42,272 bases of DNA from positions 1-42,272 of the forward strand of contig JALHLM010000003.1 in the NCBI GenBank assembly GCA_022844585.1, given 5' to 3'. Below the pieces are notes generated by a model that ran no database searches, was not told the DNA's origin, and saw nothing but the letters and a program-made list of their open reading frames with translations. Both the position numbers and the translations under genes were made by a program. This DNA comes from Pirellulales bacterium. Lineage in GTDB: Bacteria; Planctomycetota; Planctomycetia; Pirellulales; JALHLM01. Positions within the stretch are counted from its first letter, which is position 1, and the number at the start of each line of letters is the position of its first letter. Positions 1 through 42,272 of this stretch are shown piece after piece.

Positions 1-5
1 TGACA

Positions 6-251
6 TTATCCGCCTCGATCCGCGGTCAAGTAGATCAGGCCGATCGAAACCAGCGCCAGACCGAGCAAGTAGGCGATGATGGCTGGCGGACTGACGGTAT
101 AGCCATCTAGTCCGTCGCTAATGATTGTTGCCCCTAGGAGTATCGCGCCAGACAAGACCACGACGGAACCGGCAATTGATCGCATTTGGTTGCTCCGAAA
201 TCGGACATGGCTGCCGCTGATTCTACTCTCCAGCACGTGAAGAGGCCTCAC
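6..251 (-). CDS. small two-helix membrane protein (hypothetical)
   Basis: 81-aa ORF. The last 59 aa (from an alternative ATG at 185) form two hydrophobic helices (SVVVLSGAILLGATII, AIIAYLLGLALVSIGLIYL). No family recognised and the start is uncertain. Confidence 0.45.
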   Translation of the reverse strand: MRPLHVLESRISGSHVRFRSNQMRSIAGSVVVLSGAILLGATIISDGLDGYTVSPPAIIAYLLGLALVSIGLIYLTADRGG

Positions 252-300
252 CGAGCAGGCGCCGGTTGCGGTGCGAGTTGCCGGAGCGCCAAAGGTAGGC

Positions 301-630
301 CTAGGACGGCTCCATAAGCTGCGTTCGCTTGCGCGAACTTTTGCGTCGAATGAAAATTCCCGTGCCGATCAGCGAGGTCGCCAGCGTGCTGGAGATGAGC
401 GCCATCCACGTGGGGACGGGGGGTTCTTCGAAGATGGAAATTGCGCCGAGTTTTAGTCGCACAATTTCGGAAATGATCAACAGCGCGAGCGCGGCGAACC
501 CCGTGCCCAGGCAAATGAGAATCATCGAGAAGACCCGAGCGGCCGTGGACGGCAGGGCGAGCCGCACGCCTGGCTGACCGGCTGGCGGGCTTTCGGGTGA
601 CTGGTACGGGTTCTCGTCCATGCCGCCCAT
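301..630 (-). CDS. small membrane protein with N-terminal NPYQSP motif (hypothetical)
   Basis: 109-aa ORF with GC-rich third codon positions. N-terminus MGGMDENPYQSPE is followed by two hydrophobic helices, an architecture common in planctomycetal small membrane proteins. Confidence 0.6.
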   Translation of the reverse strand: MGGMDENPYQSPESPPAGQPGVRLALPSTAARVFSMILICLGTGFAALALLIISEIVRLKLGAISIFEEPPVPTWMALISSTLATSLIGTGIFIRRKSSRKRTQLMEPS

Positions 631-662
631 TCTAAGTGCGCACGCAAAAAAAACTAAGCGAT

Positions 663-752
663 GGGTGCCACTGGCGGCTTGTCCGCCAGTGGGGCTTTGG
701 TCGCGCCAGCGGGCCTAACTCCAGCACTGGCGGACAAGCCGCCTGTGCCACC
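663..752. repeat. REP-like nested palindromic element (two inverted copies of a ~30-nt self-palindromic unit)
   Basis: Copy A at 664-694 contains ccactggcgg-cttgt-ccgccagtgg (10-bp stem). Copy B at 721-752 is its reverse complement, sharing the 19-nt core cactggcggacaagccgcc. It lies between divergent gene starts at 630 and 902. Confidence 0.75.
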
Positions 753-901
753 CCACATCGAACTTTCTGCGGTTCTGCTTAGCTTCGTGGACCACGAAAA
801 ACCTCGGCTGTCGCGACGCGCTCAACGCCATTGCCCAGTGCGGCGGGGCGAATGAGAATGGATGGGCGTCGGGTTTGGCCCAGGTATCTGAGTAGCGCGC
901 C

Positions 902-1657
902 GTGGAAAAACCGTTGTTGGGATTGACCGCCGTGGTGACGGGGGCTTCGAGCGGGATCGGCCAGGCGATCGCGGTGGCGTTCGCCGAGGCGGGGGCCGAT
1001 TGCCTCGTGCACGCGCGGCGCAATCGGGCCGGAGCGGAGGAATCGGCGGCGTCGATTCGTTGCGCGGGGCGGGAAGCGGAAGTGTTGCTGGCCGATCTGG
1101 CCGACGACGACGCGATCGAGCCGTTCGCCGAGGCGGCCTGGAATTGGAGGCAGGGGGTCGACCTTTGGGTCAATAACGCCGGGGCGGACGTGTTGACCGG
1201 CGACGCCGCGACGTGGCCGTTCGAGCGCAAACTGGATTTGCTGTGGCGCGTCGATGTCATGGCGACGATGCGGTTGTCGCGGTCGATCGGCATGCGGATG
1301 AAGCAACGGGGCGGCGGCATGATTTTGAACGTCGGCTGGGATCGCGCGGAGCTGGGCATGGCCGGAGACAGCGGAGAGTTGTTCGCGGCGAGCAAAGGGG
1401 CGGTGATGGCGTTCTCACGCAGCCTGGCGAAATCGCTGGCGCCCGAGGTCCGCGTGAACTGCCTGGCGCCGGGCTGGATTCGCACCGCCTGGGGCGACCA
1501 GGCGTCGGAATACTGGCAACGCCGGGCGGAGTCGGAATCGCTGCTGCAACGCTGGGGCACGCCGGCGGATATCGCGCAAGCCGCCTGCTTCCTGGCGTCG
1601 CCCGCGGCTGCGTTCATCACCGGACAGATTGTACCCATCAACGGCGGCATGGCCTGA
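902..1657 (+). CDS. short-chain dehydrogenase/reductase (SDR) family protein with atypical active-site residues
   Basis: GTG start. Rossmann motif TGASSGIGQAIA and NNAG are present, with overall SDR length and layout. The canonical S...YxxxK positions read NVGW...FAASK. Confidence 0.85.
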   Translation: MEKPLLGLTAVVTGASSGIGQAIAVAFAEAGADCLVHARRNRAGAEESAASIRCAGREAEVLLADLADDDAIEPFAEAAWNWRQGVDLWVNNAGADVLTGDAATWPFERKLDLLWRVDVMATMRLSRSIGMRMKQRGGGMILNVGWDRAELGMAGDSGELFAASKGAVMAFSRSLAKSLAPEVRVNCLAPGWIRTAWGDQASEYWQRRAESESLLQRWGTPADIAQAACFLASPAAAFITGQIVPINGGMA

Positions 1658-1691
1658 GTCCTCCGACTGCTGTTCGACACATCTCGGACGG

Positions 1692-1847
1692 AACCACGAA
1701 AAGCACGAAAGGCACGAAAGGTTGGGATGTTCGTCTAGGCTGAGGTTGCCATCCAACGACAGACCGACGAGCCAACTTCCAGTTGGAACTTTCAGCGCAA
1801 TCCCGCTACTTTACCAGGCGTTCGTGCCTTTCGTGACTTTCGTGGTT
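1692..1847. repeat. MITE/REP-like hairpin element with 27-nt terminal inverted repeats built from 3x CACGAAAG units
   Basis: Left arm 1692-1718 (aaccacgaaaagcacgaaaggcacgaa) matches the reverse complement of right arm 1821-1847 (ttcgtgcctttcgtgactttcgtggtt) at 25 of 27 positions. Inner hairpins include ccaact-tcc-agttgg at 1772-1786. It lies between the SDR stop and the next gene start. Confidence 0.75.
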
Positions 1848-1936
1848 GCCTTTGGACACCCGGAAAAAGTTGTCTAGTCCAACAAGTCCTGTGACGTCGG
1901 CCACGCAGGACGTCGCTACACCCCCAAACTTCGTCC

Positions 1937-3334
1937 ATGCAACCTGAGCGGCTTCATTTCGTTACCGGCAAGCTGGCCGAGCCGTCATTGCGACGTGTGC
2001 TGGAAGACTTAGCGCCGCGCGCGGGGTTTTCGTATACCGTCGAGGTATTGAATATCACCGTCGCCGCCTTGATGACGGCGGATTGGGTGGCGCGACGGAT
2101 CAAGGCGCCGGCCGACGCGACGCGCGTGTTACTGCCAGGACTCGTGAAAGGAGATTTGCAGCCCGTGCGCGAAGCGGCGGCTAAACCGGTGGAGCTGGGG
2201 CCGAAGGATCTGCGCGATTTGCCGACGCACTTCGGGCAGTCGCAGGGTCCGCCGTCGGATTATGGGCGGTATGACATTGAGATCCTGGCGGAGATCAATC
2301 ACGCGAACCGCCTGTCACGCGAGGCGATTCTGAGCTGGGCGGAACGGCTGCGTAGCGATGGCGCGGATGTGATCGACCTGGGCTGTACGCCCGGCGAGCC
2401 GTGGGCGGCGATTGGCGAGACCGTCGTGGCGCTCCGCGAAGCGGGGCATCGCGTTTCGGTGGATTCAATCGTATCGCGCGAAGTCGCCGCGGCGACTGCG
2501 GCCGGCGCGGAATTGGTGCTGTCGGTGAATCAATCGAATCGCGACGCGGCCGCCGACTGGGGTTGCGAAGTGGTGGTGGTGCCGGACGACCCGGTGACCT
2601 TGGCCGGGCTCGACGCCACGGTCGAGTTGTTGACGGCGCGCGGCGTGAAGTTCCGGCTTGATCCGGTATTGGAACCGATCGGGTTTGGTTTCGCCGCGAG
2701 TCTGGCGCGCTATCATGAAGTGCGCCGGCGTTATCCCGAGGCCGAGATGCTGATGGGCATCGGGAATCTCACGGAGTTGACCGACGTGGATTCCGCGGGG
2801 GTCAATGTGATGTTGCTGGCGTTCTGCGAGGAAGTGGGCGTAAGGAGCGTGCTCACGACGGAAGTTATCAATTGGGCGCGGAGTTCCGTGCGCGAGTGCG
2901 ACCTGGCGCGGCGGCTGGTTTATCACGCGGTGCGGCAACGCGTACTGCCCAAGCATTTGGAACCGCGGCTGGTGATGTTGCGCGATCCGCGACTGCTGGA
3001 ATACGGCGAAGTGGGTTTGGCGAAACTCGCGGCGCAGATCAAGGATCGCAATTTTCGCGTGTTCGTGGAGCGCGGCGAACTCCACTTGATCAATTCGGCC
3101 GTGCATTTGCACGGGCGGGATCCGTTTGAGTTGTTCACGCAGTTGCTGGCGACACAGCCCGAGAAGCTGGACGCCTCGCACGCCTTTTATCTGGGGTACG
3201 AACTTGCCAAAGCGGTCACGGCGTTGACGCTGGGCAAGCAATATACGCAGGACGAGGCGCTCGACTGGGGCTTTTTGGCCCTGCCGGAACGCTCCGGGCG
3301 GCATCCACAAGGCGAGGGCGACGAATTGTTGTGA
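1937..3334 (+). CDS. dihydropteroate synthase-like pterin-binding protein (three-domain, MJ0301-like)
   Basis: 465 aa. The central region (GADVIDLGCTPGEP, VSVDSIVSREVAAATAAGAELVLSVN) resembles a pterin-binding TIM barrel. It has extra N-terminal and C-terminal domains and lacks the canonical FolP N-terminus. Confidence 0.7.
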   Translation: MQPERLHFVTGKLAEPSLRRVLEDLAPRAGFSYTVEVLNITVAALMTADWVARRIKAPADATRVLLPGLVKGDLQPVREAAAKPVELGPKDLRDLPTHFGQSQGPPSDYGRYDIEILAEINHANRLSREAILSWAERLRSDGADVIDLGCTPGEPWAAIGETVVALREAGHRVSVDSIVSREVAAATAAGAELVLSVNQSNRDAAADWGCEVVVVPDDPVTLAGLDATVELLTARGVKFRLDPVLEPIGFGFAASLARYHEVRRRYPEAEMLMGIGNLTELTDVDSAGVNVMLLAFCEEVGVRSVLTTEVINWARSSVRECDLARRLVYHAVRQRVLPKHLEPRLVMLRDPRLLEYGEVGLAKLAAQIKDRNFRVFVERGELHLINSAVHLHGRDPFELFTQLLATQPEKLDASHAFYLGYELAKAVTALTLGKQYTQDEALDWGFLALPERSGRHPQGEGDELL

Positions 3335-3403
3335 AAACCGACGTCGCCTTCTATACTCGCTCGGCACATTGATCTGACCACACCTTGAGCAGGAACAGTT
3401 TTG

Positions 3404-4120
3404 ATGCAGCGCGCAACTTGGATGCTGGGCCTGACGATGGCGTTGTCGGGGACTTCGACGGCCTGGGCGGACATCGTGCCGATCGCGGCCCTGCGGCAGG
3501 TCGCGTCGAGCGGCACGATCAACACCGCGGATGAGACGCTCAACCACTACGATATCGAGAGCGTGGACCATTTTGATGTGTTTGACGATTCCAGCGGACT
3601 GGCGCTGCGCACCGAATTTGGCACAGCGACGGCGGACGGCTTCGCCAAGCAGGTGTCGTCGCTCGGCGCCAACGAGTTGCTGGTCTTCGTTTCGTCCGAC
3701 GCTTTCGTTTCTGCGCCGAACGAGAACGACACGTCCTACGCCGGCGCAGGCAGTCGATTCTCCTTGCGCTTTTTGATCGATGCGCCGGGCCGCTATAAAT
3801 TGACTGCCGAGGGCTATGCGCAAAACTCTGGCACGGCGTTGCTGCAAATCTCCGATGCGGACGAGAATCTCTTGGCGTACTACGATGCGGTCGACGCGTC
3901 GGCGTTCGAGTTGGAGTTGAATCTCCCGGCCGGCGAATACGGCATGGCCGCCAATGCCGACAGCGGCGGCTACTGGGAGTTCGGTTCCGGAGAGCCGGAC
4001 GGGCGATCGGGGCTCGACGTGGCGCTGGTCCAAGTTCCGGAGCCGGGCACGCTCGGGTTGGGCCTGTTCGCCGGGCTGTCCATCGCGGCGTTTTCCGCCT
4101 TTAAGCGCCCCAGGCGGTAG
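3404..4120 (+). CDS. secreted PEP-CTERM-anchored protein (hypothetical)
   Basis: ATG at 3404 lies just after the TTG at 3401. Signal peptide MQRATWMLGLTMALSGTSTAWA, then a beta-rich ~190-aa body and the C-terminal tail VPEPGTLGLGLFAGLSIAAFSAFKRPRR. Confidence 0.85.
   Translation: MQRATWMLGLTMALSGTSTAWADIVPIAALRQVASSGTINTADETLNHYDIESVDHFDVFDDSSGLALRTEFGTATADGFAKQVSSLGANELLVFVSSDAFVSAPNENDTSYAGAGSRFSLRFLIDAPGRYKLTAEGYAQNSGTALLQISDADENLLAYYDAVDASAFELELNLPAGEYGMAANADSGGYWEFGSGEPDGRSGLDVALVQVPEPGTLGLGLFAGLSIAAFSAFKRPRR
4034..4117 (+). other. PEP-CTERM sorting motif
   Basis: VPEP, a hydrophobic helix and a basic KRPRR tail occur immediately before the stop codon. Confidence 0.85.
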
Positions 4121-4237
4121 CCTTTGCGCCGTAAGCCGGGCATTTTTTGGGAAAACCTTGTAACAGAGGGGACCGCCTGCGTCATTCCTTCCTAGAACCT
4201 GTCGCTATCCGCCAACAGCCAATCTAGGAGTGATGCC

Positions 4238-7200
4238 ATGGCACGCCTGAATTTATGCCGCCAGGGATTCGAACCCTTGGAAGACCGCAAGTTGATGGCC
4301 GTCGACCTGGGGGCCTCGACCTTCAGCCCTGCGTTGATGGGCGATGCCATCGAGGAGCTGTCGACGGGCAACGCGGTGGGGTTTGGGTACGCCATCAATC
4401 TGAATGGCGACAACAACGCGGCCGTGGGCAGCGGCGGCCAGGCCCGGACGGCCTCCGATAACCCGGCGCGCAGTTTCAGCTCGTTGGTAGAACTGGAAGT
4501 CTCCAGCGTCTCGAAGCCGATTACGGCGACCGCGCTGCTGCACTTCCTGCAGTCGCAACCCGGCGGACTCGACGCGGCGCTCAAGACGAAGCTCGTCGAC
4601 CTGCTGCCCAGCGATTGGGACCCGGGCAACAACGTCCAGCACATCACGCTCCGGCACTTGCTCACGCATACGAGCGGCCTGTCGGAATCAAACAATTCGC
4701 TGGGCCTCAACTTTGGCAGCTACGGAAACAACACGTATGCCAACATGCAGGCCCTGATCGAAAACGGCATTTCGGCGCCGAATGTGGCGGCTGACGACGT
4801 GTACGACGCCCCGCGCTGGGATCTGGGTGACAACTACAACAACATCAACTTCACCTTGCTCGCTCGCGTCGCGCTCCCGAAGCTGTTGAACCCAGCATTG
4901 GACCTCACGGCCGCCTCGTTTCCGGGCCTGCGAGACTCGGTTTCAGGCAGCGTCTATAGCAACTACGTTCAAAACGAGATCTTCGAACCACTGGGGATCG
5001 ACGGCGCCGATCTCGTGGGGAACGACGCAAATCCGGCCAAGGGATACAACCTGGGCGTCAACGCCGCGGGCGCGCCGTTGTCGAACTATTCCAGTCTGGG
5101 CGGCGCGTTTGGCTGGAAGCTCTCCGCCCGCGAGTTGGCGGTCTTCCTCGACGGCGTCCAGCGCGACGGCAGCATCCTGTGGGCGTCGACGCGCGATATG
5201 CGTGACGATCAAGAGCTGGGCTGGTACAGCTCCGAGGACGCCTTTGGCGACTACTATTCGCACAACGGGGCCACCACCAGTGGCTCGGGCAAATTCCGGT
5301 CGCGCATCGGCGCGTATCCCGGCGGAATCGAAGCGTCGTATCTGATGAACTCCGACGACGACAATCTTCCCGGCGGGTCGATCGGCGCGATGATGAAGAC
5401 AGCCTATGTCAATGGCTGGACCGATCTCACCGTGAAGGGTACGAGCGCCTCGGACACTTTCCAGGCGACGACCGTGATGGACAACGGCAAGGAGGCCATT
5501 CGCATCACGCTCAACGGCGAGGTGCAATTCACGCGTTGGATTGACGGCTTGGATTCGATCACGCTCAATGGCAGCCTTGGCAATGACACCTTCAGCATTT
5601 CCGACTGGCACTCCTCGGTAGAACTGGTCATCAACGGCCAAGGCGACAATGATACGACGAACTTGCTGTCCGGCCTGCGCAACATCGAATTGGTCAACGG
5701 CATGACGTTCAATGGCGGTTCCGGCGTCGACACGCTGCTGGCTTACGACCAGAACAACCCGTACTCGATGCCGGCGCTGAGTCAACTGTATACGGTCAGC
5801 GACGAGGCCATCGCCCGTCACCGCGGTCTGTTCATTCAGAACGTGGGGCTCGTGCCCATTCCGGTGTCGGTCAACTACGCGTTGGTCGAGAACCTGGAAC
5901 TGACGACGGGCGGCCTGGCCGACATCGTCAATGTGGCGAGCAAGACATCGGGCGACACCGAAATTCGCACCGGCGCCGGCAACGACGTCGTGCGGGTCGG
6001 TCAAACCGCCGCCAATCTGCAACTGGTCGACGGCCTGTTCGTCGACGGTCAGACGGGAACGGACTCCATCGAGCTGTTCGACGGCAACAAGGTCATCGCC
6101 GACGACTTCTTCGGGCAATACGACGTCGAAACGGACAGCGTCACTCGTTATGTCACGGGCGGCTTCGTGATCAATCCGAACCCACCGAAGTACACCGTCG
6201 ATTTCGCCGGCATGGAAAACCTGGCACTGACGACGACGGACGGCGCCGATCGCATCCGCGTTCACGGAACGACCGCGGGCGAGATGATCATTCACGGCGG
6301 CGAAGGCAGCGACATCCTGACGACAACGCCTGCCACGCAAAACATGGAGCGGGTCCGTGACCTCAGCTTCTTCGGCGAAGCCGGTATCGACGGGATCGTG
6401 ATCAACGATCAGCAGAATCCGTATAGCCATAAGACGCTCAGCCGCGAATACGACGTGAGCGCGTCGCAGGTCGCCCGCACGATGAACGGCCGCGTCGGAC
6501 CACTGGCCGTGGAGGTGTCGTACAATAGCGTCGAGAACCTGACGCTCAACACCGGCGATCAGGGCGATCACATTGACGTCGCGAACACGACGTCGGGCGA
6601 AGCGGTCATCCATGCCGGCCCCGGCAACGACGTCGTCAACGCCAGCACGACCTCCCAGAATATGGAGAATGTCAACGACCTGATCGTTGACGGCGGGGCG
6701 GGGAACGACACGCTGAACATCCTCGACGCCAACAATCCGTATGATCTCGGCCCCGGCGGCGGCGTGTATGCGGTCACGACGGATGCCGTGTCGCGATTCG
6801 ACGAGCACATTCTGTTCGAGAACTTCGCCGTGCCGGTCGAAGTGCGATTCTCGGCAGTGGAGACGGTCGATCTCGACGCCGGCAACCTGGGCGACGTGTT
6901 CAACGTGACCGGAATCGGCGGACCGGCGAATTTGACGCTCGACGGCAACGCGGGCGCCGACCAGTTCAACATCAAGAGCCCGGCCTTTGGGACGATCAAC
7001 GTGGCGGGCGACTCGCCGGTGCTCGCTCCGGGCGACAAGCTGGTCGTTAACGAAGGCGGCTTCTATGCAACCGCAGCGATCCCGGGACTCTACATCCCCG
7101 GATCCGGCGGCGTGACGATTGGCGCGGCGAGCGTTTACTTCAGCGGCATCGAAACGACCGACATCCATGAGCAACTCACCTTGCTCGGCGATACGAACGG

Positions 7201-7516
7201 CGACGGCCAGGTGGATATCGTCGACCTGAACAATGTCCGCAACAACTTCGGCGGGCTGGGTCTCGGCGATACCGACGGCGATGGCGACGTGGACATTCAC
7301 GATCTGAACAACGTCCGCAACAACTTCGGCGACAGTCTGCCGGCGCCGTCGCCGAGTCCCGCTCAAGACTCGATGCTGGCGGCTCAGTCCCATGACGATT
7401 GGCAAGACGCACTTGTGGCGGCTCAGTTGGAATCGACGTCAGTATCTTCGCCGCGAGCTGGCTCATTCGCAGCTCGGCGACTGAAAGCCGTCGATGATTT
7501 GTTCGCCTTGGTTTGA
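4238..7516 (+). CDS. secreted beta-lactamase-fold serine hydrolase fused to four ~110-aa repeats and a tandem dockerin-like cassette
   Basis: aggag lies 8 nt upstream of the ATG. The N-terminal leader is RQGFEPLEDRKLMAV. The S-x-x-K motif EVSSVSKPITATALL is at 4505-4516, with serine-hydrolase-like context (LLTHTSGL). The repeats carry NPY...VENLxLxTG...GNDVV signatures. The C-terminal cassette is GDTNGDGQVDIVDLNNVRNNFG x2. Confidence 0.85.
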   Translation: MARLNLCRQGFEPLEDRKLMAVDLGASTFSPALMGDAIEELSTGNAVGFGYAINLNGDNNAAVGSGGQARTASDNPARSFSSLVELEVSSVSKPITATALLHFLQSQPGGLDAALKTKLVDLLPSDWDPGNNVQHITLRHLLTHTSGLSESNNSLGLNFGSYGNNTYANMQALIENGISAPNVAADDVYDAPRWDLGDNYNNINFTLLARVALPKLLNPALDLTAASFPGLRDSVSGSVYSNYVQNEIFEPLGIDGADLVGNDANPAKGYNLGVNAAGAPLSNYSSLGGAFGWKLSARELAVFLDGVQRDGSILWASTRDMRDDQELGWYSSEDAFGDYYSHNGATTSGSGKFRSRIGAYPGGIEASYLMNSDDDNLPGGSIGAMMKTAYVNGWTDLTVKGTSASDTFQATTVMDNGKEAIRITLNGEVQFTRWIDGLDSITLNGSLGNDTFSISDWHSSVELVINGQGDNDTTNLLSGLRNIELVNGMTFNGGSGVDTLLAYDQNNPYSMPALSQLYTVSDEAIARHRGLFIQNVGLVPIPVSVNYALVENLELTTGGLADIVNVASKTSGDTEIRTGAGNDVVRVGQTAANLQLVDGLFVDGQTGTDSIELFDGNKVIADDFFGQYDVETDSVTRYVTGGFVINPNPPKYTVDFAGMENLALTTTDGADRIRVHGTTAGEMIIHGGEGSDILTTTPATQNMERVRDLSFFGEAGIDGIVINDQQNPYSHKTLSREYDVSASQVARTMNGRVGPLAVEVSYNSVENLTLNTGDQGDHIDVANTTSGEAVIHAGPGNDVVNASTTSQNMENVNDLIVDGGAGNDTLNILDANNPYDLGPGGGVYAVTTDAVSRFDEHILFENFAVPVEVRFSAVETVDLDAGNLGDVFNVTGIGGPANLTLDGNAGADQFNIKSPAFGTINVAGDSPVLAPGDKLVVNEGGFYATAAIPGLYIPGSGGVTIGAASVYFSGIETTDIHEQLTLLGDTNGDGQVDIVDLNNVRNNFGGLGLGDTDGDGDVDIHDLNNVRNNFGDSLPAPSPSPAQDSMLAAQSHDDWQDALVAAQLESTSVSSPRAGSFAARRLKAVDDLFALV
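7181..7330 (+). repeat. tandem dockerin-like (EF-hand-type) cassette, copy 1 of 3 in the window
   Basis: LLGDTNGDGQVDIVDLNNVRNNFGGLGLGDTDGDGDVDIHDLNNVRNNFG. The core gacctgaacaa(t/c)gtccgcaacaacttcggc recurs at 20333-20476 and 25421-25564 on the other strand. Confidence 0.85.
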
Positions 7517-7542
7517 TCGACAGTTCCAATGTCGGCATCCGG

Positions 7543-7599
7543 CTCACCGGCGCATGTGGCTCGTCCCCGCGAGCAACATCGCCGGTGAGTTCGTTTTTT
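7543..7599 (+). terminator. rho-independent terminator downstream of the 4238-7516 gene
   Basis: 19-bp stem (7543-7563 pairs with 7570-7589, with one bulge and one mismatch) and a 6-nt loop, followed directly by ttcgtttttt. Confidence 0.7.
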
Positions 7600-7654
7600 G
7601 AAACGCGGTTTCGAAGTCGGTGATGGTTTGCCCATAGGTTCGCCAGATGCGAGA

Positions 7655-7876
7655 ATGGCGGCCGCAATGAAACCGCGATTCTCCATTCTCGCCCTGGTCA
7701 TCGTGACCACCTATGCGGCCGTGTTCGCGGCGGCCTTGTCGCAGCCACGCGGCGTCTGGCTGTGGATCTCGCTCTATCTGGTCGCCATTCTGCCGTTCCT
7801 GATCATCGACCTGCTGATGCAACGGCGCGTCAAACGCCGCGACCAAACGGACGGACGCCCGACCGGGACTGGCTGA
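7655..7876 (+). CDS. small two-helix membrane protein (hypothetical)
   Basis: The ORF runs 7598-7876. The ATG at 7655 gives MAAAMKPRFSILALVIVTTYAAVFAAAL plus a second helix WLWISLYLVAILPFLIIDLL and a basic tail. Start uncertain. Confidence 0.5.
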   Translation: MAAAMKPRFSILALVIVTTYAAVFAAALSQPRGVWLWISLYLVAILPFLIIDLLMQRRVKRRDQTDGRPTGTG

Positions 7877-7973
7877 CGACGGCACGCATGCGGTATCTTG
7901 CCACGTACGACGCTCGGGTTTGAACTTTCCGGGCGGTCGCGGATTCATCGCCGGCAGCAACGAGGCACGACGC

Positions 7974-8783
7974 ATGGACTTGGGATTGAAAGGGCACACC
8001 GTCTTGATCACCGGCGGCGCCAGCGGCATTGGCCTGGCCACGGCGCGCGCGTTCGCGGAGGAAGGTTGTGCGTTGGTGCTGTGGGATATTTCCGCGCGCA
8101 TTGAGGCGGTCGCAATGGAGCTCGCCGCCGAGTATGGCGTGTCCGCCCATGGGATTCAGGTCGACATCGTCGATTTCAGCGCGGTGGAACGGGCGTTTCA
8201 AGCCACGCTTCAACACAGCACTAAGGTGGAGCATGTCGTCCATTGCGCCGCGATTGGTTCGACGAAGTTTGGATTTCCGTTCACGAATCTGTCGCCTGAA
8301 GATTGGAAGCGGACGCTCGACATCAACATCATGGGAATGGTGAACGTGGCCCACGCGGCCGCGCCGTATTTCGTCGAAGCGAAACGCGGGACGTTTGTGT
8401 TCCTGGCGTCTGTCGCCGGTCAGATTGGCTCGCAAACCGATCCACCGTATAGCGCCAGCAAGGCCGCGAATATCAACTTCGCGCAGTGCATGGCCAAAGA
8501 CCTGGCGAAGCACGGCGTCCGCGTGAACACCGTTTGCCCCGGCATGGTGCAGACGCCGCTGAATCGTTCCGTGTGGCAAGCGTGGCACGATCAAACGCCT
8601 GTCGCGGAACGCCTGGACTACGAAGACTGGGCTGCCATCAAGATCAAGGCGATCGTACCGCTGGGACGATGGCAAACGCCGGAAGACATCGCGGCGATGA
8701 TTGTGTTTTTATCGTCGGAGCGGGCCCAGCAAGTGACCGGACAGACGATTAACGTCGACGGCGGCTTCGTAATGCACTGGTAA
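7974..8783 (+). CDS. SDR family oxidoreductase (classical)
   Basis: The ATG at 7974 gives MDLGLKGHTVLITGGASGIGLATA. The catalytic motif YSASKAA and the PG motif (VCPGMVQTP) are canonical. Confidence 0.9.
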   Translation: MDLGLKGHTVLITGGASGIGLATARAFAEEGCALVLWDISARIEAVAMELAAEYGVSAHGIQVDIVDFSAVERAFQATLQHSTKVEHVVHCAAIGSTKFGFPFTNLSPEDWKRTLDINIMGMVNVAHAAAPYFVEAKRGTFVFLASVAGQIGSQTDPPYSASKAANINFAQCMAKDLAKHGVRVNTVCPGMVQTPLNRSVWQAWHDQTPVAERLDYEDWAAIKIKAIVPLGRWQTPEDIAAMIVFLSSERAQQVTGQTINVDGGFVMHW

Positions 8784-8818
8784 CCGTGCGGAATTTGCAT
8801 CACGGACAGTTCCTGGAA

Positions 8819-9727
8819 TCATTTTTGCGGCCCGGCGGCAGGGCTTTTCCCCGCGGGCGGCAAGCCATAGAAGGCGGCGGCGTTGTCGTGAAACAGTTTG
8901 CTCTGTGCCTTTTCGTCGTGGTCTTGCACGATCTCTCGTAGCGCCGTGACCCATTGCTGATACGTTGCGCGAAGGGTGCAAACCGGCCAGTCACTGGCGA
9001 ACATCACGCGGTCGGGGCCGAAGGTGTCGATCGTGAAGCGGACGTTCTCGGCCAGGTCTTGCGGCTTCCATCCCTCGGCGGCCGAGGCTACGATGCCGGA
9101 GACTTTGCAGACGACGTGGTCGTGTTCGGCGAGATGTTGCATCCCACTTTTCCAATGGTTGCGCGCCTTCGCGTCTTGTTCTTGCACGCTCAAGTTGCCG
9201 CAGTGATCGACGATGAAGCGTGTGTGCGGGCACATCGCGACGAGTTTGTCGGCGTCGTGCAACTCGCCGGAACGCATACAAAGGTCGAAGCTGAGGTTCG
9301 ATTCTCCCAGCAATTGAATGCCGCGCACGAACGCGGGGTCGAGGCAATAGCCAGGGGGCGTACCGGCGCCGTGCAGCACTTGCCGCACGCCTTTGATATA
9401 ACGACTGCCGCGAAACTTGTTCAGATAGACGCCGAAACCGGCATCGGCGGGCCGGCCGGACATCACGGCGGCCGTCATCGGATTGTCCGGCTGTTGGCAC
9501 AGTTCGATGACATAGCGCGCCTCGGCTTCCTGTTGCGCGGGGTCGACGTCCACCTCCATGTACACGCTTTGCACGACGTTAAGTTCCGCCGTCGCCGCGA
9601 GATAGTCGGCCACGCGGAAGCTGCGGTTCAACCTGGCTTCGTCAGCGAGCCAGGGCAGCTTGAAGAGGTCCAAGTCCCAGAGATGCTGGTGCGTATCGAC
9701 GATCGGCAGCATGTCGCGCGTGGCCAT
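8819..9727 (-). CDS. amidohydrolase-2 family metal-dependent hydrolase
   Basis: The internal ATG at 9727 gives MATRDMLPIVDTHQHLWDL, with HxH metal ligands near the N-terminus. DHCG and a later D (FASDWP) fit the amidohydrolase_2 layout. Confidence 0.8.
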   Translation of the reverse strand: MATRDMLPIVDTHQHLWDLDLFKLPWLADEARLNRSFRVADYLAATAELNVVQSVYMEVDVDPAQQEAEARYVIELCQQPDNPMTAAVMSGRPADAGFGVYLNKFRGSRYIKGVRQVLHGAGTPPGYCLDPAFVRGIQLLGESNLSFDLCMRSGELHDADKLVAMCPHTRFIVDHCGNLSVQEQDAKARNHWKSGMQHLAEHDHVVCKVSGIVASAAEGWKPQDLAENVRFTIDTFGPDRVMFASDWPVCTLRATYQQWVTALREIVQDHDEKAQSKLFHDNAAAFYGLPPAGKSPAAGPQK

Positions 9728-9847
9728 GGCGGCGGTACTCGAAGGGGGCGTGCGAAGTGCCCGAGTATAGCCGCCCCGCTGCTTCCACTCACGCCGGGAA
9801 ACTGATAAACTTGTGTTGATCCGTTCCCTGGCCATGTGGGTTGAACG

Positions 9848-12217
9848 ATGCGGTTGCTACTGGGCGCAATGCTGGCCTTCGGCGTCGCAGGACACGCGGC
9901 GAGCGCCTCGGCACAGACTGACGCTGAGCAACTCGCACATTTCGAAAAGCAAGTCCGCCCGCTGCTGCTTGAGCATTGCCAAAAGTGCCACGGACCGGAG
10001 AAGCAACGCGGCGGGTTGCGGCTCGATGCGCGCGAGCACATTCTGAGCGGAGGCGATTCCGGCCCCGCTGCCATTGCTGGTGATGCGGCCGAGAGTTTGC
10101 TGACGCAGGCAGTGTCGTACGACCATGAACTGCGGATGCCGCCGCAGGGGAAGTTATCGGAAGCAGAGCGCGCGGCGCTCGTGACCTGGGTTCAATCCGG
10201 TATGTATTGGCCGGATGCGCCGGAGGCTGAACCAACTGCGCCGCTGCCAACAGAGGCAAGTTCGCCGAAGGCGTTGCCATGGTCGTTTCTGCCGATTTCG
10301 GAGCCCGCGATTCCTGAGGTTTCGCGGCCGGAATGGGTGCGGAATGAGATTGATCGCTTCGTGTTAGCGCGACTGGATGCGGAGAAGTTGACACCTGCGC
10401 CGGAGGCGGATCGAGCGACGTTGATTCGCCGCGCGACATACGACCTGTGGGGCCTGCCGCCGACGCCGGAGGAGGTCGAGGCGTTTCTCGGGGACACGGC
10501 GACGGACGCGTACGAGCGTTTGATCGAGCGGCTGCTTGCTTCGCCGCGATATGGCGAGCGCTGGGGACGCCATTGGCTCGATGTCGCGCGCTATGCCGAC
10601 TCCAACGGCCTGGACGAAAACCTGGCTTATGTGAATGCGTTTCGCTATCGCGATTACGTGGTGGACGCGTGGAATGCGGACAAGCCGTATGATCAATTCG
10701 TGCGCGAGCAACTGTCCGGCGATCTTTTGCCATGCGACGGCGATGAAACCTTGCGGCACGAGCGCATGACGGCGACGGGGTTCCTGACACTCGGCGCGAA
10801 GATGCTGGCGGAGGACGATCCGGTCAAGATGGAGATGGACATCATCGACGAGCAGGTCGATGCCATCGGCACGGCGTTTCTCGGGCTCACGATCGGTTGC
10901 GCGCGTTGCCACGATCACAAGTTCGATCCGATCTCGACGGCCGATTACTATGCGCTCGCGGGCATCTTCAAGAGCACGCGGACGATGGACACTTTTACGG
11001 TGGTCGCGAAATGGCACGAGCGACCGCTGGCGACGGCGGATGCTGTGGCGAGCGCCGAACAACATCAGGCCGAGGTGGAGAAAAAGCGGCAGCGGATTGC
11101 CGCGGCGGAGACCGCTGGTGCGACAACACCGGGCGAGGAGCTGGCGCGATTGAAGGGGGAACTATCGGAACTGGAGCAAGCGGCGCCTGCGCCGTTGCCG
11201 TACGCGATGGCGGTGGAGGATGGCGCCGCGACCGATCTGTCGATCCACCGTCGCGGCAGCCACTTAAATCTGGGCGAAATCGTAGCGCGCGGTTTTCCGA
11301 TCGCTTTGGCCGGCGATTCCAAGACGGCGTTGCAGGGGAGCGGCCGCCGAGAATTGGCTGAGTGGATCACGCAACCGGAGCATCCGCTCACCGCGCGGGT
11401 GATGGTGAACCGGGTCTGGCGTTGGCACTTTGGCGCGGGACTGGTTCGCTCGACGGACAACTTTGGTCAATTGGGCGAACGGCCGAGTCATCCGGAATTG
11501 CTCGATTGGTTGGCGCGCCGTTTCGTCGAACAAGGCTGGTCGCTAAAGTCGCTGCATCGATTGATCATGGCGTCGGCCACGTATCGGATGAGCAGTGAAT
11601 ACGATGAACGGGCGGCGGACGTCGATCCGGACAATCGCTGGCTGTGGCGGATGCATCGGCAACGCCTGGAGGCCGAGGCGATTCGCGATGCGATTCTGTA
11701 CGTGGCCGGAAACCTGGATGAATCGCGCGGCGGGACGTTGCTAGCGTCGAAGCCACGCGAGTACGTGACCGGGACCGCCAGCCGCAACGCCACGACGTAC
11801 GACACGCCGCGGCGCAGTCTGTACTTGCCGGTAATTCGCAGTGCGCTCAACGAGATGTTCCAGGCCTTCGATTTCGCCGAGCCCAGCGTGGCCAAGGGGG
11901 ATCGAGAATCGACGACGATGGCGCCGCAAGCGCTGTTTATGCTCAACGGCGATCTGGTGCAGCAGCAGACGCATGGACTGGCGAGAAAGCTGCTCGCGGC
12001 GCATCCGGATGATGCGCGAACTCGGGTCACCGAATTGTATCTGCGCGCTTTGTCCCGAGCCCCAACCGAGGCCGAAATCGATCGCGCGTTGCGATTCGTG
12101 GGCGAGTACGCCACACATCCCGAGGCATTGTCGCCCGCCGGCGATCCGACGCTGGCGGCCTGGCAGGCGTTGTGTCGCGTAATCTTCGCTTCGAGTGAAT
12201 TCATCTATGTGAATTGA
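9848..12217 (+). CDS. PSCyt (planctomycete cytochrome c) + DUF1549 + DUF1553 domain protein
   Basis: Signal peptide, then the heme-binding CQKCH at 9977-9991 in the context CHGPEKQRGGLRLD. A DUF1549-like stretch (RRATYDLWGLPPTPEEVEAFL) and a DUF1553-like stretch (CARCHDHKFDPISTADYYALAGIF) follow. Confidence 0.9.
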   Translation: MRLLLGAMLAFGVAGHAASASAQTDAEQLAHFEKQVRPLLLEHCQKCHGPEKQRGGLRLDAREHILSGGDSGPAAIAGDAAESLLTQAVSYDHELRMPPQGKLSEAERAALVTWVQSGMYWPDAPEAEPTAPLPTEASSPKALPWSFLPISEPAIPEVSRPEWVRNEIDRFVLARLDAEKLTPAPEADRATLIRRATYDLWGLPPTPEEVEAFLGDTATDAYERLIERLLASPRYGERWGRHWLDVARYADSNGLDENLAYVNAFRYRDYVVDAWNADKPYDQFVREQLSGDLLPCDGDETLRHERMTATGFLTLGAKMLAEDDPVKMEMDIIDEQVDAIGTAFLGLTIGCARCHDHKFDPISTADYYALAGIFKSTRTMDTFTVVAKWHERPLATADAVASAEQHQAEVEKKRQRIAAAETAGATTPGEELARLKGELSELEQAAPAPLPYAMAVEDGAATDLSIHRRGSHLNLGEIVARGFPIALAGDSKTALQGSGRRELAEWITQPEHPLTARVMVNRVWRWHFGAGLVRSTDNFGQLGERPSHPELLDWLARRFVEQGWSLKSLHRLIMASATYRMSSEYDERAADVDPDNRWLWRMHRQRLEAEAIRDAILYVAGNLDESRGGTLLASKPREYVTGTASRNATTYDTPRRSLYLPVIRSALNEMFQAFDFAEPSVAKGDRESTTMAPQALFMLNGDLVQQQTHGLARKLLAAHPDDARTRVTELYLRALSRAPTEAEIDRALRFVGEYATHPEALSPAGDPTLAAWQALCRVIFASSEFIYVN

Positions 12218-12223
12218 GCCCCC

Positions 12224-13642
12224 ATGAGCCGAGCCTGTCATCGCTTTACGCCGGTGTTCTCGCGACGCGAGTTATTGCGCTCGTCGGCGGGCGGTTTCGG
12301 TTGGCTGGCGCTGCGTGCGCTGATGGCTAGCGAACGCGCTAGTGGCGCGGCGATGGAAAATCCGCTCGCGGCGCGGGCGCCGCATTTCGTGCCGAAGGCC
12401 AAACGCGTGATCTTCCTGTTTATGCACGGCGGACCGTCGCAGATCGACACGTTCGACTACAAACCGCTCTTAACGCGCGATCACGGCCAGCCGCTGCCAT
12501 TCGCCAAGCCACGCGTCGTTTCCTCGCAGACGGGGAACTTGCTGGCCAGTCCCTGGAAATTCCAACAGCATGGGCAGAGCGGCGCTTGGGTGAGTGAACT
12601 GTTTCCGCATGTCGCCCAGCAGGTCGATCAGCTATGCATCTTGCGCGGGATGCATGGGTCAAATTCGCGGCACGGCGGGGCGTTGTTGGAATTGCACACA
12701 GGCAGCGATACCTTCGTGCGCCCGAGCATGGGTTCGTGGATTTGCTACGGGCTCGGGACGGAGAACGACAACCTGCCGGGGTATGTCACGATCTGCCCGA
12801 CGTTGACGCACGGCGGCGTGAACAACTACAGTTCCGCGTTCCTGCCGGCGGTCTATCACGGCACGCCGCTGGGAAATGCCAGCGTCTCGTCGGACCAGGC
12901 GAAGATTCCGTTTATCGAGCGCAAGGTTCCCTCGTCGCTGCAGCGTATGGAGCTGGATTATCTGCGCGAAGTCAACGCGGCACAGTTGTCGCAAACCGGG
13001 CCTGACGCGGCGCTCGAAGGACGGATCGAAGCGTTTGAACTCGCCTACCGGATGCAGACGGAAGCCCCGGAGTTGCAGGACATCAGCGGCGAAACGGCAT
13101 ACACAGAGCAACTCTACGGGCTCGATCAGCCGGAGACGCGCAACTTCGGGCGGCAATGCCTGATGGCTCGGCGCTTTGCCGAGCGCGGAGTGCGATTCGT
13201 TCAGGTGACGCACAGTTACAAGTGGGATCAACACAGTGGCTTGAAGAAAGATCATTCCAGCAACGCGATGGAAGTTGATCGGCCGATCGCCGGATTGTTG
13301 CAGGACTTGAAGGCGCGCGGGCTGCTGGATGACACGCTCGTCGTGTGGGGCGGCGAGTTCGGCCGCACGCCGACGGCGCAAGGGGACGACGGGCGCGATC
13401 ACAATCCGCACGGGTTCACGATGTGGCTGGCTGGCGGCGGGGTGAAGCCGGGCATCACGCACGGCGCCACGGACGACTACGGTTACTACGCCGTGGAAGG
13501 CAAAGTTCACTTCCACGATTTGCACGCCACGATCTTGCACTTGCTCGGTCTCGAACACACCCGGCTCACGTATCGCCATGCCGGACGCGATTTCCGCCTC
13601 ACCGACGTGCATGGCGAACTGGTGTCCGAAATCCTCGCATAA
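12224..13642 (+). CDS. DUF1501 domain protein (sulfatase/alkaline-phosphatase-like), Tat-type leader
   Basis: Starts 6 nt after the upstream stop. Leader SRRELLRSSAGGFGWLALRAL. Contains FLFMHGGPSQIDTFDYKP and GGEFGRTP...DHN motifs and ends ...RLTDVHGELVSEILA. Confidence 0.9.
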   Translation: MSRACHRFTPVFSRRELLRSSAGGFGWLALRALMASERASGAAMENPLAARAPHFVPKAKRVIFLFMHGGPSQIDTFDYKPLLTRDHGQPLPFAKPRVVSSQTGNLLASPWKFQQHGQSGAWVSELFPHVAQQVDQLCILRGMHGSNSRHGGALLELHTGSDTFVRPSMGSWICYGLGTENDNLPGYVTICPTLTHGGVNNYSSAFLPAVYHGTPLGNASVSSDQAKIPFIERKVPSSLQRMELDYLREVNAAQLSQTGPDAALEGRIEAFELAYRMQTEAPELQDISGETAYTEQLYGLDQPETRNFGRQCLMARRFAERGVRFVQVTHSYKWDQHSGLKKDHSSNAMEVDRPIAGLLQDLKARGLLDDTLVVWGGEFGRTPTAQGDDGRDHNPHGFTMWLAGGGVKPGITHGATDDYGYYAVEGKVHFHDLHATILHLLGLEHTRLTYRHAGRDFRLTDVHGELVSEILA

Positions 13643-13649
13643 TGCCCGA

Positions 13650-15680
13650 CTAAGGGCGCAGCCGCCACTTTTCGTCGAAGAAGGCGGCTTCCACGATCTT
13701 GCCTGGGCGCCGCGAGTTCGGCGGCGTGCGGACGTCGATGATCGCCCAGTCCGGCAATTTAGCGACCTGGCGGGCGTTGTTGAGATAGTCGTACTCGCGA
13801 AACGTCACGCCGCTGTTGAGGACGACGTACCGCTGCGGGTTTAACGGATTCGGCGCGATCAGAATCGGCACGTGGTGGTCGGTGGAGTACGCGCGGTCGT
13901 TCACGTGAATGTTTCCATCGGCAACGCGAAGGGGCAGTTGTTCGGCGATGCGGGCCCAGAGTGCGTTGCTCTCGGCGTCGCCCCAGAGCACGAGGTTGCG
14001 GTTGGCAATGTCGTCGTCGGTGACGTCAACGTCGTTCTTGATCGGGGCCTCGCCACGGAACTGTTTGCGCCAGGCTTCCGTGGCATGCGCCACTTCCTGT
14101 GTCGTCCAATTCTTGATCTGCTCATTCGCGAATGGCCTTGTGGGACGCACGAACAGAAACGCATCCATGAATGCGTCGTCGATGGGTCCCTGCAAGCCGT
14201 GTCGCTTTCGCGGCGTTTCGCCATCCGGCGCGGGACCAAGCTTCCAGGCGTTCGATTCGCGATGCAATTGGCAAGTCCAGGAACGATCCGAAAGCGGCAC
14301 GGGGGCGGTGAGCGATTCGCCATCGATCTCAACCGTCACGGCACTCGTCGGATCGAGCGGGCACCGGCCGGAGGGAAAGGCAAGCGTCAGGGCAGTGACG
14401 TTTTCGGTGTTGAGATTGATCCTGACGTCGGATTCCAATTCGGCGTCGACTCGGGCCCGTGTCCAATGTTCACCCAGCGCGTCGACGGTCAGCCAGGCCT
14501 GGCGGTTGTAACGCAAGGTATAGGTGTCGAATTGCAAACGGCGCGGAAAGCGCTCTCGGCCGCGCGCCGCGAGGTCCGTGAGCGCCGCTTCGATTTCGAC
14601 TTTGGCTTGCGGATGATACGAGTGCTTGGCGCCGGGGCCGATGATGTGCCGGAGCGTGAGGCCTTCCTTCAACATGGCGGTGGCCATAACGTCCGCCGCT
14701 TGCTTTTGCACGTCGAGCTCGCCGCTGTAGGCGATCGTGGGACATTGTAGGAGATTGCGCGCGTAGTCGGTGCAGTCGTACCAATGCCAGAGGCGGCGTT
14801 CGTAGTCCGGCGCGCCGCTGACATCCTCCTGCTGGAACACGCGGAGAAAGTCGGGAGTTTCGGAGAAGCCGGCGCCGGGCGCGGCGGCGCACCATTGGTC
14901 GGCGTAGTGAACGGCGAATTGCCAACACGCGGCGCCTCCCATGGAAAACCCGCGGACGAGGATGCGATCGTCGTCGACGTGATAGTGTCGCTTCACGTCT
15001 TCCAGCGCTTCCAGTGTGTCGATTTCGCCCGCGAATTTGTTGGCATTGCAGTAGCGCCCGTAAGGATGCAGGACCAAGGTGTCGGGGGGCGCGAATTCTC
15101 CGGCGGAGCGGCTGCGTTCGGAGAGAAAGTTGACTTCGCTGAGCTTTTCGCCGCGGCCGTGAAACCAAATGTCGAGGCGATTGCGCGATCCCTGGGACAG
15201 CGAGTAGGTTTCCGGCACGACCATGCCATAGGGTTGCACGGAACCGTCGATGCGCGAAACGTAGCCGCGCACCACTAATCCGGTCGCGTTGTTCCAAGTG
15301 GCCTGGTCGTGCGCCAATTCCCGCGCGCGGCTTTTGCCATCGAAGAGTAGTTGCCTGGCCCGCGCGACGTCGTCCTCATCGTAGAATCCGTTGTGATCCA
15401 ACGCCATGCGCACGGCGCTGGCGAATACTTGCACGTCCGGCAGGTACTCGTTGCAGAACGGATCGTTACGTTGGATGAGCCCGTTGATCTCGCCTTCAAG
15501 CTCGGCGAGCTCAGTCCGCAACGACTCCCGCGTTTCCTGAGTGAGTTCGATTCCCGGCGGCGGCACCGGTCGAACGCGCTCCACGAGGTTGTCGTCGGGG
15601 CCGTCGGCGCGAAGTTGGCCGCCGAGAAGCAGCGAAGCGACCAGGCATGTGCAAGATAACATCCAGCGGTGGGCGCGCAT
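13650..15680 (-). CDS. secreted alpha/beta-hydrolase (prolyl-oligopeptidase/esterase-like) protein
   Basis: The ATG at 15680 gives the signal peptide MRAHRWMLSCTCLVASLLLGGQLRADG. The nucleophile elbow is GFSMGG. The ORF-track extension to 15836 has no signal peptide and is rejected. Confidence 0.75.
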   Translation of the reverse strand: MRAHRWMLSCTCLVASLLLGGQLRADGPDDNLVERVRPVPPPGIELTQETRESLRTELAELEGEINGLIQRNDPFCNEYLPDVQVFASAVRMALDHNGFYDEDDVARARQLLFDGKSRARELAHDQATWNNATGLVVRGYVSRIDGSVQPYGMVVPETYSLSQGSRNRLDIWFHGRGEKLSEVNFLSERSRSAGEFAPPDTLVLHPYGRYCNANKFAGEIDTLEALEDVKRHYHVDDDRILVRGFSMGGAACWQFAVHYADQWCAAAPGAGFSETPDFLRVFQQEDVSGAPDYERRLWHWYDCTDYARNLLQCPTIAYSGELDVQKQAADVMATAMLKEGLTLRHIIGPGAKHSYHPQAKVEIEAALTDLAARGRERFPRRLQFDTYTLRYNRQAWLTVDALGEHWTRARVDAELESDVRINLNTENVTALTLAFPSGRCPLDPTSAVTVEIDGESLTAPVPLSDRSWTCQLHRESNAWKLGPAPDGETPRKRHGLQGPIDDAFMDAFLFVRPTRPFANEQIKNWTTQEVAHATEAWRKQFRGEAPIKNDVDVTDDDIANRNLVLWGDAESNALWARIAEQLPLRVADGNIHVNDRAYSTDHHVPILIAPNPLNPQRYVVLNSGVTFREYDYLNNARQVAKLPDWAIIDVRTPPNSRRPGKIVEAAFFDEKWRLRP

Positions 15681-15790
15681 CGTGGGAAAGTCCGGTGACA
15701 GGAGCGATCGATTCCTCGTGACGAGGAACGCAGGTGTGACGCCACCGAGGATAGGCACGCGCGGCTTGGATTGCAAGCAAGGCGACGCCG

Positions 15791-18253
15791 TTACTCCTTG
15801 GCGGGGACGACTTCTTCGCGATCCTTGATGAGCCACACCTCAGAGACCTGGCAGCCGCGGCCGTTGTCGCCGCGGCCGGGCTCGCGATGCCATTGCAACG
15901 TGAGCGTGCCGCTGGCCGTCGCCGCTCGCGGAATTGAGAACTCGACGGGCTGAATGGGCGACGGCTTGTCGAAGAGTGGATGCACTTCGAGGTTGTCGTT
16001 GGCCGTCAGGCGTACGCGCTTTTCCGGGCCGTCGCCGGCGTAGACCACGCGAATCCGATAACTTTCGCTTGGGTCGAGGTCTTCGTAGCGCAAGGTGAGC
16101 GGCGCGTCGTTCATGGACTCCGCGTGGTCGAGCCACGACGTGCGCCAGCGCTCGGTGTCGACGGGATCATCGTCGGACACGTTGTCTGGTCCGGCAAACC
16201 CGGCGTGCGCGGATTGCAAGAAGGAAGGGTCCGTATCGAAGCCTTCGCCGACCACCAAGTGCGGCTGGCTCGAATAGTTGCCGAGATCGTCGTAGAAGCC
16301 GCCCGGGCCAGGATTGGTCCAGTCGACGATGTCCCGTAAGCCCTCGAGACGAGCCGCTTCGTCCGAATTGCGGCGCAACTCGGCAAAGCGTTGCTTCAGC
16401 CAAAAGCGATTGTTGAGCGGATAGTCGACCGTATCAAGCGTGGCGCCGCGACCGACGTGGATCGCTTGAAAGCGCGGAACGGAAGTTTGCATGCGGATGC
16501 TCTGATACAGGGCATCGGCCAACGACACGATCCGTGCACGCAGCTCCGGCGCGACGGGCGCGGCGTGGGCGGCGTCAAGCGATTGTTCCGCGGCGTCCAT
16601 GGCTGCGAGCGCGCCGACTTGATCGGCAGACCGCAGCCGATCGAGGGCGTCGGACTCACTCGTGATCGCAACCAACAAACGGCGACGTTCGTAGGCATCG
16701 TAGTAGGCCCTGTAGAGAGCCTGCTGAAAGCGCCAGTTGTCGAGCAGCTTCGCATCGGCGGCGCGCTCCATGGCCTGAAACTGGCGCAGTGTCGTTTCAA
16801 CTTGTTCATTCGACGCCAGTGGTGCGCGCCAATTGCGCTCCAGCGCAAGCAAACCTTGGGCAAAGTCGTCGCGCAGTTTTGTGTCGATGAAATAAGCCGA
16901 GTAGTCGCGCAAGGCATCGATGACCGGTGCGTCGGGATCCCAGCCGAGAGCACTCCAGACCGTCTTGTTGACGTCGTCGTTGCAGCCTTCGGAGTAGGTG
17001 AGAAAACCGATCGTGCCGGACTGGAGCTGTCGGAAGATGTTGGCTTCGCCGAGGGACCGGGGATTGATGCATTCGCGGCCGTGCGTGACGGCCAGTGCGA
17101 AGTCCCAATCCGGCACTGGATACTGGCACTGCCGGCTGTGGGTGATGTCGGGATAGCGTCGGACCGGGTATTTTTTTGGCAATTGTGCGAGTAGCACTGG
17201 CAACGAAACGCGGACTTGTGGACCGAACACGATGCCATCCAGCCAGGCCGGTTCATCGCGGCGAAGGATTTCCAGGAATTCATCCAACCAGACCTGCGAG
17301 AACCCTTGCGGGGAAACCCACAGCTGCGCCTTCGGATGCGTGCGGCGCAAAACCTGCTTCGCGCGTTCCAGATAACCGAGCAGGTGCTTGGGCTGCGTGT
17401 GTCCCGGGTCGCCGCCGGGGACAAACACGGCGTCGATGCGGGGGAGCTTGGCGAACACTGCGCCCCATTCGCGGAGTTCTGTCTCCACGGTCGCCGTGTT
17501 CGTGTAGTCGGCGGCCATGGCCGGAAACCAGATCCAGACATCGAGGTCGTACCCGTCAGCGAGGCCGGACATGCCGACCATCATCTCCAGCGGCGGGCGC
17601 GGGAAATGCGGGCTGGTGGCGTCATCGTCCGTCCGCGGCGGAACTAACTCGACCGCGTTCGCGCCGAAGACGATCAAGTCGCGATAGTACTGCTCCCACT
17701 GCGGCAGGTCCCAGGCGTCGTAGCTGTTCGTCTTGGGACGATAGCCGAGTTGATGGCCGCGCAGCGAGTATTTTGGCGACGAGGAGACGTTTACGTCGTC
17801 GGGAAGCGCCAAGTTGCCCGTCGCCATCGCAAACATCCGCAACAGCCGTCCAACGCCGAAGAACACGCCGCGGTCGTCGTTGCCTGTTAGAAGCACCGCG
17901 CTCTTGCCGTCCGCGCTCGCCGTGCGCAAGGAGTACCCTTCGGGCGCGGCGGGCGATGTTGACGGCTCAAGCAGCCCACTAAATCGTTTCGCGCTCGCTG
18001 GCGGCGTGTTGCGGTCCGAGATGACAATTGCCGTCGCCAAGTCGTCGCGCCACGCCTTCACGACAGGCAAGCGCGCGCCGGTGCGTTTTCCGATCTCTTC
18101 CACGAGCATTTGCGCGGCTTTCATTTGCCGCGCGGACGCATTGGGACTTACGACCACTTCCGCCTTGGTGAGATCCAGTGTTCTGGCGCACGTCGCCGAG
18201 CCGAGGAGCGAAGCCAGGAGGAACGCCAACCACAGCGCCAACGAAGTTTTCAT
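15791..18253 (-). CDS. secreted hypothetical protein, possibly a glycoside-hydrolase-like TIM-barrel enzyme
   Basis: 820 aa with signal peptide MKTSLALWLAFLLASLLGSATCA. The N-terminal module resembles those preceding GH20/GH67/GH115-type catalytic domains. The family assignment is not secure. Confidence 0.6.
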   Translation of the reverse strand: MKTSLALWLAFLLASLLGSATCARTLDLTKAEVVVSPNASARQMKAAQMLVEEIGKRTGARLPVVKAWRDDLATAIVISDRNTPPASAKRFSGLLEPSTSPAAPEGYSLRTASADGKSAVLLTGNDDRGVFFGVGRLLRMFAMATGNLALPDDVNVSSSPKYSLRGHQLGYRPKTNSYDAWDLPQWEQYYRDLIVFGANAVELVPPRTDDDATSPHFPRPPLEMMVGMSGLADGYDLDVWIWFPAMAADYTNTATVETELREWGAVFAKLPRIDAVFVPGGDPGHTQPKHLLGYLERAKQVLRRTHPKAQLWVSPQGFSQVWLDEFLEILRRDEPAWLDGIVFGPQVRVSLPVLLAQLPKKYPVRRYPDITHSRQCQYPVPDWDFALAVTHGRECINPRSLGEANIFRQLQSGTIGFLTYSEGCNDDVNKTVWSALGWDPDAPVIDALRDYSAYFIDTKLRDDFAQGLLALERNWRAPLASNEQVETTLRQFQAMERAADAKLLDNWRFQQALYRAYYDAYERRRLLVAITSESDALDRLRSADQVGALAAMDAAEQSLDAAHAAPVAPELRARIVSLADALYQSIRMQTSVPRFQAIHVGRGATLDTVDYPLNNRFWLKQRFAELRRNSDEAARLEGLRDIVDWTNPGPGGFYDDLGNYSSQPHLVVGEGFDTDPSFLQSAHAGFAGPDNVSDDDPVDTERWRTSWLDHAESMNDAPLTLRYEDLDPSESYRIRVVYAGDGPEKRVRLTANDNLEVHPLFDKPSPIQPVEFSIPRAATASGTLTLQWHREPGRGDNGRGCQVSEVWLIKDREEVVPAKE

Positions 18254-18350
18254 GGATGAGAATTCCCAAGTGCGACGGCATGTTCAGCAAGTTGTGCGGT
18301 GCGGGGACTGGCGGCGACCGTGTTCCAAATCGCGCTGCGCGATGCGACGG

Positions 18351-19229
18351 TCATCCGGTTGCCAGTCGTTCGATCTGGTTGACTTCGGCGGCTTCCAGTT
18401 GAAAGTCAAAGATGTCCAGATCCGTGTGCATATGAGCGGCGTCGGTCGTGCCGGTCAAGGGAAGCATGCCGACGTCGAGGGCGAACCGGAAGACAATTTG
18501 CGCGACGTTCCGATGGTGGCGTTGGGCGATCTGAGTCAGTTCGGCGCTCGCCAGCACCTGTCGATTTGCTGTGAGCAACGAAAAACCTTGGTAGATAATG
18601 TCGTTGGCGGTACAGAATTGGCGAATCTGGCGATCCCAGCCGCGCACGGCGAAGCAGCGGTTTTGCACGAACCGCGGACGAACCCGTGCCTGCTGGCAGA
18701 GGAGTTGCAGTTGTTCCAACGAGACATTGCTGACGCCCAGCAGGCGGGCCCGGCCGCTGTCGTGAATGGCTTCCATGGCGCGCCAGGCGTCCCAATCGTC
18801 GAATGTTAGTCCAATACCGCTCGACGGTCCATGCAAGACGTAGGAATCGATTTGCTCAACGCCTAAGTGTTCCAGCGACCGGGCGAACGACTGCTCCACT
18901 TGCAGCGGAATCGCGGCCGCGGGATCGTAGGGCAGTCGATGATCCTGTCCGCCGCGAAAGGTGAACTTGGTTTGCAGAAACAGATCGTCGCGTGCGACCA
19001 GACCGCTCGTTATGGCTGCGGCGACCGCCTGGCCGACGGCGGCCTCATGGTAGTGGCGACGCTGGTTGGCGGTGTCGATGCCGCGGAAACCTTGTTGCAA
19101 CGCAATTTCGGTGAGTGTTTGCGTCCGCTCCTCTTTCCACGCAGTTCCGTAGAGGAATCGAGGCACGCTCACCCCGTCGATCAACTGCGTCTGGTCGGTC
19201 ATGATGGGATCGGTTGTTGGTTCCGGCAA
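18351..19229 (-). CDS. aldo/keto reductase
   Basis: LYGTAWKEERT...GFRGIDTANQRRHYHEAAVG and LHGP motifs, with typical length for the family. The start could instead be the downstream MTDQT. Confidence 0.85.
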   Translation of the reverse strand: MPEPTTDPIMTDQTQLIDGVSVPRFLYGTAWKEERTQTLTEIALQQGFRGIDTANQRRHYHEAAVGQAVAAAITSGLVARDDLFLQTKFTFRGGQDHRLPYDPAAAIPLQVEQSFARSLEHLGVEQIDSYVLHGPSSGIGLTFDDWDAWRAMEAIHDSGRARLLGVSNVSLEQLQLLCQQARVRPRFVQNRCFAVRGWDRQIRQFCTANDIIYQGFSLLTANRQVLASAELTQIAQRHHRNVAQIVFRFALDVGMLPLTGTTDAAHMHTDLDIFDFQLEAAEVNQIERLATG

Positions 19230-19391
19230 TGTTCAACGTAGCGGCGTCGTCATGTAGGTCCGCCAGCGACAACCATGATTATCGACGATCGGCACGCGCG
19301 TGGGTAGGGCCGAGGTCAATTGCCAGGTTGATGGAGAATTGGTCTGATAGGCGATGATCGCTTCGCCGCCTCTGAATCGGAAAGACGCTTG

Positions 19392-19997
19392 ATGAGTTCC
19401 TTTTCGCTGCCATCGATACCGGTTGCATTACAATGGCATGGTTCGCCGTTGGATTGGCAGGCTGGACCGGGGAATCAACTGCGTATCGTCGCGGGCGAAC
19501 GGACGGACTGGTTCATCGACCCGGCCACCGGCGTGTTGCAGGACAACGCGCCTTGCGCCTACTTTGTTCCGCCAGCGCCTGAGTTTCTGCTGAGTGCGCG
19601 CGTCCAAGTAAACTTTGCTTCGACGTTCGACGCCGGTGTCATCCAATTGCGCGTGCGCGACGATTTGTGGGCGAAGTTAGGCTTTGAGTATTCGCCAGCG
19701 GGCGAGCCGATGGTGGTGTCTGTCGTCACCCGCGGCGTGTCCGACGATTGCAACTCCGCGGTGATCTCCGGCGACACGGTCTATCTGCGCGCCGCGGTGA
19801 TGGAGAAGACCATCGCGTTCCACTATTCCGGCGACGGGCGGAAATGGTCGCTCGTCCGCGATTTTGCGTTGGATTCGATGGCCGATCTACGGGCAGGGCT
19901 TTCGGCCCAATCGCCGCACGGAAAGCAATGCGCGGTGGAGTTTTCGGAGATTCAGTGGCAACCGCGTCGCCTGGTTGATTTACGCAATGGCGAATAG
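19392..19997 (+). CDS. DUF1349 (concanavalin-A-like lectin/glucanase fold) protein
   Basis: ATG at 19392 lies just after the TTG at 19389. WHGSPLDWQAGPGNQLRIVAGERTDWFIDPATG matches my memory of the DUF1349 N-terminus. Confidence 0.7.
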   Translation: MSSFSLPSIPVALQWHGSPLDWQAGPGNQLRIVAGERTDWFIDPATGVLQDNAPCAYFVPPAPEFLLSARVQVNFASTFDAGVIQLRVRDDLWAKLGFEYSPAGEPMVVSVVTRGVSDDCNSAVISGDTVYLRAAVMEKTIAFHYSGDGRKWSLVRDFALDSMADLRAGLSAQSPHGKQCAVEFSEIQWQPRRLVDLRNGE

Positions 19998-20059
19998 GCG
20001 CTGCTCGCGAAGGCACAGCGTCATTCCACACCGCGATTCGTTATCCGGACAACCCACAT

Positions 20060-23000
20060 CTATCGCTGAAGCCGCGCATCCTTGGCGATCCATGACGACT
20101 TTGGCCGCGCGTCCTTCAAGAGTCCTTCTTGCATCTTCAATGGCAGCCCCGCTTCGATGTGCAGGAGTTCCAGCAGGGCGTGATCCCAGGAGTTTTCGCG
20201 CGATGCGTCCTTGGGTTGACTGGCAATCGGCGCGAACAGGTACGCTTGGTCCGCGTCGACCTCTTGAACGCGCGTTCGCGATGCGAATGTAACGCGCGGC
20301 GCGACGCTGGCGACCGGCGACGGCATGCTGGCGCCGAAATTGTTACGGACGTTGTTGAGGTCGGCAATGTTCACGTCGCCGTCGCCGTTCGTATCGCCCA
20401 GGCCGACGCCGCCGAAGTTGTTGCGGACGTTGTTCAAGTCGGTGATGCCGACCTCACCGTCACCGTCGGTGTCGCCGAGCAACGTCGGCTCGTCCAGGCC
20501 GGGCGAGCCGTGGATGTCGCGGCTCGCGCGCCACGAGGCGCCGTCTTCCCAGGCTTCGGTCGGGCCATCCGCGTCGTCGATCACCAGGGAATAGCCGGAA
20601 CCGTCGGTCTCGGGCACCCAGTTGTCGTCGTAAATGAAATCGAGAATCGTCGCGCCGGATTTATTCTCGAGTCGGAGCCGCTCGCCGGCATTGTCGAGGC
20701 GCCCGTCGAAGACGCCCGCGACGGGTTTCGCGTCGCCGTAGCGGCTGGCGAAGGCGTCGGCGTTTTGCACCAGCACGAGCCGGGCGCCCGGCGCGAGTTC
20801 CGTGATGGCCGAAGTAGCGAAGTCGAATGAGATGCCGACGTTGAAGCGCGCGTTCGCGAGCGACAGCGCGATCGGACCCGTGTTCACCAGTTCGATGAAT
20901 TCGTAGTTGGCGTCTTCGTAGATGCCGCCCGGCGGACCTTCGGCAGGGTGATAGTGAATCTCCGCGATACGGAGGTAGTCCTCCAGCGGGCGGTCGGAGA
21001 CGGTGCTTTCCACGACGATCGAATCCGTGGCGATCAGCTTGCCGCGGAAATCGTACGCTTCGAGTTGCAGCGTGTGCTCGCCGAATGGCACGGGAACCTT
21101 GGCCGTCCAACTGTCGAGGTCGGTCCAGGTCAGGGCGAGCGGCTGGTCGCTTCCCGCCAGGCGGATTTCGCGAACGTTCACCCAGCCGTTGCCGCCGATC
21201 GTAGCAGTCGCCTCGTTGACGACCATTCCGTCGGCCGTGGTGATCGAGAACGGGATCTCCGCCACACGTCCCTTGACCTGCGTGAGAATGCTGTTGGAAC
21301 GCGTGACAATGAACGCCAGATGGCTGGCGAAGGGCTGCGCCGGCAACAACTGCCCGTAATTGGTGGCCCAATGGGCCATGTACGTGGAGTTGTAGGTGGT
21401 GCTGATGATGTCCTGCACATGGCCATAGTACGCCCGCGCTCTGGCGGGCGTATTCATGAGCTTCGGCAAGTCGGGGTTGTTTGGGACCAATGGACGATTG
21501 ACGTCGTAGAAGGCGTCCAGGTCGTGCGGCATGTGCAGAAACCGGTGATCGCTCGGCCGCTCGTAGAACATGACATTGTGCTGCGAGCCGTCTCCGCCGT
21601 AGCTGTCGCCGGCGCCGGAGAGCATTGAAATGGCGAAGCCGCGCATCCATTGATCGACGTCGATGACCTCGTTGGGGTCGACGGGATCGCGCCCACCGCC
21701 TGCCGCGAAGCCCTTCACAAACGTCATCAGACGGCTGTAGTCATCTTCCGCGCGATTGTTCTTGAGCAAGTACGTCCAGCGATAATCTTCCGGATTGTTG
21801 CCCAGGTCGCGAATCGTCGTGCCAACGACGGAATCGGGATTCGGCACTTTCAGTCCCTCGGGCGTGCCGTTGTCGGTCGAGTTGAGTTGATAGACGAGCT
21901 CGTACTCGTACATGTTCCCCGCGTCGCCATTCTCGTACTGCGAATCGAGATAGTCGCTGCCGTAGCGGGCCAGTTGCAGTTCCGCTCCGCCCGTGTGCGT
22001 CGCCTGCGGCGTGATGACCTTGATCAGGTCGTGATACTTGGTCGGCAAATCCTCGGCGTGGTTCATCGCCGCGTGGATCAGCATTTCCCGCTGGCCGAAG
22101 CCGACACTTTCGGAGCGATCGATCGCGACCGTGCGATGCACGCCTCGGAAGAGCTGCTCAGCGTTGAATTGCACCGCGAAACCCAGACGTTGGGGCGTGG
22201 TGCGGCTGTGCTCGCTTCCCTTGAGGCGGATGCCGACGTCGTAAAAGACTTCGGATTCGTTGTAGATCACCGTGCCGGGAATCCAATCGTTGCTCATCAG
22301 ATTGGTAGTGCGATGCAGCAGCGTTGCATCCGGCTGTGTGAGCAGCAGGCGGAGGTTATGCAGCCCGTTGGTGGCCGCCTGATTGTCGTTGACTTTGTAG
22401 AGCGCACGTGCATCGCGGCCGCGCGCCGGGAACGTGGAAGTGGCCGCCTCCGGCGAGGCGTCCACGCCTTCCACGTAGAACTGCACGATCGTGCTCGCCG
22501 CGAAGCCAGGTATGACGCCGCGATGGAGTCCGTCGGCGCCCAGCGTCATGGGGGCGCTGTTCCAAGCGCCGCCAGCGGCCGCATACCAGAGGGTCATGGA
22601 TGCCACGCCCGCTGCATCGCTGGCCCGCGCGCTGACCGTCACCGGCGCAAACGCCGCCGGCACCACGGGCGAATGTTTGAAGTCCGTATACGTGGGGCCG
22701 ATGTTCTCTTCCAGCCGTGTATTGTCCGAACCCGGCGTACCGCGCAGCTCGGGTTGATCGATCTCGGTCGTCTGCACGAGCCGGTTGAAATACAGCCGCG
22801 TATGCAATTGCCTCGAACCGGCCACCCAGCGGGCGCGGAACGAGATCTCGTATTCGCGGCCGTTGACGATGGTGACGATGTCGTTGCCGAACTTGAGCGT
22901 GGTTTCCGCGTGGTTCGACATATGCTCCGTCTCGCCGGTCGCGCGGAGACGCAACACTTCGTTGCTGGGATCGTCCGGATCCGCGACGACATCGCCATGG

Positions 23001-25150
23001 TGGTTGCCGATGATCCGCCACTTGTCGGCGTTGCCGGCGGAGAACGTGCTGTTCTGAATCACTTGCCGGTTGGTGCCCAACGGGTCTTCGACGACGCGAA
23101 TGTCATCGAGCAGCACTTCGCCGCTTTCGAGCAGGCCCATCACAAATTCTTGCCACTGCCCGTCGGGACCAACCTTGCTGGCCTGGGCGACGCCGCGATA
23201 CGTATACGTCCGCCATTCCGTCTGGCCGGTGGAATCGCTCGCCGCCCAGGCTTCCGGCGACGCGTTGTCCGCCCAGGGATCCCGCAACTCCAGTGTCACG
23301 CCGCCGCCGTCGGCGAACTCGGGCCAACGCCCGCCCTCATAGTAGTGCACTTCATCCGCGGGATTGCCGACGCTATCGCGGAGCCGAATGCGTTCGTCTG
23401 TATTGGACAGCGAACCGGCGAAGCCGCCGATGATCGTGGCCGATGGATACTTCGCGGCGAGCGCGACGGGATCGTTCGCCACGACCAGGTGCGCGCCTGG
23501 CGCCATGACGGTTCCCGCTGGAAAGACGTACTCCATGGCATCGTCGAACGACCAGCCGGAAAGATCCACCGGGAGGTTGCCGCGATTATACAACTCCACC
23601 CATTCTTCGGCGCTTTCGGCGAAGGGTACGGCCGGCTGCGGCGGCGTGATCAATTCCGCGGTGAGCAACGTGGCGCCGAACACGACATCGGTTGAGCCGA
23701 CCGTGCGCTGATGTGTTTCGACGGCCAGGTGATTCTCGCCCGCCACCAAGAACTCTGGCGGAATAACGAACGACTCGCTCATGATGGCATCGCCGACGGC
23801 CCCGGTGGCCTCGGTCAGATAGTTCAGCTCTTCTTCCAGCGTGTCCTGATTGAAGTCCAGGAAGCGATGCCCGTTGATATAGAACACGGCGCCGTCGTCG
23901 ACGACATGGCGCAACTGCACCGGCTGGTCCGACGAGTCCAGTTGGAAGGTCGTGCGGAAGTAGTAGGTCAGGAACCCGTGCGTCAGCGGCGTCGTCTTGG
24001 CGCCGGGCAGCGCCCCCGTCTCGTAGTAAAACAGGCCACCGCCGGACTTCCACTGCGTGTCGTTGTAGCCTGGTTCCCGCCAAGCTTCGCCACGATCCAA
24101 GCCGGAATCGTCGTAGCGCCAGGTCGCGGTGAGTGGCAACAGCGTGGTGGCGGGCCCGAACTCGCCCGCGGTGGCCGGCGAGCCCAACGTCGGTGCATCG
24201 TGGTACATGATCTCGTTGATCACAATGTCGTCTTGCAACGAGAACTCGTTTTCATCGCCGGGCGTCAACACTGAGGGGCGCAAGAAATCGTTCGTCATCG
24301 GATCGAGCCGGGCTTGCCCAAACTCGGTGACGCGCGCGGCGTCAACGATTTCCGCGCCGTTGTTCGCAGCCAGCAACAGTTCCTCGCCCAACCCGGGCTG
24401 AAAGCCGAGTTGCGCGACGTTCAGCGTCAGAAAGTCTCCGACGGGCAACGACTGCACCGGCAATGAATAGCTGTCGCCGGAGCCAGTCAAGACGCGATAG
24501 CCGTTGAGGGGCGCCGCGGCATCGCTGGTGTTCGCCAACTCGATCCAGAATTGATTGCCAACCGGCGCGATCTCCGACAGACGAAGTCCCACGACGATGG
24601 GCGCCGTCGGCACGCCAGGCGCGCCAAAGTTCTCTTGCCCGGGCGTCCCGCCGACGCGAACACTGCTGGCCCAGTTCGCCGCTGGTTCGCTGGCCAAGTT
24701 ACGATTGATCTTCGCGAGGCTGGCGCCGCTGCCATCGGGAGCGATCGGCCAGAGTCCTCCGTCGGAGTACTCGATTTCGTTCATCAAGCGATCGTTGCGA
24801 TCGACCAACTGGAGCGCGTCCGAGTTGTTGGAAAGCCGTCCGGTGAACGGCCCCAATGCTCCGGCAAACTGACCTGAGGCCGCGAGCGCTGTTGGATTGC
24901 GGGCAATGACGAGGTACTCACCGCCGCCCAGGAACGTGCCTTCCTCGAAGGTGAACTGAATGCCGCCGTCCAGACGCCAGTTCGACAAGTCCATGTCGAC
25001 GGCCATCTGATTGTGCAGTTCGACCCATTCCAACTGTTCGTCGACGTCGGTGGGATGATACATCAACTCGTTGAAGACGACGGTGCTGTCGAGGACGAGT
25101 CGTTGTTCGAGAGATTCCAACTGGATCCGACGCCGGCGCATGGAGTTCAC
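20060..25150 (-). CDS. giant secreted lamin-tail-domain (LTD) x4 / CotH kinase-like protein with a dockerin-like cassette
   Basis: 1696 aa with leader MRRRRIQLESLEQRLVLD. LTD signatures are FNELMYHP...EWVELHN, LSEIAP...FWIELAN, INEIMYH...EEWVELYN and IAEIHYHP...EFIELVN. A CotH-like core lies around aa 915-1290 (about 21281-22408). The cassette GDTDGDGEVGITDLNNVRNNFG x2 lies near the C-terminus. Confidence 0.85.
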   Translation of the reverse strand: MNSMRRRRIQLESLEQRLVLDSTVVFNELMYHPTDVDEQLEWVELHNQMAVDMDLSNWRLDGGIQFTFEEGTFLGGGEYLVIARNPTALAASGQFAGALGPFTGRLSNNSDALQLVDRNDRLMNEIEYSDGGLWPIAPDGSGASLAKINRNLASEPAANWASSVRVGGTPGQENFGAPGVPTAPIVVGLRLSEIAPVGNQFWIELANTSDAAAPLNGYRVLTGSGDSYSLPVQSLPVGDFLTLNVAQLGFQPGLGEELLLAANNGAEIVDAARVTEFGQARLDPMTNDFLRPSVLTPGDENEFSLQDDIVINEIMYHDAPTLGSPATAGEFGPATTLLPLTATWRYDDSGLDRGEAWREPGYNDTQWKSGGGLFYYETGALPGAKTTPLTHGFLTYYFRTTFQLDSSDQPVQLRHVVDDGAVFYINGHRFLDFNQDTLEEELNYLTEATGAVGDAIMSESFVIPPEFLVAGENHLAVETHQRTVGSTDVVFGATLLTAELITPPQPAVPFAESAEEWVELYNRGNLPVDLSGWSFDDAMEYVFPAGTVMAPGAHLVVANDPVALAAKYPSATIIGGFAGSLSNTDERIRLRDSVGNPADEVHYYEGGRWPEFADGGGVTLELRDPWADNASPEAWAASDSTGQTEWRTYTYRGVAQASKVGPDGQWQEFVMGLLESGEVLLDDIRVVEDPLGTNRQVIQNSTFSAGNADKWRIIGNHHGDVVADPDDPSNEVLRLRATGETEHMSNHAETTLKFGNDIVTIVNGREYEISFRARWVAGSRQLHTRLYFNRLVQTTEIDQPELRGTPGSDNTRLEENIGPTYTDFKHSPVVPAAFAPVTVSARASDAAGVASMTLWYAAAGGAWNSAPMTLGADGLHRGVIPGFAASTIVQFYVEGVDASPEAATSTFPARGRDARALYKVNDNQAATNGLHNLRLLLTQPDATLLHRTTNLMSNDWIPGTVIYNESEVFYDVGIRLKGSEHSRTTPQRLGFAVQFNAEQLFRGVHRTVAIDRSESVGFGQREMLIHAAMNHAEDLPTKYHDLIKVITPQATHTGGAELQLARYGSDYLDSQYENGDAGNMYEYELVYQLNSTDNGTPEGLKVPNPDSVVGTTIRDLGNNPEDYRWTYLLKNNRAEDDYSRLMTFVKGFAAGGGRDPVDPNEVIDVDQWMRGFAISMLSGAGDSYGGDGSQHNVMFYERPSDHRFLHMPHDLDAFYDVNRPLVPNNPDLPKLMNTPARARAYYGHVQDIISTTYNSTYMAHWATNYGQLLPAQPFASHLAFIVTRSNSILTQVKGRVAEIPFSITTADGMVVNEATATIGGNGWVNVREIRLAGSDQPLALTWTDLDSWTAKVPVPFGEHTLQLEAYDFRGKLIATDSIVVESTVSDRPLEDYLRIAEIHYHPAEGPPGGIYEDANYEFIELVNTGPIALSLANARFNVGISFDFATSAITELAPGARLVLVQNADAFASRYGDAKPVAGVFDGRLDNAGERLRLENKSGATILDFIYDDNWVPETDGSGYSLVIDDADGPTEAWEDGASWRASRDIHGSPGLDEPTLLGDTDGDGEVGITDLNNVRNNFGGVGLGDTNGDGDVNIADLNNVRNNFGASMPSPVASVAPRVTFASRTRVQEVDADQAYLFAPIASQPKDASRENSWDHALLELLHIEAGLPLKMQEGLLKDARPKSSWIAKDARLQR
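20333..20476 (-). repeat. tandem dockerin-like cassette, copy 2 of 3
   Basis: GDTDGDGEVGITDLNNVRNNFGGVGLGDTNGDGDVNIADLNNVRNNFG. It shares gccgaagttgttgcggacgttgttcaagtc with the other copies. Confidence 0.85.
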
Positions 25151-25275
25151 TCCGAGTGCAAATTCAAAAGGTCCCGCGCAGCGCGCAAGAGCGGCGAAGC
25201 GAAGGTTTCCCCCGGGTAGGGCGCAGACGCCCCCCGTCCTCAGCTTAGCAAGAAACTAAACCCAAATGGTGGAAG

Positions 25276-25309
25276 ACGATGGGCCGGACGCAGCGCGCCG
25301 GCCCATCGT
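25276..25309 (-). terminator. possible terminator hairpin between two minus-strand genes
   Basis: 12-bp GC-rich stem (acgatgggccgg / ccggcccatcgt) with a 10-nt loop, 13 nt downstream of the 25322 stop. The downstream U-tract is weak and delayed (cttccaccatttgggttt). Confidence 0.35.
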
Positions 25310-25321
25310 TCCCCCTTCAGA

Positions 25322-27550
25322 TTAAGCGAGACGGCGTCGCATGACGAGAGCGCCGATGCCCAGGCAAACGGCCAGCACGACGCTGCCCGGCTCCGGAACC
25401 GCGTTCGCCGGGCCGCCAGCCCCGAAGTTATTGCGGACGTTGTTCAGGTCGGTGATGGTGACGAGGCCATCGCCATTGGTGTCGCCCAAACCTGCGCCGC
25501 CGAAGTTATTGCGGACGTTGTTCAAGTCTTCGATGGTGACTTTCCCGTCGCCGTTCGTATCACCTTCCTGGCCGACCGCTCCGGCGATTCCGAAGAACTG
25601 CACTTCGCTCAACCCCGCGAACGCGGCATCCGGTTCCCCGCCAACGGCCGGATACGTGACGCCGTTGTGGTTGGAGCGAATGTCGAACCGCACGAAACGG
25701 ATGTCGTTGCGATCGAGGGCAATCGTCTCCGAGAAGTCGACGTCGCCGACGCCCGGCGCCACGTCCAGAGCAAAGCTGCCGGCCGGCGTGAAGGGGCCGG
25801 CGAAATCCGCAGCAACCGAAATATCAAACGCGTTGACGCCCCGACCCAAGAGTTCGGGCCGACCCTCCAGCGTTTCGTTGTAGTTCCAGATCTTCACGTC
25901 GGTCACGTCCGTGACGGCGCCCATGTCGAACACAACGAAGGGGGCGGTATCGGTGCCGCCTAAGAAGCCGACGCCGTTGGTAAGCCACATGAAACCATCG
26001 GGAACAATCGTGTGCGTCCCGGCGGCGAAGTCCATTCCGGAGCCATCCAGCATGTGCGAGGCGGCCCGTTCAAAGGGCGTCCCCAATTGGCTGGATACGT
26101 TTGCGATCGCTACATTCGGCAGCCGGTATTCAGTTCCCGGCGTCGGGGAACCAACATAGTTAACGGTCGCCGGGGCCAATTCGCTGCCTTCAGTGGGCAC
26201 TACGGCCAACGTGAGGTCTCGATATCCACCTGGACGAAACGGCTCGCCCAACTGAATGATCTCGTTGTTCGCCAGCGTCGTGACGCCGGGATTCCGCAGC
26301 TCACTCAGCTGTCGGTTGCGGGGATTTGCTTTTTCCCAATTGGGCGTCGGCTTATCGGTCAGGCTGTCCCACGTCGCTGGGTTCAGGCTGGCGCTTCCCG
26401 AGGCGATGGAATAGTTGTCCAGTTCGAACGGCGCTCCCGTCTGGTTCGTGAGCGACGTGACTCCGGAGTAAGGATTGACCGTCAGCACCAGCTGGGCGCT
26501 TGCGGCCGAAGTCAATGCACCGACCAAACCGACCACGGCAAGGCCCGCTGCGGCCTTGCGCGAGCGGCGTCCCACGTACAGCAGTCCCGCTCCCAGCGCC
26601 AATAACAAAACGCTCGACGGTTCCGGCACCGTGATGCCGTTCTGTCCGAGCCGCGTCTTCATCAAGCGAAAGTCAAAGCCGTCGACGCGGCCGTTGAGGT
26701 CGACGTCCCCTTGCTCGAACGTGTTGCCAGTGCCGAAGTTGTCGCGCAGAATGCCGTAGTCGGCCAGGTCGACCACGTCGTCGTAGTTGATATCGAACGG
26801 ATCGAACTCCGGCAGGCCAATGGGGCTTGTGCCATCGGCCAGCAGCGCGATCTGAGCGGACTTCAGCGGCTCATTCCAAAACGCCAGGTCATCCATCCAG
26901 CCGAGAAAGTTGGAGTAGCTGTCGCCCCGCGTGCCGACGATCAATGGATTGTCGTTGGTCACGAGCGGCCCGGCCAAATTCGACGTTCCCGCAGGTGCGC
27001 CGTCAACGTAGAACTGCACTGCGGCGCCGGCGTTGACCACAGCCGCCACGTGGTGCCATTCCAGCGGAGCGATTGCGACGTTGCTGCTATAGCCGCCCAG
27101 CGTCGGGCCTTCCGTCGTTTGGTGCAGGAAGTCGAGGAAGCCTCCTGGATTGATGCGGAGTTCGAAATTGCCGGGGTAGTTGATGGGCGCGGTGCCGCTG
27201 GGCCCCTTCACGGCGATGAAGTAATACGTCGCGGCGTCCGACATGTTCACCCAACCGGCGATGGTCAGTCCCGTGGTCATGTCCAGAGACGCCGAGTCGG
27301 GCACAAAGAAGCCGCCAGGTCCGCCTTCCATATTGAAGGAAGTCCCCGAGCCGATCTGAGGCGGCACATCGTCATGGAAAGTGCCGTGTTGAACCGAGGA
27401 TGGGTTATTGCCGAACCCTGAGGAGTCTTCCACTTCCTCGTCAAAGTTGTAGTAGGCGACCAAATCCGCTTGGGCGGTCGAGGCGGCCAACAACAGGCCG
27501 GTCAATGCCAATGCGCGCAGCGCGAGCCTCATGGAGTATCTCCTGTTCAT
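25322..27550 (-). CDS. composite secreted protein: two complete PEP-CTERM proteins fused in frame
   Basis: One 742-codon ORF. aa 1-332: signal peptide (LLLAASTAQA), a LamG-like body, a degenerate dockerin-like pair and the tail VPEPSSVLLLALGAGLLYVGRRSRK. aa 326-742: a second signal-peptide-like segment, a galactose-binding-like domain ending LSEVQFFG, a tandem dockerin-like cassette and the tail VPEPGSVVLAVCLGIGALVMRRRLA. Confidence 0.8.
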   Translation of the reverse strand: MNRRYSMRLALRALALTGLLLAASTAQADLVAYYNFDEEVEDSSGFGNNPSSVQHGTFHDDVPPQIGSGTSFNMEGGPGGFFVPDSASLDMTTGLTIAGWVNMSDAATYYFIAVKGPSGTAPINYPGNFELRINPGGFLDFLHQTTEGPTLGGYSSNVAIAPLEWHHVAAVVNAGAAVQFYVDGAPAGTSNLAGPLVTNDNPLIVGTRGDSYSNFLGWMDDLAFWNEPLKSAQIALLADGTSPIGLPEFDPFDINYDDVVDLADYGILRDNFGTGNTFEQGDVDLNGRVDGFDFRLMKTRLGQNGITVPEPSSVLLLALGAGLLYVGRRSRKAAAGLAVVGLVGALTSAASAQLVLTVNPYSGVTSLTNQTGAPFELDNYSIASGSASLNPATWDSLTDKPTPNWEKANPRNRQLSELRNPGVTTLANNEIIQLGEPFRPGGYRDLTLAVVPTEGSELAPATVNYVGSPTPGTEYRLPNVAIANVSSQLGTPFERAASHMLDGSGMDFAAGTHTIVPDGFMWLTNGVGFLGGTDTAPFVVFDMGAVTDVTDVKIWNYNETLEGRPELLGRGVNAFDISVAADFAGPFTPAGSFALDVAPGVGDVDFSETIALDRNDIRFVRFDIRSNHNGVTYPAVGGEPDAAFAGLSEVQFFGIAGAVGQEGDTNGDGKVTIEDLNNVRNNFGGAGLGDTNGDGLVTITDLNNVRNNFGAGGPANAVPEPGSVVLAVCLGIGALVMRRRLA
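25325..25399 (-). other. PEP-CTERM sorting motif (C-terminal)
   Basis: VPEPGSVVLAVCLGIGALVMRRRLA occurs directly before the stop codon. Confidence 0.85.
25421..25564 (-). repeat. tandem dockerin-like cassette, copy 3 of 3
   Basis: GDTNGDGKVTIEDLNNVRNNFGGAGLGDTNGDGLVTITDLNNVRNNFG. Confidence 0.85.
26555..26629 (-). other. internal PEP-CTERM-type motif in mid-ORF
   Basis: VPEPSSVLLLALGAGLLYVGRRSRK at aa 308-332 of the 742-aa ORF. No stop codon follows it. Confidence 0.8.
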
Positions 27551-27876
27551 CGAAGACCAGTGGTAGATGTCCGCCCGAATCTGTTCCGACGAAAGAGTCG
27601 TTCGGTCCAGACTTCAAGGTCTGGCCTACCGCTAAATGCGGCGACCAGATGAAGTCGAGAAGCCCCCCTCGCGACGCAATACTTATAGCCATCAACGATG
27701 GCTAATGCAAACTAAATGGGCAACTTAAATTCGTGGATTTTGCAAAAAGATTGCCTGGTCGATAAAGGACCAAAGGTCCGACGCGATCGAATATCTCTCC
27801 GGTGGGGGGCGCTTCGCGGGATCGGCCATTACGAATCGACGTCGCAGTCGATGAATCGTCTCACAGCCCCATCGAG

Positions 27877-29670
27877 TTATTCGCCGAGCGCTTCCAGGAT
27901 CTCCCAGCGCTCGTACGCGTTGGCGAGTTGGCTTTCCAACTGCCTCAACTGGTCCGCGACCGCGGCGATGCGCTCACCCGATTGGCGATAATAGTCAGGA
28001 CTGGCCATATCCGCGTGGATCGCGGCTACCTGGGATTCAATTCTCTCGATCAAAGCGGGCAAGGTGTCGCGCTCTTGCCGCTCCTTGAAGGTCAGCTTGC
28101 GCGATGGTTTGGCGGGGGCCGACGGAGATTCCGAACGCACCGCCGCTTTCATCGCGGACACTTCGTTTACCGAACGATTGGCCCGCTGCCGCAGCCAGTC
28201 GTCGTAGCCGCCGACGTATTCGCGCACGCCGCCGTCTTCGAACACAATCGTGCTTGTGACGACGTTGTTGAGAAACGTGCGGTCGTGGCTGACCATCAGC
28301 ACCGTGCCTTCGAATTGCACCAGACGATCTTCCAATAGCTCCAAAGTTTCCGCGTCCAGGTCGTTGGTCGGCTCGTCCAGCACCAGCACATTGGCGGGCT
28401 TGGCGAACAACTTTGCCAGCAGGACGCGATTGCGCTCGCCGCCGGACAGAAACCGCACCGGCCCGCGGGCTTGCTCCGGGCTGAACAGGAAGTCTTGCAA
28501 ATAACCGATGACGTGCCGCGACTGGCCGTTGAACTGAATCGAAGCGGAACCGTCGGTGACATTGTCCTGCACCGATCGATCGTCGTCGAGCTGCTGACGC
28601 AGTTGATCGAAATAGGCGATCTGCAGATTGGTTCCCAGACGGACCGTGCCCGACTTGGGGGAAAGTTGGCCGAGCAACACGCGCAGCAGCGTGGTTTTAC
28701 CGGCGCCGTTCGGCCCCATGACGCCGATCTTGTCGCCTCGCATGACGCTGGTGGAGAAATCGCGAAAAACCTCTCGCTCGCCGTAGGAAAACGCAATCGC
28801 GGAGGCCGCAGCGACCAAGGTTCCACTGCGGTTACCCTCTTGAATCTCGATCCGCGCGTTCGACGTCGGCGATTGCCGTTCGCTCCGCGCTTTGCGCATG
28901 GCTTCGAGGGCGCGCACGCGGCCTTCATTGCGGGTGCGCCGGGCTTTGACGCCTTGCCGGATCCAGACCTCCTCTTCGGCCAGCCGTTTGTCGAATAGCG
29001 CGTTTTGCTTTTCTTCGGCGGCTAGCGCGTCGACCTTGCGGACGAGAAACGTTTCGTAATCGCAGGACCAGTCAAAGAGGCGGCCGCGATCGATCTCGAG
29101 AATGCGCGTGGCCAGATTTCGCAGGAACCTTCGATCGTGCGTGACGAAGATCAATGTGGCGCGGCAGCGCGCGAGGAATTCTTCCAACCAGGTGATCGAT
29201 TCCACGTCGAGATGATTCGTCGGCTCGTCCAGCAATAACACGTCAGGATCGCCCGCCAGCGCCTGAGCAAGCAAGACGCGCCGTTTCATGCCGGAGGAGA
29301 GCGATTCGAAAGCGGCGTCCGCGGGCAGTTCCATGCGGGACAGCAGTTGCGTGGCCCGCTGTTCGACTTGCCAGGCGTCTCCGGCGTCCGTGGGTTTGAA
29401 GCCGCGGACGACGATATCCATCACCCGGCCCGTGACGTCTTGCGGCACGTCCTGCGACAGCAGGGCTACGGAAGCGCCGAGGGAGTAGCGCACTTGCCCC
29501 TCATCGGGCTCGACGTCGCCGTTCAGAATGCGCAAGAAGGTCGATTTGCCCGCGCCGTTTCGGCCCAGCAAGCCGATCCGCTCTCCCGGTTCGATCTGGC
29601 ACGAAACACTGTCCAGTAACGCAGGGCCGCGGAAGCCGATGTGAAGTTCATTGACCGAAATCAGCGGCAT
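27877..29670 (-). CDS. ABC-F family ATPase (Uup-like, two ABC domains plus a C-terminal coiled coil)
   Basis: The ATG at 29670 gives MPLISVNELHIGF. Walker A motifs are GRNGAGKST and GPNGAGKTT. Signature motifs are LSSGMKRR and LSGGERNR. There are no TM segments, and the C-terminus is a coiled coil. Confidence 0.9.
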   Translation of the reverse strand: MPLISVNELHIGFRGPALLDSVSCQIEPGERIGLLGRNGAGKSTFLRILNGDVEPDEGQVRYSLGASVALLSQDVPQDVTGRVMDIVVRGFKPTDAGDAWQVEQRATQLLSRMELPADAAFESLSSGMKRRVLLAQALAGDPDVLLLDEPTNHLDVESITWLEEFLARCRATLIFVTHDRRFLRNLATRILEIDRGRLFDWSCDYETFLVRKVDALAAEEKQNALFDKRLAEEEVWIRQGVKARRTRNEGRVRALEAMRKARSERQSPTSNARIEIQEGNRSGTLVAAASAIAFSYGEREVFRDFSTSVMRGDKIGVMGPNGAGKTTLLRVLLGQLSPKSGTVRLGTNLQIAYFDQLRQQLDDDRSVQDNVTDGSASIQFNGQSRHVIGYLQDFLFSPEQARGPVRFLSGGERNRVLLAKLFAKPANVLVLDEPTNDLDAETLELLEDRLVQFEGTVLMVSHDRTFLNNVVTSTIVFEDGGVREYVGGYDDWLRQRANRSVNEVSAMKAAVRSESPSAPAKPSRKLTFKERQERDTLPALIERIESQVAAIHADMASPDYYRQSGERIAAVADQLRQLESQLANAYERWEILEALGE

Positions 29671-29894
29671 ATCGAAAACTATCGGGGACCAGGTCGTTCG
29701 GACATCGGCCCAACGGCGGCCGATCCATGTGCGCATCGCGTAACCAACCCAGGTCAGCTCGGCGACGCCCCAATCTTACCCGACGACCGGTCGCGAATAT
29801 CAGCCCGGTGGCTGGGGAGGATCGATTCGTCCTGCCTGCGATCGTCGAATCCGCTAAGATGCCGTGCCTGGGCCTTCCGATTGTCACATCGCCG

Positions 29895-31253
29895 ATGAAT
29901 GTTTTGAATGCAAGCCTGTTGAGGCGTCCGTATTGGGCGCTGTTTTTCGTCGCGCTGGCGGTGCGGCTGTTAGCGGTGCAACTGCTCTGGGCGCCGTCGG
30001 ATCTGCCGCGCAGCTACGAGCATGGCGAGATCGCCGCGAATCTCGTCGCCGGGCGCGGGTTTCGCGTGGAGTTTCTGCATGCCGACCGCCTGACTTCCCA
30101 GCAGGCCCCGTTCTACCCGTACTTGCTGGCCGGGGCATTTCTGCTTTACGGAACGCATGCTCCGGCGGCGGACCTGGCCGTCCAGACGCTGCAATGTTTT
30201 GCCGGAGCGGTAATTTGCCTGGAGGTGGTACGGCTTGCGCGCGCCGTGTTGCCCGAACGAAGCCGAGTCGCGTGGATCGCCGGCTACGGCGCGGCGCTCT
30301 ATCCGCCGCACGTCTATGCGGTCACCCATCTGCAGGTAGCGCTCTGGGCGGCGCTCTGGCTCACGCTGTTGGCGGCCTGGTGTTTGAGCGCCGACCCGAC
30401 GCGGATCGTTCGCACCGGCGCTGTCGCGGGTCTACTGGGCGGATTGCTCGTGCTTACTGAACCGATCCTCGCCCTCGCGTTGCCGGTGCTGGCGATGGCG
30501 CTTTGGCAACGGGCCTATCGCATTGGAATTGGCGCGAAGCGCTGGATTGCTTCGGCGCGACCGACCGTCGTGATGACAGTGGCCACGTGCTTGTTGATTG
30601 CGCCGTGGATCGTGCGCAACTATGCCGTGCATGGCGAATGGGTGTTTATCAAGTCCACTTTCGGGTACGCCTTTTGGCAGGGGAACAACGCTTCCAGTTG
30701 GGGCACCGACAAGATTCCCATGCCCGATGCAGCGATGCGCGCCGCCCAGCACGACGGCTCGATCCGCGAGATGAACGCTGCGCTCTGGGCCGCGCGTTAC
30801 GAAACGACTTACATCGACGACCTGCTGTTGACCGACGAGGACTACGCCCAGTTCGCAGAACTATCTGAACCTGTGTGTTGCCGACTGCTAGGGGACCGGG
30901 CGTGGCAGTTTATTCACGACGATCCTGGCACCTACGCGAAGTTGTGCCTGAATCGGCTGCGGTATTTTCTGCTGTTCGACGAGACGAACCCCAAGGCGTC
31001 GCATCTTGTCTACCGTGGATCGACGCTCGCCTGGCTGGTGCTCGCGATCAGCGGTTTGGTCGTGACACGCCGCGAATGGAGGACCCTGTGGCCGACTTAC
31101 GCGGTGTTCGGGCTGATCCTCGTGTTTCATGTGCTCACCATTACGTCGGCCCGTTTCCGTATTCCGGTGGAGCCGCTGACGTTTTCCTGGTGCGCGGCCG
31201 GTGTGGAACAAATCCTACGATGGATCGCGGCGCTGCGCGGTCGGCGGGCGTAA
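29895..31253 (+). CDS. glycosyltransferase family 39 / ArnT-like polytopic membrane protein
   Basis: The ATG at 29895 gives MNVLNASLLRRPYWALFFVALAVRLL. The protein has many TM helices with an ArnT/PMT-like N-terminal layout (YEHGEIAANLVAGRGF). The upstream extension in the ORF track is not hydrophobic. Confidence 0.65.
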   Translation: MNVLNASLLRRPYWALFFVALAVRLLAVQLLWAPSDLPRSYEHGEIAANLVAGRGFRVEFLHADRLTSQQAPFYPYLLAGAFLLYGTHAPAADLAVQTLQCFAGAVICLEVVRLARAVLPERSRVAWIAGYGAALYPPHVYAVTHLQVALWAALWLTLLAAWCLSADPTRIVRTGAVAGLLGGLLVLTEPILALALPVLAMALWQRAYRIGIGAKRWIASARPTVVMTVATCLLIAPWIVRNYAVHGEWVFIKSTFGYAFWQGNNASSWGTDKIPMPDAAMRAAQHDGSIREMNAALWAARYETTYIDDLLLTDEDYAQFAELSEPVCCRLLGDRAWQFIHDDPGTYAKLCLNRLRYFLLFDETNPKASHLVYRGSTLAWLVLAISGLVVTRREWRTLWPTYAVFGLILVFHVLTITSARFRIPVEPLTFSWCAAGVEQILRWIAALRGRRA

Positions 31254-31276
31254 GGTAGACTTGCGCGGAGCGTATC

Positions 31277-31804
31277 ATGCGGATCCGACCTTCATTCCTA
31301 CCGACGATCAGTACGCACCGGCGGCGCGTCCTGGTCGACTGGGCGCTCGTCCTCTTGTCTCCACTGTTTGTGCTGATCGCCATTTTGACTGCGCCGATAC
31401 TGTTGCTATTTGCGTTCGTCGATTATTTGCAACTTCGACACTATTGCTGGAAACACCAAGTCTGGACGTTTCTGGTCTCGACGCAACGGCGCGGCTGGCA
31501 CGAATTCGTCCGTAACAATGTGGAGCCGGTGCTGCCCGACGGGATGGCGCTCGTCTGGTTCTGCGACCTCGCCACGCCCGGCAGCCCGATGCGATGGCTG
31601 AGTTCCGCCGTGGCCAGCCAGGTGAAGCCGTGCGTCGTCCATGTGACGCTGTTTCGCGTGCGCGCGCATTCGATTCATTCGCGGCTCAAGGATCAGAAGT
31701 GGCGGCGCCGCGTGGATGTCGAGACTCAACGCGAGGTGCGGAAGGCCCTGCGCGAAGAATTGGAGCTGATTTGCGGTAAGTTCACGGAAGGCCCATCGCC
31801 ATGA
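31277..31804 (+). CDS. hypothetical membrane-anchored protein
   Basis: 175 aa with one long N-terminal hydrophobic segment (VLVDWALVLLSPLFVLIAILTAPILLLFAFV). It starts 23 nt after the GT39 stop. No family recognised. Confidence 0.55.
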   Translation: MRIRPSFLPTISTHRRRVLVDWALVLLSPLFVLIAILTAPILLLFAFVDYLQLRHYCWKHQVWTFLVSTQRRGWHEFVRNNVEPVLPDGMALVWFCDLATPGSPMRWLSSAVASQVKPCVVHVTLFRVRAHSIHSRLKDQKWRRRVDVETQREVRKALREELELICGKFTEGPSP

Positions 31805-32223
31805 CGCCGCGCGAAGCAATCGATGCCGGTCGTAAGGTGCTGGATCCGCTATTGACCTCGGCCGGATTTCGCTTCGATTCCGGCGCGGACGGGCAGGGTT
31901 CCGGCGGTCCATTTGCCAGAGCCGCTTACGTTAAGACGGACCTCAGAATGCATTTCAGCTATCGCCGGGCCGTCGGCGACGTGCACTACGTGGTCGGCGG
32001 TGAAACCATCGAGCACACGACGCTGATGCGCATGCTGGGCAAATACAGCGATTCCAAGTTTGCGTCTTTTGATCGCTCCGAACCGCTAACCGGCTTTGCG
32101 GCCTTGCGGGATGATTTGCAGGCCTTCTGCAGTGATTTCCTCAACGGACACGGTGCGGAACTCAAGAGACTTGCCATCGAACTCCGGTCGCAAGGAGGAA
32201 GGCTACCGCCATACCTGCCGTAA
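31801..32223 (+). CDS. hypothetical cytoplasmic protein
   Basis: 140 aa. The ATGA overlap with the preceding ORF (ATG 31801, TGA 31802-31804) suggests translational coupling. No family recognised. Confidence 0.55.
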   Translation: MTPREAIDAGRKVLDPLLTSAGFRFDSGADGQGSGGPFARAAYVKTDLRMHFSYRRAVGDVHYVVGGETIEHTTLMRMLGKYSDSKFASFDRSEPLTGFAALRDDLQAFCSDFLNGHGAELKRLAIELRSQGGRLPPYLP

Positions 32224-32236
32224 CACGGATCGCGGT

Positions 32237-33103
32237 TCAGGTGTTCGTTGACGCGGCGTTGCGGAGCCAGCGCAGAACCTGCCCGGCCAGTTCCGCATAG
32301 CAACCCAGGTATTGGTGGTTCGCGCCAGCGAGAACGCGCACGTCCGCTGTCGCCTCACCGGCTGCTTTGAGACGCTCGATCTCCTCCGGCAGTCCTGCGA
32401 AGGGTCCGCCTTCGCCCAGTTCCTCCGTGCCGAATGTCACCAGCGTTGGCGTTGTCACCTGTTTCAATAGCCGTGGCACGTGGTAGCGTTCCTCCGGCCC
32501 GTATTTGTCGACGTATCCCGCCGCTGTGACCACATACGGTAACGGGAACAGGACTTCCATCAATGTTTCGCCACGGCCGGCGGCGACATGGTCCTGCGCT
32601 TCACCAAGCGTTGATTGAAACAGTTCTGACTTCCGACCCGCCGCAAACCGGGCGTGCGATAGCCACGGCGGCGAAATCGCCAGCAGACGCACGATGGCGG
32701 GCCACTCTTGCTGAGACAATGCATAGATGCCTTTGAGTGCGCCCAGACTGTGCCCCAGCAGACCGATGCGTTGATAGCCGCGCTCGGCCAGCAACGCGAG
32801 CCAGGCTTGAAGATCGGCGACGCAGTCGGATACCCGTTCGTAGGCCGATCCATGGATCTTGCCGGCGCTCGTGGCGATCAGGTCGTGTCCGCGCGTGTTC
32901 ACCCGGAGCAGCGGCAAGCCGACTTCCAACAGGTACGGCGTCAGGCCGTTGAAGAACGCCGAGGCGTAGAAGTTGCTTCCGGTGCCATGCACGCCGAGCA
33001 GGCAATCGACGCCGTAGTCGGTTCCGCTGGCATTGGCTGGAATTAACACGCCGTCCAGGCGCAACGCATCGGCAGTCTGGACGTGCAGCAATTCAACGAG
33101 CAT
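32237..33103 (-). CDS. alpha/beta hydrolase
   Basis: Nucleophile elbow GHSLGA in LLGHSLGALKG, an HG oxyanion-type motif (GVHGTGSNF), and 288 aa length. Confidence 0.8.
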   Translation of the reverse strand: MLVELLHVQTADALRLDGVLIPANASGTDYGVDCLLGVHGTGSNFYASAFFNGLTPYLLEVGLPLLRVNTRGHDLIATSAGKIHGSAYERVSDCVADLQAWLALLAERGYQRIGLLGHSLGALKGIYALSQQEWPAIVRLLAISPPWLSHARFAAGRKSELFQSTLGEAQDHVAAGRGETLMEVLFPLPYVVTAAGYVDKYGPEERYHVPRLLKQVTTPTLVTFGTEELGEGGPFAGLPEEIERLKAAGEATADVRVLAGANHQYLGCYAELAGQVLRWLRNAASTNT

Positions 33104-33163
33104 CAGGTAGCCACTTTCAATGAGTAAGCGACAGAGAGATGGAATTCGTTTCCCGCGTCGCGG

Positions 33164-34516
33164 CTATTTGACGCCACTAGCGCTCGATGCTTCGTCGGCG
33201 CTTAACAATCCGTCGGCGTCGGCATCCAGCGCGCGAAAGTGCTCTGCTGGCAGCGGCGACTCCCTCGCGGTCACGAGGCCATCGTCATTGGCGTCCATCG
33301 CGCGGAACCATTTGGGCGAGCTCGTGACTGCGACCGTCGGAGTGGTCGACCTACTGGATCGCTTGGGGAGCGCCACACCGCCCCATGATTTGGCGCTCGG
33401 TCCGACAAACTCGAGGGAAAAATATCGCCTCGACGGACAATCGATTTCGCTCGTCAACGCGACCGAAGCAAAGCTCAACTCCGCCATGCTCAACCGGCCG
33501 TTCGAGTCGCCGTCGATCAGAGCCGTGGGGTTCCCGGTGTGATCCGTAACCTGCACCCACACCTGGCAGGCGGCGCCTTGAGCGACCAGATCGCAGTAGG
33601 CGTTCAGTTCCTCCGACGTCAACTGTCCATCCGCGTCTCGATCGGCATAGCGTGCCAACTCGGTAAACCCGGAAAGACTTGGAGATTGACCAATCTCGTC
33701 GAGGCGGAGGAATCCGTTGCTGCCCGCGGACGCCTGGAACTGGGCCAGCAGGAACTCGCGCGTGGTCGCCACGTCGGGCGCCGAGCGCTCAGCTACGACG
33801 GTGAGTGTCCATGGCTCGCGCGGATGAGAAACCCGGAAGCGGCGCGAGGCCAGCCAAGTGCTGACGATGTCTCCCTGCGTTGTGGTGGCGGCTGCCGATT
33901 CTGGCAAATCACTGCCAAGTTCGATACGCAAGACCGCGCGCGGCGTCGATTCGACTTTCTGACTCAGGTCAGCGGCGTCCGCCTGGCGAAGAACGTCGCC
34001 AGCGAAGGCCAGGAACTCGTTTTCTTCCCAAACGTCGTCTTCATTCAAATCATAACGCCGCAACGCCTGTGGCAATGTGGTGTCGCTAGGCGTCGCCATC
34101 GCCTTATGAAAAATATGGGCCAATTGAAGGTCGCGCTCCGCGTGCGGAACATATTCAACGACGACGGGGGCAAATCCATGGAGGCGACTATACTCTTCCA
34201 TCTCCTGCGGAGCCGCCGCGCCATTCCGGTTTGCATCGAGCGTCGCGAAATCGAGTGTCAGCAGGCCGCGATCCGGCAGCGGCAGCGGCATCATTCGCGC
34301 CACTTCTTCCCGATTCAATGTTCCATCGCGATCCTGATCGAAGTAATCGACCAGTTTGGACAAAAAATCGCGCCAGGGCTTCTCGACATCCTGTCCATGG
34401 AGCGAAAGCTCCAGTGAGATCGCCGGCACGTCGTAGGGAGCGTTCGCTCGCAGGTCGATTTGCGCCTGCGCGCGGGATACGATCAGCATTAGCGCTATGA
34501 GAATCGAGAACCTCAT
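33164..34516 (-). CDS. secreted multi-EF-hand calcium-binding protein
   Basis: The ATG at 34516 gives the signal peptide MRFSILIALMLIVSRAQAQ. There are seven 12-residue EF loops: DQDRDGTLNREE, DANRNGAAAPQE, DLNEDDVWEENE, DRDADGQLTSEE, DGDSNGRLSMAE, DANDDGLVTARE and DADADGLLSADE. The ORF-track extension to 34870 overlaps the DUF1501 gene and is rejected. Confidence 0.8.
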   Translation of the reverse strand: MRFSILIALMLIVSRAQAQIDLRANAPYDVPAISLELSLHGQDVEKPWRDFLSKLVDYFDQDRDGTLNREEVARMMPLPLPDRGLLTLDFATLDANRNGAAAPQEMEEYSRLHGFAPVVVEYVPHAERDLQLAHIFHKAMATPSDTTLPQALRRYDLNEDDVWEENEFLAFAGDVLRQADAADLSQKVESTPRAVLRIELGSDLPESAAATTTQGDIVSTWLASRRFRVSHPREPWTLTVVAERSAPDVATTREFLLAQFQASAGSNGFLRLDEIGQSPSLSGFTELARYADRDADGQLTSEELNAYCDLVAQGAACQVWVQVTDHTGNPTALIDGDSNGRLSMAELSFASVALTSEIDCPSRRYFSLEFVGPSAKSWGGVALPKRSSRSTTPTVAVTSSPKWFRAMDANDDGLVTARESPLPAEHFRALDADADGLLSADEASSASGVK

Positions 34517-35799
34517 GCCAGCGCCTCGCGGATGGGCTGGCCAATAGGGTCCACCAGTCGAATCGGGCGATCGACGTTGGAGTCGTTCTGAATCCGCGGA
34601 TCGATTTCGAGCGCCGTGCAGACGGTCGCCATCAGGTCCGGCACCGTGACCGTCTGTTACTCGATCTGCATGCCGTCCGGGCTCGTGCGGCCGATGTGCT
34701 GGCCGCCGCGAATGCCGCCGCCCCCCAGCACGACGCTCCAGGCCGCCGCATAATGGTCGCGGCCCGCGCGCGGGTTGATCGCGGGCGTCCGCCCGAATTC
34801 GCCCATCCACACGATCAACGTCGAGTCCAACAGTCCGCGGCTGTTCAAATCTTCGATCAGCGTCGACCAACCGGCGTCGAGCGCGCCGGAGAGCGTCTTC
34901 ACCTGCTCGAAGTTATTGTCGTGCGTGTCCCAGCCGTCGAGCGTGACTTCGACGAAAGACACGCCACGCTCGACCAATCGACGCGCCAGCAAACAACCCT
35001 GGCCGAAGTGCCCGCGCCCGTACCGATCGCGGAGCGCGTCCGGTTCCTGATTCAAGTCAAACGCCCGCGCCGCGGTGGCGCGTTGCAAACGGACGGCGCG
35101 ATCATAGGCCGTAACATGCCCGTCCGTTGCGGCACCGGAATGTCCGGAGAGGAAGTTTGTTTCGAGATCTCCGAGCAACTGCAATCGGCGCTCGGCACGT
35201 CGCGGGGCATCCAGGCGAGATCCCAAGTCCTCGACGCGCAACTCGTCGCCACTCGCGCCGACCACGAGCGGGGCGTAGCGCGGTCCAAGAAACCCGGCGG
35301 AAACAGCGACTTGGCTGAATGCGCGTTGCGGCAGCACACTTACATAACTGGGCAAGTCGGCGTCCAGGTCGCCAAGTTCCTTCGCCAGCAGCGCGCCGAG
35401 CGATGGAAACCGGATCGACCCTTGGTTCACATAGCCCGTCCTCAGGTGATATGTTGCGCGGCCATGATCTCCTTCCTTGGTGTGCATCGAACGAACCACG
35501 GCGAGGTGCTCCGCCTGCCGGCCGAGCGAGGGCAGGTGTTCGCTGAATTGCACGCCGCTGACGCTGGTCTCAATTGGCCGGATCGGGCCGCCATTCGCAT
35601 GTTCGGGCTTGAGATCAAACGTATCCAACTGGCTCGGTCCGCCGGCCATCCAGAGCAAGATGCAGGCCCGCTGGCGATCCGGCGCCGTAGCGGCCTGTGC
35701 CGCCAGCCGACTCAGCCAGGTCGATGACAGAATGGCGCCGGCGCCATGCCCGGTCGCGCGCAAGACCGAGCGTCGCGTGAGTCGGTCGAACCTATGCAT
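34513..35799 (-). pseudogene. DUF1501 domain gene interrupted by an in-frame TAA (34657-34659)
   Basis: The open ORF 34657-35799 (380 aa, Tat-like TRRSVLRATG, LWMAGGPSQLDTFDLKP, GEFGRTP) ends ...GMQIE. The same frame continues QTVTVPDLMATVCTALEIDPRIQNDSNVDRPIRLVDPIGQPIREALA and stops at TGA 34513-34515. This continuation aligns with the C-terminus of the paralog at 12224-13642 (VHFHDLHATILHLLGLE...RDFRLTDVHGELVSEILA). Confidence 0.75.
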
Positions 35800-35826
35800 G
35801 CGTCGTACCTCGTGGTCCTGCGTCCG

Positions 35827-37389
35827 TCAGTGATTCATGCGAAACTCGGCGCTCGCCAGCAAGGCCCAGAACACGTCCGCCAGCAGCAGGCGTCGATCTT
35901 CCTCGGGCGATGCGTCGAACACTGTGGCGATCTTCGCGCGCTCCGTCGGTGCGGGCAATCGCCCCAGCACGGCCAGGTAGAGGCCGTCGATTTGCTCGTC
36001 GAGCGTGAGTCCCGGCGTGGAATCGATCGCCACGAGCGTGGGGCATTCGTCGATGTTGGCGGCCCAGTCCGTGAAGCTCCCGTTGAGCAACGTCAGCGCT
36101 TGCTGCACCGAAGTCTCCGGATCGACGGCCGCAGCGCCGCGTGCGAACCGCGTTTGCAACAGCCGCCGGGCGGCGCCTTTGTCTTGCTGGTCCCGGTATC
36201 CAGTCGCCAGCGCGATGCTATCGAAAAACTGTTCGCCGGTGAGCGACTTGAGCGGCATCCGGGCTGGCAACGCCGTGCGATCCTGACTGGCGTCGGTGCG
36301 CACGCTCGATCGTTGATACGCGTCCGTCAGACAAATCGCCCGCATCAGGTAGCGGATGTCGAAGCCCGATGCCGCGAAGGCCTGCGCTAACTCTTCCAGC
36401 AACTTTGGGTGGATGGGCGGATTGTCGTCGCGGAAATCGTCGACGGGCTCGACGATGCCGCGGCCGAAAAACTGCGCCCAAATTCGGTTCGCGCCGGCCC
36501 GGGCAAAATATGGATTGTCGCGCGCCGTGATCCAGGCCGCCAACATCGCGCGCGGCGACGGCTCGCGACTCCAGTCGGGCTCGTCCCCGACCAGAAACGT
36601 CGCCGCCTGCGCGACGTCTTTTTCCGGCGGCGTTACATGGCGCACCGCCACGGTCTCGACCAATGGGGCGAACATGCCTGCGCCCTGTCGCTGCACGCTG
36701 GCAAAGAACGCGGCCTGCTGCCAGAACTGGTCTTGGCTCCACGCCGCGAACGGATGATCGTGGCACTGCGCACATTCCATGCGCAACCCCAGGAATGTTC
36801 GCGTCACCGCGGCCGCAAGGTTTTCCGGCTTGGCATCTTTGACCGCATAGAAGGCCAACGGATTCGGCCGCACCGGGTCGCGCAACACCGGTTCAGCGCC
36901 CTGGCCGTCCTGCGCAATCGGTGCCGTCAGCAATTCGCGGACGAGCGCGTCATACGCGACGCCGGCCCGTGCGCGGTCCTGTAGCCAGGCCTCGAAGCCG
37001 ACTCGAAAGACGCCCGCCCCGCGATCGGCCATGGTCTCGGGCAGCAACTCTGCTCGCCAGACGTTGGCAAAATGCACGGCGAAACGCGGACTGTCGAGCA
37101 ACTGTTCGACGACCTGGGCGCGTTTGACGGGGGCGTCGTTTGACAGAAACTCGCGGACCTCCGAAACACGAGGAATGCGGCCGTTGAGATCGAGATACGC
37201 GCGGCGCAGAAACTCGGCGTCATCGGCCCGCGGCGCGAGTTGAATTCCCTCAGTCTGCCAATGTTGTTCGAGCAACGCATCGATGCGCGCGGCTAGTTGC
37301 GCAGCGCTCGCGCGCTCATCGCCGCGCGCACTGTTTACCACGAGCAGCGTGCATCCGACGACAAACGGAAGTGTCAGCCAGCGCAACAT
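35827..37389 (-). CDS. DUF1549 + DUF1553 domain protein (no cytochrome c module)
   Basis: Signal peptide, then FLRRAYLDLNGRIPRVSEVREFL (DUF1549-like) and CAQCHDHPFAAWSQDQFWQQAAFF (DUF1553-like). A 27-nt gap separates it from the downstream DUF1501 gene. Confidence 0.9.
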   Translation of the reverse strand: MLRWLTLPFVVGCTLLVVNSARGDERASAAQLAARIDALLEQHWQTEGIQLAPRADDAEFLRRAYLDLNGRIPRVSEVREFLSNDAPVKRAQVVEQLLDSPRFAVHFANVWRAELLPETMADRGAGVFRVGFEAWLQDRARAGVAYDALVRELLTAPIAQDGQGAEPVLRDPVRPNPLAFYAVKDAKPENLAAAVTRTFLGLRMECAQCHDHPFAAWSQDQFWQQAAFFASVQRQGAGMFAPLVETVAVRHVTPPEKDVAQAATFLVGDEPDWSREPSPRAMLAAWITARDNPYFARAGANRIWAQFFGRGIVEPVDDFRDDNPPIHPKLLEELAQAFAASGFDIRYLMRAICLTDAYQRSSVRTDASQDRTALPARMPLKSLTGEQFFDSIALATGYRDQQDKGAARRLLQTRFARGAAAVDPETSVQQALTLLNGSFTDWAANIDECPTLVAIDSTPGLTLDEQIDGLYLAVLGRLPAPTERAKIATVFDASPEEDRRLLLADVFWALLASAEFRMNH

Positions 37390-37416
37390 GTCAATTCCGT
37401 AAAAGTTTACGAAGCA

Positions 37417-38667
37417 CTATGGCGTCAATTGCACGCAAATCAGTTCTTTGTCATCACGCACGAATAGACGCCCGTTCGCCAAGGCCGGCGCTACCAACGT
37501 GCCGCCGCAAACCTTTGCGCGGCAGAGTTCATGTGCCCCTTCGCGGCTGACTTCCAACAGCGTCAGCAAACCGGAGTCGTTCAAGATCAACAGCTTTCCA
37601 TCGCCCAAGCGAATCGGCGAGGCGTGGAAATAGCCGATGCGTTCTTCCGCCCAAAGTTGCTTGCCACTCGCCGGATCGAGACACGTCAAACTAGTCGTCG
37701 GCAACGGTTCCAATGCATTTGTGATGAGATACAGTGCGTCCGCACTCGCGACACCGGACGAGAAGTAGCTTTTCGCCGCCGCATTCTGCCAATCTTCCGC
37801 TGCCGACCGGTGGTCGTCGGCCGTCTGGACCCGTACGGAGACGGCGCCGTGCGCCTGAGTGCTCCCAATGATCCGATCGCCCAAGACCAATGGCGTCGGA
37901 GAAGTACCTTGCGGCTGAAACACCATCGGATGTTCCCAACGCAACGAACCGTCCAGCGGGTCGATGCCCAGCAACCGGAGCGGCGTCATCAGCACCACAT
38001 CGGGCGCAGCGCCGGGCGTGCGGGCGCCGCCGGAAAACAGAATGGCCGATGAAGTGCTCGCGGCGTCATCGAAGGCTTGCCAGGCAACCTCCCCGTTCAC
38101 GGTGTTGAGCGCCACCGCGCAACGCCCCGGGCCGCCGACGCTCACAATCACGCGATTGCCAATCACCAACGGCGAACAACAGACGGCGAACCCTGGCAGT
38201 TCGGCCTGGAATTGCTCATATAAATCGACTTGCCAATGTCGCTGGCCGCTCTTGGCGTCATAGCAACTCAACACGCCGTTGATGCCGAGCGTATACAGAC
38301 GCCCCTGCGCCAAGGTGGGCGTGGCCCGCGGCCCGACGCCCAGCACGCTCTTGTAGCTGGGGCGATCGTACGTATCGCTCCAGACCCGCTCGCCGGTGGC
38401 GACGTTGAGCGCCAACACCTGTTCCTGTTCTTTGCCGGGCACGGACGAATGCATATAAACGAGGTCGCCCGATACGACTGGGGAACTAAACGACTGCGGC
38501 GCCGTGGTCCGCCATATAGCCTGCGGCGCCGTGGCGTCACTCCACGCGGCAACCGATTCGTGCGAAACGCCGTTCCGCTCCGGGCCTAGCCACTGCGGCC
38601 AATCGGCGGCCTGAGACCGGGAAGGTGCTAACAACAACAGGCCAACAAGCAAATACACTCGCAACAT
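37417..38667 (-). CDS. secreted PQQ-like (BamB-type) beta-propeller repeat protein
   Basis: A signal peptide ending SRSQA is followed by ADWPQWLGPERNG, the typical start of PQQ-like propeller proteins. Repeated beta-strand/Gly-Trp periodicity. A 27-nt gap separates it from the next gene. Confidence 0.8.
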   Translation of the reverse strand: MLRVYLLVGLLLLAPSRSQAADWPQWLGPERNGVSHESVAAWSDATAPQAIWRTTAPQSFSSPVVSGDLVYMHSSVPGKEQEQVLALNVATGERVWSDTYDRPSYKSVLGVGPRATPTLAQGRLYTLGINGVLSCYDAKSGQRHWQVDLYEQFQAELPGFAVCCSPLVIGNRVIVSVGGPGRCAVALNTVNGEVAWQAFDDAASTSSAILFSGGARTPGAAPDVVLMTPLRLLGIDPLDGSLRWEHPMVFQPQGTSPTPLVLGDRIIGSTQAHGAVSVRVQTADDHRSAAEDWQNAAAKSYFSSGVASADALYLITNALEPLPTTSLTCLDPASGKQLWAEERIGYFHASPIRLGDGKLLILNDSGLLTLLEVSREGAHELCRAKVCGGTLVAPALANGRLFVRDDKELICVQLTP

Positions 38668-38907
38668 GGTTTATCTCGTGGCGAATCGGAGGCTCGCATA
38701 ATCCAAAGGCGTAGGAACAATCCACAGATTGTAGCTGCCGCCGTCCAGCGCCGGCTAGCGTTAGTTTACGGTCTTTGTGTTGTTGTACAGAAGTGACGAG
38801 AACCTAACTTTTGTCTGCGTTAGACCTGCCTAACGGTCGGAAGCTTCGTGTTGGACGTCAGGCCATTCACGCAACAACGACTGCTTGGCCCCGGTTTCGG
38901 GCTTGAA

Positions 38908-39318
38908 TTAACTCAAATTCAAAAGTTGTCCCCAAAGTCCCGGAGAGACGTCCGTGGGAACCGACAATTGAATTCGCTGGAGCCAATCGCGTGGTTCGCC
39001 GCCCTCGACCGTGGCGAGTGCTACCGCGGCCAACGCGGGTGAGCGGCTGATGCCAGCACTGCAACAAACGAGCGTCGGACGGCGAGTCGAAAGTAAGTCG
39101 GTCAGAGTTCGCTTTGCCAACTGAAGTTGCTCCTGGCTGTTTTCAGGTCCATCGTGGAGCGGGATGCGGAGTGAAATCAACTCGCGCGGCAACACAATGC
39201 CTGGCTCTTCAGCGGCGAGTTGCAGGACCGCTTCAATTCCAATGTCGACCAGTGTCTGTATATTTCGACCGTCGCCGATATGACCGATCCAAAGCAAATG
39301 CGGTTCGATTTGCTTCAT
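38908..39318 (-). CDS. dual-specificity / Cys-based protein phosphatase
   Basis: The ATG at 39318 gives MKQIEPHLLWIG. The CX5R(S) P-loop VCCSAGISRSPA is preceded by an IPLHDG acid-loop-like segment. It starts 4 nt after the kinase stop. Confidence 0.8.
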   Translation of the reverse strand: MKQIEPHLLWIGHIGDGRNIQTLVDIGIEAVLQLAAEEPGIVLPRELISLRIPLHDGPENSQEQLQLAKRTLTDLLSTRRPTLVCCSAGISRSPALAAVALATVEGGEPRDWLQRIQLSVPTDVSPGLWGQLLNLS

Positions 39319-39322
39319 GATT

Positions 39323-41584
39323 CTAATTCTCGGCCTTTGGCTCAATTGCCGCCCCGCTGGGCTCGCCTTCAAGAGTCTCCGCCGCGATCACCACCCAGCC
39401 CGTATCGGCGAACTCGGCCGGGCGGCCGTGAACGATGACGGGCTCGAGCGCCGCGAGGCGTGCATGCTTCGCCACGGGATCGACGAAGGCTTCTGAGATG
39501 CTATCGGGCGAGGCTTCGAGCGAGCGGCCGTTGAGGCGGCGGTCGCGGCGTAGCTGAAGCGCGCGATCTAACTCCGTGGACGAAAGCCGCAAGGCGCCTT
39601 CGTCGAGCGTGCGGTGGCCCATCTCCGGATGATGCAGCACGAGACCGCGTCCGTTGAATTGATCGGGGCGGGTATCGACCAAGAGCGCGCTGCGGCCCGT
39701 GGAGAAATCGCCTAACTCGACCGTCATGCACAGCACGCCGACCCGAGTGCGATCGGCGCGTTCGCGGGCGTCACTCCAGATCGGCACCGAAAACGCGACC
39801 ATCAAGGTTTGCGTGACCGTGCTGTCGAACACCGCCGACATGTGAACCGTGCGATCGGTTAACGGGCCGAGCGATTTGGTTTCCGGCGCATCGGCGGGCA
39901 GGTCGCGACCGCGGCCATGGAAGTAATCGCGATGCCGATAGTTCTGGCCGATGCTGGAGCCTTCCGGCACGCGGGCTAACTGGGTGCCGTCAGTGGCGTT
40001 GACGAACCAACTCGCCGTACGCACGGCGCTGTTGTTGGCGATGTACCGCTTGTCGAGCCAGCGTTGGACTTCTTCGAGCGAAGCCGCCGGCGCCGGCTGT
40101 CCCGCGGCGATCGCTTCATTGGCTTGAAGCACGAGTCGGCGCAACTCCGCGGATTCCGCTTCGGATTCGAGGATCCGCCAACGCAAGTCAATTTCCTGCG
40201 CCACGGACTTGGCAAGGAACATCGCCGACGTGGCCAGGTTGTTGCGCCGCGAGGTTTCCGCGGAGGAGTGGGCACGATTGGCCGAGTCGTGCGCGAGTCG
40301 TTCGTTGCGCGCGAGCTGCGCGAGCCAGATCGCCGAGACGCCGACCACGAGCGCGCAGGCCGCTAGCCCGACCACCGCAACCTGCGTCGCGACACGATGC
40401 CGGCGGACAAAGCGGGCGACGCGCGCCGAGCGCGATTCGGCATAGGCGGTGACCGGTTCGTCGGCCAGATAGCGCTCCAGATCTCGCGCGAGTTCGATGG
40501 CCGTGTCGTACCGATCGCTCGGCCGCAGCGCCATCGCCTTGAGGCAGATCGCTTCGAGCGGCAATGGCGTATCTGGCTTCAAGTCCCGCGCGCGCTTGAC
40601 ACGGCCGTCGATGATGTTGGCTTTCACTTCGGCCAGCGTTTCGCCGATGACGGGGTTCACGCCTGTCAATAATTTGAACAACGTGGCGCCGAGACTGTAG
40701 ATATCACTGGCCGGAGTCGGCGCAAGGTCCGAGGCTTGCTCCGGGCTCATGTAGGCGGGCGTACCAGCGCCTCCGCCGGAGGACGTGCCGGCCTCGCTAC
40801 CGGAACTGGGCATCAAGGTCTTTTCGCCCGCGATGCGAAACTTGTCCTCGCGCGCCACGGGCGGGGCCAGGCCCCAGTCGACGACGATCGTTTCGCCGTA
40901 GCGCCCCAGCATCACGTTGCTGGGCTTGATATCGCGATGCACGATGCCGCGGTTGTGGGCGTAAGCGATCGTCTTGCAGACCGAGGCGAAGTTGTTGAGC
41001 AGCCGGTGGAATTCAAGCGTTCGTTCGGAGAGATCGGCCGGCGGGCGATTGTGAAAGCGGCGGATCGCGTCGTCCAGCGTGATGCCATCGATGTAACGCA
41101 TCACGTAGAAGAGACGTTGATCGGCGGTTTCGCCTAGTCCATATAAAGGGACGACGCCGGGATGTTCCAAACGCCCCGTGACTTCGGCTTCCAGTTCGAA
41201 GCGCTGCCGCGCGACCGGATCGGTACTGAGCTTGCCGTGGATGAACTTGACCGCGACGGTGCGATGCAATTGCCGGTCTTCGCCGACGAACACGGCGCCG
41301 AGCCCGCCTTTGGCGTGAAACTGCAGCGCGTGAATCTGCGAGGCGTGGCTTAACTGCTCGCCTGTCACGCTGTCCAGGTCGTGCGCGTCGGCATCCGATT
41401 TGCGCATTGCCGCGGCCACGCGGGCTTCAAAGCTCTGCAGCGCTGCGAGGCGCTCCTCGACGGCGCCTCGCAGATCCGGGCGCGAATAGCACAATTCATC
41501 AAGACTGAGCGAGACGCCGTCCTCCTGCGCCGCCAGCCAGCGGTCGAGCAACGATTCGATGACGGAATCTTCGGACATCGACAT
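39323..41584 (-). CDS. transmembrane Ser/Thr protein kinase with an extracytoplasmic Cache-like sensor domain
   Basis: The ATG at 41584 gives MSMSEDSVIESLL. Hanks kinase motifs are GGLGAVF, VAVK, HRDIKPSN, DWGLA and SPE. One TM helix (VAVVGLAACALVVGVSAIWLAQL) precedes a C-terminal region with NYRHRDYFHG and GVLCMTVELGDF, typical of Cache domains. The ORF-track extension to 42046 crosses a palindromic element and a divergent gene. Confidence 0.85.
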   Translation of the reverse strand: MSMSEDSVIESLLDRWLAAQEDGVSLSLDELCYSRPDLRGAVEERLAALQSFEARVAAAMRKSDADAHDLDSVTGEQLSHASQIHALQFHAKGGLGAVFVGEDRQLHRTVAVKFIHGKLSTDPVARQRFELEAEVTGRLEHPGVVPLYGLGETADQRLFYVMRYIDGITLDDAIRRFHNRPPADLSERTLEFHRLLNNFASVCKTIAYAHNRGIVHRDIKPSNVMLGRYGETIVVDWGLAPPVAREDKFRIAGEKTLMPSSGSEAGTSSGGGAGTPAYMSPEQASDLAPTPASDIYSLGATLFKLLTGVNPVIGETLAEVKANIIDGRVKRARDLKPDTPLPLEAICLKAMALRPSDRYDTAIELARDLERYLADEPVTAYAESRSARVARFVRRHRVATQVAVVGLAACALVVGVSAIWLAQLARNERLAHDSANRAHSSAETSRRNNLATSAMFLAKSVAQEIDLRWRILESEAESAELRRLVLQANEAIAAGQPAPAASLEEVQRWLDKRYIANNSAVRTASWFVNATDGTQLARVPEGSSIGQNYRHRDYFHGRGRDLPADAPETKSLGPLTDRTVHMSAVFDSTVTQTLMVAFSVPIWSDARERADRTRVGVLCMTVELGDFSTGRSALLVDTRPDQFNGRGLVLHHPEMGHRTLDEGALRLSSTELDRALQLRRDRRLNGRSLEASPDSISEAFVDPVAKHARLAALEPVIVHGRPAEFADTGWVVIAAETLEGEPSGAAIEPKAEN

Positions 41585-41627
41585 ACGTGCAGGCGTTAAG
41601 AAAAGGCGATACATTAGCGCTTCGATA

Positions 41628-41770
41628 CTAGCCCGTAGCGCCAGCGAGGGAGAGAGGACGCGGGCTACCGTTGGAGCCGAAACTCTCAGTTGCCTTGCCA
41701 CGACGCAACCGAGAGTTTCATCCCAATCGGTTGGCAAGATCAACTCTCCCTCGCTGGCGCTACGGGCTAG
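41628..41770. repeat. MITE/REP-like hairpin element with perfect 27-nt terminal inverted repeats
   Basis: ctagcccgtagcgccagcgagggagag at 41628-41654 is the exact reverse complement of 41744-41770. An inner imperfect hairpin is gaaactctcagttgc / gcaaccgagagtttc (about 41679-41719). The element fills the divergent promoter region. Confidence 0.8.
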
Positions 41771-41842
41771 TGTAGGGGATTTCGCGCGTGTTTTCGCGTG
41801 GTCTCGACTGAACCCAACGAAACTTGCCCGCGTACAGGCAGC

Positions 41843-42272
41843 ATGTCCACCCACTGCGACCTGATTGTTGTCGGCGGCGGCTTTGCCGGATTGACCTGCG
41901 CGCAGGCCGCCGCGGCGCGTGGGCTGCGGACCGTGGTACTGGAACGCAAGGACGACGTCGGCGCGGCGTGCCATACGACCGGCATCCTCGTTAAAGAGGT
42001 CGCCGACGCATGGGACGTGCCCCGCTCGATGACGCGGCGGATACATGGCGTCCGACTGTACAGTCCGTCGCTACGGTGGATCGATCTCCACTCGCCGGGC
42101 TATTTCTTTCTGGCAACCGACACGCCGGCGATGATGCGATGGCTGGCGGGAGTAGCCGAGGACGCCGGCGCGAAGATTCGCCTCGGGACTAGCTACCAGG
42201 GCTGCGAACGGAACAGCGAAGGCGTACGGCTCGCGGAACAGGATCTCACCGCCACATTCTTGGTCGGCGCCG
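41843..42272 (+). CDS. FAD-dependent oxidoreductase (geranylgeranyl-reductase-like), 5' partial at the window edge
   Basis: Not in the ORF track, presumably because there is no stop in the window. My own translation from ATG 41843 is MSTHCDLIVVGGGFAGLTCAQAAAARGLRTVVLERKDDVG..., which has the GxGxxG dinucleotide-binding fold. The frame stays open to 42272. Confidence 0.75.
   Translation, partial: MSTHCDLIVVGGGFAGLTCAQAAAARGLRTVVLERKDDVGAACHTTGILVKEVADAWDVPRSMTRRIHGVRLYSPSLRWIDLHSPGYFFLATDTPAMMRWLAGVAEDAGAKIRLGTSYQGCERNSEGVRLAEQDLTATFLVGA

Follow-up and report, generated by a model that had tools for sequence, protein, structure and literature searches.

A conserved in-frame fusion of two PEP-CTERM lectin-like modules in a planctomycete and its possible resolution by signal peptidase I and exosortase

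Introduction

PEP-CTERM signals are described as being cleaved by exosortases (bioRxiv 10.1101/2023.06.07.544157). The canonical signal lies at the extreme C-terminus of the protein and, in the descriptions given by the sources cited here, members have no transmembrane segment on the way from signal peptide to tail (PMC1569441; preprint 10.1101/2023.06.07.544157). The locus presented here raises the question of what becomes of such a signal when it lies in the middle of an open reading frame and is directly followed by a second signal peptide. In the window, that is, the whole stretch of 42,272 nucleotides that was analysed, three PEP-CTERM signals were found, two of them within a single ORF (aa 307-332 and aa 717-742) and the third in the gene at 3401-4120. 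The host of the ORF is a planctomycete, Pirellulales-like. The ordinary PEP-CTERM tails of the window end 1-2 residues past the basic cluster, whereas no stop follows the internal signal and the frame continues for 411 residues more, which places this signal away from the extreme C-terminus.

A first-pass annotation of this DNA had considered a stop-loss fusion of tandem genes, a nested gene with an internal start, and a polyprotein split by exosortase and signal peptidase. The reading preferred here, to which a probability of roughly 0.6 is assigned, is that the ORF would be an old, selectively maintained fusion of two neighbouring PEP-CTERM lectin genes, the precursor being cut by signal peptidase I and exosortase into two surface proteins.

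Organisation of the gene

The ORF, its start and its domains are as follows.

25322..27550, minus strand: whole ORF, 742 aa counted from the first ATG; probable product of 736 aa from M7 (ATG 27532)
27539..27544, minus strand: Shine-Dalgarno-like AGGAGA, 6 nt 5' of the M7 ATG; kept in four of five fused orthologues, TGGAGA in L073
27467..27532, minus strand: N-terminal signal peptide, aa 7-28 (MRLALRALALTGLLLAASTAQA, with D as the next residue), predicted by an n-h-c heuristic and orthologue conservation
26846..27313, minus strand: LamG/ConA-like lectin domain of module 1, aa 80-235; PF13385, 85.1 bits against a cut-off of 27.6
26648..26797, minus strand: dockerin-type/EF-hand-like Ca-binding repeats of module 1, aa 252-301 (Pfam)
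26135..26494, minus strand: first domain of module 2, a beta-sandwich of ~120 aa, aa 353-472 (LVLTVNxxxG...YSIxSxSxSL...W.SL.D...WE.ANP), without a Pfam model
25580..26134, minus strand: CBM32 / F5-8 type C (discoidin)-like galactose-binding fold of module 2, aa 473-657, from homologues and predicted fold
25415..25573, minus strand: two dockerin-type/EF-hand-like repeats of module 2, aa 660-712 (GDTNGDG..DLNNVRNNFG; Pfam)

The real start is almost certainly M7, the ATG at 27532, so that the protein comprises 736 aa; CAGGAGATACTCC lies 5' of this ATG, and all orthologues keep the M7 start as well as this motif, with the L073 variant given above. An exact-sequence look-up of the 742-aa ORF gave no database match, because the deposited gene call begins at M7. 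A promoter and terminator scan gave no signal above shuffled background.

The assignment of the second domain of module 2 combines several lines of evidence. By sequence HMM it stays below cut-off (only DUF4457, 24.8-26.1 bits against 26.7), and the C-half had no match when searched by sequence against the PDB. Homologues of this region at 35-47% identity carry PF00754/PF22633. The AlphaFold2 (AF2) model of module 2 (pLDDT 82) was matched by Foldseek with probability 1.0 to CBM32 and discoidin domains, with TM-scores on the target of 0.6-0.73 (7d2a, 2v72, 4a44, 3nng), and also to the Ig-linker and galactose-binding part of a Micromonospora sialidase. The dockerin type I model PF00404 scored 37.9 bits (cut-off 22.9), and these repeats may be plain EF-hand-like Ca-binding repeats. 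Each ancestral gene would have encoded a Sec-exported, exosortase-sorted carbohydrate-binding surface protein, module 1 being composed of signal peptide, LamG, dockerin-like repeats and PEP-CTERM, and module 2 of signal peptide, beta-sandwich, CBM32-like domain, dockerin-like repeats and PEP-CTERM.

The two modules meet at aa 308-353 (26492-26629 of the window), which read VPEPSSVLLLALGAGLLYVGRRSRKAAAGLAVVGLVGALTSAASAQ. The signals at this junction and at the end of the ORF are the following.

26555..26632, minus strand: internal PEP-CTERM sorting signal, aa 307-332 (TVPEP, a 16-residue TM helix, RRSRK), from HMM and orthologue invariance
26555..26569, minus strand: basic cluster RRSRK, aa 328-332, common to both signals as the cytoplasmic end of the first tail and the n-region of the signal peptide that follows; always 5 residues long in the five orthologues
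26495..26554, minus strand: h and c regions of the internal signal-peptide-like segment, aa 333-352 (AAAGLAVVGLVGAL TSAASA); predicted signal peptidase I site between A352 and Q353 (between 26495 and 26494)
25325..25402, minus strand: terminal PEP-CTERM signal, aa 717-742 (AVPEPGSVVLAVCLGIGALVMRRRLA); the stop at 25322-25324 is next

The internal signal lies above the Pfam cut-off (PF07589, 24.7 bits against 20.7) and reaches, with TIGR02595 (cut-off 16), 23.9 bits within the N-half and 30.4 bits as an isolated peptide, the best of the three signals in the window. The gene at 3401-4120 scores 16.9 with this model and the terminal copy 16.6, just past the cut-off of this model, which the first-pass annotation had put forward. 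With PF07589 the terminal copy gave 15.0 bits, below the 20.7 required (C-half alone); it consists of VPEP, a 16-residue helix and RRR, canonical in motif and position.

Signal peptides were called with a crude n-h-c script of our own and by homology. By this heuristic the internal segment shows the n-h-c layout (basic RRSRK, an uncharged core of 14 residues, and TSAASA before Q), although it lies 332 residues into the ORF and is not N-terminal in the translated product. Its h and c regions together span 20 residues, close to the median of 18 calculated for N-terminal signal peptides from 118 related proteins, and its AxA site followed by Q matches theirs. When the C-half was aligned by HMMER to stand-alone relatives, the alignment extended into the relatives' N-terminal signal peptides.

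Origin and conservation of the fusion

Comparison of orthologous loci returned one gene in five orthologues and two in three syntenic loci on related Pirellulales metagenome contigs (L005, CAZUBB010000208.1; L143; L144). In the latter the same two modules are encoded, in the same order, by separate genes, the halves being 51-61% identical to those of the window. Gene 1 of these loci stops straight after RRR(R); the spacer that follows, 48-69 nt long, contains GAGGAA at 7-8 nt from the start codon of gene 2. Gene 2 has its own ATG and signal peptide, which ends just before the same mature start as in the window (QLVLTV..), and it is with this N-terminal signal peptide that the internal segment of the fused protein aligns. 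In the unfused gene 2 the ~120-aa beta-sandwich module is present in two copies (verified for the L005-type protein P0011), against a single copy in the window. A downstream LTD/CotH gene is common to the window and L005 (69% identical); among the three unfused loci it is recorded for L005.

Since the same modules are separate genes in three syntenic relatives, the window gene is best described as a deletion fusion of a tandem pair. Relative to L005, 81 nt were lost in an in-frame deletion that took with it the stop codon of gene 1, the spacer together with its ribosome-binding site, and the beginning of gene 2 (ATG and first codons); the fused gene no longer has the ancestral translation-initiation region of gene 2, nor any replacement for it. 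Of the stop-loss option, therefore, the fusion of tandem genes stands, but a simple loss of the stop does not. After the deletion, the basic cluster RRSRK of the first tail directly adjoins the hydrophobic core of the second signal peptide. The N-half and C-half trees conflict on a single origin of the fusion.

The reading frame stays open across the junction in five orthologues, which come from independent assemblies, at 64-80% identity and with synonymous sites saturated. The junction evolves under purifying selection (dN/dS 0.24, dS 1.8), the sole indel being one codon, as do the domains of both halves (dN/dS 0.11-0.18). Conservation within the junction is uneven: VPEP (4/4), RR.R, A350, A352 and Q353 (A.A at -3/-1 and Q at +1) and L354 are invariant in the five orthologues, and the hydrophobic cores vary, with 4 of 16 positions invariant in the first and 3 of 14 in the second. 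The first-pass description of two full secreted PEP-CTERM proteins joined in frame is thus borne out by the HMMs, the five in-frame orthologues and the separate-gene counterparts; that the basic cluster of the first tail doubles as the n-region of the next signal peptide agrees with the three syntenic loci, where the internal segment is the signal peptide with which gene 2 begins. All carriers of the fused gene are uncultured.

Recurrence in related proteins

Among 158 representative homologues, 29 contain internal PEP-CTERM signals, 34 in all, with up to three modules per ORF; in P0038, for instance, three PEP-CTERM stretches were detected by Pfam. All but one of the 34 (33) are followed by an n-h-c segment, which carries AxA in 27 cases, and 20 are 'tight'. 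Gene-calling or genetic-code artefacts were rejected as the source of the multi-module database proteins for the two three-module examples checked at the DNA level, out of a set with about 25 others. When 1.08 Mb of fetched loci were scanned in all six frames, internal junctions appeared in the orthologues only, against 20 ordinary terminal signals; the architecture is accordingly recurrent in the C-half family, yet not ubiquitous. No published description of such midcut, internal, tandem or polyprotein PEP-CTERM arrangements turned up in the literature search.

A broader proposal is advanced tentatively, at somewhat short of even odds: that the tail plus signal peptide would be a recurrent natural 'cut-twice' linker, by which planctomycete tandem genes become true secretory polyproteins with two or three modules, which signal peptidase I and exosortase would separate at the inner membrane. 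Its tight geometry, with about five shared basic residues, may have been reached independently many times, possibly twice in this gene family.

Processing of the precursor

In the mechanism proposed, a single precursor would be translated from M7, and its N-terminal signal peptide would open SecYEG, allowing the export of module 1. Transfer would be halted by the PEP-CTERM helix, RRSRK being kept cytoplasmic by the positive-inside rule. Forming the second limb of a helical hairpin, the next hydrophobic segment would then restart export, so that module 2 would be exported until a second stop of transfer at the terminal PEP-CTERM helix. Cuts after ASA, before Q (signal peptidase I), and at both PEP motifs (exosortase) would finally release two surface lectins, sorted separately in a 1:1 ratio, and a hairpin peptide of ~40 residues would be discarded.

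The polyprotein option is the best supported as a mechanism, in view of the invariance of VPEP, RR.R and A.A with the following Q while the cores vary. These conservation patterns, its sole basis, support but do not prove that signal peptidase I and exosortase cut the precursor into two lectin-like surface proteins. An exosortase gene was not found by Pfam among 20 ORFs of the window, nor in all the fetched loci, where a multi-TM filter followed by NCBIfam on ten candidates matched transporters, a prenyltransferase and unknowns; the presence of the enzyme in the organism is therefore assumed. A kinship of the 508-aa membrane ORF at 29727-31253 with the 516-aa ORF beside the L001 orthologue was also considered, and the two were unrelated on comparison.

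The fusion could also be real with its internal signals left uncut, or with one of them cut. The product would then be a three-helix inner-membrane protein with the LamG and CBM32-like domains in the periplasm and the junction as a hairpin anchor, an outcome regarded as unlikely. A first TM segment, five basic residues and a second TM segment do form a standard hairpin obeying the positive-inside rule, and helices at 311-327 and 331-347 appear in the low-confidence full-length AlphaFold2 model (four-sequence alignment, pLDDT 32.6). Moreover, cleavage into two proteins demands that exosortase act on a non-terminal signal, before another transmembrane segment instead of a free C-terminus, and the single-chain LamG plus discoidin PEP-CTERM protein of locus L006, without internal signals, indicates that tethering both domains is biologically acceptable. 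Nevertheless, a mere hairpin anchor would have no need for an invariant VPEP and invariant -3/-1/+1 residues while the helix cores vary, nor for AxA in 27 of 33 independent junctions. The uncharged core of its second helix, 14 residues, is signal-peptide-like and short for a stable anchor (PMC2120157), and short h-regions favour the cleavage of internal signals by signal peptidase (PMC2120157).

Internal initiation and integrity of the junction

Besides the full-length product, module 2 alone might be made if ribosomes also initiated within the junction, either at the GTG proposed in the first-pass annotation or at a nearby GTG/TTG.

26573..26575, minus strand: GTG (V326), proposed internal start; the codon is unconserved and has no ribosome-binding site

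An in-frame GTG/TTG does lie at most 8 codons upstream of the basic cluster in four of five orthologues, and an SD-independent initiation is compatible with the sequence. However, the candidate codons are not positionally conserved (CTG, CTG, GCC or TTT at the V326 position of the orthologues), L004 has none within eight codons, and chance GTG/TTG codons are expected where Leu/Val-rich helices are encoded by a GC-rich genome. The real starts, in the fused genes as in both unfused ones, have AGGAG or GAGGAA ahead of them, L073 (TGGAGA) excepted, but in none of the fused genes does the stretch from PEP to the basic cluster contain a Shine-Dalgarno-like core; nor was a sigma-70-like promoter found within the gene on the coding strand. 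The nested gene is accordingly quite improbable, and the conservation data speak against its GTG in particular. Since both products share one frame, the full-length precursor of the preferred fusion would be made regardless of internal initiation.

That the junction might be a sequencing or assembly error, a decaying pseudogene or a recent functionless stop loss is already effectively refuted: the window and all its relatives do derive from metagenome assemblies, but the selection and saturated divergence given above are joined by Logan contigs from four unrelated metagenome studies, which span 26419-26834 with zero indels and with variants that are synonymous or V314A, so that no missed stop or frameshift was revealed, and by short metatranscriptome contigs from both halves in three runs. 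None of these metatranscriptome contigs spans the junction or shows a transcript end.

Relation to known systems

Both modules share the layout of canonical PEP-CTERM/exosortase (EpsH, Xrt) substrates, namely signal peptide, non-enzymatic body, PEP, TM helix and basic cluster (Haft et al. 2006, PMC1569441; TIGR02595, PF07589), and the difference resides in the first signal being internal, with a signal peptide directly after it and 411 residues in all to follow. If the broader proposal of a recurrent 'cut-twice' linker is true, exosortases would recognise non-terminal signals. The defining feature of exosortase sorting is a C-terminal signal, and little is yet known of the biochemistry; natural, conserved internal signals would offer a direct test of the need for a free C-terminus. 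In this context, fused and unfused orthologues coexist, and the two states can therefore be compared experimentally. Furthermore, annotation rules that restrict PEP-CTERM to the C-terminus, or the prediction of signal peptides to the N-terminus, misdescribe such proteins, and the tail plus signal-peptide cassette might serve as a linker for the co-secretion of two proteins from one ORF.

One curated family, midcut-by-XrtH (NCBIfam NF033207), has a name which implies a mid-protein exosortase signal, and a faint match to it covers TM-basic-TM in the window protein (aa 314-379). Membership was rejected, the match reaching 9.9 bits (E 0.73) against a cut-off of 45. To our knowledge, nothing indicates that the downstream part of that family's proteins is a second complete PEP-CTERM protein.

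The signal-peptidase-resolved polyproteins, such as bunyavirus Gn/Gc, share with the window protein a stop-transfer helix followed by a cleavable internal signal restarting translocation (PMC5113920; PMC2120157). Bunyavirus-type polyproteins are resolved by signal peptidase alone or with viral proteases, whereas the parts of the window protein would also meet a sorting transpeptidase-like enzyme. Unlike viral polyproteins, the PEP-CTERM junctions arose repeatedly by fusing ordinary cellular genes. In bacteria, the cytochrome b/c1 precursor FbcH of Bradyrhizobium is a polyprotein resolved by signal peptidase. If true, the reading preferred here would add a cellular bacterial case to what is otherwise mostly a viral strategy.

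In L006 (a Pirellulaceae MAG, JAWKTN010000005.1), LamG, F5/8-type-C and dockerin-like modules and a terminal PEP-CTERM occur in one ORF, as in the window, but as a true multidomain protein with neither an internal PEP-CTERM nor an internal signal peptide. The window junction is therefore not simply a linker.

Layout and start of the fused gene

The first-pass annotation described two complete PEP-CTERM proteins joined in frame, and this description holds, since the tail of the first protein is read through. In fact, 411 residues follow the internal PEP-CTERM, whereas the other tails in the window stop 1-2 residues past the basic cluster.

Features of the fused gene, and the reference tail (Pfam/NCBIfam searches)
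25322..27550, minus: fused ORF, 742 aa counted from the first ATG
aa 80-235: LamG, PF13385, 85 bits
aa 252-301: dockerin-type repeats of module 1
aa 307-332: internal PEP-CTERM (PF07589, 24.7 bits vs 20.7; TIGR02595, above the cut-off of 16)
26492-26629, minus: junction segment picked out in the first-pass annotation, aa 308-353, VPEPSSVLLLALGAGLLYVGRRSRKAAAGLAVVGLVGALTSAASAQ
aa 511-620: DUF4457/discoidin-like region, below threshold
aa ~660-712: two dockerin/EF-hand-like repeats of module 2
aa 717-742: terminal PEP-CTERM
3401-4120, plus: ordinary PEP-CTERM protein, 239 aa, tail PEPGTLGLGLFAGLSIAAFSAFKRPRR-stop

When the tails were scored as isolated peptides with TIGR02595 (cut-off 16), the HMM check proposed for both halves, the internal signal reached 30.4 bits, against 16.6 for the terminal one and 16.9 for the tail of the gene at 3401-4120, and is therefore the best in the window. 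The true start is probably M7 (ATG at 27532) and not the mechanical ORF start at 27550: M7 is the start in all orthologues, a conserved CAGGAGATACTCC lies just before it, and the conserved AGGAGA ribosome-binding site falls in codons 2-4 of the longer ORF (27530-27550, minus strand).

Authenticity of the junction

Full-length fused orthologues of identical architecture were found in four independent assemblies, with 79% (P0002, locus L004), 72% (P0003, L001), 64% (P0004, L003) and 75% (L073) identity. In a codon alignment of the window gene with those of L004, L001 and L003, the junction showed a dS of about 1.8 (saturated) and a dN/dS of 0.24, one codon being the sole indel. Moreover, Logan contigs from four unrelated metagenome studies covered 26419-26834 with zero indels, the variants being synonymous at 26491, 26555 and 26564, plus V314A at 26610. 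The suspicion of a hidden stop or frameshift is thus removed by these contigs and by the orthologues, which are in frame. No RNA crossing the junction was seen in metatranscriptome data. The DNA of the dockerin-like DLNNVRNNFG repeat (25420-25540) is common to many genes in many metagenomes; at this stretch contigs were up to 50-fold deeper, and assemblers made chimeric joints.

Origin from separate genes

Comparison of orthologous loci, as had been recommended, gave one gene in five loci, including the window, and two genes in three others (L005, L143 and L144), where the same two modules are separate.

Separate gene pairs
L005, uncultured Pirellulales, CAZUBB010000208.1: gene 1 ending ...GLTVPEPGSALLMTIGAILGLCAWRRR-TAA, 69-nt spacer, gene 2 starting MSWKYLCAAAVAGVLVPGMGATLASGQ|LVLTVD...
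L143 and L144: same gene pair, spacers of 48 and 62 nt

In all three pairs GAGGAA lies 7-8 nt upstream of the gene 2 ATG, and the LTD/CotH gene that follows the pair in L005 shares 69% identity with window 20060-25150. With L005 as the alignment reference, 81 nt are absent from the fused genes, comprising the stop, spacer, ribosome-binding site, ATG and first codons, so that the basic cluster of tail 1 adjoins the hydrophobic core of signal peptide 2. Sequence comparison therefore demonstrates a fusion of tandem genes; of the stop-loss fusion offered as one option, the tandem-gene part stands, but the loss took the spacer, ribosome-binding site and ATG as well as the stop.

The five fused genes form one clade in the C-half tree (95.5% bootstrap), but in the N-half tree fused L003 pairs with unfused L144 (100% bootstrap), and similarity along the LamG half of L003 looks mosaic. 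This conflict points either to recombination after a single fusion or to two fusions that arose independently.

The 1696-aa gene directly downstream (20060-25150, minus strand) holds lamin-tail domains with CotH-like and CBM_4_9-like regions, and ends in GDT(D/N)GDG..DLNNVRNNFG repeats, as in the fused gene, without a PEP-CTERM. It is kept beside the fused gene and, in L005, beside the unfused pair.

Expression and proposed processing

A nested gene starting at GTG 26573-26575, another option raised, is disfavoured: the orthologues have CTG, CTG, GCC and TTT in its place, none of the other in-frame GTG/TTG codons is conserved in position (L004 has none within eight codons), and no fused gene carries an SD-like core between PEP and basic cluster. 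AGGAG or GAGGAA stands before the real start of each fused gene except that of L073, which has TGGAGA, and before the starts of both unfused genes. Furthermore, a stop after RRSRK would also abolish an internally started product, because the tail and the signal peptide are read in the same frame, and a full-length precursor is therefore made in any case.

Polyprotein processing is the best-supported candidate mechanism, with cleavage steps predicted from sequence. Invariance across the five fused genes is concentrated on putative processing residues: VPEP (4/4 positions), RR.R in the basic cluster, and A350 (-3), A352 (-1), Q353 (+1) and L354 (+2), as against only 4/16 and 3/14 positions in the hydrophobic cores. 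Lengths are fixed too, at 5 residues for the basic cluster and 20 for the h+c segment. Helix 1 matches the terminal PEP-CTERM helix in length, at 16 residues; helix 2, a 14-residue uncharged core with a six-residue c-region, has the geometry predicted for a signal peptide and not for an anchor (PMC2120157). The N-terminal signal peptide would drive export until helix 1 halted transfer, leaving RRSRK in the cytoplasm; helix 2 would restart export, signal peptidase I would cut at ASA|Q, and exosortase would act on both PEP motifs, so that two proteins would be released and sorted separately while a hairpin of some 40 residues was discarded. Pfam/NCBIfam searches found no exosortase gene in the window or the fetched loci.

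The PEP-CTERM has been defined as extreme C-terminal, with no TM segment between signal peptide and tail (PMC1569441), a definition repeated in a preprint (bioRxiv 10.1101/2023.06.07.544157). The fused ORF thus varies the known sorting system, its first signal being internal rather than C-terminal. Full-text literature searches turned up no account of PEP-CTERM polyproteins, nor of PEP-CTERM signals that are internal or in tandem. The name of one curated family, NF033207 ('midcut-by-XrtH'), implies a mid-protein exosortase signal; membership was rejected, the score of 9.9 bits falling short of the cut-off of 45. In function, the nearest parallel is a polyprotein with internal signal peptides resolved by signal peptidase (PMC5113920, PMC2120157).

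Probable nature of the two modules

The lectin domain of module 1 is LamG/ConA-like. In the AF2 model of aa 354-742 (pLDDT 82, 38-sequence alignment), Foldseek recognised an Ig-like beta-sandwich and, after it, a galactose-binding fold of the CBM32/F5-8-type-C kind. The structures matched include the CBM32 domains 7d2a, 2v72 and 4a44 and, from Micromonospora sialidase (1eut, 2bzd), the linker together with the galactose-binding part; PF00754/PF22633 is present in module 2 homologues. No catalytic domain was found in either module. Judging from fold, each product is most likely a surface protein that binds glycans.

A beta-sandwich module of ~120 aa (26135-26494, aa 353-472), without a Pfam or NCBIfam model, is a candidate new domain family. 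Its motif, 'LVLTVNxxTGxxxLxNxS..(D/E)GYSIxSxSGSL..W.SL.D....W.EANP....L.EL', occurs in P0011, P0024, P0034, P0038 and others; many planctomycete and verrucomicrobial PEP-CTERM proteins hold it, often in tandem and typically right after the signal peptide. In a Pirellulaceae MAG (BC1.9; L006, 5965-8085), a single chain without internal signals carries LamG, two F5/8-type-C domains, dockerin-like repeats and a terminal PEP-CTERM, so these modules also exist together in an ordinary multidomain protein.

Recurrence of internal junctions

With the C-half as query, the full HMMER search returned 4069 matches. In the set examined, 29 of 158 proteins contained 34 internal PEP-CTERM signals, 33 of them followed by an n-h-c segment (AxA in 27, Q at +1 in 15). 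Tight junctions, with at most 10 residues from first basic residue to h-region, numbered 20, all but one without an intervening Met; in the 13 loose ones (spacers of 11-41 residues) a Met resembling an old start was present in 8. Three modules each occur in P0038, P0041, P0066 and P0124; the P0124 and P0038 contigs examined had zero internal stops (table 11) and zero N, and Pfam marked three PEP-CTERM stretches in P0038. Such junctions thus appear recurrent in Planctomycetes. Every carrier looked up came from metagenomes, and in 1.08 Mb of loci fetched via LamG or discoidin similarity internal junctions occurred only in the orthologues, versus 20 terminal signals.

Several loose spacers (P0144, P0066, P0124, P0093) translate alike (THSSSQGT, VHSSSQGA, SNDSQQGD) just 5' of the old start Met, which suggests that a 5' leader or ribosome-binding region is conserved there and is by chance stop-free in frame.

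Other features of the window

9848-13642 and 34657-37389: two PSCyt/PSD1 (DUF1549/DUF1553) plus DUF1501 gene pairs, a Planctomycetes hallmark
29727-31253, plus: 508-aa ORF, six or more hydrophobic helices

The PSCyt1/PSCyt2/PSD1 and DUF1501 genes give the window its planctomycete character, and the relatives are annotated as Planctomycetia or Pirellulales MAGs. The 239-aa PEP-CTERM protein has no Pfam domain. The 508-aa ORF has no Pfam or NCBIfam match, was rejected as an exosortase by HMM, and is unrelated to the unknown ORF of 516 aa that precedes the orthologue in L001; by eye it resembles GT-C-type glycosyltransferases. The second PSCyt/PSD1 pair looks truncated or overlapping, as ORFs 33164-34870 and 34657-35799 overlap.

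Follow-up and report, generated by a model that had tools for sequence, protein, structure and literature searches.

A conserved four-gene operon of exported proteins beside an unrelated kinase/phosphatase pair in a Pirellulales bacterium

Do the genes between positions 33164 and 41584 of the analysed stretch (the window, 42,272 nucleotides from a Pirellulales bacterium) form a single functional cluster, in which a Cache-sensor Ser/Thr kinase and a phosphatase control periplasmic proteins by phosphorylation, as a sequence-only reading of this DNA had proposed? Here we report that the region consists of two unrelated units, a four-gene operon of exported proteins and a kinase/phosphatase pair, which are parted by an intergenic gap (Table 1). 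The division into two units follows from the finding that the coupling of the kinase and phosphatase to the exported proteins is not conserved.

Every ORF of the region in the ORF list is on the minus strand. The anatomy given by the earlier reading largely stood, including the 4-nt spacing of kinase and phosphatase, the AT-richer gap ahead of the propeller gene (53% GC versus 63% for the region), the 27-nt gap between the propeller and PSCyt2/PSD1 genes and another 27-nt gap before the DUF1501 start at 35799. It also held for the ATGA junction, in which, given read-through of the in-frame TAA, the ATG of the EF-hand gene (start 34516) overlaps the DUF1501 stop. The count of seven genes did not stand, as there are six; seven is reached only when the two pieces of the DUF1501 gene are counted apart, or through the alpha/beta-hydrolase gene at 32237-33103, which is unconserved and lies outside the region. 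The gap was scanned for promoter and terminator consensus sequences, with nothing above chance, and conserved synteny begins at the propeller gene, downstream of the gap.

Table 1. Coordinates of the genes and the intergenic gap of the region
Feature	Position	Strand	Details
Secreted EF-hand protein	33164..34516	-	450 aa; EF-hand Pfam families; signal peptide; seven loops
DUF1501 gene	34513..35799	-	DUF1501 335 bits; twin-arginine signal TRRSVL; in-frame TAA at 34657-34659
Secreted PSCyt2 (DUF1549) + PSD1 (DUF1553) protein	35827..37389	-	PSCyt2 143 bits, PSD1 146 bits
Secreted BamB-like / 'empty quinoprotein'-like PQQ_2 beta-propeller	37417..38667	-	PQQ_2 138 bits
Intergenic gap	38668..38907	.	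240 nt; presumed promoter region of the four-gene operon; boundary of the two units
Small Cys-based dual-specificity/PTP-like phosphatase	38908..39318	-	136 aa; 4 nt downstream of the kinase stop
Hanks-type Ser/Thr kinase	39323..41584	-	Pkinase 103 bits; one TM segment; ~330-aa extracytoplasmic sensor domain

The propeller, PSCyt2/PSD1, DUF1501 and EF-hand genes had been read as belonging together, and comparison of gene neighbourhoods was favourable to this: the block is a genuine recurrent unit. Export signals were seen on all four products when the N-termini were inspected. A genome scan with the EF-hand protein alone as query yielded 36 loci, 30 of them evaluable with E<=1e-9, and PSCyt2/PSD1 and/or DUF1501 lies directly upstream on the same strand in 28 of these 30. 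The EF-hand-linked loci span Gemmatales, Isosphaeraceae and Pirellulales and include Limnoglobus roseus, Zavarzinella formosa, Gemmata and Tundrisphaera. Each of three metagenome homologs of the EF-hand protein comes after DUF1501, and the complete four-gene order is found in locus L001. When the check was made from the DUF1501 side, the EF-hand gene was next, with a 4-nt overlap, in each of four sampled orthologs; the 4-nt [AG]TGA overlap of EF-hand start and DUF1501 stop is present in 32 of 38 loci. Two DUF1501-EF-hand pairs have no upstream PSD gene. Across families, the DUF1501 proteins of the orthologous subfamily share 51-72% identity, versus 32% to the paralog in the window, and the PSCyt2/PSD1 protein is 38-68% identical to EF-linked copies, versus ~28-35% to the window paralog. 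Propeller relatives with at least 48% identity are linked to the module where the downstream sequence suffices, and those at or below 45% are unlinked. The linked orthologs precede PSD-DUF1501 in the same orientation (L001, L005, L007, L009, L011, L037, L041, L043, L044 and L125), a distribution pointing to the propeller as a module accessory limited to one subclade, the closest, which includes the window.

The gene arrangement of the four-gene block is far beyond chance. We give almost no credence to a chance juxtaposition of abundant paralog families without functional unity: Planctomycetes have greatly expanded families of DUF1501, PSCyt/PSD, PQQ_2 and EF-hand proteins, and a second PSD-DUF1501 pair lies within the same window, but in ~40 loci from several families the genes recur in this order and on one strand, their start and stop codons overlapping, and ~500 kb of flanking DNA holds just one additional DUF1501 match. 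Recurrent gene order refutes chance in the case of the PSD-DUF1501-EF trio and, inside its own subclade, of the propeller too. A single functional cluster under the control of the kinase and phosphatase is very unlikely as well. It would agree with the adjacency of all genes on one strand, and on contig P0051 a DUF1501-EF pair is immediately preceded by an unrelated kinase (a Pkinase + FGE-sulfatase fusion). However, neither an ortholog of the window kinase nor any phosphatase homolog was found upstream of the module at any of the ~40 module loci, and kinase orthologs L121, L122 and L123 have neither phosphatase nor module nearby; at L122, the closest (79.5% aa identity), an unrelated ORF occupies the phosphatase position. 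Kinase matches near the module are not enriched (~3 of 40 module loci versus ~4 of 75 unlinked propeller loci), and the 240-nt gap separates the units. Moreover, all four module proteins are exported and therefore cannot be directly phosphorylated by a cytoplasmic kinase domain. The proposed coupling is not conserved, and phospho-signalling control of the module is unsupported; the kinase and phosphatase are a lineage-specific neighbour, which adjoins the module only in this genome and is not part of it.

The sensor domain of the kinase is probably dCache_1-like, judging from its profile matches. The Cache call failed for the window protein alone (dCache_1 E=0.077; 13 bits, cut-off 45) and was recovered at the family level, where an alignment of the window kinase with 18 homologs has matches at E<=0.1 in 14 of its 19 sequences (best 2.6e-9). 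The phosphatase of the earlier reading is present and can be typed as a Cys-based DSP/PTP enzyme, with the CX5R motif CSAGISR and a Tc-R-P score above cut-off (30 bits against 27; DSPc 31.7 against 33.5). Its tblastn search gave no match in any fetched locus, and its pairing with the kinase is not conserved.

The intact DUF1501 ORF covers 34657-35799 (380 aa), and the conserved frame runs on to a TGA at 34513-34515. Asp or Glu stands at the position of the window TAA in 29 of 34 orthologs, and premature termination would remove an ordered C-terminal helix and two strands. Either the module of the window is freshly inactivated, or the TAA base is an error or polymorphism. The AF2 model of a 72%-identical ortholog (pLDDT 80) has LtaS, S1 sulfatases and YejM as top Foldseek matches (prob 1.0, E ~1e-6; 135 matches at E<=1e-3), and a profile alignment with the alkaline-phosphatase superfamily spans the 'TLVVxxxD[HN]G' strand region. 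The DUF1501 fold is predicted to be that of this superfamily, LtaS/sulfatase-like. Sulfatases use an active-site Ca2+. In contrast to sulfatases, DUF1501 is without the CxPxR formylglycine motif, and its sulfatase profile matches are weak; it has Glu-Phe-Gly where the Asp-His/Asn metal-ligand pair of the superfamily aligns, and TM-scores for the model are only ~0.4. The invariant residues are D59, D62, H112, D291, H293, E334, D348 and H349.

The EF-hand protein proved to be secreted and to have seven loops, as had been read: a signal peptide is present and a regex finds seven canonical 12-residue loops. It consists of four ancestral pairs with one loop lost, the eighth being present in P0003 and P0004, and its family comprises 903 representative clusters at E<=1e-30. 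The structural model is poor (pLDDT 60) and has generic calmodulin-like matches only. With LanM and XopAW the protein shares Sec export, several canonical EF-hand loops and extracytoplasmic action; EfhP and calsymin are further secreted or periplasmic bacterial EF-hand proteins. It nevertheless scores 27 bits against the LanM cut-off of 135 and 50 bits against the XopAW cut-off of 120, is much larger than these proteins, and combines four EF pairs with conserved linkers outside the EF-hands; overlap of the start codon with an enzyme gene is found only in the module family.

The cytochrome c head was rightly read as missing from the PSCyt2/PSD1 protein, in which PSCyt1, present in the copy at 9848-12217, is absent. 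PSCyt2 retains CxxCH (C206-A-Q-C209-H210), invariant in 20 orthologs, and the protein is therefore without the PSCyt1 head yet not without a haem-c motif. The PQQ_2 repeats of the propeller are consistent with a predicted eight blades, as in BamB and quinoprotein dehydrogenases, and its profile matches BamB (6e-11) and quinohaemoprotein ADH (1e-9). It differs from BamB in having no lipobox and in score (54 bits against a cut-off of 285), from PQQ enzymes in score (36 bits against 480), size and insertions, and from both in its own invariant motif FAVCCSPLV, with the vicinal pair C163-C164.

Many relatives have ArsI/CadI-type enzymes and an MFS transporter inserted in the same operon. In L006, L007, L009, L041, L043, L124 and L125, the place directly upstream of PSD is taken by one or two genes for ArsI/CadI VOC proteins (NF041414 127-131 bits, cut-off 116; PDB ArsI 5C4P, E 1.8e-27), in which the substrate-binding CC is retained in one copy and which carry a fused C-terminal region resembling ArsM. 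L124 also has an ArsR/SmtB regulator after the EF-hand gene.

On balance we lean, with some reserve, towards the reading that the conserved operon encodes an exported, Ca2+-dependent DUF1501 enzyme complex, separate from the kinase/phosphatase unit. The Ca2+ dependence is probable, and the Ca-dependent capture or hydrolysis proposed by the earlier reading is plausible; the basis for complex formation is gene order and overlapping start and stop codons, which suggest that the proteins may associate. The core is an orthologous PSCyt2/PSD1 + DUF1501 subfamily, always with a secreted multi-EF-hand protein as third gene, whose start/stop overlap is a signature of translational coupling and would let it be made in step with DUF1501. 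Tat-exported DUF1501 would be a catalytic metal-dependent hydrolase or transferase, to which the EF-hand protein may bind as a Ca2+-dependent subunit that activates or stabilises it or supplies it with Ca2+. Substrate binding could fall to the PSCyt2/PSD1 protein, a partner that possibly carries haem, with the propeller as a scaffold added upstream in the subclade of the window. Together they would process an extracytoplasmic substrate, and in many relatives the product may be passed to the MFS transporter and the cytoplasmic ArsI/CadI-type enzymes of the same operon. Tat export suggests that DUF1501 folds, and perhaps loads metal, before meeting its Sec-exported EF-hand partner, which speaks against this reading.

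The invariant CxxCH and the Tat signal suit a redox role equally well. A redox module, in which PSCyt2 binds haem c via CxxCH, DUF1501 carries a cofactor, and the propeller and Ca2+-binding protein act as in Ca2+-dependent quinoprotein dehydrogenase/cytochrome c systems, is a doubtful alternative; it would extend the electron transport proposed for DUF1501/PSCyt modules (Kamneva et al. 2012, PMC3542564), and could draw on the propeller's matches to quinohaemoprotein and methanol dehydrogenases (E 1e-9 to 1e-4) and its vicinal CC. Against it, the DUF1501 fold points to alkaline-phosphatase-superfamily hydrolases and transferases, not to redox enzymes, the propeller is BamB-sized (~395 aa mature versus ~570-600 aa for PQQ dehydrogenases), far under the PQQ-enzyme cut-off and similar to 'empty quinoproteins' too, its CC is not aligned with the ADH vicinal disulfide by an approximate offset, most PSD-DUF1501-EF loci have no propeller, and the PSCyt1 head is absent. 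It is unlikely that the subfamily serves as extracytoplasmic front end to a pathway that handles metalloids (organoarsenicals) or heavy metals, of which the window would hold a reduced version with the cytoplasmic part lost. The seven loci with VOC-ArsM-like fusion genes, the frequent MFS transporter and the regulator in L124 would fit, but neither the window nor four other compact loci (L001, L005, L037, L044) have such genes, and none of the more distant PSD-DUF1501-EF loci has them either, their upstream genes being DUF1559 and DUF6795-like ones instead. Not every ArsI/CadI family member is an arsenic enzyme, the resemblance to ArsM scores far under cut-off (40 versus 500 bits), and a literature search found no paper tying these families together.

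Genetic modules of DUF1501 with PSCyt/PSD1 were reportedly described by Studholme et al. in 2004. Like such modules of Planctomycetes and Verrucomicrobia, the module described here is exported and highly paralogous, and has a Tat-signal DUF1501 adjoining a PSCyt2/PSD1 protein with CxxCH; the known modules include variants with extra partner genes, one of them a four-gene arrangement that includes a PSCyt1/WD40 propeller protein. An association of EF-hand or PQQ-propeller proteins with DUF1501/PSCyt was in no paper found by the literature search, nor in Kamneva et al. 2012 (PMC3542564), in keeping with the earlier claim of novelty for the combination. The window subfamily differs from the known modules in lacking PSCyt1 and in adding a multi-EF-hand protein, putatively translationally coupled, to which one subclade adds a PQQ_2, not WD40, propeller. 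To judge from that search, this conserved four-gene exported-protein operon is a previously undescribed one.

The minus-strand region 33164-41584 holds six genes, all on that strand, one fewer than the seven counted in the sequence-only reading, whose account of the layout was otherwise largely borne out. The phosphatase gene begins 4 nt past the kinase stop, an AT-richer gap precedes the propeller gene, and spacers of 27 nt separate the propeller gene from the PSCyt2/PSD1 (PSD) gene and the PSD gene from the DUF1501 gene. Seven canonical EF-hand loops were recovered by regular expression, and the PSD protein gave no PSCyt1 or cytochrome c match, unlike the paralog at 9848-12217, so that the cytochrome c head is missing as had been proposed. 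A scan for consensus promoters and terminators returned nothing exceeding shuffled expectation.

Coordinates of the genes in the window and of additional operon genes in related loci (locus coordinates for the latter)
Feature	Locus	Coordinates	Strand	Remarks
Ser/Thr kinase	window	39323-41584	minus	PF00069 103 bits (cut-off 31.7); one TM helix; outer domain of ~330 aa
Phosphatase	window	38908-39318	minus	136 aa; CX5R motif CSAGISR; Tc-R-P 30 bits (cut-off 27)
Intergenic gap	window	38668-38907		240 nt; 53% GC vs 63% in the region
PQQ_2 propeller	window	37417-38667	minus	PQQ_2 138 bits; signal peptide; 416 aa
PSCyt2+PSD1 protein	window	35827-37389	minus	PF07583 143 bits; PF07587 146 bits
DUF1501	window	start 35799	minus	PF07394 335 bits (cut-off 27); putative twin-arginine leader
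EF-hand protein	window	33164-34516	minus	signal peptide; seven canonical loops
VOC genes	L125	5220-7402		two genes
VOC genes	L007	3008-5054		tandem pair
VOC genes	L009	3034-5080		tandem pair
VOC genes	L041	4069-6146		tandem pair
VOC genes	L043	11494-13591		tandem pair
VOC genes	L006	86-2128		tandem pair
VOC gene	L124	305-1222		single, at contig start
MFS_1	L007	1734-2975		inserted in operon
MFS_1	L011	3457-4782		inserted in operon
MFS_1	L009	1779-2969		inserted in operon
MFS_1	L043	10200-11450		inserted in operon
MFS_1	L042	3511-4149		downstream of propeller
ArsR/SmtB regulator	L124	5565-5888		directly after EF-hand gene
DUF1559/DUF6795-like genes	L009	256-1714		
DUF1559/DUF6795-like genes	L043	9167-10180		
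DUF1559/DUF6795-like genes	L010, L012, L015-L019, L021-L024, L026-L031			

Past the EF-hand gene, 60 nt downstream and on the same strand, comes an alpha/beta-hydrolase gene (32237-33103); since none of the related loci has an equivalent gene, it is placed outside the conserved module. Elsewhere in the window, the stretch 20060-27550 carries a large exported protein of 1696 aa with four Lamin-tail domains and weak CotH and CBM_4_9 matches, adjoined by a 742-aa exported protein with Laminin_G_3, Dockerin and PEP-CTERM domains. A gene at 1937-3334 encodes DUF6513, pterin-binding and DUF4346 domains, a combination found among pterin-dependent C1-transfer genes of Planctomycetes.

Conservation of the neighbourhood was assessed from three independent queries, namely the EF-hand protein, DUF1501 and the propeller. 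Neighbours in the fetched loci were called by tblastn and Pfam, as greedy ORF calling gave many antisense artefacts at high GC. For the EF-hand protein, a word-indexed search turned up three full-length homologs (31-39% identity), each encoded directly after a DUF1501 gene; one long contig (L001) has the full PQQ_2, PSCyt2/PSD1, DUF1501, EF-hand order with no kinase upstream. The EF-hand alignment was then scanned against one genome per species, which yielded 36 loci that were searched by tblastn with the window proteins, 30 of them being evaluable at E<=1e-9. DUF1501 and/or PSD lay directly upstream on the same strand in 28 of these 30, both genes in 26. Only one extra DUF1501 match occurred in ~500 kb of flanks, so that chance adjacency is negligible. 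The carriers belong to Gemmataceae and other Gemmatales (Limnoglobus roseus PX52, NZ_CP042425 at ~2.226-2.243 Mb; Zavarzinella formosa; Gemmata; Fimbriiglobus), to Isosphaeraceae (Tundrisphaera lichenicola) and, as MAGs, to Pirellulales. With DUF1501 as the query, the relatives sharing 60-72% identity numbered more than 120; in all four orthologs sampled on long contigs an EF-hand gene came next, overlapping by 4 nt, and two of the four had PSD upstream. In 32 of the 38 loci having both genes, a 4-nt overlap joins the DUF1501 stop to the EF-hand ATG or GTG; in one more the overlap is 1 nt.

The EF-hand-linked copies are closer to the window proteins (51-72% identity for DUF1501, 38-68% for PSD) than the window's own paralogs are (32% and ~28-35%), and they thus form a distinct orthologous subfamily rather than a random pair. 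With the neighbourhood recurring from all three queries (28/30, 4/4 and, for the propeller, 3/3), as the sequence-only reading had required of a real module, chance juxtaposition of abundant paralog families is poorly supported. The comparisons demonstrate that the exported PSD-DUF1501-EF-hand unit is conserved, with start and stop codons that overlap, and that the propeller is added to it in one subclade.

That restriction of the propeller emerged from a metagenome scan with its FAVCCSPLV and DWPQW motifs, which gave more than 500 relatives, 80 of which were kept (L041-L120); most of these do not adjoin DUF1501 or PSD. In all three relatives with at least 48% identity and enough downstream sequence (L041, L043, L044), PSD-DUF1501 lies downstream in the same orientation, with an EF-hand gene next in L041 and L043, and no such linkage was found among relatives at 45% identity or less, which makes the propeller a subclade-specific accessory. 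From its sequence the protein is BamB-like and, more distantly, quinoprotein-like. It differs from BamB in scoring 54 bits on TIGR03300 (cut-off 285) and in having no lipobox, its signal peptide ending SQA|AD without a Cys. PQQ alcohol and methanol dehydrogenases are larger (~570-600 vs 416 aa), TIGR03075 gives 36 bits (cut-off 480) and the PF01011 match spans residues 41-176 only; protein size and family scores speak against a PQQ enzyme, and this assignment was rejected. The FAVCCSPLV motif holds an invariant vicinal pair, C163-C164; its identification as the quinoprotein active-site disulfide was also dismissed, as the approximate alignment offsets to 1yiq and 1kv9 do not put it at that site.

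The kinase and phosphatase, which the sequence-only reading had coupled to the module, do not belong to it. No kinase ortholog lies upstream in any module locus examined, and no phosphatase homolog was detectable in any fetched locus. A search on the kinase sensor domain identified three orthologs, sharing 79%, 50% and 48% identity, whose loci (L121-L123) all lack the module; in L122, where the kinase matches the window copy over its whole length (79.5% aa, 77% nt), an unrelated 134-aa ORF and then an opposite-strand gene follow. Unrelated kinases occur near ~3/40 module loci against ~4/75 unlinked propeller loci, which equals background density. On the contig of the relative P0051 (JGI 3300047160), a Pkinase + FGE-sulfatase fusion, a second kinase unrelated to that of the window, stands 58 nt upstream of a DUF1501-EF-hand pair in the usual place of PSD (genes at 6979-11675, locus coordinates); this may be chance, given how many kinases of this sort the genomes carry. 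Phospho-signalling control of the module is accordingly poorly supported. Of the Cache sensor assigned earlier to the kinase, the family-level evidence was the better and the match on the window protein alone did not reach significance: dCache_1 scores E=0.077 there (13 bits vs a cut-off of 45) and E<=0.1 in 14 of 19 aligned sequences (window plus 18 homologs; best 2.6e-9), and the alignment profile weakly matched the double-PDC sensor DctB in the PDB (E 0.19). A dCache_1 outer domain is likely. The phosphatase, with its CX5R motif and Tc-R-P score above cut-off, is classed by these features as a Cys-based dual-specificity/PTP type; its DSPc score of 31.7 bits falls just under the cut-off of 33.5.

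The extended versions of the operon in relatives bring in genes of several kinds. L125 carries, on one strand and in this order, PQQ_2, VOC, VOC, PSD, DUF1501 and EF-hand genes, and in all VOC-bearing loci the VOC genes are directly upstream of PSD, and downstream of the propeller wherever that contig end is present. The VOC proteins have no signal peptide and are cytoplasmic; they score 127-131 bits on the NCBIfam ArsI/CadI equivalog (cut-off 116) and in the PDB hit 5C4P, an ArsI C-As lyase, at E 1.8e-27. The substrate-binding Cys-Cys is kept in one copy, and both have a weak ArsM-like C-terminal region. More distant PSD-DUF1501-EF-hand loci have, upstream of PSD on the same strand, one to four tandem pilin-like DUF1559 genes (pilin-like N-methylation motif plus SBP_bac_10; 19 loci) and a ~150-aa, weakly DUF6795-like gene (14 loci). 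The window module is the compact form, in which the VOC, MFS, ArsR, DUF1559 and DUF6795-like additions are all absent.

PDB sequence searches with DUF1501 and with PSD gave nothing significant and profile searches with DUF1501 only marginal sulfatase matches, so that the DUF1501 fold was settled only through a model, that of the 72%-identical ortholog P0034 rather than the window protein (AF2, 51-sequence alignment; pLDDT 80, pTM 0.84). Foldseek returned 135 PDB matches at E<=1e-3 (best E ~1e-6, probability 1.0), led by LtaS/LtaP, S1-family sulfatases, sulfamidase, YejM and an 'alkaline phosphatase superfamily' protein; the best 50 of the 135 are all LtaS, sulfatase, YejM or other entries of that superfamily. 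On this model, DUF1501 has the alkaline-phosphatase-superfamily core alpha/beta fold. Independently of the model, profile searches pair its strand TLVVWMGEFGRTP with the strand TLVVFTSD[HN]G of sulfatases, and E334-F335 with the sulfatase D-N/H metal-ligand pair. Type I sulfatases differ in their formylglycine C/S-x-P-x-R (CxPxR) motif, which is missing from DUF1501, and the Pfam Sulfatase family does not match it. Residues D59, D62, H112, D291, H293, E334, D348 and H349 are invariant in orthologs and would be compatible with a metal site. The N-terminus, MHRFDRLTRRSVLRA, reads by eye as RR (R9 and R10, invariant in orthologs) followed by a hydrophobic stretch, a putative twin-arginine signal. 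In the PSD protein, C206-A-Q-C209-H210-D-H212-P is invariant in 20 orthologs and provides a candidate haem c attachment motif (CxxCH).

The DUF1501 frame of the window is interrupted by a TAA at 34657-34659 and is otherwise intact and conserved. Read past this codon, as in the sequence-only reading, it runs on for 46 well-conserved codons and ends at a TGA sharing an ATGA overlap with the EF-hand start. The position is Asp or Glu in 29/34 orthologs, within the motif VE[DE]RPV, so the simplest origin of the TAA is one G-to-T substitution in a GAA codon, whether as a nonsense mutation of very recent date, as a polymorphism or as an error in the base call. Programmed read-through was considered and discarded, nothing speaking in its support and the single change accounting for the stop. 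The 47 residues lost correspond to an ordered helix and two strands in the ortholog model (pLDDT ~88-95); a real truncation would probably damage DUF1501, and it would break the translational coupling to the EF-hand gene.

The EF-hand protein scores above the cut-offs of Pfam EF-hand_1, _5, _6 and _7 and has paired D-x-[DNS]-x-[DNSG]-G...E loops, and is by these family criteria a predicted Ca2+-binding protein. It has four ancestral EF pairs, one loop being lost in the window copy. In the window protein and its relative P0002, the loop DADGDGKLSRAE of P0003 is gone via a short deletion, leaving seven of an ancestral eight, as judged against P0003 and P0004 at columns ~150-165 of alignment A1. 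The C-terminal ~200 aa are the best-conserved part. The word-indexed search had made the family look rare, a view overturned by an exhaustive HMM search: 903 representative clusters (50% identity) were found at E<=1e-30, with proteins falling into two size groups, ~430-480 and ~550-620 aa. With four aligned sequences, AF2 gave a poor model (pLDDT 60) that drew only weak calmodulin/CDPK-like Foldseek matches (E>0.01) and was uninformative on the fold. Lanmodulin-like lanthanide binding was tried and rejected: LanM scored 27 bits against a cut-off of 135, and no window loop has the lanmodulin Pro at position 2.

Taken together, we propose that DUF1501 would be an alkaline-phosphatase-superfamily enzyme, a hydrolase or transferase that depends on metal, with the EF-hand protein as its stoichiometric Ca2+-dependent partner, while the PSD protein may bind the substrate, possibly with haem, and the propeller may serve as a scaffold. 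A redox module in place of a hydrolase would draw on the CxxCH motif, the Tat signal and the quinoprotein-like propeller, set against the superfamily fold modelled for DUF1501; we regard it as unlikely. That the subfamily belongs to a metalloid pathway, to which the ArsI/CadI-like VOC proteins and the ArsR gene of relatives point and whose genes the window lacks, seems to us quite improbable. Its specific form, in which the EF-hand-coupled subfamily is the periplasmic front end of an unrecognised organo-metalloid pathway for arsenosugars, arsenolipids or similar esters, is a long shot. Here, Ca2+/EF-hand-dependent DUF1501 would release a small organo-arsenical, the MFS transporter would import this product and the tandem ArsI-ArsM-like fusions would cleave it. 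If true, this would give the first substrate class in the very large planctomycetal DUF1501/PSCyt/PSD expansion.

DUF1501 has been described with PSCyt/PSD1 modules in several architectures, including a four-gene type with a PSCyt1/WD40 protein, in a study that leaves EF-hand, PQQ, propeller and calcium unmentioned (Kamneva et al. 2012, PMC3542564). The window shares with that module DUF1501, the adjoining same-strand PSCyt2/PSD1 gene and the putative twin-arginine signal, and differs in the absence of PSCyt1, which many but not all variants carry on the partner. A literature search found no paper joining DUF1501 with EF-hand, in line with the sequence-only reading, to which no description of its combination was known, nor these DUFs with arsenic. 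The module is thus of a known but functionally unsolved DUF1501/PSCyt-PSD type, and its EF-hand-coupled form is new.

The DUF1501 and PSCyt/PSD families are highly expanded in Planctomycetes and Verrucomicrobia, with no established function in the searchable literature. The EF-hand-coupled form offers a handle for experiments in its putative obligate third subunit, whose predicted ligand, Ca2+, can be tested; the conserved stop/start codon overlap predicts a physical complex. Cultured carriers are at hand in Limnoglobus roseus PX52, Zavarzinella formosa, Gemmata and Tundrisphaera lichenicola, and in many genomes operon partners from a family of known chemistry (ArsI/CadI, MFS, ArsR) hint at substrates to feed. 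With the module comes a large family of secreted proteins bearing multiple EF-hands, which has no name so far and counts ~900 clusters at 50% identity.
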